64,000 nt of DNA. It comes from Iphione sp. A-MEVVRFRX5 (lineage: Eukaryota). Shown here in pieces: positions 1 through 64,000 of this stretch. The position numbers and the translations under genes are program-made. Numbering within the stretch: the stretch's first letter is position 1; each line of letters opens with the position of its first letter. The notes below the pieces were generated by a model. It was not told where the DNA came from. It did no database searches and saw only the letters and a program-made list of their open reading frames with translations. The stretch covers positions 84,320,001-84,384,000 of the forward strand of contig OZ320315.1 in assembly GCA_976226885.1 (NCBI GenBank), written 5' to 3'.

Positions 1-2700
1 CATTATCGATCTACCTTTATGATCTATAATTAAATCGGCTGGTTTTCTGGATTAGGTCAATATAAGGATAGCCCCAAATAGAACTTAGAGGGGATGTAGA
101 AGTCAGACGGGCATCCATACACATTTACTTTGCCCTGTACACACGTCAATGACTGGAACACGGATAAATAAAACGTATGCGATCAGTGTGTGCTACACTG
201 ATTGTTCACCATTCAAGTGTTGCTGCTGAACAAAAAAACCCATAAAACATACTTTAATTAATAAGTCATGACGCTTGAAGAGACCATATAAACATGAATG
301 AAATGGCCTTTTCATAATGTAGATTGGGTGGCAGGCTCACTCAGAAGCTTTTCACTGCGCACATCTTGTGTATGCTGTCATCACTAAACAGTGCGTTCAG
401 TGTAGATGGAAAAACACGCACACATTTAGTAAAACTGAATGCAGATACAGATTAAATCTACAGTGACGAGATAAAAAGAGAACGAATGAGACAGAGATAG
501 AACAGACAGACAACTAAACATTTGGACAGACATGAAGACAGAATTCGAGGTAAAGAGAGAAGAGACAAATAGCTGGATCAGAGAATCACCAAAAGGTCTC
601 CTTAGGTAATTCCTGATTCTGCGTCAATATAACCACATTTTCCTATCAGTTCCTTCGTGAAGCCATGGAGGGATAAAGGCATTATTTTATGGGTCTCCTC
701 CACGCGGTCATCCAATCGACGTAATCGACGTGGAGAGCGTTCGTCAACGGTACGAAAATGCTGATATAAACATCGGAACCTCGGTCATGCATATACCTGG
801 CCAAGATTGAATGCCAATGGCCGGCAGGTGACGAAAGTTAATGGGCGAAATGTGATCAAAATTTTATTACCCCAGCATTCTATAGATCATGCAATATGCT
901 CATACCAACTGGGGCATTATCCAATATGGAGGGACTGGCCCTGCGGGATATGGTGGTGCTGTTTGGTAACAAACTGGTGGGAATTTTGTTTGAAACTGCA
1001 AAGGGATTGATAAATACCATGATTGGCATCAAGTTGATGCTCATGACTTGAATTACACTTACATGTACTTGCAGTGCAATAACTTTCGATGTTTCATTTC
1101 TGTTAACATCAATATCTACTTTATTAAGCCTGGAAGAAACTAAACAAACTCACGTGTTACTGGGTGTTGTCAACTGTTTGGTTATTGCGGAAGAAAGCAG
1201 ACAAAGAAATGAAGGTGGATTGAGGCAAACATTGGTTTGAGAGCGACCAAATGCTGAGAAGGGTCTTGTCTGTCACTTGACAGACATGAATACATGAATT
1301 GGACATGAATTTGATGTGCAGGAGCAATTATATTCCTTAATCTCTTCAGCAGCAACGATATCCATGCTTAACATATACCCTTTTCTTTCATAGAAAATAG
1401 TGCATGAAATATCATCAACGTACGTGAGAAAAATTGGATGCCTTTTTGGTGGAAAACGGCAATATCAGACGAAACTGTTGTTATTTCAGTAAGAGATCAC
1501 AAATGGAAAATTTTAACAAAACAAGGTATGGTTAAAAAACAAACCGACCTCGACAATCCATCATGCCTGCACAGGGGACATCGGTATCGCATCAACACTT
1601 CAGTATACACAACAAACATTCAAAACAGGCCCAAAAAGCCGGGGATCACTCCTCTCCAGATCCGCGCCTCTCTGTCCTCACATCGAGCGGCAAGGATCAG
1701 CTTAGGACAGGAAAAACAACATCGGTGGCGACAGCTTGACTAAGGTTTGGGTTTTAACAGCCTGGCTTTTGTGTTACAAGTAAACACAAGTCGCTGTCTA
1801 CCTTTGGCCTCGGTGCTGTCGCTATCTGGTGCGCACAGGTGTTACAGACTGGGCACTCTGTCAAAGGTGCCTCTAATGCTACTTGGTACGAATGGGCAGC
1901 ACTGGGCATTTCTCTAATACGTCCTAACCTAAATTCCAGTAGAAAAAATACACTGGTCCATCAACGGTCCAATCTCCGCTTCTCTCTGCGGCGTGATGAC
2001 AAGTGTTACTGGTATTTACAGCACAGCGTTGAGCTACTGTTATGCATGATGGAGACAATTTGATGTTGCCTTATCACCTATAAACTACATACGGAAGAGT
2101 GTGTAAAATTACATACATGTGTGCATGTAGCATGTGCTGTACCACTCACTACAGCCCATTACACATGTGGACGTACATGTACATCTATACAGCAGGCAGA
2201 GTTGGCCACTTGTCATATGGGAGGCTCAACATGAGGTAGCGATGGATACAAAACGAACAATGGATGGCCAATTATTTTGGTCTATATGACATATCTAACT
2301 TATATATCTAATGTACATATAATATCGAAAAAAGTCGATGTTCGCCGCCCATTTATTTCATTTCATTTCATTTCATTGTATCTTTTACCGGGAATATATT
2401 CACCTATCATTAGTGAACTATTCCTTCATCGTTCTGATCGTCTCCTCGCCCCTTGCCATAGGGATACTGGCCAAACGACTCATAGCTATGATGGAACCAG
2501 CTAGTTAACACACGTTTAGTCTTGGCTAAGTAGACTGAGCACTGAGTATATTTTATGTCATATTACAGCTATAAAAAGGGTAGTCTATCTTATAGCCGAT
2601 GTATCTCCCACACCTGTTCTCTGTCCTCGATATGATAAATTGTGCAGATAGAGTTACTGGGAGCTGGCGGCTGTCTTTAATCAAAGTGTATTGTCCTTAC

Positions 2701-2756
2701 CTCCCCGATGAGGCATACCGTTTTTTGTGAAATCTTTTGTTTCTACGTGTACTCAC
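2701..2756 (-). other. Candidate recursive-splicing exon (RS-exon), 56 nt
   Basis: Minus strand: ctatttaatcttttttcttttcaatttcag|GTGAGTACACG...ATGCCTCATCGGGGAG|gtaagg. A branch-like TTTAAT, a long Y-tract and CAG are followed directly by the donor consensus GTGAGT. A second donor GAG|GTAAGG lies 56 nt downstream. An internal ATG at 2716 gives MPHRG plus 1 nt. Confidence 0.6.
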
Positions 2757-4010
2757 CTGAAATTGAAAAGAAAAAAGATTAAATAGCACGGTGGTTTTAT
2801 TAAACACTCCGTTCTGTTGAGAAAAAAGGATTGTGCACTGTATACAATGTACATGCAGCAGTTTATTCAAAGTGATTGGATTTTAAGAGCATATCTCCAT
2901 ACATTACATGTGGTATGGATGCGTTTACAGTCAAGATACCTATGCATCTACGTTTGCATATCATAAACAGAATCTGTGCCTGTCTTTATCAGTTCATGGT
3001 CATCAGAGTAGATTTGTACACCGTATGTTGATGTAAATAATTGCTGCTAGCAAATGTATATATGCAGATACAGAAAGCCAGTAATATATATGTATATATG
3101 TCACTACCCAGCCCGGGACGTGCTGGGTCTATCATAACAGTGAATATAATTGTTCTCTGACGATTAATTGCTTTGCCTCCGGGGAGATTTGAATGCTTCT
3201 AATGCCTGTGGACTACAGAGCTACAATCAGCCTTCTTTTCGTGGGTGCACGGCAATAGTAATATAGCGCTCCTAATATTCAAGAGACAAAATCTTTTAAA
3301 TCAAAATAGATGTGGAGTACATATCGAGTGACAAAGGCCCAACTAGAACAATTACTTAGGAACCTCCATTAAGGATGAAACTGAAGAACTCAGAGTCAGT
3401 ATTAATTAAAAGGCGTAGTCCTCGTCTAAGTCTATGGCATGGTTATTCTCTCCTGTTGAAAGTAATAGAATACGAGTCCAAATGGTTGAAGGACCGGGAC
3501 AGTAATATATGATGAAATATGCTGCTTGGGCACGCAGCATCTCAGTATTTCAATGTATATGACTGAAATGAAATTTTGCACACCCTGTTACAACATACAC
3601 GCAAGCAAGCACGCATATCCAGAGAAGCACATGAATACATGTATATAAATGTAGAATTTTATGGACATACACACATACATATATACATGTATATGCATGT
3701 ATATATGAATGAGTCAGTGTGAACATAAAAACTGAGTCTGGACGTAAGTCATTTAAACAGGACACTTTGTTTCCCTTCAGCGGTCGGCTATTCGTGGGTT
3801 ATTTTCCCCGTTGACGACCATTTGAAGGCTTGCCAACGCTGACCATATCAGTTGCGTGACCTTCCGACTATAAGCGATCGGCGCGCCCCACCGCGCTCCC
3901 ACCCAGGGTGGCTACACCATTCGACACCTTGACGACTAGAGGCCATCAGCCGCTGGCGTCCAGGTGAGATGTCATGTCACCTCACCATGCCACTAGCCAC
4001 ACCTGCACTT

Positions 4011-4032
4011 TGACCTCCTCCCCCAAAGGTCA
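4011..4032. promoter_or_regulatory. Everted nuclear-receptor half-sites (TGACCT-N10-AGGTCA) including a perfect NBRE AAAGGTCA
   Basis: TGACCTCC-TCCCCC-AAAGGTCA inside a CpG-rich segment at about 3870-4190. Confidence 0.3.
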
Positions 4033-4671
4033 ACGACGGAGGTCGCGCAGTCGCTCGCCGACGGTTGGCGCTTGACCGGGGGGGCGTGGCGTCTCGAGGG
4101 CGACCATCATGGACGCAGACATCACCTCAATCCTCACAGACACGCCTTGCTCGCATGTCCGACACATGCGCTAAGAGCGGCCATTAAGGCTTAAATGGTG
4201 CTCGGCAAAATGAGTTTCTTGATGAACAACTTGAGACGGAAATGGCAGCCTCTAATCAACCTTGTGTCAGTGCGTGACTGACGAGATAAACCGTTTACTT
4301 CCTGTCCGCAGGGATGGTTTCTCATGTGATTAAAATAACTCAACGTTAATGACAGTATTTCTACTGTATTAGGTTTTAGCTCTGCCTCCTTGAAATATCT
4401 CCATTTCGTCTGCATTCAACTCGAAAAAATAAGAGACTGTAGAAATACTGTGTTCATCCATTTTCATCTGGGGATATTGTTGTTCTGATTGGTAATCTCG
4501 GAGATCTTAGTAGAAGTCCTATCATGCCTTCTATCTGGCTAAGCTTCCGATGTCTTACAGAGACAGAATTACAATAAACCACCTTCAAGGAAATTAATCT
4601 TCATGCACGAAGCCTCCTTCTCCTGCAGATGCATTTCGTCAGTCCTACTGTGACTCTGTGTGTGAGTGAGC

Positions 4672-4691
4672 GTGTGTGTGTGTGTGTGTGT
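4672..4691. repeat. (GT)10 microsatellite
   Basis: Direct reading. Confidence 0.95.
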
Positions 4692-5203
4692 AAGTTAGCG
4701 TGTGGGGGTACGGGCCTGCCGTGATCACAGCTCCGTGAGTGCTAGGCCACGATTATCTCTCCGGCCATGCTGGGCCGACAGTAAATTTCCTACCTCAAAT
4801 ACGAGGAGCATCTCGTCGCCCGACCCGGGATATGGCCCGGCACAGCCATCTGTGTGTTCGACCTGCTGCTCAGTCTCTTCCTAGTTGCTCCACTACTGCT
4901 CACTTAAGGTCAACAACCATAAGCTCAACCTTTACTTAAGACACACATATCGACGGTCAATAACATTTTTGTGGTAAATTGCAAGCGAACACGAATTGAA
5001 CTAAACCCAGACGGACATGGAATGTCCTTCAATTATTTGCAAATCAATGCTTTTAATCACCAGGCAAAAATGCAATAGAGACACGATACGAACCAGCGAA
5101 TAGGGGAAGTGGCCCTTTTTTGTCCAGCAACGTACAAGATTCTAGGGAATGGGAACTAATCAAGACTGGAATGTATTTCAAGATGACGATGATTGTCACA
5201 GCC

Positions 5204-5217
5204 GTCGCCATGGCGAC
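5204..5217. promoter_or_regulatory. RFX X-box (perfect palindrome GTCGCCATGGCGAC)
   Basis: 14-bp perfect palindrome matching the X-box consensus, in a CpG-rich segment. Confidence 0.6.
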
Positions 5218-5462
5218 CATGAGAGGTGTCCTTCGGAGACGAGAACGGTATCAGCTGACGTCTCCCGGCATGCACCTCTCCTCCGGCAGGCAGACGCCAG
5301 GAGTATTGACAGGCCCGCCTGTCCGTCGCATGTCGAGCAGGAACAGCATGTGAACGCACGTCATGTTTCAAAGAGACATCAACATGTGGGAGCGAGCCAG
5401 CCGCCGTAACTCATGTCAATGACGGACTCTGGCGCAGCGTTAAGCTCATGTAACGAGCGTAA

Positions 5463-6091
5463 GGCCCGGTTTCCTTATGTGCGTAGCCATGCGTGCGTTG
5501 CGGTGCGGGAAACGCACCCATTTTATGGTCATGCTTATTTTAATATGGGATGTTCCTTATCTGCGGAGAGCTGCGGCTGCGGAGAGCTGCGGAGAGCTGC
5601 GGTGCCCGTTTTCGGACCGTTCCCGTAAATTTCACGCACATGCACAGCAACGCACCTGTATATCTTCATTTTGACTCACTTTGGCTCATTTTGACTCACT
5701 TTTGGATGTTGATACCACACATATCCGCACATTTCCGCACAACGCGGTTTTTTTCCCGAATTTTTACGCACATTTTTGCCATTTTTTCGGCCAAATTTGC
5801 ATGAAATATGCGTTGTTCGGGACAATTTGCATGAAATTTGCCGTTTTTGGCCGAATTTGCATGAAATATGCGTTTTTCGGGACAGTTTGCATGGAATTTG
5901 CCGTTTTTCGGCAGTTTTTTTCCGTTTTTTTCATATTTTCTAGTCATATACGCACACAAACGCACGCATGGTTTGAGGACACCCCTCTGCGTTGCTGTGC
6001 GGTGAAAGCACAACGCATCCAAACGCACTGGGAACGCACGCAGACCTCTCCGCAGCTCGCCGCATACCACCGCACGTAAGGAAACCGGGCC
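5463..6091. mobile_element. Non-autonomous PIF/Harbinger-type DNA transposon (MITE), 629 bp
   Basis: Left end GGCCCGGTTTCCTTATGTGCG (5463-5483) and right end CGCACGTAAGGAAACCGGGCC (6071-6091) form a 21-bp TIR with one mismatch. TAA flanks both sides (5460-5462, 6092-6094). Subterminal GCGGAGAGCTGCGG repeats are present. No transposase ORF. Confidence 0.9.
5796..5914. repeat. Four 30-bp tandem units (ABAB) inside the MITE
   Basis: Units start with TTTGCATG at 5796, 5826, 5856 and 5886. Units 1 and 3 are near-identical, as are units 2 and 4. The repetitive ORFs at 5681-6079 and 5696-6226 derive from this repeat. Confidence 0.9.
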
Positions 6092-6978
6092 TAAAGGTTG
6101 GTCAGGATTGACGTTTGGAGCCTCGCATTTAATTCGAATGCCTGAGGACGGGGGGCCCATCACAGGAAAGACAGTGCGAAACATCGTTATCCAACAGAAA
6201 CCGATGTGAAATTGATATATCCTCATGACGGTATGCCCTTTCCTTAACGAACCGTACTCTCTACATTTAGTCCTTACAACGAATCAGCTTATGATTGATG
6301 ACTATCACGGACATTCCTCTAATGGCAAGAGTAGTTGAATTTTTAATATAATGTATTGCGTTACCTATTAATAGAGAATGATGGGTGTCGACTGATTAGG
6401 TTGTTGAGCAATGTCTACCTTCTAACGGCGCAAAAGCAACAGTAGAACCCAGACATTTAGTCCGGTTAACATTTTGGTGGATAACACTAAACAATGTATA
6501 TCAAAGAGACAAATCACCCCCTGAAAATATCATATCTCTTGTTCTATTTTGATGATTAATAGGGTATTGCTTTACACATGTTCACATGTGCTGTTAATTC
6601 TTAAACATATATAGGCGTATAAAACTGCCATGTCTTTTTTTTTTACCGAGAAGTTAATGAAGGATAGGTAAGTGTCGAGTAGGTTGGAGGCCGTCAGAAT
6701 TTCTCCTCCACTAGCATTGAAACGTGGCCAGATCGAATTGAGTTGATGACTTTAAACCGATCGCAGTTATCCAAGCCCCTTCACCTTAATTAATACTCGT
6801 CGCCGTCCAGACCATTGGAGGTTATGGAGATGTGTGTTGCGGAGCCGCTGTGTGGAAACACAGAACGTAAACTTTCTTTACGTCATGCCCGTAGTCTGAG
6901 ACGTAAGCGCGTCCTGGCGGATGGATCTAGCAACATAATCACATGTCTAGACCCCTCCCTTCCGCTTCCGCTGCTCTC

Positions 6979-6993
6979 GTTGCCATTGGTAAC
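6979..6993. promoter_or_regulatory. RFX X-box (GTTGCC-ATT-GGTAAC)
   Basis: Both half-sites match the consensus, with a 3-nt spacer. Confidence 0.55.
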
Positions 6994-7477
6994 GCGTCCG
7001 TGTTAATATCCTCTCCGTAGGCAATATGCGCGCAGCCTTTCTGTAAATACCTCAATCAGAGGGATTTTCTGAGCGAGGTGGGGACTCGTCGCATTAGGCG
7101 CTACTCCAGCGAGGGCCCCCCGACCAGGCGCCTGGCCGGGCCTCTCGGGGAGCGCCAGCCGGGCGCCACGCCCAGGGAAAGACCCGCCACCGACGCCCGC
7201 TAAAGGCTGTGGAATTCATAGCTGAGGACGGCTGCTGTGGGGCGAACCGGGGCAGAGTATGGCGCCAAAATCGCCGGGGCGCAAATCGCCCTGGCTCTGC
7301 GCCTGTCAATCGAGTGCTAATACGAGATCGGGGGGGGGGGGGGCGGGGGGGGGGAGAGGGCGACCGGCAGAGCTGCATTTACACACGTCTCCCAATGAAA
7401 GCGGGCATTAACTGGCTCTGGCTCGCCAGAGGCGCGCCGGCAGCGGGGGAGAGGAGGACAGCGGAAGCCTTCCTTAC

Positions 7478-7721
7478 CTGGCGGCTGGCAACTTGTTGAC
7501 CTTGCTGTCATAATCACAGCCGCCGGCTGAGGACCCTTCAGAGATAACACCCAGAAATGAGGCGGCCCCCGCGAATAGATGGCTGGCGAGGCCGACCGAC
7601 CTGCCGCATCCCTCGATGTGTCAGATGACAGGAAGTAGGCGCCAACATTCTGTGTGGATACTTTACTAATCTCAGCAATTAAAATGCCAACCTCCGTGCG
7701 GCTCCGACCAAAAGCTATCAT
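7478..7721 (-). CDS. Candidate alternative first coding exon, product unknown (MTARSTSCQPP from the ATG at 7511, or 81 aa from the ATG at 7721), phase-1 end
   Basis: The frame is open from ATG 7721 through ATG 7511 to the strong donor CCAG|GTAAGG. GC/CpG-rich context. No recognisable homology. Confidence 0.3.
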
Positions 7722-8643
7722 AGAAACTGTCCATTAAGCTACAAACAATGCAAGGATCTTGTCTGCTGATCATATCGACATTGTACTTCTGAAAGAGGTA
7801 GAATATAGGTTATGAAGCTTATTATGGCGCCCTGTAGTAGGAGTCATTTTGCTTCGAGTAAATATAAGGAACAAGCGAGCAACAGATGTTTATGATACGT
7901 ACTCCACACAGACTTACGAGAGATGCTTATGACTGCATTACCATTGAACATCATGCCCAATACATGTACATGTACATCTATTAAGATAAGTTTCTTGTAT
8001 GTATATGTAATATCCTGATCCTGGCAATGCTGCCTGGTTGGTGCACGTTAGCCTCGCTCTGTGACCCGATTTGATTTATAAAATATACTTATGATTCTAT
8101 TACTATCGGAGATCATGTCCAATTGTAGATATTTCCCTATTCGTGTACATGTATAGCTGTATATTACTTATGTCAGAAATTCGACACGGAGTTCAAGCAT
8201 GAGCTGTAAGACGAAGGCGAAGGTAAGACTCACATTGCTGTCTCTTATAAAATCCACATCGCACTCATCCTCGTACAGATGTGTACTTTCCACTTCCGAG
8301 TGCCGAACATTCATCGGTTAAGTCGCAAATATTGGAGCGCCCGCTGGGTTTATAGAGAAGCGACCGTCGGTGGATCGTTAAAGTCCTCCGGCAACCCCCT
8401 AGCTCCGAAATAACAATAGCCGTCCACACCAGAGCCCTGCTTCCTGTCTACTGCCAGCGACTAATTTCGCCCTCGTCTTCTAGCTATCCCCTTCCCCTGC
8501 CTTCTCGCTCTTCGCTGCCGTGCAATCCTCGAGCCCAAATTACTGGCTTCACAATAGTGTCGGTTATAATGGCCTCTGCAAGCTTCCTCCGCCCCCTCTT
8601 CTTGCCATCTCAGAAAACGACAGAAAAAGGGGGAGCGCCACCC

Positions 8644-8657
8644 GTTGCCATGACAAC
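8644..8657. promoter_or_regulatory. RFX X-box (GTTGCCATGACAAC)
   Basis: One base from the canonical GTTGCCATGGCAAC, in a CpG-rich segment at about 8330-8700. Confidence 0.65.
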
Positions 8658-9082
8658 CGTAGACCCCTACAGGTGTTCTTTTTGGCGGAAATCAATTTCA
8701 TGCGAGATGTGCAAAAATACCAAGGCAACTTTGGGGCGATTTTTTTTCGCTGAGATTACTTAAGTAAACCAAGTCGACCTTCCCTACTCGTGCCATTGTG
8801 AAGCAAAAAGCATGAATAATGGCCATTATTTGTCGTACTGTTCAACGCGCCTGATATGTTACATTTTAATGGTGACGAGGACTGGAGGGCAATTTTAACG
8901 GGTCAATTTGAACAAGTTGACGATGCCTATTTCGTGCGCGGTGAGCAAGAAAACTAGCATCGGGCGTTGAGTGATGCAGTTGGCCTGGCACCTGGTCAAG
9001 CGTGTCCGCTGACGCGTGCACGGCTTTAACGGCCCGCCGGTTAGTAGATCGGCAGGTGGAAAGCATTGCACCTACTTCTTAC

Positions 9083-9400
9083 CTGAACTTGCTTGGCTGG
9101 CGGCAGTGGCGGCACCTCCTGCGCGCAGAAACTAGGCTCTGCCTTCCGCTGGAGTTGTCTTTGTCTCTGCCTCAGGTGAGCACGGAGTGCGCCAACTCGT
9201 TTGTAAGCCTAGGGATGGCCCGCTTTTCTTCTATAGCATTCACTGGGAAACCTGGGTTTTGCCACCTGTGTATATGTCTGAAGTGAGGTATCCTCCGTGC
9301 GTGATAGGGGGGATGAAAAGAACTATAAGGTAAAGACTTGAGATGCGATGAGGTGCGGTGGTGTTGGCGGCGGCTGACAGGAGACTGGTGATATATGGTA
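9083..9400 (-). other. Candidate non-coding first (5' UTR) exon
   Basis: Ends at the strong donor TTCAG|GTAAGA. A CCAATCAG box lies at 9460-9467, upstream on the minus strand. Stop codons lie upstream of the donor in all three frames. The 5' boundary is approximate. Confidence 0.35.
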
Positions 9401-9481
9401 GAGCCGGCGGGCGAGTCTGATGGACGGAGACAAGATGCGGCCACAATCAGCCACCTCCGCCAATCAGGTGTGCTCCCTCAC

Positions 9482-9720
9482 CTCCGCTCACCGCCTGACT
9501 CTTCACGACGCCGTGGCGGCAGCGGTGGTGGTGGTGGTGGTGGTGGCGCTGCAGTAGGAGGTGGTTGTGGTGGTGGTGGTGGTGGTGGTGCGTTGGCGGC
9601 GATGAGACGGATGGTGGTAGCGTCAGCAGGAGCGCATCGCACGCGGGGGCAGAACGGCAGCGTGCGCGCTGCCTAAGTTGTCGTGCGACAGACTGAGTGT
9701 CGCGACGTGTAGCGCATCAA
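9482..9720 (-). other. Candidate non-coding first exon in a CpG island, containing (ACC)n tracts
   Basis: Tandem donors GAG|GTGAGG (exon end 9482) and GCG|GTGAGC (9492). Very GC/CpG-rich. The 5' boundary is approximate. Confidence 0.35.
9524..9590. repeat. (GGT)n trinucleotide tracts
   Basis: Two (GGT)7 runs. They account for the poly-Gly stretch in ORF 9395-9676. Confidence 0.95.
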
Positions 9721-12125
9721 CGAGACAATACACGCACACACATAGCGAGCACTGGCGCCACCACCCCCTCCCTCCCCATCTTTTTACGATGTGTGTATAT
9801 TTACCTCGCTAAGGACAGGTGACGTACAACACGACGAGTAATTACACATGTCAGACCCAATCTACTTCGAAATTCTCCGGAGAAGCTCACCTACCTCACG
9901 TGACTTATCACGACTCGCCCTCAAGGTGCACGACGCGCAGTTTTCGTAATTTTACAACTTTGTTTCCTAGTTTCCTCTAGACACGAATAGACCCCATCCA
10001 TTATCACTTCGTCTAGCTCACCTTGCCTACTTACGCCGCGTGTCCGCACGGGCGGCCGATGCTATATACAGTTAATGTTGATTGCCTGCCGGCTGTAAAG
10101 AATCATGTACTTATCCACTCGCGGCGACGACGCGGCGAGAACACATTATCAATGTAGCAGTCGAATCAAGTGTTTTCATCTCCCACAAAAGCCTCCCACA
10201 GCTCACACTTCCAGCAGGAATCAGAGGGGAAAGTGCGGGAGCGTGCTACAGGGCCAACTGGCGAACTACGTGCGTCGTAGCCGACGTCGCCGTGCCGACT
10301 GATTGGAGCGGTAATCAGCACACAGTAACATCGATCTGCCCGTCGTGGCACGCCAATGGTCCGCGGCGCCCGTTGCCGAGAGTTCCAACGGGGAATGGAG
10401 CTGTACTTGGAACTGGGGTGTGTAACAGGCCCTGGGCTTCTGGCGCGAGAAGAAAGAGAAAGAACGGAGGGTGGGCGTGGAGGTAGAGGGGGCCGGGCGC
10501 GGTGGCGGGGGGGGGGGTGGGTTGCCAGGAGGAATGCGATAATGTTCCGGGATTCGGTCCATCTTCTGATAGTATCATGTGATATTGACTCTACGTCAAT
10601 AACCCGCCAATATTGAAAGCGGCGCCTCCTGCCCTCAAACCCAAGGGAGATATGCACTTGTGCATTATCGCATCCTTCCTGCTCCTTCAACTCGTGTTCG
10701 GACCTACTTGCTGCTACCGTTGTACTGGTGGAGCCCCCCACCCCAACCGCCCCCTGTGCTATAGAGGCGGTTAAGGGAATGGCGTGAGGGTGGGTAGTAT
10801 TGGAGAGGGGAAGGGAAGAACTTCACTTGGATCATTCAGACAGGCATTGGGTCAATATGAGCGCACGTTGCGGCCTGTCGTGTCACCACCGCCATTCTGC
10901 CAGGGGGGCTGTCAATGACTCAAGTGCGGCTGTGCATAGTACTCAGAGTCATTCAGCAACGATGGTTTGGAGAAGCCAACCCCCACCCCGCTTCTCCATC
11001 AGGGCCTCCCGAACAGGATGGACTAATGGAAGGGGGTAGGGCAGATGGAGAGCAAACAGTGAGGAGGTGTGGGTCGGGCGAGGCTGCATCTCACGACCCT
11101 CTCCAGCAAGCTTGCGGCAAATAGTAGTGGACTGCCTGATGAGGCTCCTCCCCATTTCTCACGTCCTCCAACCATGGTCGCCTACTGTGGACATAGCGCC
11201 AGCATGCCCACTACCGAGGCTATTTAGCTGGTGTTGACTCAGCTAACCATTACAGCACAAATGAGTTTGCCACCAATATGCAGTCAAACATGTCATTGTT
11301 GAGGTGTATTAATAATGTATACACATGGGCTGTTTCGCCAGCGCACTTTTTTTTTATTTGTTTTGTTTAACCACAATTACGGATTAATCTATACACTTCC
11401 CCTAACAAAATGCAGTGCAAAGTGAACACAAGGATTTCCCTTTGTAGAAGATGGTTACACATTGCTACATATACTATGGACAAAAGCATCATTCATCCAA
11501 GCGACATGACTCAATAACTCCATATAACGCGATGACTCAAGACTATATATTACAGATACAGCCTAAACTGTACGCGTCTGTTCTCTCTTTAACTTGTGGT
11601 GAATATAACTTGGAATATTGAAGACGAGTTCCACACCCCTTTGGGGTTTTATTTAACGTTACGAGTTAAATGTGCGATGCGAGTGTGTTGCTGCCTGAGC
11701 TGTTGCATATGCGTGTTATGTACGATCTATGGGGGGAACATGTTCGATGTCGACGCCGATGTTGTCTCTCACTATTGAAAGTGTCCTAAAGCATCTTAAA
11801 AGTAGCGGCCTTCCGTCTCAAGTGTAAACTCGCCTGCTGGCAGGGAGCCCCACTATTTGGTCGGCGTCGGCAGCAGCAGCAGCGGTAGCCGCAGCCCGAT
11901 AACGATCGGTTCATTTCTTGCCGAAACCATTCCCACCGCTGACATTTCCAATATGTAGCGGGCAAGCTTTTCATTCCACTATCTGCCACTTGTATGATTG
12001 GTGATCCGGCTCGACGTGGCCGAGCGCCGCGTCGCCGGCCCGAGGAAGAGGTTCACAAGGAGATTTCCTCCTGCGCCGACTGCGAATGATGATGTCAGAT
12101 GAAGCTGACAACCTGCCGACGCTAG

Positions 12126-12172
12126 CTCGCCACGGCGACGTCATGTTGTCATGGCGACTTGTCACGGCAGAC
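12126..12172. promoter_or_regulatory. Tandem X-box-like array overlapping a CRE-like core
   Basis: CTCGCCACGGCGAC (12126-12139), overlapping GACGTCA, then GTTGTCATGGCGAC (12145-12158), then TTGTCACGGCAGAC. Confidence 0.5.
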
Positions 12173-13130
12173 AGGGTGCGGACGACAAAGGATGTTTTAG
12201 GGGTTGGTCGGGGTCGAGGGGCAGCATGGCGCCAGACCCACAACCTTCCCATCTGTTCTAGACGACCCGAAAATGGACCAATTTTAAGGCAGCAATTGGG
12301 GTCTACTGTTGAAAATAGCCATTGAAATGCGGGTTCATATACGAACAGCAAACATGTCGAGTTCCACAAAGGAAAACGGGCCATCGAGTAACTAGTGGCA
12401 CATCTCTCTTAAAGACGCCGGAATCATACGTCAAACGTCCTGTTAGGATCGAAATTAAGAGTTAAAATGATAAATTGCCCCCTGCCCATCCAGTACATTT
12501 GAAACAAATCGAGATAAAACTGTAAACCGTGTACCGGTTCATTGTTTGTCAAATGGGACAATGCCATTCAATGTCCTCTCCTCATGCAATGCAGGTTGGT
12601 ATCTCTAATGATCAAATATTGGATCACCTACTCAATGAAGACCACCAAGCGGTGACCTTTCAATACAATAGGGATAATGTCAGACGTGGCCTCTATGCAA
12701 ATTACATTAAACGGGGGTTGTTACTCACTGTTATACCACCAGGTAGGCTCGGCCAGCTGTGGGAAGGGATGATTCGTGTGGGTTCAGGGCCACCTACTAC
12801 CTGAACATTAAATGCATTCACCTGACGTTGCGTGATTCATAGCTCACCTATTTTGCATATGAATCGCTGGTCTTAATTCGTGACGTCGATACAATAGGAA
12901 CCAGCCACGGTTGACTTGCTGCGACATGGTGGGCCCTTGTGGCGGCTCCCGGTCTTATTATTCTGGTCGCCTTTTCAGCGGGCAGCCTTTGAGCATTTTT
13001 GCATCACAGGCGACATCTAAATGGGTCAATTTTCATTGTGTTTGGACACCGAGTTGGGCCTTGCGATGGAGTGGTGTTAAGATGAGATTGTGTCAACATT
13101 GGTCTTCTGGGCGCGGGGTATAGATCCGGC

Positions 13131-13144
13131 GCGCCACCTCGCGG
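13131..13144 (-). promoter_or_regulatory. CTCF-like motif CCGCGAGGTGGCGC
   Basis: Close match to the CTCF core consensus on the minus strand. Confidence 0.45.
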
Positions 13145-13216
13145 TGGTCGCTGGAGAGTGTATCGATCACCAGGTAGATACACAGGTAGATGCCCGGCAG
13201 CCTTCAGTACCCAGCT

Positions 13217-13217
<1 letters not shown>

Positions 13218-13247
<30 letters not shown>
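13218..13247. repeat. (CA)15 microsatellite
   Basis: Direct reading. Confidence 0.95.
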
Positions 13248-13250
<3 letters not shown>

Positions 13251-13401
13251 GGGGAATGGGGGTACACCAATACCATGTCCACATACCCTTAACGTACGCA
13301 ACTGGAGAACTCTCCAACTCTCCCTCGTAAATAAACGTGCCATTCTACGTCTGGTCACGGCACAACGACCAGGCGCCCCCTCCCTACCTCTGACAACTTA
13401 C

Positions 13402-13482
13402 CTTACTCTGCTTTAATAAGATGCTGCAGCGAGCGAAAGGTGGGCTTCCATGAGCGTTCCGTCCATCTCCTACATTAGCCAT
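13402..13482 (-). CDS. Candidate alternative first exon (MANVGDGRNAHGSPPFARCSILLKQSK)
   Basis: An ATG in GCCATGG context is open to the consensus donor AAG|GTAAGT (phase 0). A second donor AGA|GTAAGG 5 nt earlier would give phase 1. No homology recognised. Confidence 0.2.
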
Positions 13483-13683
13483 GGCTTTCTCGAAGTTAAC
13501 TCCTTTTCACTGTGGAAGGCAATTTGCGAAAGGCAAACGCCAGCGTTGGGCGCGGTCATTTTCTACCTGCTGCTGGCATTGGTTGTGTTTGCAACCTGTG
13601 AGGCTCAAGCCAATGCCGCTCAGCAGGTCAACAACTGGAGTAACTCACCACCACGCGCGGGAGCTACTACTGCTCCTCTCCTA

Positions 13684-13704
13684 CTGCTGCTGCTGCTGCT
13701 GCTG
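13684..13704. repeat. (CTG)7 trinucleotide repeat
   Basis: Direct reading. It accounts for the poly-Leu and poly-Cys stretches in ORFs 13450-13776 and 13481-13909. Confidence 0.95.
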
Positions 13705-16700
13705 CACGTACTACAGGTGCTACTGCCACAGATTCTACAAAATAGTTACGATTGCATTGTTCCTAATGTTAGATAATAGTGGCGCCACGTGTAGTATTTT
13801 TCATAACAAGAACAAGGGTCCCGGGGCTTTCATGTTTGTAATATTTCGGATGGCGCCTTATTTTGGTGACAAGCATCTTAATTGGTTGCATCGTGCTGGT
13901 TTTAATTAATCGTGTATTTATTTCGGCGCCCGAATTAATTCTGTAACTCCTTCAAACCCATGACCAGCTGTCGACATCGATTAGGTTTGCAGCTTATTAA
14001 ATGAACAACATACCTGGATAATGTTTAAAAGCCGATGATGATTATATGTCTGCGATTCCAATTCTAGCTGCTGGTATAATTAATCATATGAATGCTCAAC
14101 GGACAACCAGCGTACCCTTCCGAATATAACATATGCCGGCTATCCTGTTTGATACGCTCGAGTCAAGAAAATCCCTTCTCCAAGTATGCTTTTTTTCCCC
14201 ATCAAGCGTAATGAAGCAAGCGGGCGTACACGTTCTTAACTATTCATTTTTCACCAACAGACTGTCTTAGAAGTTGTAATGACCGTCTACGGGCTTCTTG
14301 AAGGTAGAGCTATTAGGCTTAATTGGATAAACTAATGGAATACTGACATATAAATGGATAGATCTAATCAGCCACCAATAGTGCTTGGGGATTTTTTTCC
14401 GTATGGGCGAATGAGAACGGAACAAAATTGAATCTACTTCGAGTGCAATGATTCTATACGTACCAATCGAGAACATAATTCTATTAACTGATGTGAAATA
14501 TACGTCTTGCAGATTTAAAAAAAACGCACAGCATTAAAGTAAAACAAACAATTAGATATGCATGTACTGGACATGTTCTTCGCTGTGTGTAAAACCAATA
14601 TGAAATACATATGTATGCTGTATTATTGATATACCCTCACCTCGCACGACATCAATGTAATGAAGACAAACTTCGTCCCAAACTGACTTCGTAAATTATG
14701 AATTCTATGCATGCAGCTGTTCTCCTGGGGAAAAAATGGTCCTTGCTTAGCCTGGCGTCCATTCTGGTCTGGATCAACTGACGGCCTAATCACGAATTAT
14801 CAACTGTAGGCATCGTGGCTGTCCAATCGCAATGGCCAAAGGCAGTCTCCCACCAAACAAGCCTTTTATCTCTTGGTCCGGTGGAGTTGTTATCTCGTCG
14901 TGGCAGTTTTTTTGTCTTTATCACTTTTATAATTAACACCCTTCGATAGGATCACTCATAATAACTTCATCGGCTGCAAGATCAGATAAGATGCTCCCCG
15001 CCGGCAAGGCAATCTAACTTGTGCAAACTAGACCCAGGAGCAGGCTGCTGGATGTGATGGTGTTGGCTGAAAACGGAGGCTCTACATTTCCCGTCAGGTT
15101 CTCTATAAGCCTCGCCCAGCGTGCAGACTTGTATTTTGTCCGCCAATTTGACAGGTAGCAACAGTGATACTTGTTTTCGCTGAGGCCGGCACGCACCAAA
15201 GCAAAACTTGTACACAGAAAATATTACTCATGCCGTTACATGGAATCAGACGGGATCTTATGTGAGTTTGTCTGGACTGTTCCTTTGTAAAAACTCGGAG
15301 GAGAGTCTCGACTTTCAATCTGCAACAGGGAAATGAATTCATAAAACTAGGAAAATGTGACCGTAGGAGGAACGTCCCTTAAATCTGCCTATATTATTAA
15401 TGATACGGTGTACTTTACAGTAATGTTCACGATGAACTCCGCTTCATGCGTCATTTTCGCTTCAGCTGCAGCATTTATGTTGTTGCACAGCTGCATTCCA
15501 CCATACACATCCAGACTAGAATTAACAGAGTGTCGATATCAAAGGACTCAGTAAAAGGGCCCCGAATGACTCACAAATCGTTTGATATTGACGCATGCCT
15601 TTTGTCTAGCCTCAAAAACAATATGTACCATCTCTATCCCCTGTTAATGTCGTAAGTAGACGATAGATTTTTTTTCTTCTCCAATGGGCGACGAAACCAG
15701 CATTTGCTGCGGAGTCCATGCATGTATGACTCAACGACTTTTATTCCCCATCTCCCGATCACCTCATCTTCTTCCCTCATTTCTCCTCCAAGAAGATCCT
15801 TGCCTTCAGGATGCCTGTATACCAATCGCAGGGGCAATGTAAGAGAAAGTAGAGCACTGACACTGCCCCGTTTGTGGGAAGGATCGGTGGTTTGACGGAG
15901 GAACCGCAGCAAAGTGAAAGGGGAGGGAGGGGGGTCGCTGAGCACGCAGAAGAAGATATGGAGAGCGACCGAGGTCACCAATCCACCTGGCTCAAGACAA
16001 ACACCCCCCGGACGTCATCAACGGCACGGCCCGCCGAGCAAAGAACAGGCACCGCCAGCTGGTGGCAGCCCGGTGAACCAAACAGCACGGCACCCATCCC
16101 TTCCGTCTTGTCACCTCCCCCTCCCACCGCAACACCTCTACTGCCATGCTCAAACAATCCCCTCTCCGCTCTTGCCGTCTTTTTTTTTATAGCTGCCAGT
16201 CACTCAACCTTGTTAGTTTGAAAAGAACTGGCTATTACCAGAGTGCAAAAGTAAATTTAAGCAGTAATTGTCAAGTTTTGTAATTGCTGCGCTCAATTTA
16301 CTTTAACTGAATCATTTCCTCAACATATGCATTTCCAGAAGGGGATTTTAATTGGTACTTATTTCCAATGGAAACAAGAAGAACTTTTGACATGTTCACT
16401 TATTGTTATCATATGCTGTGTTTTTGTGGACTTAGAAAGTTGGAAACATAATTTATGGCCATCCTGAACGGCCTCGGAGACCCATGCGTTTCCGTGATTC
16501 ATTGTCGCCCCCTGTCTGGAGACAGCTAAACTAAGTGTAATCTATCGAGTGACTCAAGCTTTTAATGCGGCTGGAGGATGTTCAGGATGAACTGTAGGCG
16601 CAGCCGGCTTCTTGAAAGAGAAGCATATCAGTGGACTCTATTTAAAAAGCCCAAATGTTACTAGTAGTGGTTTTAAGATAGGCATCAGAAGATCGGCAGA

Positions 16701-18380
16701 TACCCGGGGTTATTCTGGGTGAAAAAAAAAACATTGCAAGGCACAAACCAGCGCTGCCGGCCGACCATCTTCCAGAGTAAATTAGGCATGACCAAATTAT
16801 AAGTATTTGATAAGACGTCCTACCCCAAATCCCATCATTTGTGGTCGGTGTCTACTAATGACAAGCCGTAAACTTTTGCCAGGTGTGGCAAAACTGACAG
16901 AGACGTCAATCATTAAAAAGCTGGCCTCTATAAACCGTGAATACCCCATGCAGACTGGCGAGGTATTCACGTTTTTTGGGGGGTGCAGTCTCATTCAGTG
17001 GTTATCTATGCGGGAGTGGTTTACCTTGTATGACCACTGGTTCAGACTTTTCATACATAGATAGAAATCTATAGGAAACTAATGGAATCCGAGACAATAA
17101 AAACGTTGACAAACAGGTAAGCACGCATGTTCTTAAACTCTCTCAGCGCTATTCTGGAGGCTTCGACAAGCCAGAAGAAATGGCGATTTTTGCAGATTAT
17201 TCTTCCTCTATATACATACAATTGTCTCTGTCCATAGACGCTTAATTTGGAATTTCTCTGGTGGATCTATTCCAAACAGAAATATGTATACACAAAAACT
17301 AGATAGCTTTCAACATATATCTTGACTGCCTGGAGAAGCTATTTCCTGTGACAGGCATTATGTACGATTTGCATCTTGATACACATAGTTCATTGTCATG
17401 GGAGACACAAATGATTTGGAAAATTGGGCATCATTACCTTCAATCTTCGTATTACTGGGGACAGCACCACAAAAACGTCAGTTATGTTTCCCACAATTAA
17501 CATATGGCAACATTTATAAGTCTCTAATACCTATGTATGATAAGGAGAGTTTATCCTTCTCTTTGGTAAGCTGCACAAATAGGCTATGGATACGTCCCGA
17601 CTTGTTGCATCTTGAGTGTTGATCGTGAATTGCCTGGATACAGCTAGCTGTCACTATGGGATCAAGAGAGGTACTCGCTCCCTTTACCTTACAGATTACA
17701 CCAACACTTGGGGCCACCTCTTGGGCAGATGCTTAGCGACTACTCGCCAGCGTGAAGAGGTATTACCCAAACGCTTCATCCCTGACTGATCCAGATTAAG
17801 CTGATAACAGTGAGTTGTTGATCAGATTTGCGCGCCTGGCGATAAACTGTTTCGTGCCGACTGGCGCCTACCGTTTGTCAGCTGAGGCCAAACGTCGCTG
17901 TTTTCGCGATATGGCTGGCACGTTGTTGATCTGATCAGGCCCTACATCTATTGTTAGACTGGTCCGGTTTAAAAATCCCGACGACCTGACGTCGCTGCGG
18001 GAGACCACACCGAAAAAGATATTAAGTCAATATGTCATTTCACTGTGGTAAACCTGATCCGAACCACAGACCTGGCGACCTCGGAGATAGGAATGTTAAT
18101 GCTAACATTAGATCTCGAAAAGTTTCAATTTCAGCGATCGCAGTCAGTATGTTCTGTTCGGTCTCCCAGAGACTTAGCTACCTTTCTTACTTTGTGTAAA
18201 TATACACGAAGAGTAAAGATGGTGATGCTGGAAGAAACTGGTTATAATTTGTCATTAAAGTTCAGGTATGGAAATCTCTCCTATTCGCTAAAGAGATCAT
18301 GTCTTGTGAGAATCACCTTTCCTGCTACGACGTGGGCTCTGATGAATGACCAGCCTAACTAGACTTGCCGGCCACCACGG

Positions 18381-18470
18381 CACCTGCGATTGTCGGCCTC
18401 AGGTGGTTTAGCAGGTCAGGTGGGAGTCTCACCTGACAGGTGATTAGCATCAATAGACTCAGCACACCTG
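18381..18470. promoter_or_regulatory. Homotypic cluster of six CAGGTG/CACCTG E-boxes
   Basis: Sites at 18381, 18400, 18417, 18430, 18437 and 18465. Confidence 0.55.
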
Positions 18471-18953
18471 GGCGCCGACGAAGGGCAATGGACTAGGGAG
18501 TGTGCTGTGCCGACGTCCAAGTCAGCTGTGGATCGCCTGTCAGTCTGTACCTCCAACTTATACAGTTTGTTCACTCCGCATACTCGGGGTATATATATAT
18601 GGTTTGTTCCACACAAGCGAGGGCGTTGGGAGAAACACCTATTACGCAGGGATAGGGAGGTGGGTATGTGGGAAGGTCATTGTGAATGCCACGATCACAA
18701 ATAGTACATACTTGAGACTTTCGTCACACTTCTCCTACAAGCAAGGTGAAATTCCCTTGAATACTGCATGACAGAACGTGCGAAGATACGAACAAAATAT
18801 CGAAAGGATATTAAGACAATTCACTGGTCTTGGCTTTATATGTAGACTGCCTTAAAAACTCAAGATACAATACAAAAGTAATAATCAATTTGTACTGCTA
18901 CAATAATAAAGACCACTCTCTAAAAGAATCTACCTGGATGCTTAGATACTTAC

Positions 18954-19000
18954 CTTCACTACACGAGATGGGAGTTCTTTCCTGGTGATTTACAAAGGTT
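18954..19000 (-). other. Candidate 47-nt internal micro-exon
   Basis: gtcatttcag|AACCTTTG...GTGAAG|gtaagt. The donor is strong and the acceptor moderate. One frame is open (TFVNHQERTPISCSE). Confidence 0.25.
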
Positions 19001-19239
19001 CTGAAATGACGTACTCTCAAATAATATTCTTCTGTGGTTATCTAGTGCACACCACTGGCACCTATGTATCAGACGGTTGAATTATGAACAGGTGATGTGC
19101 CACTCTATTCAGATGTTCTTTTGATCCCCCATTAAACTTCCTGCTCACAGCCCAGTAGTCTGGATTCCTGCGGTGAAGCTCTGGCCACGACTGAATGTCA
19201 CTCTACGAGGGGCACCCACTATACGACCAGTGGTAAACG

Positions 19240-19247
19240 TGACGTCA
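19240..19247. promoter_or_regulatory. Full CRE palindrome TGACGTCA
   Basis: Direct reading, in a locally GC-rich segment. Confidence 0.35.
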
Positions 19248-21547
19248 GCAGCCCACCTGGTCGGCCTCGGTGCCCAGGCGGATGCTTTGAAGTACCGCCA
19301 CCTCCCCCTATATCGTGGGGTGTTTTGACTAGGGATATCTATGGTAATTATGTCCACACGTGATCGTAAGGGGGGGGGGGGTTAGCGTTTGACCAGTGTT
19401 AAGGAAGGATGTGTATAGGAGGCGCTGTGTGGTAAGCCCTGATCTCCTGAACTTCTCAACCTAATGGTTCTTTATTAAGGTATTTAAATGCGGCGTCCGG
19501 TGAGAAAGCGGCGCCGTTTAAGTGCCTTTTGTCACTGAATAAAGCAGGACCTGCTCTCCAAATTAAATCGACTTTTAGTAGGACGTGACCGTGAAGTGGC
19601 AAAAGATACCGGTGCAAACCAAACCTAACCAGTTTCATCCACTGCCCTGACCATATCAATTCTCTCTGTTCAATTATTCTATTACCTCTATTATTTAGGC
19701 CCTATACCATTCTATGACTCTACTTTCACATCTCCCATGGGTCACCCTGCTGGATTAAGCTGCTGAATCAAGATGGGATGAGTAATAATTCTATATTACA
19801 TAAGAACATGGTTACCAAGCTACCGAGAAGCTTATGCTTTTCAGACGATATGAGTCATTATGTTTATTCTCCTCGCTTCTCTAGAGAGGAAGAATGTTTT
19901 AGGGGTACAATAACGTAAATATTATAAAGTTTTAAAAAACCCAAACATTGGTGGATTTCCATTGGTAGATTTCGAAGGTAATACGGCGTTTTCACTTGCT
20001 GCCAATCAATTTGCGATTTTAATATATAAGGGTTAAATTCACGGGATGGGTTTAGAGGCGTTTCGGAGTACAACAGCAAGGGTTACGTTAGGGAGGGCCA
20101 TATGTAACCTTACCTAACCTGTCGAGCTACTCATAGCACATTCATCGATCACTCAGTCACGCTACCTGTCGAACAGGTATGCAATCATTAACTTACTATG
20201 CATTCAAGCATTGTCCGCGACGAGCCACAGTCAGCCTGCCATTCGGTGAATGCTCGGTGTCGCTTTCATTCAGCTGATCAGTTACAAGTCACCCATTTAA
20301 AGCACTCTATAGGTCCAATCGTCTAAACTAAGGCGCACAATTAATTGAACGCACTAAGAGGAGACTATGTTGATTTCAGTCACTGTCTAAATTTACACAC
20401 TTTCAAATATAACGTCTTTGTTTCCACTTATAGATTTCAGTCTATTTTTTCTCCTACCGCGAGCTCCACGAAAAACATTCACGCATGGCACTCACCTGCA
20501 AGGGAACAAAGAAAACACCTTTTAAAATTTCACACGCAGATATTACGCATACATAAATACATTTATATGTATACAAGGTATATATTTTAGGAGACACTAT
20601 GTTTACTTTGGCGTTGGTTAACATTATACATTTGCCTGATGGGAAACACCGGAGGGCAGATGGGGAATTTTTAATATTGCCGTCTTGTCGCAGCGAAAGG
20701 CCGTCAATGTATTCGTCATTGGTTTTTGTTTTGTATGATGGATCACCATTAGAGCAGGACATCCATCACGGCGACGCAAACGCTCTCCCCAACTTCACTG
20801 AACACTTGTCTCAGGTGCAACGCATTACTGGAACGGCATTCCTACAGAACCTTCCTGGGATGCAGACAGATACACGGACAGTGCTGTGGGAACAACCTAT
20901 GTCCGATCAATCATAACCCATAAAGGAATAACAGAGAGGCCAGAAATGACAGACGACGAGGGAACTAGACACTTGGCACTTAGAATCTGCCCAAACAAAA
21001 GCGCTTGAGCCAGTGCGAGATCTCTTTTTTTCGATCAATGGGTCTTCTTGGTTGTCATCTCCTTTTCACTGTCCTGTCAGCGTTTGTGAAAAAGATAATT
21101 GATAGCCATCATAAATCTTTTTATATGCACATTCCTGTCAGTTAAACTATGAAGAATCTCAAACAACTATTAAAGCAACGGATTTTAAACCTCTCTTCAT
21201 GTATCCTTTAATATTACTCGGCAAACTACATGTACTACCCAGTAGTCTATGTAAGTCTATGTAGTGTACAGAAATTCAAAATGCATAAATAGACAATCAA
21301 GCCATTTAATAGCATAAACCATCTCAACGTTGTATGCATCAGGAGTTAGCAGGTCAAGTCCGACTGACTCGGACCTACGCACAACGTTTTCCTTTCAACC
21401 TGACCTTTAGGGAGACCTATCAGCGAGGGAACTTTGACTGTAGCCTCCACTCTTTTACACGTTACATTTTCTTTTCGTCTGATTTTTTTTCTACACTTAA
21501 GTACCTCTGGGAGCCGGTTACTGTTTACCAGACATTTGGACCCAGAC

Positions 21548-21900
21548 CACGTGGGGGCGACCAGGGTGGTGAATGAGCCCAAAATGTTACCATGGAAACC
21601 TTAGAGGAAGGGGAAGGGCCTCGGTTAGTGTTGTGAATCCTATCTGGCCGCCCCAGACTTCCTCCGCGGGGTGTTGGCTGCCGACTCGTTTGGTTGCCAT
21701 CAGGCTGTGCTGGAGGAAATGAACAAACGGTGAGTCTAGGGCAATGAGAGTGGTCAGGAAGGTACTTGACGCACTGCAGGGACACAACCAGCCCGGGGGT
21801 CGATGATGAAGTGTGATTGACACCAGCATCCCGGGCTGTTCATGCCTTCGTCTGGACGGCACCACGTTGGCTGACAGACGTCGTCATGTAATTGACGTCA
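21548..21900. promoter_or_regulatory. Cis-regulatory module: E-box CCACGTGG, X-box GTTACCATGGAAAC (21586-21599), CRE TGACGTCA (21893-21900)
   Basis: Three motifs within about 350 bp of GC-rich sequence. Confidence 0.45.
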
Positions 21901-23469
21901 TTTGACAGAGGAGATGACAGCCACAGAAGTATAACAACCCAAACAAGATGATGTTTTCCTGAATTACTGTGTGGGAGAGAATGGTTCATATCTCACTGTT
22001 ATATCTATTCGATGTTTACGATATGTTTGCTGTGAAGCACGAAGTAGAACAAAGACGTTGTAGGGATAAGGAAACGCATTTGTAAGGCACTGGTGGGGAG
22101 TGACATTTTGATTGTACCAGCCAAAGGTTCTGTCACGGAGGCCCTGCCAGACCAGCAGCGGCCAGCTTTCTAGGACACAATGGTCATGTCTGCCCAACGT
22201 CAGGCTACGTCGCCAACCTTGACTGATGATTCAAATTACAAGAATCTTGATGACTGTTGGCATTACGGTTGTGTGCAAATGTATTGTGAATCCCGTGTGT
22301 CTGTGTGTTTGTGTGAATCTCTGTCTGTGTATTACGATGATGTATGAGGGCATATCAGAGTTCGTTGTGGTCATCTTTCAGCACCGTACCACCTCCTCCA
22401 ACCTGACAACAACACCGCATCCCTCAATAACAGGCGACGAGACGGATCAGGACCATTTTGTGGTCTGAAAATAACCAATTGGACTGGTAGCAGATTATTT
22501 CATCTAACGAGCGCTCCCCGCAAGATGACATTTCTTGGAACACCACTCCTTTCGAAACCGCAGTGGAGGTAATGCTTTCAAACACAGCCCACTGACAGGC
22601 TGAGGGGTAAGCAAAGGTCATTATAGGTCAGGGGCAGTCTCCTGGAGCCGTGTTTTAAGTAATGGGGTGTCTGGATGTCATAAATGAAATGGATGGGCAG
22701 CCGGGGTAAGGTGCATACGCTACGCCTTCTGGAGGCGAGATCGCCACACTAATCATTTATCTCCTTCACCGATATGCCACCTGTTCCAAGCAAATTTCCG
22801 GTACACTTTAGGAGTGCGAGGTGTAATCGGCAGTAATGGAAACTGGACCGAAATCCGGTATTATGTTTCAAAAAGGATACGGCTAGCGTGCAGGGTGGCT
22901 GTCAGTGTCAACTATTAAACACAGAACCAAACCACACTCTAACCTATGGCGGTATGGTTTGGACTTTTTAAGTTAAATTCAGGGACATAAACGTGATTAA
23001 ATCACATATGTCATTTTAATAGCTCCCGCCTGTTCCTTACACGGATAAACTAGCACAGCATAGACATCTGTTTGCATGTGTGGTGGAGATATGCTTCGTG
23101 TGAAAAGTTGAGAACTTGATGCTATTGCTGAGGATAAAATAGACGTTTGAAAGATTAATGAACGTTGCTTTGTGTCTGGATTGTGACTGCTTCCGGAAGA
23201 TCAATGGTTCAAGCGGGGCTAAAAAAGATCACGGGGAACCTTATGGACCACATCATGAATACTGAACCCCGACCTATAGTGGATCAGGTGGCACCGCTGT
23301 GGTATGCAGTTCCTGGTCTGATGCATATGTATATCGGCCTCTCTGCCTTTGCTCCGTGGTCCTGGGCTGGACACCCCCCCCCCCCGCCCCCGCGCTCCAT
23401 GTTGGCAGTTCTGTTGGGTGAAATCCACCCAGAAAAGATCGGCCCCCTGCAGGCCGGAATAGCCTTTAC

Positions 23470-23760
23470 CTGGCGCAGGCTTATTAAGATCAAAGAGCCG
23501 ACGACACCTGGTGATGACTGATCGTCGCTCGCCGGGGCAGGGGTCACGGTCCGCCGAGGGCTACCCAGAGCGCCTCTACATCGCCTGCACCCGCTGTCGG
23601 TGGGTCGCCATGGTTACCTACTGGTGTGGGTCACCATGGTAACTCACAGGATCCTGAGGCACGTCCGGTTTTTGGCCATCGTGTGTGTATATACAAGGTC
23701 CAATAAATTCATATCGTATTTTAAGCTTTAGAACGGATAATTCTGGTTCCCTAGTAACTG
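23470..23760 (-). promoter_or_regulatory. Candidate promoter and non-coding first exon with three X-boxes
   Basis: GTCGCCATGGTTAC (23604-23617), GTCACCATGGTAAC (23630-23643) and GTTCCCTAGTAAC (23746-23758). Downstream on the minus strand, a CpG-rich segment ends at the donor CCAG|GTAAAG (23470). Confidence 0.5.
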
Positions 23761-26700
23761 CAGGGCATGATTGTTAAGTACTACATGTATCTACACACGT
23801 CAAAAGGATGACTACATAGGTGTGTATACATGTATACTGAATGGTGGTATTCAGCAGTATTTCGTAAATATAATTTGGATAGGAGGCAAAGTCCATACTG
23901 CAGTTTTAGGTTATATAGACACATCACAGATTAGGAGCATGCAATAATTAATGACACTCTCTCATTTCTGACTTCAACAACTCAAGGGTATCCTGCACAT
24001 CAATATGAATTACTTTTCTCTCATTGTGAAGCAGAACAGTCCTTTGCTGGCTCATGAAATACCAAAAGGCAAATAGGGCGAAGCTGGGCAGGTATTGAAG
24101 GTAAACCAATCTGGCTTGAAAGGGTATTTTGGGGGGGTTTATTTGACAGGTCTTATTATATACGAGGCGCACAGACAACGTAACGCTCCGGTGACATGAG
24201 AAAGCACCTCTGATTTTTGCTCAAACAGTAATATAACACACATTGCCAGATGTTACCGGAATCAGTACAGATAGGACACTCTAATATACCAGAACCATTC
24301 TATATATAAACATACACGTATACATATGAAACCTTGAGTGACTAAGCCCAAGTCAAATAGGGTATACCTCTTACTTGTAGGTAGAGAGGAGTAAGATGAA
24401 GGCTGCCAGATAGGAAAGGATTTCCAGTGGCAGTGTGCCGGTTCGTCTACTATATCACTGACCTGGCCTATCACTTACCTATGCTAACTTTGACAGAGAT
24501 CCTTGATAGTGGTAGGTTACAACATAGTAGCTTACTACCTTGAGACACCTATGTAGGCTGCGAATGGCTCTCCAGAGCAAGATTCTTCCGCAAGATTACA
24601 GACAAGGTTTGGGTATATGATACTCGAAATGGACACCATGCCAGAAGAGGTTGTGGGTGCCCTTCGGATGCCCCAAACATGTCAAATGTCTAAAGCCCTG
24701 ACATAGGTATTACTAGTCAGAAGCCCATCTGGGATCCTTATGTCTACATTGACCAGCCCAGCATATCATGGTGTATAAAGTCATGATAACATTGTGTGCC
24801 TGAGAAGCAACTGATATGCCAAGTACTATTCAGAAATTTGTATACTATAATGCAATAATACTCACCTAACCCTCTTAGCTAACAGACCCAGCTGGGCCAG
24901 GTAGGTCAGATATCGCATCTCCGCGGATAATTTATGTTCTTCATGATATATTGGCACCTAATAATCGGGGCCTGGGAGCCCGATCTCCAGAACGACCCTC
25001 AGGCTTGCTTACCCAGGCGGCTGACACGTGCACTACATGCTACCAGTCGGGGTTGGGTGGAGAGAGGGGAGGGAGGCTGGTTGGGATCTAGAGTGGGGCT
25101 CGAGTCCGCCCAACACTCCCACGTTCTCCAGAGTTATGGATACTCTCCGGACCGGTGGCCCGAGTTCAGGCTCCATCTGGTACCAAATTATAAAGAGCGA
25201 CGTACTTACCATTAATCAGCCCATAGGGCTACTACATGTGTTCTAACTACATGTCCACGGGCCACGTGCAAGCTGGCGTAGTTGTAGAGCAATATAGAAG
25301 ACGGGTATTGTATTTCTTAACCAAAACTCTCACCCTATCCCATATTAATAGACTTTATCATACTCATAAGAAGAGACGTATGGAACTTAGAAAAGGCCAA
25401 GATTTCTGTTCGAGAATTCGGAGAACACAAAACATAGCACTATAGCGCAAATGATATAAGTTTGGAATGGCTTTCACAATGAAAACAAAATGCATATGGA
25501 TATTTGCCTGTGGTATATGCTTATAATCTGTCGGCATTATGTTCTGTGTGGTTGTTGTATTTACACGCGTTTGTTTACGTTGAGTCAACGAGCAGTCAAT
25601 TGAAAGCGCGGAGAGCATTTGTTCGGCGTTTGTCAGAAATAATCTGCTGTTTATGTTTACAAGCTAAGAACATGTGCTACCAGTGAGGCACCGCTTATGA
25701 GATGGTAGTGCACCATGCGTAATGCTTTTGTACATCTCTACCTTGCAGGTCACGCGCAGACCACATGGCACCCATACATGCCGACTGGTTTGGTTGTTTG
25801 AAAAAAATAGAAGTCATCTTTCCCTGTCTAAGCACCCCTGTGAGTTGCCACCTGCATAAGCATATGCTATTTCCCTCGTATTTTAAGTGTCATTTTTATG
25901 GCTGATAAATTATATATACTCTCGAAAATATGTACCCACATTCACATTTTTCCTTACCGCCGAGTACAAACATAAATCATTTCTACCTGATGTTCCAAAA
26001 GCGTATGTTCTGTTCAAAGAAACTCCTGCCTGAGTGACTTTAAACGTTTTGTAGGAATAATTTGACATTGTTAGCTTTCATAGATATAAATCACAAACAT
26101 TTCAAATCTACACTACTTAAAGCTCCTTGACGTGTAAACTATAACCAAAATCATGGTGATCATGAAAGATTAGTCAATTATGTGGTATTACATTTTGTCA
26201 GAGTCTATAATGTCATGCACACGAAAGGGAGAACTTCCTTTCTTCTACATTCTAGAATTACAGTAAGACCTCCAACCTCCTTGCAGTTCTATATGTACTA
26301 GATAAGAGATGAACTCAATAAGATATAATCACATCCAAATGTTGCAGAGGATTACAATAACACTGCGGTGTACATCAGTGTCCTGTAATGACCTATTACT
26401 CATAAAAGGATACCAGCTGTTCCAAAGGAATTTTTTACACTGCAGCAAACACAAAATAGCTCTTCCTACATACGAGGTGACCCAGAGTACGTTTGACCAT
26501 CACTTCCTACGAGTTCATTGGTAGGCATGACCATATGTTTTCGATAGACATTTCATTTTGACTTGTTTTAAGGCAGCGAGAATAGTAAGGGCTGGAGGGG
26601 AGGGGGGCTGAATATGATGCCATGCCTTGACGAAATGAAAGAAATGAAAGTATCGGATGCGATATGTGGTCATGTTCCTTCATGAGGAAGGCCCCCCAGG

Positions 26701-29700
26701 GTAAACAACACCACTGTACATTTACAAATAAGCATAACTTGATAATAATTGGAAATAAACATTAAATTGCCACTCGGGGAAAATAGTAGTTACTGCTAGT
26801 TGTAAGGACTTATGGGGAAAATGAACGGAATGCATACGGTGTAGTCACTCTACAGGTCATATATCATAATATATGTGAAACTAAGTTGAGAATCAATTTG
26901 TCAGCTTCGGAATCACTAAGTCCATCTTATAGGATAGATGTAATATTCTACACTCTTTTTCAATTTAGCGCCGTGAAGGAAATACCTCCGGTTCGTTAGT
27001 GATATGAGATGGATTACTTCTCTGTTGATTAGACGCCTTAGTCTGGAACCAGATGGTAATAGGTAATTGCACCTGTGAGTACGTGTATACGTGTAGCTCC
27101 TGACAGGTTCATACCAGAGCCAGACGTGAGGATTTATAAATTGGCAGCAAATACAGTATAGTACTCCAACCGTCAGAAAATGATGGATGAGGGACGGCAG
27201 TCCAGCCTACGCCAGATTTTCTTAAGAACTAACATGTAGGTGTAGTCCAGTGGAGAGCTAGGTAAAATAAACATGTACGTAATAGGAAAATATATGAACC
27301 GAACTGCAGGGGAGCTTCCTGCAACATATATCGACTCGAAAGCGCTGTGAGTTGTGTCTACAAAACGACGCGGGTGGAGAGGGCTCGATTCTATCTAGTC
27401 GTGATGTGATGAGCATCACAGCTGCAGTGAATATTGCAATCCAAACGGGGAAGGGACCACGCAAGGGTAATCACAGTGTACTGATCACGAGCCTTCAGAC
27501 ATTCGCTAACGTGGATGTTAGATTTAGACACAAAAAAAACAGAAACGACTACGTTAACAGTCCTTCATCCTCGGCACGCAGGATTATCGGGTCAAAGGAA
27601 TAAAAAAGCCCGCCATTTTAAAAATAATATGGAAGAACGTGCTTAAAAGTAGACACGATAGTAGTTTTGTTTTCCCTTGCCGTTCTTCTTACTAGATTCT
27701 GGTTACATTTTATGGTGCGCATCCATGTGATCCGGGATAAGTGGATTAAGAGGAGGCAAATATTAAATTAAGAATAACAGGAGAAAGATTTTAAATAAAA
27801 TATCAGACGGATAATGCGTGTTCTGTGGCGTGATTCGTTTATGGGAAAAGGCTCCAGACACCAGCAACTGGTAACATGCATTTGTGCACCACCACTGTTG
27901 CATTATTTTTCCCTACATGGGGAAAAGCCGGAGCCCTATGACCTTGTCACGACCTCAAGTCGACCCATGAGTGACCCTAAGTTATTGACATGCCCCATGT
28001 CAGTCGCTGTACCAAGTTTCCTCTCTGCAGGGGACCGCAGGGCCATTAACGCAAAGAGGACAGCCATGACCAGCTACAAGAAATGTCGTCATTAGGGATA
28101 GGAGGGAGAAGAGATGAATGCTAACTCTTGATGAAGTAAATGCAGCAGCCTTTGCCGTCGTTTAAACGTTAACGTAGAAAGTGGCAGATGCCAGTGATAC
28201 TCCTTCTATAGGGAACGCATACTGCGTATGCTATTTTTTTTTTATAGCAACGTATTTCTTCATCGTTATGGGCACAGAGAGTTTGCAGGCAAATGCCGTA
28301 TATAATTTTTCCTAGAGGTTTACTTGTACCATGTGCATGGATATATTTGGATCTTTCTAAGATCTGTTCAAATCGCCAAAGGTGTAAGGTTAATCTGTTG
28401 AACGATTTTTCACAAAGATCATTTCTACTTTTCCGAATGAGTAGATCCTTTGCGTGACGTTCCCTGTAAAGGGCCTTTAAGTTGAAATTAACATCGCAAG
28501 GGCAGCTGAGTCTTTATTGTCTTGTGAAATGCGATACTATAAGACATCACGTAAGGTTGGGTGAGCTCAGTTGTCAGCCCGGACAGAAGAGGGCGGACCT
28601 TACGTTTTCTCAGCGTGCCCATTGCATGATGGTTTAAAGCGCTCTGGGTCCAAGTTCACCGAATCAGCTCGCCATTCATGAAATCCGTCAAATCAAGCGC
28701 GCTCAAGTCGTCTGGGGCGGCGAGAGATTCGATGTGGCTTTGCTTTACATCCACCGGGGTCCAATGGCGCCATGTTAGGAGGGACGGCGCGAAGGCTTGG
28801 TCTATCAAACAACATTCACTGCGCATGTCTGATGACAGTCGTCAGGCACGTGATCATACTGGCGAGGACGTCTGGGTGATGTTTACTGGACGAGGACAAG
28901 GAAGGAATCTCTTACTTTTTTCTTACAATTGCCTGTTATTTCCCTGCCCGACCGTGAACAGTACCTATTGGCGTCTTGAAACACTATGTTCATGGACCCA
29001 GATAGGAAAACGGTCCATTTGGGGCACGGTGTTCCCGCGATAAAAAGCTCCGACAGCAGAAGGAACTTCTGCTCCATACATTAAAACCAAAAATAGCAGA
29101 AGAATGTAAAAATAGACTTCGCGGTTGCTTCTTATGATGTAAGTATGATTCAGCAACATGGACAAGGCAGCTCAAGTTCTCAATAAAAAGGTTTTCAGCC
29201 AAAAAGTGTCTTCAAACGAATCCTGCAATCCTGCCCATTGATAAATGCAGATACATGTAAGTAGGATTTACGTGTTCAATGTATTTTGATTACGGCATGG
29301 TTTGAAAGTACGGCAAGTATAATTCGACACTAGTATTGCAGATGTACTGAAAAATCATTCAAATACCTATACGCCATACAGCTCCAAGGCACCAATGTTC
29401 ATATATTGTATCTATTTTGAGAGGAGTAATCTGGTCAAAAATAGCAATCTTAAAGCATCATAGAGGACCAAACATTACAAAGAATATAGATACAACCTAC
29501 AGACCTGATCCGGAACTACATGGATACACGTTTAGGAGAGAGAAGTTAATGTCACCAAAATTCTTCCTTCTAATAACAACCACCAGGCACGAAGAGACAG
29601 GAGAAATGACAGAGATGTTAGCCAGGAGTGAACAGACGTAGGTTCATGACACAAAGCGGCTCTACGTGGAGCACATTTTGGCAGACGAATTAGCCTCATT

Positions 29701-32700
29701 TCCTGCACGTTAATGAACTGCTTCCATGGCTGACGCCAGACGTGAATAGATTACCGGATCACGTTTTACGTAAGAAACGCAGCGTCAGGCTAGACCGGCC
29801 CTGGCATACATCAAAAGCCAGCAAATCAACAACTTACAGATGAAACCTGGACGTGTAAACATAATACTGAATGAGACAGACGACTGGCGCCTACAGTGCA
29901 TTTGATGATTACACTGATCTTGGTTAAATGTCCATAGCTATGTTGAAAGTACATGTACAACTGAAGTATAATCGTCGTGCATATGATCCCATTTATGTTT
30001 ATTCATTATCAAGAAATCAGATCCCCCACACAAAAATAACAGAGGACCGGATGCAGCGCACGCGGAAACCGGAAGTAGGCTCATTTCTAGGCGCCACCTA
30101 CGTTGCAACCGTCGCCGACTTTCCCCCTCCCACCCACCCCTTGAGCCTTGATCATTTGCAATCACGTGTATAACGGCAACGCCGGCCTCCCCATTGTATC
30201 ATTAATAACCCTCCTGAAAACCGAGATTGGTCGACCTAATCAAGGGTAACTGGGTGCGAGCGTGTATAGTATTGCCCTAGATGTGCACTGGAACATGTTT
30301 TGGACTACTCCCTCCCCCCGAAGCTCGGCAAGGGTGGGTATCCTCGCGTGCTGTTTGTCCCCCATGTGGACCATTACGGCCCGCATGTGTCGTTACCAGT
30401 GTCCTGCCCAGTGGGACAAAAATCAGAGGTTTCGTGACTTCAAACGCACCTGCATCGAGACGCCGTTGTGCTGACGCCATTGTGTCGATGCCTGCTGAGA
30501 TACAGTGTAAGATCCCTGCTGGCGGATTGAGATTATTAATGGCTAAAAGACACATTTAAAACAGCATAAATGATCGTTTGTGAGGAACACTCATGTTTCA
30601 TGGGTCAAACATGTCCATGCAAAAATCAATTAAACACACGTCCACATATACATGTATATAGATACATGTATATATTGATATACTGATATAGGTCAATTTA
30701 TTCTATGTCGATGCCAAATAAGTGTTCAGTGGGATTAATAACTTCTGTGGGTTGTGGGGTTGTGCACTAATTTTCAGTGTAAGGTGTGGTGTGCCATGCA
30801 CATATTGCTGCTGCGATACTTCTATCAAACAGTTCACATAACATATCTTAAAACCCACAGATATCAAGCATTCTCTATTTACGCGTTGCATATATAATTC
30901 ATACAGATTTACAATACATATTACATTTTATGGTAGGTATTTACATATTTACATGCAAAGTAAACAGGCAAAGAGCACGGGAAGGCAGTAACATGTCCAT
31001 GCCTATTCATATGAAGCTATGAAGATAAGTTCAAATGTTATAGCGAGGGTAATGACACTATGAGAGCGGCTTTTGGTCATGTTCAACAATTTCACATTAA
31101 ATGCATCCACTCCTAGCTACTACCGTGATTTGCAGGCAAAAGGTGGCATGATCTCAGATCCTTGGCCACTAAAAGTTTGGAGAGTCCACAATCCCAGATC
31201 CCTGGGTAAAAGAAAGGTCGTGGCACCATCTTTAAGACATAGTCCATCACACAAGCAAACTTTTCCTGCCGTCTGTCACAACCAGCGCGCAGACGGTGAT
31301 AATCCCCAGCTACAATGGAGTCGCCAACCTCCTGGATCTCGATCCTATTGCGTAGAGATTATCGCGCACAAAATGTCATTAAGTTAAGGCTCGGCTGTGA
31401 GGCTGATTTCAGCAGGCCGGTCAATGGACGCTTTCTGTGGCACCGTTTCTTTGGTTCCACCCCGGATCTTTGTTGGCCGCCGTGTGGTGCCAGGCGGGAT
31501 TAGCACGGATTAGCGAACGGGGAAAAAATGACTACTTTAAAGATAGTGGGAAATCGAAGGAGCTCAAGCGAGTTATCCACTGGCTCAACATTGCTTGGTC
31601 ACCTCTGCTCAAAGTGACTTTAGTGATCGGTAATAGGCCCCCTGCCGGCAGGTACAGGTACTGTGCACGACTAGCTATTCGGGCCGAGTACGTAATACAC
31701 TCTGAAAATAAACCCAGCGATCAGTTTTTTTCAATAGAGCGAGACTAATAGGCGCTTTAGTACATCAATACGCACGTACATGAATACAACACATAATTAG
31801 CATACCTAGCATATTTGTCGTATATATTGGTCTGCTTTTTCCTCTTGTAGCTCCATGTACAAAGGCAGGTTATCACACTACCTCAAAGTTGAAAGGAAAT
31901 CTAGGTTATTGGTGTATACAGGTACAAAGAACGTACGTGAAGGGTTAATAGACCATTGTCTATGTTTTGGATCTCTATGTTAATATAAGGGAGCCCGTAC
32001 TGATGACTCAGAGAATCAGTATTGCTTTGATGTGTCCGACACGAGAAACTTCCTCGCTACTCGGTGGAGTAATCGTTTGAGCTTGCGCAGCAGGATAACT
32101 TTTTAGGCCCAACTTATTTTTCAGGAAGACTGAGATCGTTTCCAGGATGATATTATCTATAGCTCGTTTCAGTAAGCAAAAACCGTTTCTCAAAGGTAAA
32201 TGTACGTTACAGGCTAACATTATGTTTGCCTTCTGTAACTGGTACGATAAATAAAAAAAATCCCCTATTAGTTATGTATACATGAAAATGTGAACTCTAT
32301 TTCAGATGTCTATAAATGTGTACCTCTTGCTAGATATAAAAGAATACTTGACAACTTATATGCATATACCCATTCCCTTCGGGAAATGTTGACTACAGGG
32401 AAAACGTCTCCTCTTTAGCTACATGACAGACGATACATGTAGATGTATACACATACATATACATTTATACTCGGTGAAGAAATCATTCTTTCAAGCATAC
32501 ATTAGCAAAACCTGTTAGAGGGCAAATACAGGTAATCTATAAATACAGGTAATCTATACAATACGAAGACACCGGAAAAACATAACTGAGAAAAAAGTCC
32601 TTATATTACAGAAAGTGAGTATACCGAATTGTCTAGTCTTTAATTTTTATAACCCTTCTTCATCATCTATGATAATCATTTTTGCTTTAAATAATAGTTC

Positions 32701-33337
32701 AATTATTTTATTTACATTCGAACTCCACTCCACTCCACTTTCCCGCATTCGTATTATTCTGATACGTGTACATCTGGAGCAATCAGCTCGTTAGAATAAG
32801 TGGTGCGCTCTCCGTTGTATGCAGCTTTATCTTAAGTGTATTTCATATTGTATATATAAAAAGAAGCTTATATGTACTAATAATTCCCTTTGTAAATTGA
32901 CAGTTTACCAACGTTCATCGTGAAGTTTCGGGAGCTTGTTTCCCAGGTGTTGTTTCCTCTGGTAGTTAGTCACGAGAGGCTTTAGTGGCCACCACCGTCC
33001 CAGATGGGAAAGAGAGGTGGATTTTCACGGCCGAGAGGTAAGTGGTTCGCAGCACACAGCTTGATTGGCTGGGTTCTCTGGCGTCACTATTTAGCAAGAA
33101 CTTGCCATTAGGATCAGCTGGCCGCGCTGGCCGCCACTTGGTGTCCCATTACAATATTGAACCTTGGGATCTGTTTTGTGGCCGACCACCCGAGACCCGG
33201 GACGTCGGATCCGCTAATGGAAGTCACACAAATAAGGCGCCCGGCGGCTCTTTTTGATCTAGCTCGCACCTCTCACCTTTGATCCTCCGGCTTTCGGCAG
33301 GTGGGCCGCCACTTGGGGATGGGGTGGAGTAGGTGTC

Positions 33338-33353
33338 GGGCGGGCGGGTGGGG
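33338..33353 (+). other. Canonical G-quadruplex motif GGGCGGGCGGGTGGGG
   Basis: Four G-runs with 1-nt loops, just intronic of the donor at 33397. Confidence 0.5.
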
Positions 33354-33396
33354 TTTGTGAAAATACACATAACGACACCCTGGAGGCACATGTTAC

Positions 33397-33680
33397 CTGA
33401 GGGCTCCATGCCTCAGCGACCCGGTTGTAGCTACGACTCTCTTGAGACCATTCAAACATGCAGTTTTCGTCGCAAGCTTCGATAGGCAAGCCCTCCCCGC
33501 CCCCGCCAACACCACCACCTCCCGTACAGTGAAGTCTCCCAGTGGGAACCCCAGCCACCGCTGTTCCCACCTGAACCTCCTCGTTGCTTGTCGGTGGGGG
33601 TCTTTGATGCTGTAATCAACAACTCTCCAGACGTCCCGTCACGGCCAGGAGGGCCATCGAGGAGTCGGCCATCTTGACGC
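33397..33680 (-). other. Candidate promoter and first exon; CDS start MEPS with a phase-1 end (33397-33409)
   Basis: YY1-like AAGATGGCCG on the minus strand at 33666-33675, in a CpG island. ATG in GCATGG context, then the donor CAG|GTAACA. Additional donors occur nearby (about 33570 and 33278). Confidence 0.35.
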
Positions 33681-36566
33681 CGTGTGTGGCGAAGGTTTCA
33701 GGGCAATGCGCCCTCGAGAGGACCGGCCTGGATGTAAGCTGGTCTATCACAAAAGGCGCTTTGGTCACAATATCCTATTGATTACAGGAAAAGTTGACTC
33801 TGACGTAACACAGGTTAAGGTTCTTTGGCAGTGGGAAAGGGGAGACCGACATGCAAATGCGTGACATGTTTTTGTAATGACCTCCTACTTGAAGAAGGCT
33901 ATTTTGACTCTCTCATTTTCTGTGGGGTATGTAATCATTCAGAAGAAAGCTGATTTGTGCCTCCTAAGTGTAAATATACTCCCGAGTTGGTTTTCAGGGA
34001 AAAAAATCAGTCGACTTCAAGAGCTATCAACGTTCTTTGTGTGTGTTTTTTTTTATCGTGAAGCTTTTTGTGTTATTTCATCTCTTGCGAGAAGGCAAGA
34101 AATGTCGGCTGCCGAGCCAAAACATGTGCTTTTGTTAGTTTTCAAGGCCTTTTGTCCGCCTCTACTGCTTGCATGTTCGCATGTTTGAGTCGGCCATGCT
34201 AATAGTCAAATCATGTCGTCCGTACCGTGTGCACTGGGGCAAGGGGAAGGACCTACTTTGAACAAAGCACATTAGATACATTATGTAGCGACCGCAGAAG
34301 CCTCGGTCCGGGTGACATACAAAAAAAAGTGTTACTAAGCGCACATTGAAGAATTATTAGCCGCATCTGCTGTACCGACTGACCTTAAGTCACTGTCATT
34401 TGCATAAAGCTTACGCTGGGATGACTGCATAAGATATCCTTGTGTGTATCCTATGTTTACAACCATAGAGCGAGAGGAAGAAACACATGTATTTAGGCGA
34501 GGTCTCATAGTACAATTATATCATGCGGCACGTTTCCGATTGCTTGCTTTCGTCATAAGTATAGGACGGGGTAAATGTTATTATAACTGTCCTGTGATGA
34601 TGTATGAGCACTTTTAAAGGCCCCTATGTTGACATTACCGGCAGTAATAGCATAGCCTCCATGTACTTTTGGGGCTGCACGTGTGCATGATGTGTGCTAT
34701 ATCTACGTTTTACGTTCTATTTCCGACCGAACGTCCATTTTAAGTCAATGTTGCAGATGTAAGCGTGCTTACAGATGGTAAAGATATGTGGATATAAGTT
34801 ATCCAGTGTATTCGGCACTTTCTTGCATTCATGTAGACCCAATGTAACTACATCACAGGACTTATATATACATAATTATAAATACACATGTACAGTGGTG
34901 TCGAGCAGAACTAGCATCCCATTTCTTTGATGGGTTACACCTATGTTATGAACAAGTAGTTGATCCTGCCTCCATCCTCCAATCTCCTACTTCGGACTCG
35001 TATATAAATATAGTATATCGCATTTTATTACTGTTGACTATTTTGATCATGTGCCATTAGGGCTTTGTTGTATATAAGGGCCGAACCTATGTAGTATATA
35101 ATCACCCTGTCTAGAGTTTTACACTGCCATGGATCTTCCTTATCCTGGTGATAGGGGAATGTGAGACCTTCTCATACAACCCTTCTCTTCAAGGCTTAAA
35201 CGCCACAATATACACATACATATGTACACCTACGACACAATACCAGAAAATGTAATTTTGGCCATCATCACACAACACCGTCACAAAGCAAAACTGGAGC
35301 AAACAAAGAAGCTTTCCAAATAACAACGCAGAGACTGATGTTGACGCCGTTCTCCCTCGAGCCAGCGGTGATGCTGGACCTGTGCCCAATGTTTCAGCTG
35401 TTGCCAATCATGATAACCTGGCCGGTAGAGGGATCTGTTATCGCGGCAAAACATGGACGCTCCAACGGCTGGGCTTCAGCAATGAACCCACCTGCTCAAC
35501 GTGGACCCGTTACTACGGAATGTGGACAACGTAGCCATAATGAACTCGAGGCCTCTTGACCAGAGGTGCTTTTAGCGTCAGATAATGTCAATGGATTAAA
35601 TTTAAAATGATCATGTCCTTGTAATACTCACGATGCGACCACATCTCGACCGTTCACTAACCGCTTTCACTGTTAATCTTGCCCTTTCACATTTTTCTGT
35701 ATTTTTAAGTCTAAAAGAATTAACTTCCCCTTAAGGAAGAAGGAACAAATCATAATCTGCATGGTAACGGCAATAATGGTCAGTAACTCGTGATCGGTTA
35801 CATAACTCTATGACACTAGCCCCAGGAGGTAACATAAAAGACAGCCATGAAAGATCAAAAATTTCACAAGTGGATTCAATGTTAACATTGAGAGACCTGA
35901 CAGTGATAATATAACGTATAGAGGACCATCGCTCAACACTGTTGCCTCAGAAATATGGAATGTAAAATATCTACGATACGAGGTGATCGGGATATGGGCC
36001 AGACCCACCGACAACAATGACACACGAATACCAATGCGGGTAAACCACCACACTAAAACACCGGCCACTTGTAAAACCGGGTGAAATGCTTGTGCACATT
36101 ACTTGTGTGGCGCGCCACAGATGCATTCCTTCGACGCAACTGGTTTATCAACAACAAAAAACGGCGCTAACTAGACAACCGGCAGCGGGACAGAATGGGG
36201 GGGGGGGGGTGTGACCAGCCCGCGAAGAGCAACAGTCGTTGACGTTCGACGTGCCGCCCGACGCTCCGATCTCTCACTCTGACTGGTTGACCTGTAGAAG
36301 GTGAATCAACCGAGAGGTGAGACACCTGCTCCTCATCTGGCTACCCCACACTCCCCTAGGTCCTTCTTTCTCCGCCGTAAACAGTCACCCCCTCTTCACC
36401 CTCTGCGGCGTCTCTGGCTTTCTCTACCTTTACATCTCCTCCTTGTCCTACAAGGGCCTAGCTTGGGAATCCTGCTGCCCTGATGGGCCAGCGGGACGCA
36501 GCAGCAAGTCCACCGAAGGAGGGGGGTCACTGCCATTTTGGGGGCCTATCCTAAGTCAACTGAAAG

Positions 36567-36580
36567 TTTGCCATGGCAAC
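36567..36580 (-). promoter_or_regulatory. RFX X-box (GTTGCCATGGCAAA on the minus strand)
   Basis: 13/14 match to the canonical palindrome, in a GC-rich island at about 36170-36800. Confidence 0.6.
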
Positions 36581-39567
36581 TAAATATCGAGTGGCGGCGC
36601 AACATCAAAGGCTGCCGATGGACGTTATGTGGTCCTTTCTGACGTGAAAAATAGCTTGGAAGTGGGCCGGGTCAGACGGGCTGTCAGTAGGGGTCAGGTT
36701 GGGGTTACATCCCCCCGCCCCCCGCGTCGGCTACACTGAGCCCCGGGAGGAGGGGCGGGCTGCTGCCGAGGCCACACAAGCCCTCGCCCTCCTTCGACCC
36801 CGTATCTCACCTCCAACCCTAACCTTGTTTCTCCGGTGCCAGCCTTCTTACAATACTTCACACAAATTCTCAATCGCCGGCCATTATTCATGAAAGGTCC
36901 TCTCACAGTCTCCTCGAGAGTAAACTACCGATGCTTTTTTCAAAAGTAGCAACATACTGAATCTGGGGATTTTTCAATTTGATATTTTACTCATTCAGTT
37001 TGTGTGTCTCACAGAAAGAGGGCACGAGGTTTTCCGTATTTCTTTACCGAGTACCACGGTACGCGGATCTTCCTTTAAACCACTACAAAAGGTTGGTGTC
37101 TTTTGGTCAGGGCACCCTTCCCTAATCATCGGAGCACTAACCGTCAGTTGGTCACAAAGCACCAGGGTCCTGGCATGCTGCCTTGTCTGGATGCGAGCCA
37201 ACCAGGCACGTGCTGCCCTTCTCAGGCTTGGAGAAACTCTTTAAGAGTGAGCCATCCTGTGGTTCTCATCCTCCACCACACTTTATTTGAAATACTTATC
37301 CTGGTCTCCCTACTTTCTTTCTTTTTTGTACTATTCCTCTACCGTGTTCCACAAGCGTTCTGTCTTGACGATAACATATGGTTTTCCTTTCATCGCTGTC
37401 AATCTCGTGAGTGGTAATTACGAACACGACGGGTTCGGACTTACTTAATTGCCATTGAAGGCATCAGACACACGTGAAATGTATAAATAATGGGATGCCA
37501 ACGGCAGCGGCACGTGAGCTGGTGAATAGCTGTTGAGTGTTATGTCATCGAGTACCATGCAAATGTCATCTCTTTTTTTTGTTTTCGATTATCAGTGAAC
37601 CGTACCCGGCGCCAGGCTGCTCGTAAGTAAAAGTACATCCAAACACGTGAGCATTGTCTGGGAAAAGATGAAGGTCACCTTCAGACACTAAGTCGCCATG
37701 TGAGAATCACATGTCGATGGCAACATGGTCACGTTTGATAGCCACAGAGAAAAGAATTGAGATCTGAAAACAGACTGAGCCTTTCTCTATGGAGTTACCG
37801 CTTGACGCGGATGTCTTGCCAAGGGATTATGATGAAGAATACCGTGGATACCCTGCATAAACACTGCAAACTTAAGCATTGCCTCTTGGCTGCAGGACAA
37901 CACAGTTGCATAAAGCTAGTCCTTGTATGTTTGGATTATGGGACCCGTCTGCCGGGCACCACTTACTACACAATGTACTGCATCTCACTGAAATATAATA
38001 GTCTATCCATGTGTTTTTCTGCTGGAGGATTTCTCTTATTCATGTTTCTATGTTTCAGAGAAAAACCTTTTAGTCGTGCATGTCAATACAACAATAAAGA
38101 GGTCGCCGGCCGTAAAATGCTGAAAACACACATGAAGTCCCATGCTTGGCTGCCCATTCGGGCCATCCACGACAATGACCCACCCTGCCTGCCTAGTCCA
38201 ATCACAAGGTCGTCCATGACCTGCAGACGATGCAGAGAGAGCACGTACGGGGAAGGAAGGACCCGCGCCAAGCACATGGTATGATGGAAAGCTACGGGGT
38301 TCTGGCCACAGGTTTTTATTAAGTTATGCCAGCCGAACTATGGTTGCCTTCTTCCAGGTGTGCATGCGTCAGGTGAGGTAATAATAAATGCCAGTCACTC
38401 TCGGGGTGTCTGCGGCGAAGTGCACGATGGGGCTGGAGGTGATAGGATGGTTGAGGGGTGGGGCAGGGGTGGGTTTGGGGGGCTGACGAGCAGCCATGTT
38501 CAACAGGCCAGTGATGGACAACACGAGGCGAGAATTAATGGGACTGTCCGCCGTTGATTGCCAGGCAGATCAAGGGTCACAACCCCTGAGGTGGAAGGTG
38601 AGGCCCCAACCAAGGTAATAAGGTTGGTTATGAACACTCGTCGAAGACACGGAGCAAATGAGGCTGTATTAACTCTGTACTGTGCGATGCGTTTCAGACT
38701 GTGGTGTCCTACGCCGAACCAGTCAAAAAGATGAAGGAGACTTGGCAATGAAGCGATAATGCTCTGGTAAAAGTCCCTCCGAGGAAAACACCGAGAGCCA
38801 TTACTCCATTACTGGGTCAAAGTAATCTTATGGAGCATTGCCACCGGTGCGTCTGAACGAGCAACTTAATGTGAGGGATTTGCGGTGTGAGCCTTGCGAG
38901 CTTCAGCTATGATGGGTATGTTACCTACTGTTCGCAAGCAGGAGAGAGAGGGAACGAGGGGGACCTGCTGGTTCTACTCACTAACAACATCCTCAACCAT
39001 CCAGTACCTGCTGATGGGCTACCGCCTCTGACTGACTGCCAACAGGAGACGAGAGGCCTCGCCCTGAAAATACACGGTGCACTCGAGACGTACTCGTCGT
39101 GATCCTAGCACTGCTATTATTTCACACTGCTCCCTGTTCGTGAGGCATCCTTTCAACAACAGTCGGCTTTTTTGAGGAGGTGGGTGGGGGGAGTGTGTTT
39201 TTGAACTCAACACCATAGGCATGGTGCCCTTGGCGTCATGTTTTAAATCTTTGGGTTTTTTTTGTTCTTTAGGGGATGGGCGCGGCGGGGGGGGGGGGGG
39301 GTTACCAACGATAAAAGTTCGCCCGTTACACCAGGTTGTCCTGCTTGTAGACAGAAATAGTGTTCCCGAAATCCCACGTGATACACCCGTCCACTCCTCA
39401 GACAGCTGCGATGCTTGACAAGCGACCAGGGCGATTCGGCAAATATAATCCGGATTACTCACATGACAAGTAATCACCGTCATGCACACATTGCATAAAG
39501 GCCTGAAGATGTATTTTGTTGTAACTTGTTTTTCTGGTCCATGAAGTTTTGAAAGATAGTTCCTTAC

Positions 39568-39601
39568 CTGAAACTATACCCATGTTGCACAAAGCAAACT
39601 A
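39568..39601 (-). other. Candidate 34-nt exon carrying a start codon (MGIVS, phase-1 end)
   Basis: ctaatctaaacattccgttctttccaaag|TAGTTTGCTTTGTGCAACATGGGTATAGTTTCAG|gtaagg: branch-like CTAAT/CTAAAC, a Y-tract, an ATG in AACATGG context and a strong donor. Confidence 0.35.
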
Positions 39602-42452
39602 CTTTGGAAAGAACGGAATGTTTAGATTAGAAGGTCATATGCTCTACCAGGACGCTGGACTGGAATAATATTTGGGGCTTGTCGCTCAGTCTTGACCTAA
39701 TTAATGTTAAGCTATTGAGTTGCTCGACCGGACGCTGGAGTGTGCGGATTCGTGCTCCATTAGTGGGACCACTATCAGCGACCCCCCATGTCAGAGGAAA
39801 GCATCAAAACAAACATGGACCTCAGCTGGCAAAATACTTAACGAAGTAATGCTACATATATTTCCAGAATGTATACACAAAGTCAATGTACACATTCAAA
39901 GTGTATATGAATTAGTCAAGGCAAACGATTCTAGTTCAAAATCCGAACGAGTTTTTCTTCCCTCAAACTTGCAGGTTTGTACATAGTTGTCTTGGAAACA
40001 TTAGAAATCGTTGGTGCATTAATTAATGCTCTCCTCTATTTACCAACGCTGGATCCACTTGAATATTGAGTGCCTGACGTTGTCTCAATACGAATCACGG
40101 CAGATGTCGAGCGCTCTACATTTTGTCTATTGGGAATCTAGCACATGCACATGATTGTACTCCGTCAGAAATGAAACTTAATATGCTACATATGTCACCA
40201 CTAAAGAGAAGCCTGTTTTTTTTTATTTGACTTTCGGTCCAAACTAACAATAAACACGTTTCATATGTCCTATAGACATGTGTATGCAATATGTTAACAA
40301 CGGAGCTGTCAAAACCTTCCGGTTGGACTCTCCAGAGCCACAACATATGCAAACCGGACAAAAGGTGCCCTAATATTTTGAGACTTACTTTGAGGATGAT
40401 GAAATCCATCCTATACGATCACCTCTTAAGTAGACATGGCTGCGCCAACAGAGATGTACAGGCGGACAGCCACCAGCCGTTTGCCTCCCTCCACAATCGT
40501 CCAGCGTAAAAGATCCTCAATTACATATGTATTCCTCCTTCCTAGTGGTAATCCTTGAATAGCGTTACATCGAGCAAATCGATCTACATGTCCGTCTGTT
40601 CAGTTCACTTTCCGTCTATATTTGAGTCAACGTACGTTGTATACATAAGAGCGCCTCGGAGCAGTAAAAGTTCTCTTACTGGTTGTCTTTGTGATCTTTT
40701 TGAGCTACTTTAACTTGTCGAGAGTTTTCGTTTATTACACGTTAGTTGAGCGAAGGCCCGGATATTACGGGATCCCAAACCCACCTAAAATGTGCGCCTG
40801 CCAAGCTGCGATGCTGCGCTGATGGAGGGTGAGTTTAGCTCACTACACACCGTGGAATCCCATGCTGTAATGTTTAGTGTACACATTTCACAGATTGGTC
40901 TGGCAAGCCCACTAGCCATGCTCCCTTGCGCTCTCTCACGGACGCCCTCTCCTCCTGTGGGCTCGTTGGTCCAGCTAGCTAATCGGGTAACCTCAGCTAA
41001 CCAGCTCCAGGGGCTGATAGAGAGACGTCTCAGCACCACACAGTGGTAAGCAGAGGCTGAGAGCTGCGGCCCAAATTGCGGCTATGTGTGTCAGTTCCTC
41101 TGGCCGCCGTGAACTGCTGTCGAAGTAAGGTGCAAGCCGGATAGTTAAGGGTTGAGGGGAGGGACTACAGGGGCCTGAACTTTAGCCTCCACCTTCCAGA
41201 CCTCAACGCTCCAGCTGATAGGTGAGACAACCTTGTTTAGAGGAAACCAGTTTAACATCTGGAACGTTGCTGGTCAGATGTTTAACCTACAACAATTGCC
41301 GACTTCCCCTCCACAGCTGACCTTAATCTTTAGGTGCATTACTTTCTTGGCTCGTGTGTGAAACTCGTCTTTTTCTTTTACCGGCGGTAAAATTTGACTG
41401 CGTAGCAAGGTGTCATCTTGAAAACTTGCGGCGAGTTTCATTAAGAAAGCTGCGTTCTGGTCGACCTTTCCTGCGTGGTGTGTAAACAGACGTGCAGCCT
41501 GAGTACACGATGTGCACTCAATAATATCCTGTTGACGTCTGTCTAATCCTCAGGATAATCTCAAAGCAGTGCGTTTCCGGGACGTAGGAGAAACCCTGGT
41601 GATGTTTCCGTTCGAGAAAAGTTGGCAACAGCTGCCAAATGTAAGCTCTTCGACAAACAGACGTCTAGTAAACGGGGCCTAGGAGTGAGGAGGGCTCTGG
41701 CTGCAAAATATACTGGAGGTGGGCAGCTCTAAGCCGCAGAAGGTCTCCGGATGCTGACGCTACGGCCACCTCCAGGGTTGCTGTAGTCTCGACTGAGATC
41801 ACCAGAGAGTTAGGTCAGCATTCTGTACACTCAGTGACCTCTCCTCTATATTCATCCTTCTTTTTGTTGTTATAAAACACTGTTCGAAAAGACGGATTTG
41901 TTTTATCTGTTTCAAAGATATGAAATGAAAGTAAGTCGTTTCCACCAATCAGGGAGATAAGGTTTAATTAGTTTTAGTGATAACCGCATCAAATATGGCA
42001 TGACCACCACATTCTAATTAGTACCGGTATATGGTAACAAGGACGATGTATTACTTATCATGCATGAGTGGCGAAGTACAAATATACACGTGATAACGCA
42101 CTTAAGCACAGTTGTAGATTGTCGACGTTTTCCATACGCCCTAAACGTGAAAAATAAGCAAAGTTGGTCTGCAGTTGCTGGTTCGTTGACTCGATAGGCC
42201 GGCCATCAGACCAACAGCCAGGCTTACCTTTCCTGTCAGGCCTGCCTCGGGGTAGCCACACTCCTCTTGGTGGATAGTGGAAACTTTCTCCCTTTGATAC
42301 ACCCCTTTTCACGGTCACACTCAACTTGGGCGGTCGCGCTTGAGGTGTGAAGCGCCCGCAAAGAGTTCAGCCTGCCTCCCTCTGCCTGTTCTCGTGCAGG
42401 ATACAGTTTTTCGGGATGACTTTTAAGTGACTGCCATTTGCTTCCCTTTTAC

Positions 42453-42830
42453 CCGCGTGGTTCGGCCTGCCCGCTAGAGTGACTGTGGTGCTTTGCTAGA
42501 CCTGCGGCTGCCGTAGCGAGTCGTGTTGGTGAGCGCGGTTGTGTGTGTGTGTGTATGTGTGCGCGATGGTGCGCCTCTCGCGTACGGTGAAGTATGGGCG
42601 CTTGTGGTGGTGGCTTTGCCCAGGCGGTTCGTGTGGTGGGACCAGGGAGGGGGACTGCCAGCACAGCAGGTCCGCTGACCCAGCCTATGCATGGACTCTC
42701 CTCCCTGACTCCCTCCCTCTCCTCTCTTCTGGTGGGCCTCCTCCTCAGCGACCGCCTTGGCTCTCTCTTACCAAGGCGGCTGATCGCGTTCCGTCCGACC
42801 TGACACGCTCACACACTGAGCAGGGCATGC
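42453..42830 (-). other. Candidate non-coding first exon in a CpG island (includes a (CA)n tract)
   Basis: A GC/CpG-rich segment ends at the donor CGG|GTAAAA. A further strong donor AAG|GTAAGC ends an exon at 42228. The 5' boundary is approximate. Confidence 0.3.
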
Positions 42831-43159
42831 GTGCATGTGGCCAAGACTGTTTAGACATGCTTACAAGACAACTGACATCGTTCTCTAATCACAAGATTAA
42901 AAGCAAGACTCTGTTATAGGAACTCTTGGCGTCAAACTTCAATTTGTAACGTCAACTTCTTCAAAAAAAATAAGTGGCACGGTTGTCAGCTAGTTGTGAA
43001 CCCGTGTGGTCAGTAGCAACTTAGCTTGACACCTATAGGTGTTTGAAGTCAACACCTTTCTGTGCGAGGACATCGAGACTCGCCTCTCTGTAGGTTCTTA
43101 TCATCCCGGTGGATCATTCGAAAATAATGTTTCTAAATATGTTTTAAGATGGATTTTGC

Positions 43160-43493
43160 GTTAGTTCTAACTGCTGCATTCGTTGAACATTTGGAACAGA
43201 TAAATTTGAAAATTTGAAAGTAAAATTAAGTAAAAATAAATGATCAATTTAATATTAAACTTATTTATGCCCTCATGTCTCCTGATATTAACTATGTTGT
43301 GATCCAATCTAAACAAAATATTGTCGATTATGTTGTGATTGTAGTTAATTGGTATCTTTATACAAATAGGAGATACACCTCTCAGATTGTATATGACAGT
43401 TGAGTGAATTGGTAATCACGTTATTGTAACAAGAATTATTTTGCTATAACCTGGCTATATTTTGGCCAGGGTGAATAAAAGTTTTAAAAAAAA
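43160..43493 (+). mobile_element. Probable 5'-truncated, degenerate LINE (L1/Tx1-like) 3' end
   Basis: An AT-rich frame at 43248-43403 reads FNIKLIYALMSPDINYVVIQ...DYVVIVVNWYLYTNRR, reminiscent of the L1/Tx1 ORF2 C-terminus (my recollection, not a search). It is followed by the hairpin CCTGGC...GCCAGG (43450-43470), AATAAA (43474-43479) and an A-run (43486-43493). Confidence 0.4.
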
Positions 43494-46458
43494 TAATGAA
43501 AAGTTAATTTCTAATGCCTCGCTGTGAGGGAGATATCGAGAATAGTGCAAGTTATGTAGACAGTGGATAACGTTGTCTTAACGTTCATAACTGAGGCGAA
43601 CAACAGTGTTATTGAACAGTGCCTTATGAAAGCCATGACCATTTTTGGGGCATAAACCATGGGGTTTAATCTTCCTATGAAGTTATTTTCTTCCTCTTAC
43701 CCGAGTGTATAATGTTACCTCCATGCCTATAATCTGTCAGTAGGGGTGGGTGAAGGAGACCACAATTCCAATGACTTTGGGCAAAGCCTTAGTAATTGAT
43801 CTCCTCAGTCTCGGAGACCTACCTGACTGGCTTCCCAGCTAGGATACTGAACGCTGAGCCAACTGAATTGTTCCAACTTAATTGTCTGGGAGGTACTGAA
43901 TAGGCATTATGTTGGCACCACTGCGTATCCATGCTTTACCAGCTTGAGGAAGCGAGGGGGATCCGGAGCGTAAGGGACCGGCCGGACTACGTTATAAAAG
44001 TATTTACAGAAGTCTAAGAAGTGTCTATTAGGCGCTGTGAAACGCCTCCTGATGACAACCATTACCTTGGCCATGCCTCTTTGTTAACTGAACCCTTCCC
44101 CCTCTTGTAATCTTACAATGCGTATAAAGCTCCCGTTTGATGTACACACGTTTTAGGTGTAAGATATGCACCTATGATATGCAGGAAAATCCAGCACATA
44201 GTAATATACATCCATCTACCCATGTGTCCGATCATTGCATTGCCGTGATGCTAATTGGCTCTCGAATGGTTTTTATGTTTACAGGTCCATGTCTGGTGAT
44301 GCATAATCGATCAATTTCAATGTAATTATCAATCTGGTCACTTAGGGTTGTTCTGTCTATTGTAATTGATGTGTCTACTTGGAAAGAACATCAAATAGCG
44401 AGGGGCGAAAGCATTTGACAATATGCCATGGCTATATTAGAAAAAGTAAATATGTGTACATGGAAAAGCTTCCTAAGCTGTGTGTCAAACTTAACAGATA
44501 TTGGTCCAGATGATATCAAAGACCTAGTATGAAGTGTCCATCAGTGTACCCTTTCACCACTATTCTAAATATATTTCCAGGAAAAAAGTGGCACCCTATA
44601 TTTGAAAGTTATATGATGGATATATCATATATCTTGAAGCCATTTGTGAATGATATATTTATAAAAGGACATCAGGGATATCACCCATGTGCCAGCATAT
44701 TGTCTACCCTTTGCTCTATTACAGCAAAACGGTACTCCAAAGGGGTCTTGCTGTGTACCTTGTAACGAACACGGGCGAACTATAGAGGATGCGTGGACGA
44801 GCTACTCGTGTACCATCGAGTAGCTCATTCCCAGCATGTAATAATGGCGCAGAGGGCACACATTGCAAACCTATTGCTAAACACTTATCTCCGTGTCTCT
44901 CCTCCCACACTTACTAGCTCAAGTTAGAAGCACCTCTGGTGTGAGGATCACTGTGGCACAATTAATGCCAGTGCGCATTCGATTTCCAGGTACAGCCATG
45001 TCCCACTTCCATATATCATGGCTCTCTCAGGCCATCGACTGTGACCGTTGTCTTTTTGCCTGTTGTATGGCAACAATTCTTTCCCCACACAACCAATGTC
45101 CTGTCCTCAACCACCTTCCAATTTCACCGATCCAATGCGTCTTCATTGTTACTTGTTTCAGCGTACCATTCATCCTCTTCATTTTAAGTTGCTAAACTGT
45201 TCTGAGCAAAGTCGAGTTTGTGCGAGATTTACATTAGAGGAAGCAATCTGAGAGAGAAAAACAGGAGTGGAGTTCGGGTGACTCAGACTTTGGTGCACTG
45301 CCTATCGTGGCCTTTTTGATTAATAAGGTCATTAGCCGAGTACAATTAAAACAAAACCTACCGGCCAACTGGAGCCAAACACAGGGACAAGCACAAAGCA
45401 TACAATGGAAATGTTGGGCGAACTGTTCAATTACACTGTTTCAATTACTCAACGTTTTTCTATTATGTGCTGTGTGCGGTTTACCAGAAAGGTAGACGCA
45501 GAATTGGTGCCTTAATCGTCGTAGATCGCCAAATACAAGGTTTCTAGCGACGAGTATTTTACAATTACTATTTTTTTTATAACAATAACTAGATGTAATC
45601 GTGTAACGGGTAATTTCCCACCTATTTTTTAATAGGCTATGTGTTATCAGATGGACGAACTTTTCCTTTATATTACAAGTAGCAGGTGGAGTTTATACAT
45701 AGGGGATTGTTTTCACAAAATTCGCACCACTTTTCATTAACAAACGTTAGTCAGGTTCAAGCGTAGAGAAGAAAATCATGTACAAATATCACGTGTGAAC
45801 ACATCAAAGAAATACGTGAAAGAGTACCTGCTCCATTCAAAAGATAAGGACAAGTGCAAGTATATGTATACATACGTTATTCTGGGTTTATTGGCATTCA
45901 GTACCACTTAACATTTCTGCTGGCGACTGCCTGGATGAGACATTAGAATATGAATTATAGACGACGTACTGAAAACATCTGCCGATATACATTTTTTTTC
46001 ACATACGTATGAATACATTCTAACACGGACATGGATGTGTTCAGCCCGGAGACACAACTGTTTCTTGTAAGAGATCATCCCTTACTGTTCGAAAGAGCTA
46101 ACCAAAAAGCAGCGTTGTTCTAAGAGGAGGTGGTGTGGAGTTAATGGGCACTCCAGTCACTTAAGTGCTCCAGACGATTAACAGCAAGTCTGAAACCTTA
46201 AAATCAACAACGAGTTTCGACCAGGTTTCCTTTTGTTGTCATTGTTGACAATTAGTGCGCACAATCACGTCCAAAAGAAAACCATACTGTCACAAAAGTG
46301 CAGTATGTGCAAATTTAATAATTAAAATTGAAGATGTCATGAATAATAGTGGATCTAACGAGTGAGGAAAAATATTCAGTATGCAGTATGTAAGTACGTA
46401 TGTATACATACATGTGTTTAGCCTGCACATCTTCGATCTCCCATTCCTTATCCCTGTG

Positions 46459-46501
46459 TCACTCACTCACTCAGTCACTCACTCACTCATTCACTCACTC
46501 A
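46459..46501. repeat. (CACT)n tetranucleotide repeat
   Basis: About 10 imperfect units. Confidence 0.9.
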
Positions 46502-48119
46502 ATTACTTTTCTGCTGCTTGCTCTTATGTGTTCACATATTCAACCACTCTAAACCAATAAAAACGGATAATGAAGAGAACTGAAAAAAACACTGCCCACA
46601 TTGATTGAAAGGCTTCCAAAAATCATTTAAAGAAAAAAAAAACAAAAAAAGTCCTTATGAAATGAAATGGTTTTATGCGATTCATGGAGCCTGGGGGGCC
46701 CAGCTTACGAGCCAACAACGAAGACAACTGAGGCGAAACCACGGAGTGGAGAGTTTCTCTATAGACTCGATGCAGCCTGCCCAGACCCTGGAGGGCGCAA
46801 ACGTTCTGGCGTTCTTCTAGTTGGAAAGGCATTCACCTGGCATTTGGGTCCCTTCAGAATGGCAGACCACCCACACTTGGCAGACGATCTGGAAAACTGA
46901 CATTAGCTACACGGGAGAAGAGTCGAAATGTTTCGTAATGGGACTGCGCCACGAAGTCCTTTCGTTTCTGTCTTGACTGTTGGCTAACGGAAATTGGTGA
47001 GCTCAAACCTGGCTGGGCAAGGTGTTGCACTAACTCCAGGTGTTTTTTTTAAATGTCTGAATAGTAGATGCTATCTACAACGAGAATCTGCCCGCCGCTG
47101 TGATACTGTATTGCACAGACGTGTATACATACTCACATGTATTCCCAAACACCTGTGAGCAACAAGAGGAGAAAATAAACAAAACCTTGCTTGTTATTTG
47201 GACTGGCGCGACCACAACAGCTAGATTTAATTATCATAAAAACATGAGCAGTATACTCAGTTTTTGCTTTCAATCATTCCTGTGGTCAAATAGTTCGTGA
47301 TTATATGCCTATATGGACCCCGATGATACGGGCTTTAATAAGTACGTCTGTAAATAACAGTTCTTTGCTAAGGCATTTAACGCGCTAAATATAGCCCTAC
47401 TCTGGATAGTTCAGATCAATATTCCTGTGAAAGCAATAATAAAGTAGTGCTTCAAGAATGATCTTATCCTGCTCCAACTTTGCCTGACTTGGCTATTTTG
47501 AGTGATTGGTGTGGTTCCTTCTGTATACACTTCAGTGCTTGGACTCCGCCTCTGGCTGGGGCACATGGATCTTAACCTAATGAGCTTTCCGGGTAGGTTC
47601 GCAGTGTTTTGTCTGTGTGAACTCGAACGGACATCCCTATGCAGTGGTAGCAAAATGAGATCAACCTTGCGTGCGTTTGATCTCGGCTTAAGGCAGGGCT
47701 CTTGCTTAATTAAGCCGCGGGTAAGCTGGCTTGTCTGTACGGTCTCGGAGGCGCTGTCCCTGGGATGAACTGTGAAGATTGCCACGTTGAATTATTCATG
47801 GCGCCACCAAATTACACTGGTCTTATGATGAGGAAAGGTATACGTCCATGATACTGCTGTCAGATTCGGCCAACAGCCCTTTGGTTTATTGGCCCTACAT
47901 GTATATGTTCCTACTACAGTCTAATCATGTCAGCAGTTACTGAGGACGAGTAAGCTTCCAGTCATGACTATGGGCTCAAGACGATGGAATCTCATGTATA
48001 TCTACATGTAGTGGTAAATACATAAGGTGTGTATGCGAATAATGATAGAATACATGTATTTATTAATAACATAGGTTATTAGCATATAGGGTTTCGTTAT
48101 CCTGGTATTCTCCTTCCTC

Positions 48120-48290
48120 GCACCTTTTTTCTCTCCCCTTTCTTTTCATTCTCCATCTGTCCCCCTGTCTCCCCCATATCCCCCTCTGTCTGTCTGCCTC
48201 TCTGTATCTATGTCTATCTCCCAAACTCATTGTCCTACCTCGCTCTGTTCCTCTGACGTACACACACATATATACACACACTCATATGTA
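48120..48290. repeat. CT-rich and CA-rich low-complexity tract
   Basis: Direct reading. Confidence 0.8.
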
Positions 48291-51200
48291 CTCGGCGTTT
48301 ATGTATGTCATTGCCCTGTTTTACCTAGTTGGTACAGAGTATGCTGGAGGAAGTGGTTTTGGATACCGTCCTCAGGCTTGAAAGTCTCCCATCAGAGTGA
48401 ACTTTCACTGGGGATCGGCAGGAGACGGCGGATGCCCGGTGGGCCCTGACCCCTTCCTGACCCGACCATTGTTGCCCTCGTCCTGACACACAGCTGCTGA
48501 CATACTAACCACCGGCAAACACTTTCATCAGGTATATAATTTGACAATGCCCATTGGGGGGCCGATAGGCTAAAACAGAAAAAAAGAACCCACAGTGAAG
48601 AAAAATAAACTCCAAAGAGAAAATATACTTCGTCGTTATTTTTACCATTAGCAAAATAACTTCAGTAGGGCGGAGTATTCTTGCCTGCGGGTAACTTTCA
48701 CATTTATCATCGATCGGTGGTTCCGCCCGCTAAAGGTAGGTTTGTTGAACTTTATTCTCATTTCCACCCGCGCAGGTAAGCCGGATGACACCTGAGTGCA
48801 AAGATGTCTGAGGGCGCCCGCACCACTTGACCCCCTCCTCCCTTCGGCTTTTTCACTCTAGATCGCAGCGACATCTGGATGGGAAGGCACACATCACGCG
48901 TGCACCCTCTAAATGCTCGGCAACTGAGCACTGGGAACTAACAAATACGTGCCAAGAATGCTTCACCTAAGTCCGAGTCGTGAGTACGGTAGAAATAAGG
49001 CCTGCCTCTCTGTCTTTTATTTGTATGTTTACACGTTTATGAATTAGCGACATGCTGTAAAGTTTCGGGCAGGCTGTAAGGACAAGACCTCAGAGAGTAA
49101 CTTCTCTACCGCTAGGTTGACACCGGTCGGGGCCAAGGTTCTCCATTAGAGCCGGATACTCTTCCACCTTCCGGCTTTATAGGTTTTTCTAACAACACAC
49201 TGACAATGCCGAAAAAATATAGAGACCAGTCGACAGCAATCATGATATGATAGAGAAGTGTGTAATTTTGAATTTTGACTTTTGAAGAAAATATAAACAT
49301 GGCTGTTATTTAATGTGGACAGTCTGGTTTGATGACAAATTTAATGTACATAATAATTCTAATATAATTTAATATACATATATGTACAAACACACCTCCA
49401 TTTATTTGTAGACAAAGGCATATATAGTATTGCATGCATCTGTCTTCAAATGTTTCGACTGTAAATTATATACATACATGTATATTGTCCTCCAAACTTT
49501 AATACGCAATGCACATGTTCACCTTACTTATTTTGCTGAACTACACGAGACGTTAATTAAGAGTAGGAATTCTTAGAAAAGGCATAAACATGAACCATGC
49601 GGCCATGGCGACTGCCAGGTCAAGGGGTGGAACCAGAGGAAATCATAATAACACCACTTGTTGTAGCAGGCAGGGATATGACACTGGTGCTCCTGTTATT
49701 GAATTTCTCCTATAACCGAGGTCATAGGGCCTCGTATAAAATGATTCAAACTACCTACTTCGACTCAGAGTTCAACGTCCATATACAATTATTGCATTAA
49801 ACTGCAGAAAATGGATCGGCATGGTGACTTTGAACCTGGTACAGTCATTTTTCATGGTCACATCAAAGGCGTACATAGAGAGAGCGATACTTGTATACCG
49901 GAAAGCCCTGGCTCATGGAGGTAGCAATCACAGTTCTTTGTTAGGCCACACATCAAAGCTCACCGCCGACACACTCCTGAAACAATTGCCTCTAATGTAT
50001 GCGGACATCTCTGGGGCTATGCTGGAAACTCGCTTGTAATCAGCCTTCCTCTTTCAAGCCAAATAGTGGCTGCTTGCACACAAGGCACCGTCGCCATGTT
50101 CCACCAATTAACACACTGCCTGTTTTAATCACCTCTTGCCCTTGGTCCATTATGAATTCACCCCATTCCACTTTCACAGTATCATCACTGACTCAATTAA
50201 GTAGCAATCTGATAGCAGGAAAAGGCATATGATGAATGTTTCATCCTACACCTCTGGCTGAGATGGTCTTAATTTTTCTATGAGGGCCTGAGGGCAATGA
50301 TGCCCACTTAACCTCCAAATGTTAATGAACGTTGTTATGACCATCACAAATGAGCAGTAGATAAAAAGTAAAGAAAATTATAATTGAAGAATAAGGTACA
50401 ACGAGAATCTAGTGGCGCTAATCGTTGCCAAAGGTAATCGCTGTATGCTGGCAAGGTGCTTTCGTTGCCTGTGACCATGAAATGTCTAAATGTAATTTTG
50501 TCTTCCTTCATTAATGTATCCAGCGCTAAATGGCTCTGATTGCGAAAAGGTCAAAGCATCAATGGTTAACTGGGGAAAAGGGCTCACTGGATATCAAAGG
50601 TTGATGGTAATGACGTAGGAATGATTGCCAATTAGCTAACCAAAGGTTGGGTCCTTCTGGGTAGAAGATAACATGAATAAGCATACTGTTCCTCTAACAC
50701 GTCAAATTAAAGGGATAAAGTGGATGGATATTTGCTATAATTTTACAGCATGATGCTATATCAAATCATCATGATCATCACGTCTATTGTCTATGCAAAA
50801 CAAGTGGGGAAATATGCTTTATTTGCAAAAGAGCACATACTTCTATGTCCTTTGATAGAAACGAAATTCCGAATATGAATAATAGGCGATATCGAAAGTG
50901 TCTTCTAGGCAGTAAGGTTGAAGTTTCGTACTCAAAATGAGAAGAATTATACAGGCATTCCAGAGATAGTGTTCAGCGTATACACTGTAAATAAATACAT
51001 ATGGAATACAATAGATGTCGAACTGTGTTGCCAGGGATGTAAGACCTAGTTCCAAGCGTCATGGGCGAGGTAGGTCAAACAGGGCAACAGCTGGACATAT
51101 ATTGCAGCGGTCCGATGTTAAAGGCAGACGACATTTCGCACTGGTCCTGAATAGATATAAAGGGCCCCTCTTCGATGATGTGTAAACTCATGACCGCGCT

Positions 51201-51483
51201 TGTAAAGCTGGGACAGCTACACATGAAGGAGGTGGCAGGGACTTCCCGAGCCTGTCATAGCGGTCGTGGCCGTACGTGATGGGTGGGATGCCTGAGTTAT
51301 TGGTGATCAATATATTCAGCGGAGCAGGCTATTTGGGGGCTGGGGTGGTGGCGAACAGCGGCACAATACGGGCCAGATCGACAACTTAATAGAACAATCA
51401 GACGACCGCCCCGGACTCCATAAACCGCAAGTCAAGGTTATGATAGATAGGACAGGATTATAGGGGTCTGGGAGAGTGATTGT

Positions 51484-51505
51484 GTTACCATGGCGATCTG
51501 ATTGG
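51484..51505. promoter_or_regulatory. X-box (GTTACCATGGCGAT) abutting an inverted CCAAT (Y) box CTGATTGG
   Basis: X-box at 51484-51497, CTGATTGG at 51498-51505, then a GGCGGGG GC-box. Confidence 0.45.
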
Positions 51506-52757
51506 CGGGGTGAAGGGAAGAGGAGAGACATAAACCTAGCAGCTTGGGGATCGAGGCGAGGCACAGGAGATGGAGGAATGGCAGAAGACCGACCCTGCCT
51601 GCTCTGGCAGAATTAAAGGCACTCTAGGTCAGCAATCTGCAAGGGTTAAACAGTTCTGCCTACATTACGTACATGTACTGTGATTGTTATCTTTCGTGTT
51701 AAGAGTATCTCACAGACCTGTATAATGAAGATTACTATGTCCTTCAGTGGGTCATACATGTGTATCTAAGCATGTACATTGGCGGCCCATTGCAAGTATG
51801 AATGGGGAGGTCCTTTTTATGAAACATTACATTAAAAAAGCTACTCATACTGATGGGAACTGCTTCCTCTCTCTTGTTAGTAGTCTCTCTCAAGTTCACA
51901 TGCTTTTGTTGAGCGTACTGTTCTCCCGTTGTATACAAGGACTCAGACGGCCCCTTTTCAACATCCATGTCTCTTAGTGTTCCCCTGATATATGTATGCA
52001 TGGTCAACCTTTCTGTTTTGTATAGGAATGTATGACCGTGTGATTGGGACGAAGGTCTTTCCAGCAGGACACCTGTATGTACCACGCCCAGCTTGTGTCA
52101 TACACTATTTCCTTGCCCTGTTCTCATGTGGCTTTCCCCAGCAGCCGTCCACCCACTGGTCATCCATCTACGCCCCCATATTTGCCGGCCATCCTCCTGA
52201 GTTCCAGTTCTCCATTACCTCCAACAGCCCCGACCAGTCCTCCCCCAACTCCCAACCCCCTTTTCCCCTAGTGCTTAGTTGACCATTGCTGTCGAGCCGA
52301 CATGTGTTGGCCATAACGTGTAATTTCCGTGCACCTGTTGTTAGGGGGCGGGGTTCAGCGTTTGGTACAAAGACCTTCAACGTTCACACATCCAGATCTG
52401 GTAAAGATCGGCCTGATTCAAGCAAGTATCTCTAAAATGCTATGTGTGTTTCACAGTGTTATGCCTGTCTTTATCTAAAAAAAAGTACATGTACGCTGTA
52501 TCTGGTGGAAGGTCATAACTGCGTACAAAATATTTTGAACAGAGTGTCCCTACAAGAAGCATATTAATATCACCTTTAGTTTGAGAATGATGACAGCCTG
52601 TTTACCCAAAAGAGAGAGGTAATTAATCCATATTTAAGCAATCAGACGCGGAGATAATAGCATTTAAATGAAGCTGTAGCATATATGTATGCTGTTGCTC
52701 TGACTTGGCCTTGAAATTTAGAGCTGGCATCCTGTAGACACATGTTATGCTACTTAC

Positions 52758-52802
52758 CCAGTTGGAAGGTTTGAGGTATTTTTCGGAAGCCTGAGGACTC
52801 AC
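52758..52802 (-). other. Candidate recursive-splicing exon (RS-exon), 45 nt
   Basis: Minus strand: tttgtaaccttattctctatgctttcag|GTGAGTCCTCAGG...CCAACTGG|gtaagt. A branch-like TGTAAC, a Y-tract and CAG are followed directly by GTGAGT. A second consensus donor lies 45 nt downstream. Confidence 0.6.
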
Positions 52803-53801
52803 CTGAAAGCATAGAGAATAAGGTTACAAATGACTCGACCGGGAAGAGAGATCCACGGAGAGGTAATTGAAAACAATATATGAGCCATCCACCTATATCT
52901 TGTAGGGCAGGTAACAGTAATTTGACATGAGGAGAGCAATTTCCCTACATATGAGAAGAATTCGGTCACACAGCACCTAATCATCACATATCCAGAGACA
53001 CAACAAACACCTGTCTGTACGGTTTCCTAGATATACACAATGGTACACTTTATGTTGCAGTCACCCTCGATGCTATTGTAATCAAAGAGTTTGTGTCGTC
53101 CCCTCTGTATTAGTGAAGACCAGTGGACGAGAAGTCGGACACATCAAAGGGTTTTTAGTGAACACCTAAAAGCAGGGTTTCTTATAACCTAATTATGATC
53201 ATATTACTGAGAAGCCCTATGAAATCAATGTATTGGTGTTCTCTGTAGCAACACTTGTCAGATTGGATGCTGAGCGATGCTCCGGTGTTGTGACAAACAA
53301 CACAACCCTTGTCCTCCCAGCTTAAAGTGTAGAGGCATGATCGGACTGAGTGCGCGGTCAATGTTCCCCTCGCCATAGGAAATAAACAAGTGCATGTATT
53401 ATTCACATCTGTGTACGTGCATTATCACCTGGAGGGCTTAAAATGGAAACGCTGTACATTTGGTACCAAAGATGTGTCTGTGTTGTTGTACATGTATATG
53501 ATTCTTCAGGACTTAAAGGTGTATTTTATAGTGGATGAGCAGTGAAACAATTTGTTTAAGTCGAATTCCTGAAGGACGACAATATTTCATTCGTTTCATA
53601 AATCTATCACAAGCGTCCTCGAGAGAGTATGCAAGGGCAGGTGGTGTGACCCTTCAGATGCTATCAACCGACACTTTTAGGATGGCAGTGCGGGCACTTT
53701 TGAGTGGCTAGATATTCAATACAAACCGCCGGGTCACCTTTGCAAGCAAAACCTAAAGGGGTCTTTCTCAGTCTGCCAAGCGCGAAGATCGCATTGATCG
53801 C

Positions 53802-53845
53802 TGACGTAAAGCGTAATTAGTGATGACGTAATGAAAAGACGTCAT
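53802..53845. promoter_or_regulatory. Cluster of three CRE/ATF-type bZIP sites
   Basis: TGACGTAA (53802-53809), ATGACGTAAT (53823-53832) and GACGTCAT (53838-53845). Confidence 0.5.
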
Positions 53846-55599
53846 GCGATGTGGAATAGGATGTGTCCTATCAGTCAGGTTCTCACCTGTCCAGGTGGAA
53901 ATGGTTTGTGACCTCGCCTAGCTGGCCTTTAGCAGGGAGTTCTTACGAAGGGTTGCCGGGTATAACGGGTAGACTACCCAGATGAGGACCGCCCGCCACA
54001 ATGTGTAACTGTACCCGCTTTGTCAACTCACTTAGATCTTCGTAAAAGGAACGAATCGGGTTGTGCAACGCATTTAGTAGGCTCGTCGAGAGATTTCAAA
54101 CTACCTCTAAGACGTAAATGAAACACGATTTCTCCACCTGTCTCCTTCAAATGCCTGATTGCCTTCTGAATGTAACTAGGTGAACATCAAAGTTTCTATC
54201 TTTAAATTAAGAGATGGTCGGGCTACATCTAAAATGCCATAGTATGGGAACAGCTGCAAGGTGTTTGGAGTGTTGATGGAATTTCATTACCAGATGTGTA
54301 AAGTGTCCTTTAGGTTCGGGAGATGGGTAGGACGGTGGCAAAGGCCAGAAGCCAGTCCTGTGGCACAATTGAAACTGTCAGTTGACAGACAAACCAGACC
54401 TCCGTCAACTAAATGACGAGTGACAGAGACGTACAAACAGACCTGGTCCGTTCCCAGGCCTCGTTGACCACAACTTTTTACACTAGGCGTGCAGAATGTT
54501 GTGCCAATGCTCCCAACGATCCTGCGTCATGTGCACTATGGGACCCACATAAACATACCAGGCCACTCATAAAGAAATGCTCCCCTAAGTATCATTATTC
54601 TTTGCCATTTCTGAAGGAGACAGTAGCTTCAGCCGATTTCCCTAAACACATTATCATCCAAGCAACCCGTCGCCATTCTTTCAAGTTGGCGTTGTTTTGT
54701 GTTGGTTGACGTGGCTCTTGTTTGTCAGTGCGGCCTTATTCTGTAACACTTGGAGTCGGCACAAGAAGGGCATTTGTCAAGGTCAAATGTCGACACTTGT
54801 GTGTGAACCCAGCTGGTCCATTCTTACTTAGCAGGCCCGTGTAGCCTTTGTCTAAGAGGTAAAACGTTTGGGGGAGAAACCGTCGCAGTGCGCAGACTGC
54901 ACTGCCAAGCATTGTCTCCATTACCGTCCATCCTGAAAATGCACAACTTTAACCTTGAATGTGAACATTGAATCGTAAGATTAATAACAGGTGGTCACTG
55001 TACCTTTTATATTTCTGTCTGCCTATTCATAAGGGGATTTGTGTCCTCATCTCAGCTGTGAGGTCGACCGCTGTAGACAGAGGCTTTTGAAATCGGCACA
55101 AAATGCAATGTTACGATTTCAAATAGCTGCCAGTGTCACATTGTGGTGTTAAAGGTTGCTCACCAGTGACCTTTACCAAAGAGGAATGATTTTCATCCTG
55201 AGAATCGATCGATAAGAAGCAGGCTGAGACTCTCGCTATTCGATTGTCTTGATGCAACCCGGGCATCATTCAAACTGGATGGCGGAATAGTATCAACGTG
55301 CCAGCCGCTGGAGGAACATAGGGGAACTAAAAGAATGATGCATTTCCCACAGCCCCACACAAATATCACTCCTTCTAATTAGTTTTATCTCGGGGGTGGC
55401 ATAAATTCCGACTACTGTCAGAACTATGATGAGAATAATGTGTTCGCTTTAAGATGTCGATTGGCGAGGTTGCGCCCCTTTTCCCACCCACTTCCTCCTC
55501 CACAGCATTAAGTCTAGATGGGGCAATAGTGATGCTCTGTTGTATTGAGAGTTTATCGCACACATGGGGAATGGATACTATACCCTAACTATCCAATGT

Positions 55600-55802
55600 C
55601 TGTCTCAGTCTCGGTCTGTCTGTCTGTCTCTCTCTCTCTTTCACTCTCTCTCTCCTCAACGGATTCTCCTTTCTCTACTCATTTATCTATCTTTACGTCT
55701 ATCTAGTGTGTCTCTCTTATTTGAAGTCTATCTGTTGTGGTGTCTCGATGAATGTGTTTGAGTTGCTGTTTTTCTGTCTGTCTGTCTGCCTGTCTATCTC
55801 TC
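55600..55802. repeat. (CT)n/(GTCT)n low-complexity tract
   Basis: Direct reading. Confidence 0.85.
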
Positions 55803-57535
55803 CCAAAAGATATCGATGTCACTTTGTGTGATTACGGACAGGACAGCAACTTGGATTCCACCATCACAATACTCTTCGAGATTCGAATTTCGCACACATA
55901 ATTTTTGGCGTGAAAATTGGCCCACAGCTCTGAATGCGATGTTTGAGTCAATCCTCACTCCGGGATACGAAGCCTCCTTTTAAGAGGGCGGCTGGGGGCC
56001 GCAGATGAAAGGGCACGGAAGAGACTGGGGGAAGGGGCAGAGGAGGGATTGGTGGGAAGGAGGGTGAGCATAGTGGCTGGGAGATTGGGGGAGCATGGCT
56101 AGGTCGTGACTCACGCGCCTTCTAGGATACGGGAGGTCGCCAAGGCAACGGCCGCACGATGGCAGGGCGCCCGGCCAGATTACAACGTCATGCGAACTAT
56201 GCCTCTCATGGCGACATCAAAAATAACGGTATTTATTTTGAAAAGGTCCCCGACTGTCTGTCCGACATCATCCTCCCCTCATGAATATCCTAACAAAGCC
56301 ATATGAATGCTTGGGAGTATGTGTGTTTGTGTGTGTGCTTGTGTCACGGGTAGCAGGTTCTTGTGGTGGAAGTGGAGGTAAAATGACATCTCGTGTACAT
56401 ATATGCGCCTGTATTTGAATTTTGAATACACGTTAATCACATTTCTGAGAAGAAACAAGTTACGTACCTGCCTACGTAAGTGAAGTAGCTGTTCAATGTC
56501 ATTCTATGAGGCTCAGGCTTCCGTACCAGTGTCCAAAACGCGATGAAGGTGTTGTGAACGGCGAGGCTTTCGTTATGTTATGAGTTAAAGTATGAGGTTA
56601 TCGACTCATATACAATAGTGTGATCTTAATCTTGTTCTTATCTAGCATAGCGCTGGTGACGGATTTCTATCCATATACATCCACACCGATTAAATTCTGT
56701 CATGCACCAGCACCGATATAGGCAGTACCTCTCTGCTGAACAAAGCCAACGTGAGCATCTCATCAGCTCCACTGTGGGTATGGGAGGGTATAGCGAGAGA
56801 TGGAAGAGGCTATGGTTCCTTGAGAAAGGGGTGTATGTTATTAGAGGGGAACCCCCCACCCCTAAGGTGGCAAGCCAACTAGGGGTTGCACAGGAGGGAT
56901 GCGCGTGGCTTCGGAGTCACACACAGGTGGCTACAAGATGACCGTGCGCACTACGAACGGTTTTTAAAAAATCTTAACACACTCCTTAATACATTGTGGT
57001 AGACTCGAGCGAGTGGCAGGTCAAAAGAGGTATTGCATGTAGCAATTACAGGGCTTCTTTGTATGTGTGCCCCACTGAAAATCTTCCTTATTTCCAGGTT
57101 GTGGTTCTCGGGAAGTGTTGCAGTATGACGAATGACAACCTTTCTATTACCGTACTGATTGGTTTACGTACCCGAAAAACGCCAGCGCATATGTCAGCGA
57201 GATGAAAGAGAGATTTTAGCCATTGAGTCAGACATCCTTCAGATGGTGCCCTATACTTCGCAGTGACCAAGTACTCCACAAGCAATAAGCACCAGGCCAC
57301 ATGTGCCATTTATCATTTACATGTACGGTACTTTTGTCATGTTTTAGGTTTCCTAGCGATCTCTGCATGTTTAATGACAATGTAGATAGGAATGGTGTTT
57401 GAAAAGAAAGCACTTGCCTAAACGACAAAGTGTTTCTGAAGTTTTTGCAGAGCAATGTCTGGGCTGTCTTCTCATTCTGGTTGTCAAAGAAAAACAGATC
57501 TAGCCAACTTTTTTGTCTCAATTTACCTTGTCTCG

Positions 57536-57550
57536 GTTTCCATTGGAAAC
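57536..57550. promoter_or_regulatory. X-box-like GTTTCC-ATT-GGAAAC
   Basis: Inverted half-sites with a 3-nt spacer. A second candidate, GTTTCCTAGCGAT, lies at 57348-57360. Confidence 0.4.
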
Positions 57551-60500
57551 TTGAATTCGCGTAACACTGCCGCGTTTACCTGAGCTATAAAAAGACCACA
57601 AATCCTGTCATTGGAGCGTCTGAACACCTGTGCATTGTGATGTGTGTTTCATGCGATTATACGAGATTACTTACAAGTGCCGTCATGTCGAGGTATTCCC
57701 AGGTCCAGTCGATGTTCTTGGTTGGGGCTGAGTGTCCTCGGCAGGTGAGGCGTGCACCCATCATTTAAAGAGAAATGATATACATCCGAAGGGCATGCAC
57801 GTCGCTAGCAGATTCCTATACCCAGCTCGCAGGTGATAAAAGCTTCTGAAGCTTTCTCCATGTAGACAGAGCCGGAACAGGTGGCCCTCTTTTTTGAAAA
57901 AAAGCAGCCTTTGTATACTTAAAGAAGGTCTGTCACCGGTACAGGCCTCAGTCCATTCTCCTTAAAAACATTGTATTAAGAAAGCAGCAGCGTCGAGTGA
58001 GTGTCGAGGGCTTTAACGGGCTCCACCAGCCAACATTGTTCGTGAGACAGTACTGCTGACTAGAGGCGCTCCGTGTGAAGTTATTGTGCTGGAGGATCAC
58101 TGATTGTGTGCCCTAAGGCATTCAATGGAGAAAGTGTCAGCGAGGGTACGGAGACTGTCGCTTCACGACCAGCAACAGTAGGCAGAAAATGTCTGTGATT
58201 GTGTCCGTACCGAGTCCGACACAAGTGAAACTGTGTGTGGTTCGGTATGTGTGCACTAACGTATGTTGAGGAGGACGGCTTTGTCCGGCCTGGCAAGATG
58301 TCAAAAAGTCCATACACGTCCGGAGAGCACTCCGGCTATTGTTTACACGGGCTGTTATATATTGTAAGCAAAGGCTCTTCTGTGAGTAAAGGAAGCGTAT
58401 ACAATATTAAGCACAGCACTTCACGGTGAAAAAGGACAATCCCACAGCATTACTTCTTGTGTGTCTACGTCAAATCTGTGGGCACGAAGCCAAGAGCATA
58501 AATCAAACGCCAATGACTATGGAGACAGCCTAGACCTCCAGTCCCTCTCTCATTCTCCGCGGAAGACAGTAGTTATTTCCCTTCTGTGAGCACTGCCTCT
58601 GGAGTTGAGCGTCGAGCGAAGCGTAGTTTTACTTTTAGAGCCGCAGGTCGTTGGTTGGGCATGGACGCCTGCAGTGAGTTGGGATGGCGACAAGAGAAGG
58701 GGGCAGGTTGGTGGGGGGATTTGGGGGGGAAACCTCCCGACACGTCACGGTCGGTTGGCTCTGCAAGGACTCTATTGGTCGTTTCCCCAGGGTGAGCTCC
58801 ACCAGCAGTAGCTAGCCGTTGATTGGCTATCGTAGACCCCCGTTAAGGTAACGGAAGGACACTTTTGGAGATGTCAGCATGTACTGTGAATAATCTTTTA
58901 TGTATTATTACTGCCACATGTCAGCCACAGGTCCGGTCCCTCACAGTAGGATCTCACAATGTTCTTAACTCTTCGTGCTCTTCGAGATAGCGAGGAAGGT
59001 TATGTATGTGGCACGTCAGCTGAGTCAGCAGTGAGTAGTTGATTATATACGTGCAGAGAAACGTGTCGTCTTGCTCATCCCTGTGTGATTCATCCACGTG
59101 CATACCAAGCTGGCTTTGCCGTAAAAAAATGTGTCACTAGTAAATCTGGTATATCAAATGTCCAATTAGAAGAATGGACAGTCCTGTCACTACTAGGCAG
59201 GCGACATGCAGCGAGATGAAAACATTTCGGGTCTCCATTCCTGACGCGTCTTCTCGTCCTGTGACACCATGCGGCTGTCGCGACGACAGCGACCCCTAGC
59301 AGCTCGTCTCATCAGCAAACTGTCACCCTCCAGAGATAATGACCGGTCCATGGTTGGCACCCGCTATACCTCCTGGCTGCCCCCCTGCTGACCCAAGCCA
59401 AACACCTGGGCACTCTTTGACACAGCAACCTGCAAACCCACCTCTTAAGTTAAAATGTAGCAATTGAATAAAACTGTCACCCTCTCCCAATTAGTCTAGA
59501 CGCCCGGGCTTGATTTGTGGGGTCAGCATCGATTACTTTCCCATGCAAACCCACCAATAAGGGCATATTAGTCAATCTCTATTGGGGGTTTGGCTTCCTC
59601 GGTCCGACCGCAGATGACAGATAGCAATAAAAGATATAATTATGACAGTTCCAGGCGTCTCTAATTATGGAGGGTGATTATGGCAAAGGGTAGTGTTTGT
59701 CCATGGGTCATCTCCTCCCTCGTCCTTTTGTTCCTTCTAATGATCCCCTGCATTTGTAATTACCGTAACAATGAAGTCTGCCGCCCTCTTTCGAGCAGAT
59801 CCCACGATAATGGGGAGGTGGTGAGTTCGTTTTTTTAACGACCAATTGATTTAAAATCATGGAGTGATGCTTGCACAGAATCATACATTTTACATACACG
59901 TAAAGTGACTTTGAATGCAAAAATGTTTCAAGGAGTTTACACCTGGCGCCTAACAACAGTCATGTTATATCTAAACTTAAGCAGCTGTGGTCTAGACCCC
60001 GTAATTTCCGGATCCATTGAAGATCTCAGCCGCCTGGGGCACGAACGCCCTCCTTCTGGTCCAAATATCTGCTATCCTCCAATTTTTCCTGACATGTCTA
60101 GTTCAATTTGAATGTCAACGTGCACACTGAATGCAAGCACCTGTTCCCGGGTCAAACGTATCCCCCCTGCAACCCATTTACCTTCAATCGCCCTACTACC
60201 CACGCCAACACTGTGTCGGCCTAAAGATTTGCTCAAGCCGATTCCCCCCCTGAGCCCCAGGATTCTCTTTCTCCTCCAGACGTCCAAAATGCCTCATTAT
60301 CACCTGAGGCACAGCGACCCAGCCAGAGGCCCCCCTCGATTCAGACGACGGCAAAAGATCAAAGAGATTGAGGCTGCCGAGCCGTCGCGCCAAGGCGACT
60401 ACTGGACTCTTTGTTGGCGCGTAGGAACGGCACTTGACCTGGCGGTTGTTGGGCGCGCGCTGGAACCCGCCCATAAAGAGGCCATGATGACATAATTATG

Positions 60501-61497
60501 GGTGTTGTGACGTGCTTTGTTTCCGTCCCAGCCGAAGGCAGGATGAAATACGGCAACGAGAGGACATGAGGTGAAAGGCAGAATACCGATCCGGGAAAGG
60601 CAACGAGGGCGTTAGTTCCAGTAGCTTCTCGGGCGAACATGCATCTAGCGAGCCCTAGGGCTAAAAGCATGGCTACATTATCATCTCCGCAAGGGCAATT
60701 TTGTCGTCTCGTTGGAACGCTATTTTAGAAATTATATTTATTTTGCTTACAACTCGTGTCGCAACATCCCGAGAGGTTTTATCTATCAGATATCGAGTGA
60801 AGTATATACAATGTACTCCTACTTACCGTGGTAGGGGGTGGGGTGGTTAGGGGGCTATGCACTAAAGGTTCGGACGACGGTATAGAACGTGACAGGATTT
60901 GGGTTTTACGAGTACCCCTCCAAACACGCCGACCAACTATGTAGGGGGGCTAAAGCCTTTCACGTATACGTGGTCTACACTTGTTACTGCTTGTCGACCA
61001 CCGATCTAGCCAGGGCCCAAGCGGCATGGATCAAAGTTACTCGCACTGAGTAAAGTCCGCAATCCTTAAGTCGGTCCAACCCCCCAATCTGGCTCCGGTA
61101 TGAACTTCAAAAGTTTCCCCCCATCACCACAGCAAACAGACCTCATCCTTTCCTAACACTGGTCCCGCATGAGACGTGGGCCCCTCTTAACGCCGGCCCT
61201 CTTTGGCGAGCGTGAGAGGAGGCAGGGCGGGCGACCGCATACAAATGCCTCATCTCTGTTTGTCCAGTGTTCAAACAGTGGAGAAGAGGGGTCCTTATCA
61301 ATCGGGGTATTAATTAAAGAGCTTCACGTCTGAGTTTGCTTCTGGCTGAGCCCATCTTCACAAATATTCTTTTCCTTCCCCATCTGCGTATAATCCCTCT
61401 TGAACTTTGCTGCGTGTGCTCCACTGGCCTGCACGGGGTGTGACTTGAGAAGGCTTTTAGCGATCTGTCAGGATATAGGTAGGTAAGCGGTCACTTC

Positions 61498-61511
61498 GTT
61501 GTCATGGTAGC
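61498..61511. promoter_or_regulatory. X-box-like GTTGTCATGGTAGC
   Basis: One mismatch from the strict pattern GTYRYCATGRYRAC. Confidence 0.4.
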
Positions 61512-64000
61512 CACAAGACCTCCCGCATGTCTTCCTGTTGCTGACTGGCTCCATAATTGCTTATAATCCCTCATCAATACCTTTGGCGAAGGCTCAGGAT
61601 TAGGTGTACAGCTGTTTCGTTCACATTGGTTTCAGAGCGATAAGTCAAAATTTGCAAAGCCAAACTGTTCATAACAATAATCTTGGTCTGTGATGCAAGT
61701 TTCATAAGGGACGATTACTACCAGAACACCCATTTGTATATTTGCTCTTGGTTCGTCGTTTACTTCGGAATATTCACACAGCTATATTTCAGACACTGTC
61801 TTTGAAACAAGAATATTGCTTTAGGCTAATAAAACTGACTTTTCCGCATTAAGTCTGCCTATGTTGTGAATTTGGTCTTAATCCGTCATCGGAACGATGC
61901 CCACCTGTCCGGACCACATCGCCAGATGCCTAGCTAGGAAATCCCCTCCTATAAAACCCATCCAGACGCTTGTCCTTACGTCATTTTTACACCTCTTAGG
62001 TGTGAGCAGGTAAACCCCCGCCACGTGTCATTCAACCGTGTGATGCTGCTTTCCAACTTGAAGCCAATGATGTGTTTTCCTAACCAACGGCCGGACGACA
62101 AAGACCCCCAACATCGCCCACGTGCCATTGTTTGTCCAAATGTATGCGTGCAGCCCGCGCATGCGTGGGCCATCAGCGCCGGAAGGCAGCGACACAAAGA
62201 AGCAGAACACTAGCCAGGCACTGCAGGGGGTATTGTTATGGAGAGCCCAACAATTAAGCAATCTCCACCTACTCATTTAAAGCCCTCTGCTCGGACCATT
62301 GTCCACGCAGTGAGAGTCGGTTTTCAGCGGAACCAGGAGGCGGGATTCCTCTAACTCTCCTGTGTGTCTCACGACAACTCTGACCCCACGAGGAGCTAGT
62401 TTTATTGGTCATAATTGAAATGTTAGAGTCCCGCTGATTAGATTAGTTTGGGAAGCCATTAGCATGCTGGCGTATCAATTGCCATCTGACGTTTGATTTA
62501 TGGAAGAGATTCGTTTCCTGAGGCGAAATGTAAAAATGTAAGCTGTTATTCGGGACAGTATTTTGGGGGGATATTTGCGTATAACTCAAATGCTTTTCAG
62601 TAAAGTCACTAGAACTTTCTCATTGTAGATCTTTATTACATAAGTCAGTTATATTTAAAAGATCAAGAATGTGTGAGTTAATTTTTCTAGACAGTGAATC
62701 ACAAACATGATGTTACTGCCAGTTATCAGTCTACGCATGGACATTCTGTCTCCAAGAGCAGAATGCATAGTGCACTTATTGGTACGGCCTGATAAAGTAT
62801 CACTTGCAATGTGTCTGAACGATACATTCGATTTAACTTGTAGAACGTAACGAATTGCATTTGCTATTACTAAACAGGTCTGAATTTCGGAGAAATATGT
62901 CTGACTTAAAGATCAATTCAATAGACTACAGACAACGTCTTGGCTCAAGACCGGTACAGTGTGGTACATATGAGCACGCTTGTTTGAGAAAGAACCGTGA
63001 TGACTAAATCGCATGTGACATACTGTGGCTGTCAGGTTACTGAAATACATGCCAGAAGGCAAATCCAGCCAGACAGGAAGACGCCTGCACATGTCCAAAA
63101 CGAAATCTACAACCGTCGACTGAACGAGTGTAGAAGGCACATTGCCTAGTGGAAAATGTCTCAAATAGATATCTGTTACATACAAGTTGTTCTATTTAGG
63201 GTATAATATGCCTCTTTCAACAATCAGATGATGACAATAATGGAGCACATTTGTTGCGAGGGAATAAATGACTGAAGCAATTGACATGACATTAGCTATC
63301 CAGAGCCAACAATTAATAATTCAGTCTAATTAACAATTAGGATCAATCATAATTAGCGCAAGATGGCAACATCGAGATGTAGGCAGAATCTTACACTCGA
63401 GGTTGTCAATATATATAACCATTTAGCGGTCCGGGCATTGGACTGTACACGTGTCATTCACCATTATACTGGAAACGCTCAACAATGATGGAACATCCAA
63501 GAGGGTCTCTGGAACCCAAACTCGCTCTTATTTTCAAAGAACCTGCAAGGACTTTACATGGGGTGTGCGTACAACACCAACAAGAGTATGCATATACCCA
63601 CAAAGGAACCATTATTTCAGTTGCATATATGTATCTCAGATATTTGCACAGTAACTGAGCACAGTTACTCCATGGGAATTACAGATTATTGGTGACTCCT
63701 CATGAAACCTAATGCTAAAGCAAGCATTTAAGAACACTGATCATGTTTAGTCTTTCCAATTCAAACTAATACCACTATCCCAGCAACCAAGAAACCTTGT
63801 TTAGGGAATTCTCAGATGTGTTCTTGCGAGTACTAACCACTGGAGTACGGGATGCCCTGAGGGTCATGGGCCAAGGAGATAGACCTCGTGAGGGAAGGAA
63901 GTGAAAGTGGGGCTGGGGTTGCACACATTCCATTGCCTTTGGGTGAACCCGGTTCATCTCGATCCTCCTATACCCATCCCCCCAATCCTGCCATCCCCTC

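What the first reader, a model, noticed from the sequence alone, without database searches (positions are those of the whole stretch)
2701..2790. Candidate recursive splice site with an RS-exon that could act as a promoter-dependent switch
Seen: on the minus strand, a textbook 3' splice site (branch-like TTTAAT, Y-tract TCTTTTTTCTTTTCAATTT, CAG) is followed with zero spacing by the 5' splice site GTGAGT. A second strong donor (GAG|GTAAGG) lies 56 nt later. Established: this AG|GT plus downstream-donor layout defines Drosophila ratchet points and vertebrate RS-exons in very long introns. Inference: entered in phase 1, as from the candidate coding first exons at 7478, 33397 and 39568, the exon reads xGT GAG TAC ACG TAG, a premature stop. 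Those transcripts would therefore need recursive skipping. The exon also carries its own ATG (2716, MPHRG) that exits in phase 1. Transcripts from the non-coding first exons (9083, 9482, 23470, 42453) could include it and use it as their start exon. I do not know of recursive splicing having been characterised in this kind of invertebrate.
Basis: partly seen in the sequence, partly recalled or inferred. Interest (0 to 1): 0.72.

Follow-up and report, generated by a model that had tools for sequence, protein, structure and literature searches.

The report
Probable recursive splice site, unproven
A spot on the minus strand joins a strong intron-end signal directly to a strong intron-start signal, one of three such spots on that strand, so a very long intron is probably removed here in steps; no RNA data could be obtained, and the proposed promoter-dependent switch has no support.

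Summary
On the minus strand a 17/19 pyrimidine tract and CAG (ends 2757) abut GTGAGT (2756-2751). GAG|GTAAGG follows 56 nt later (2701|2700). The phase-1 TAG and the ATG at 2716 are as described.

It is not chance. The window holds three perfect Y-tract+CAG|GTGAGT sites (2756, 20495, 52802), all on the minus strand and none on the plus. About 0.02 per strand are expected. They are not repeat copies. Two of the three have a strong donor 45-56 nt downstream, against a background of 0.025 per site.

The window has no recognisable coding sequence, which fits a giant intron or multi-promoter region. The 37-codon frame across the site matches none of 1.84 billion proteins.

My best reading (about 0.5) is a fly/vertebrate-type recursive splice site with a cryptic, frame-breaking 56-nt RS-exon.

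The "promoter-dependent switch" is not supported. Five of the seven proposed first exons end in CAG and would rebuild the same strong 5' site. U1 pairing is -13.6 kcal/mol for that site and -10.1 for the RS-exon donor. This holds for "coding" and "non-coding" first exons alike.

No RNA run was listed, and no host gene or orthologue could be reached, so use of the site is untested.

The scan has flagged this kind of site before on other DNA of this genome.

The parts
2778..2783 (-). Branch-point-like TTTAAT. The candidate branch A is at 2779/2780, about 22 nt upstream of the AG, with no AG in between.
   Evidence: Read. It matches 6 of the 7 positions of YNYURAY. Assigned by inference only.
2757..2778 (-). 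3' splice site: pyrimidine tract tcttttttcttttcaatttc followed by AG (2758-2757).
   Evidence: 17 of 19 pyrimidines, the best Y-tract among all AGGTRAGT sites in the window.
2751..2756 (-). Recursive 5' splice site GTGAGT, directly abutting the AG (zero spacing).
   Evidence: U1 duplex energy is -13.6 kcal/mol once preceded by CAG.
2701..2756 (-). Candidate cryptic RS-exon of 56 nt. It shifts the frame, has stops in two of three frames (TAG at 2745-2743 for phase-1 entry) and holds an ATG at 2716-2714.
   Evidence: The 37-codon open frame across 2813-2703 has no match among 1.84e9 protein representatives.
2695..2700 (-). RS-exon donor GAG|GTAAGG, weaker than the recursive donor.
   Evidence: consensus score 14 against 17, and a donor this strong lies 25-80 nt downstream of only 2.5% of random positions. 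U1 duplex energy -10.1 kcal/mol.
2814..2830 (-). Second acceptor-like site, tccttttttctcaacAG|, 57 nt upstream. It would make GTGAGT the ordinary donor of a 57-nt exon (2813-2757). This is the basis of the rival readings.
20490..20520 (-). Sister site ttttctttgttcccttgCAG|GTGAGT (G at 20495), with 16/19 pyrimidines. Only weak donors lie downstream (+38 GTAGGA, +95 GTGTGT).
52752..52830 (-). Sister site ttattctctatgcTTTCAG|GTGAGT (G at 52802). It has a 45-nt RS-exon (52802-52758) and the donor TGG|GTAAGT (52757).
   Evidence: It shares the 12-mer core of the 2756 site, but the flanks are unrelated.

Best explanation
The site at 2757|2756 on the minus strand is a recursive splice site (ratchet point) with a cryptic RS-exon. 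It is one of at least three such sites on that strand, which divide a very long intron or multi-promoter 5' region of an unidentified minus-strand gene.

Proposed steps, all inferred:
1. The 56-nt RS-exon is defined by U2AF and U2 at the TTTAAT/pyrimidine tract/CAG, and by U1 at GAG|GTAAGG.
2. The upstream exon is spliced to 2756, which removes the upstream intron segment as a lariat.
3. The junction rebuilds xAG|GTGAGT. This site pairs better with U1 than the RS-exon donor and wins the competition.
4. The RS-exon and the remaining intron are removed together, leaving no trace in the mRNA.
5. If the RS-exon is included by mistake, it adds 56 nt, shifts the frame or introduces a stop, and would expose the mRNA to nonsense-mediated decay.

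Shown here: the sequence layout, its non-randomness, its strand bias and the relative donor strengths. Not shown: transcription of this strand, any splicing intermediate, the host gene, and conservation.
For: - The layout is confirmed.
- Three perfect Y-tract+CAG|GTGAGT sites lie on the minus strand and none on the plus, against 0.02 per strand expected. The empirical P is 5e-4, and 3 of 50 strong acceptors are followed by GTRAGT against 0.024 expected.
- YAGGTRAGT occurs 6 times against 2.06 expected, 5 of them on the minus strand.
- The three sites share only the core motif, so they are not copies of a repeat.
- Two of the three sites have a strong donor 45-56 nt downstream. The background is 0.025 per site, which gives P of about 0.002 for two of three. 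This matches the '~50 nt cryptic RS-exon' of PMC8605326.
- The rebuilt donor is stronger than the RS-exon donor: -13.6 against -10.1 kcal/mol.
- The RS-exon is out of frame and has stops in two frames, as described for cryptic RS-exons.
- The window has no recognisable coding sequence. The longest stop-free stretch is 218 codons, and the 150 longest have no credible Pfam hit. This fits a giant intron.
- The 37-codon frame across the site matches nothing among 1.84e9 proteins.
Against: - There is no RNA evidence. No sequencing run was listed, so junctions, saw-tooth coverage and lariats could not be examined.
- The host gene, its exons and even transcription of the minus strand are not established. 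Counts of poly(A) signals show no strand bias.
- Conservation could not be tested.
- The site lies only 2-7 kb downstream of a CpG-rich island at about 5-10 kb. For transcripts that start there, the upstream segment would be short for recursive splicing.
- A second acceptor 57 nt upstream allows GTGAGT to be read as an ordinary donor.
- The third site (20495) lacks a good RS-exon donor.
- With looser criteria the plus strand also shows two acceptor|donor sites, at 9176 and 48776.
Confidence: 0.5

Rival explanations
1. It is an ordinary expressed small exon, either 5'-UTR or a poison cassette, and the intron is not removed in steps. The exon could be 2756-2701, which happens to begin with GTGAGT. 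It could be 2813-2757, which uses GTGAGT as its normal donor. It could be 2813-2701. If several of these forms are used, the AG|GT would be a dual-specificity splice site, serving as acceptor in some transcripts and donor in others.
For: - Exon-like pairs built on this site are among the best-scoring in the whole window: 2813-2757, 2756-2701 and 2813-2701.
- 2813-2701 is open in one frame.
- Annotated exons that begin with a 5'ss-like motif are common in deuterostomes and are kept in the mRNA by the exon junction complex (PMC6224609).
Against: - The open frame has no protein match among 1.84e9 representatives.
- 56, 57 and 113 nt: two of the three lengths break the frame.
- A 17/19 pyrimidine run directly before a donor is unusual for exon sequence.
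- The same layout recurs at two unrelated places on the same strand. This is more economically explained by selection for the fused motif itself.
Confidence: 0.22
2. It is a non-functional chance motif, or a strong U1-binding or decoy site with no splicing at the AG.
For: - About 0.04 perfect sites per window are expected by chance. Over the 709 windows of this genome that carry notes, that is about 28 chance sites, so a single site is not remarkable.
- There is no evidence of expression.
Against: - Three sites on one strand of one window has P of about 1e-6 per strand-window under the shuffle null. It remains below 0.01 after correcting for all the windows scanned.
- The RS-exon donors are also non-random.
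Confidence: 0.18
3. The RS-exon is skipped by transcripts that start at coding first exons (7478, 33397, 39568). It is included by transcripts that start at non-coding first exons (9083, 9482, 23470, 42453), which then use its ATG at 2716 as their start codon.
For: - The frame arithmetic is correct.
- The donor-like sequences exist at the stated places.
- A comparable binary switch is described for vertebrate RS-exons (PMC5126111; aCADM2 in PMC6224609).
Against: - 7478, 9083, 23470, 33397 and 39568 all end in CAG and would rebuild the same -13.6 kcal/mol donor. 9482 (GAG) gives -12.2.
- Only 42453 (GCG, -10.8) approaches the RS-exon donor at -10.1. The predicted outcome therefore does not follow the coding/non-coding split.
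- None of the first exons is verified, and they are not paralogous.
- The phase of the downstream exon is unknown because it lies outside the window.
- A 5-codon ORF that starts at a chance-level ATG is weak evidence.
Confidence: 0.05

Closest known systems
Drosophila intronic ratchet points with cryptic RS-exons (Ubx, kuz, Bx; Hatton 1998, Burnette 2005, Duff 2015, Joseph 2018/2021, PMC8605326)
   Same: - A long pyrimidine tract and CAG fused to GTRAGT.
- A short RS-exon of about 50 nt that breaks the frame, followed by a weaker donor.
- Several sites on one strand, tens of kb apart, in DNA without exons.
- The predicted outcome is '0-nt' removal that leaves no trace.
   Different: - The core here is GTGAGT at all three sites, not the GTAAGT that I recall as preferred in flies (from memory, not checked here).
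- The organism is not an insect. Earlier scan notes call it a lancelet.
- Use, conservation and the host intron are unproven here.
[quoted passage not shown] 2015, as summarised in PMC5126111 and PMC6224609)
   Same: - RS-exon definition comes first.
- The rebuilt 5'ss then competes with the RS-exon 5'ss.
- The RS-exon carries a stop codon.
- Inclusion is thought to depend on what precedes the RS-exon.
   Different: - According to Joseph et al. 2021 (PMC8605326), only nine fully suppressed intronic sites were definitively noted in mammals. From memory, those lie in very long introns (over 100 kb).
- Here the segments are about 18-32 kb and there are several sites, which is more fly-like.
- The sequence gives no basis for a promoter-specific outcome.
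Annotated RS-exons repressed by the exon junction complex (Blazquez et al. 2018, PMC6224609)
   Same: The exon begins with a 5'ss motif, and this class is reported to be prevalent in deuterostomes.
   Different: Those exons are normally kept in the mRNA and are mostly coding. Here the exon breaks the frame and has no protein match.
Dual-specificity splice sites (AG|GURAG used as either a 5' or a 3' site; from memory, Zhang et al. 2007)
   Same: The site has the same core sequence. It has an acceptor 57 nt upstream and a donor 56 nt downstream, so it could serve either role.
   Different: Membership needs transcripts that show both uses, and none were available.

Membership tests
Recursive splice site / ratchet point with cryptic RS-exon | A 3' splice site (pyrimidine tract and YAG) directly abutting a 5' splice site (GTRAGT) | tested here: met
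   17/19 pyrimidines, then CAG|GTGAGT with zero spacing.
Recursive splice site / ratchet point with cryptic RS-exon | Lies on the sense strand inside a long intron of a transcribed gene | tested here: inconclusive
   The window has no recognisable coding sequence, and the sister sites are on the same strand. But no host gene, exon or transcript was identified, and no RNA run was listed.
Recursive splice site / ratchet point with cryptic RS-exon | A downstream donor that defines a short RS-exon of about 50 nt | tested here: met
   GAG|GTAAGG at +56. A donor this strong is expected at 2.5% of random positions.
Recursive splice site / ratchet point with cryptic RS-exon | The rebuilt ratchet donor is stronger than the RS-exon donor | tested here: met
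   -13.6 kcal/mol after a CAG exon end, -12.2 after GAG and -10.8 after GCG, against -10.1 for the RS-exon donor; consensus score 17 against 14. The identity of the upstream exon is assumed.
Recursive splice site / ratchet point with cryptic RS-exon | The RS-exon is out of frame or carries a premature stop | tested here: met
   56 nt, with stops in two of three frames.
Recursive splice site / ratchet point with cryptic RS-exon | Splicing intermediates: upstream-exon-to-RS junction reads, saw-tooth intron coverage, and lariats | not testable with these tools
   The look-up of sequencing runs listed no run, so read laying could not be used.
Recursive splice site / ratchet point with cryptic RS-exon | Strong conservation of the acceptor|donor motif while the RS-exon body diverges | not testable with these tools
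   No DNA of related species could be reached. Exact-ORF look-ups found nothing on record and the metagenome scan found nothing.
Vertebrate-type binary switch (RS-exon included after particular promoters or exons) | The alternative upstream exons fail to rebuild an efficient 5' splice site | tested here: not met
   five of seven candidate first exons end in CAG and one in GAG. Only 42453 (GCG) comes near parity. The split does not follow coding versus non-coding. The exons themselves are unverified.
Dual-specificity splice site | The same AG|GT is used as a donor in some transcripts and as an acceptor in others | not testable with these tools
   The sequence allows it, given the acceptor at 2814 and the donor at 2700. 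There is no transcript data.

The most novel reading that the evidence does not exclude
The three minus-strand sites in this window may form one chain, possibly joined by a fourth that another reader noted about 20.8 kb beyond the window end. The chain would remove an intron of 80 kb or more in segments of about 18-32 kb, in a non-vertebrate chordate. That would place fly-style, multi-site recursive splicing with cryptic RS-exons at the base of the chordates. It would argue that the mechanism is ancestral to bilaterians and did not arise separately in insects and vertebrates.
Probability: 0.4. Interest if true: 0.6.

Novelty: new member of a known kind. Interest (0 to 1): 0.42.

Why it matters
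Recursive splicing has been shown experimentally in Drosophila and vertebrates. I found no paper that describes it in amphioxus/Branchiostoma. The cross-species survey of RS-exons in PMC6224609 covered sea urchin, Ciona and lamprey but not a lancelet.

A cluster of perfect, same-strand acceptor|donor sites with RS-exon donors gives a concrete and cheap prediction to test. One RT-PCR for the intermediate, or one total-RNA library, would do it. The result would show whether an invertebrate chordate handles long introns the fly way (many cryptic sites) or the mammalian way (few cryptic sites and many annotated RS-exons).

The value of this one site is limited. The scan has already flagged many sites of the same kind in this genome, and nothing here goes beyond sequence statistics.

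Tried and rejected
- **RNA evidence.** The look-up of sequencing runs on window:1-10000 with kind rna listed no run. Read laying therefore had no run id to work on and was not called.
- **Host gene and orthologues.**
  - No ORF over 218 codons was found, and the 150 longest stop-free stretches have no credible Pfam hit. The one marginal hit, TgpA_N at E = 0.0065, I take as chance.
  - Exact-product look-ups for four long ORFs found nothing on record.
  - A 31-nt exact scan of metagenome contigs found nothing.
  - Rfam gave no hit.
- **Coding-exon rival.** The 37-codon frame across 2813-2703 had 0 hits among 1.84e9 protein representatives. This is a weak negative, because the query is short and only representatives are searched.
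- **Repeat or transposon origin.** An alignment of the three sites shows no similarity beyond the core. The window has no repeat family covering them. The scan's own index has no look-alike.
- **Strand of transcription.** Counts of poly(A) signals show no asymmetry. The 5'ss-like motifs show only a modest excess on the minus strand.
- **Paralogy of the proposed first exons.** 7478 and 39568 do not align.
- **Neighbouring notes.** They gave no gene name.
- **Sibley et al. 2015.** The paper (PMC4471124) is not held. Its model is cited through PMC5126111 and PMC6224609.

Full report
**Observation.**
- A branch-like TTTAAT lies at 2783-2778.
- An uninterrupted pyrimidine-rich tract, tcttttttcttttcaatttc, follows, with no AG in it.
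- CAG ends at 2757 and GTGAGT starts at 2756.
- After 56 nt (2756-2701) comes GAG|GTAAGG, with its GT at 2700.
- Phase-1 entry reads xGT GAG TAC ACG TAG, with the TAG at 2745-2743.
- The ATG at 2716 reads MPHRG and exits in phase 1.
- The 56-nt interval has stops in two of three frames and is not a multiple of three.

**Is it more than chance?** I listed every AGGTRAGT in the window on both strands. There are two on the plus strand and seven on the minus.
- Three of the minus-strand sites are preceded by at least 15/19 pyrimidines and CAG: 2756 (17/19), 20495 (16/19) and 52802 (15/19). No plus-strand site qualifies.
- In 1000 shuffles that keep dinucleotide content within 4-kb blocks, the mean count of such sites is 0.02 per strand, and no shuffle reached three.
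- An empirical null gives the same answer. It uses the real frequency of pyrimidine-rich 19-mers on the minus strand (2.5%) and yields P = 5e-4 for three of seven.
- Seen from the acceptor side, 50 strong acceptor-like sites lie on the minus strand and three are followed by GTRAGT, where about 0.024 are expected.
- The tool's own shuffles give 0.08 expected against 2 found for YYYCAGGTGAGT, and 2.06 against 6 for YAGGTRAGT, five of them on the minus strand.
- A scan-wide correction matters. At 0.04 chance sites per window, about 28 isolated perfect sites are expected across the 709 windows of this genome that carry notes. One site alone would not be remarkable. Three on one strand of one window remains significant after that correction.

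**Not a repeat.** The three sites share only the core motif. Their flanks do not align. No repeat family in the window covers them. The scan's index holds no look-alike.

**RS-exon layout.**
- A donor scoring at least 14 of 17 on a weighted MAG|GTRAGT consensus lies 56 nt after 2756 (GAG|GTAAGG) and 45 nt after 52802 (TGG|GTAAGT).
- A donor that strong occurs within 25-80 nt of only 2.5% of random positions, so two of three has P of about 0.002.
- The site at 20495 has only weak downstream donors.
- Joseph et al. 2021 (PMC8605326) describe this layout for fly ratchet points. It consists of a tandem acceptor|donor and a cryptic RS-exon of about 50 nt that is generally out of frame and poorly conserved. 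The ratchet donor is usually stronger than the RS-exon donor.
- I checked that last feature with U1 duplex energies, using the textbook 5' end of U1. CAG|GTGAGT gives -13.6 kcal/mol and GAG|GTAAGG gives -10.1.

**Context.**
- The window has no recognisable coding sequence. The longest stop-free stretch is 218 codons and lies in GC-rich DNA.
- The 150 longest stop-free stretches give no credible Pfam match, and Rfam finds nothing. This fits a giant intron or a multi-promoter 5' region.
- CpG observed/expected is highest (0.86-1.16) at 5-10 kb. That suggests an unmethylated island, possibly a promoter, 2-7 kb upstream of the site on the minus strand.
- Poly(A)-signal counts show no strand bias, so the direction of transcription rests only on the splice-motif asymmetry.

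**Rival: an ordinary exon.**
- A second good acceptor (tccttttttctcaacAG|, AG at 2815-2814) lies 57 nt upstream. GTGAGT could therefore be the normal donor of an exon 2813-2757. The whole 2813-2701 could also be a 113-nt exon with one open frame.
- I searched the 37 codons of that frame against 1.84 billion protein representatives without a word index and got no hit at E of 0.001 or below.
- This is a weak negative, because the query is short and only representatives are searched. It does speak against a conserved coding exon.
- A 5'-UTR exon, a poison cassette or a dual-specificity site cannot be excluded without transcripts.

**The 'promoter-dependent switch'.** The donor-like sequences at the seven proposed first exons exist, but nothing shows that they are exons.
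- Their last three bases are CAG (7478), CAG (9083), GAG (9482), CAG (23470), CAG (33397), CAG (39568) and GCG (42453).
- Five of the seven, including two of the four 'non-coding' ones, would rebuild the identical CAG|GTGAGT (-13.6). GAG gives -12.2. Only GCG (-10.8) approaches the RS-exon donor at -10.1.
- The known mechanism for such a switch is failure to rebuild an efficient 5' site (Sibley et al. 2015, as summarised in PMC5126111; aCADM2 in PMC6224609). By that mechanism the sequence predicts skipping from almost every proposed first exon. It gives no coding/non-coding distinction.
- For 33397, the first ATG of that stretch ends in phase 0, and only a later ATG gives phase 1 (read).
- The two most similar-looking first exons (7478 and 39568, both CAG|GTAAGGAA) are not paralogous.
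- The next exon downstream lies outside the window, so its phase is unknown.
- An ATG in a 56-nt stretch is close to what chance gives.

**What could not be done.**
- The look-up of sequencing runs listed no run for window:1-10000. None was listed, which does not mean none exists. Read laying therefore could not be used.
- No DNA of a related species could be reached. Exact-product look-ups for four ORFs were not on record, and a 31-nt exact scan of metagenome contigs found nothing.
- Use of the site, strand of transcription, host gene and conservation are therefore all untested.

**Earlier notes of this scan.**
- The same reader noted the 52802 site (s1-334945), and I confirmed its sequence.
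- Another note (s1-339640) reports a YAG|GTAAGT site with a 61-nt exon about 20.8 kb beyond the window end. I could not read that region. If it is real, the spacing of the four sites would be about 32, 32 and 18 kb.
- Several follow-ups on other pieces of this genome reached the same kind of conclusion, 'probable recursive sites, no RNA data' (s1-334794, s1-342839, s1-353865, s1-334859, s1-317812). One of them calls the animal a lancelet.
- These are unchecked notes and I did not count them as evidence. I could not confirm the species from this window.

**Literature.** I found no paper that links recursive splicing with amphioxus or Branchiostoma. The evolutionary survey in PMC6224609 used seven species and no lancelet.

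**Verdict.**
- The best reading is a recursive splice site with a cryptic, frame-breaking RS-exon, in a chain of at least three on the minus strand. My confidence is about 0.5.
- It is a new member of a known kind, of moderate interest.

Noticed in passing
window 20490-20520 (-): A third perfect site, ttttctttgttcccttgCAG|GTGAGT with the G at 20495. Unlike the other two, it has no good RS-exon donor within 150 nt.
   Followed up: partly
window 5783-5911 (+): A tandem repeat of 30/60-nt units. It carries the POU octamer ATTTGCAT at exact 30-nt spacing (5795, 5825, 5855) inside the stretch with the highest CpG observed/expected ratio in the window. It may be a promoter or enhancer module.
   Followed up: partly
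window 5000-10000: A CpG-rich island (CpG observed/expected 0.86-1.16, GC up to 0.57) in a window that otherwise sits near 0.7. It is a likely unmethylated promoter region just upstream of the site on the minus strand.
   Followed up: no
window 7330-7354, 10507-10517, 19370-19381, 36197-36209, 39287-39301 (G runs on +); 23374-23385 (C run): Six homopolymer G or C tracts of 10-15 bases. The 7478 and 39568 regions do not otherwise align.
   Followed up: partly
window 9176 (+) and 48776 (+): Two less perfect acceptor|donor junctions on the plus strand: ctgcctcAG|GTGAGC and cccgcgcAG|GTAAGC. The second also closes a well-scoring 124-nt exon-like interval, 48652-48775.
   Followed up: no
window 906-995 (-): An exon-like 90-nt interval (ccctttgcAG|TTTC...CAGTTG|GTATGA) that is open in two frames. 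One of them is the phase-1 frame, which stays open for 89 codons (883-1149). Its donor is weak and there is no homology evidence. It could be tested as the next exon downstream of the site.
   Followed up: no
window 9524-9590: A (GGT)21 microsatellite, which reads (ACC)n on the minus strand, inside the CpG island and next to the donor-like site at 9482.
   Followed up: no
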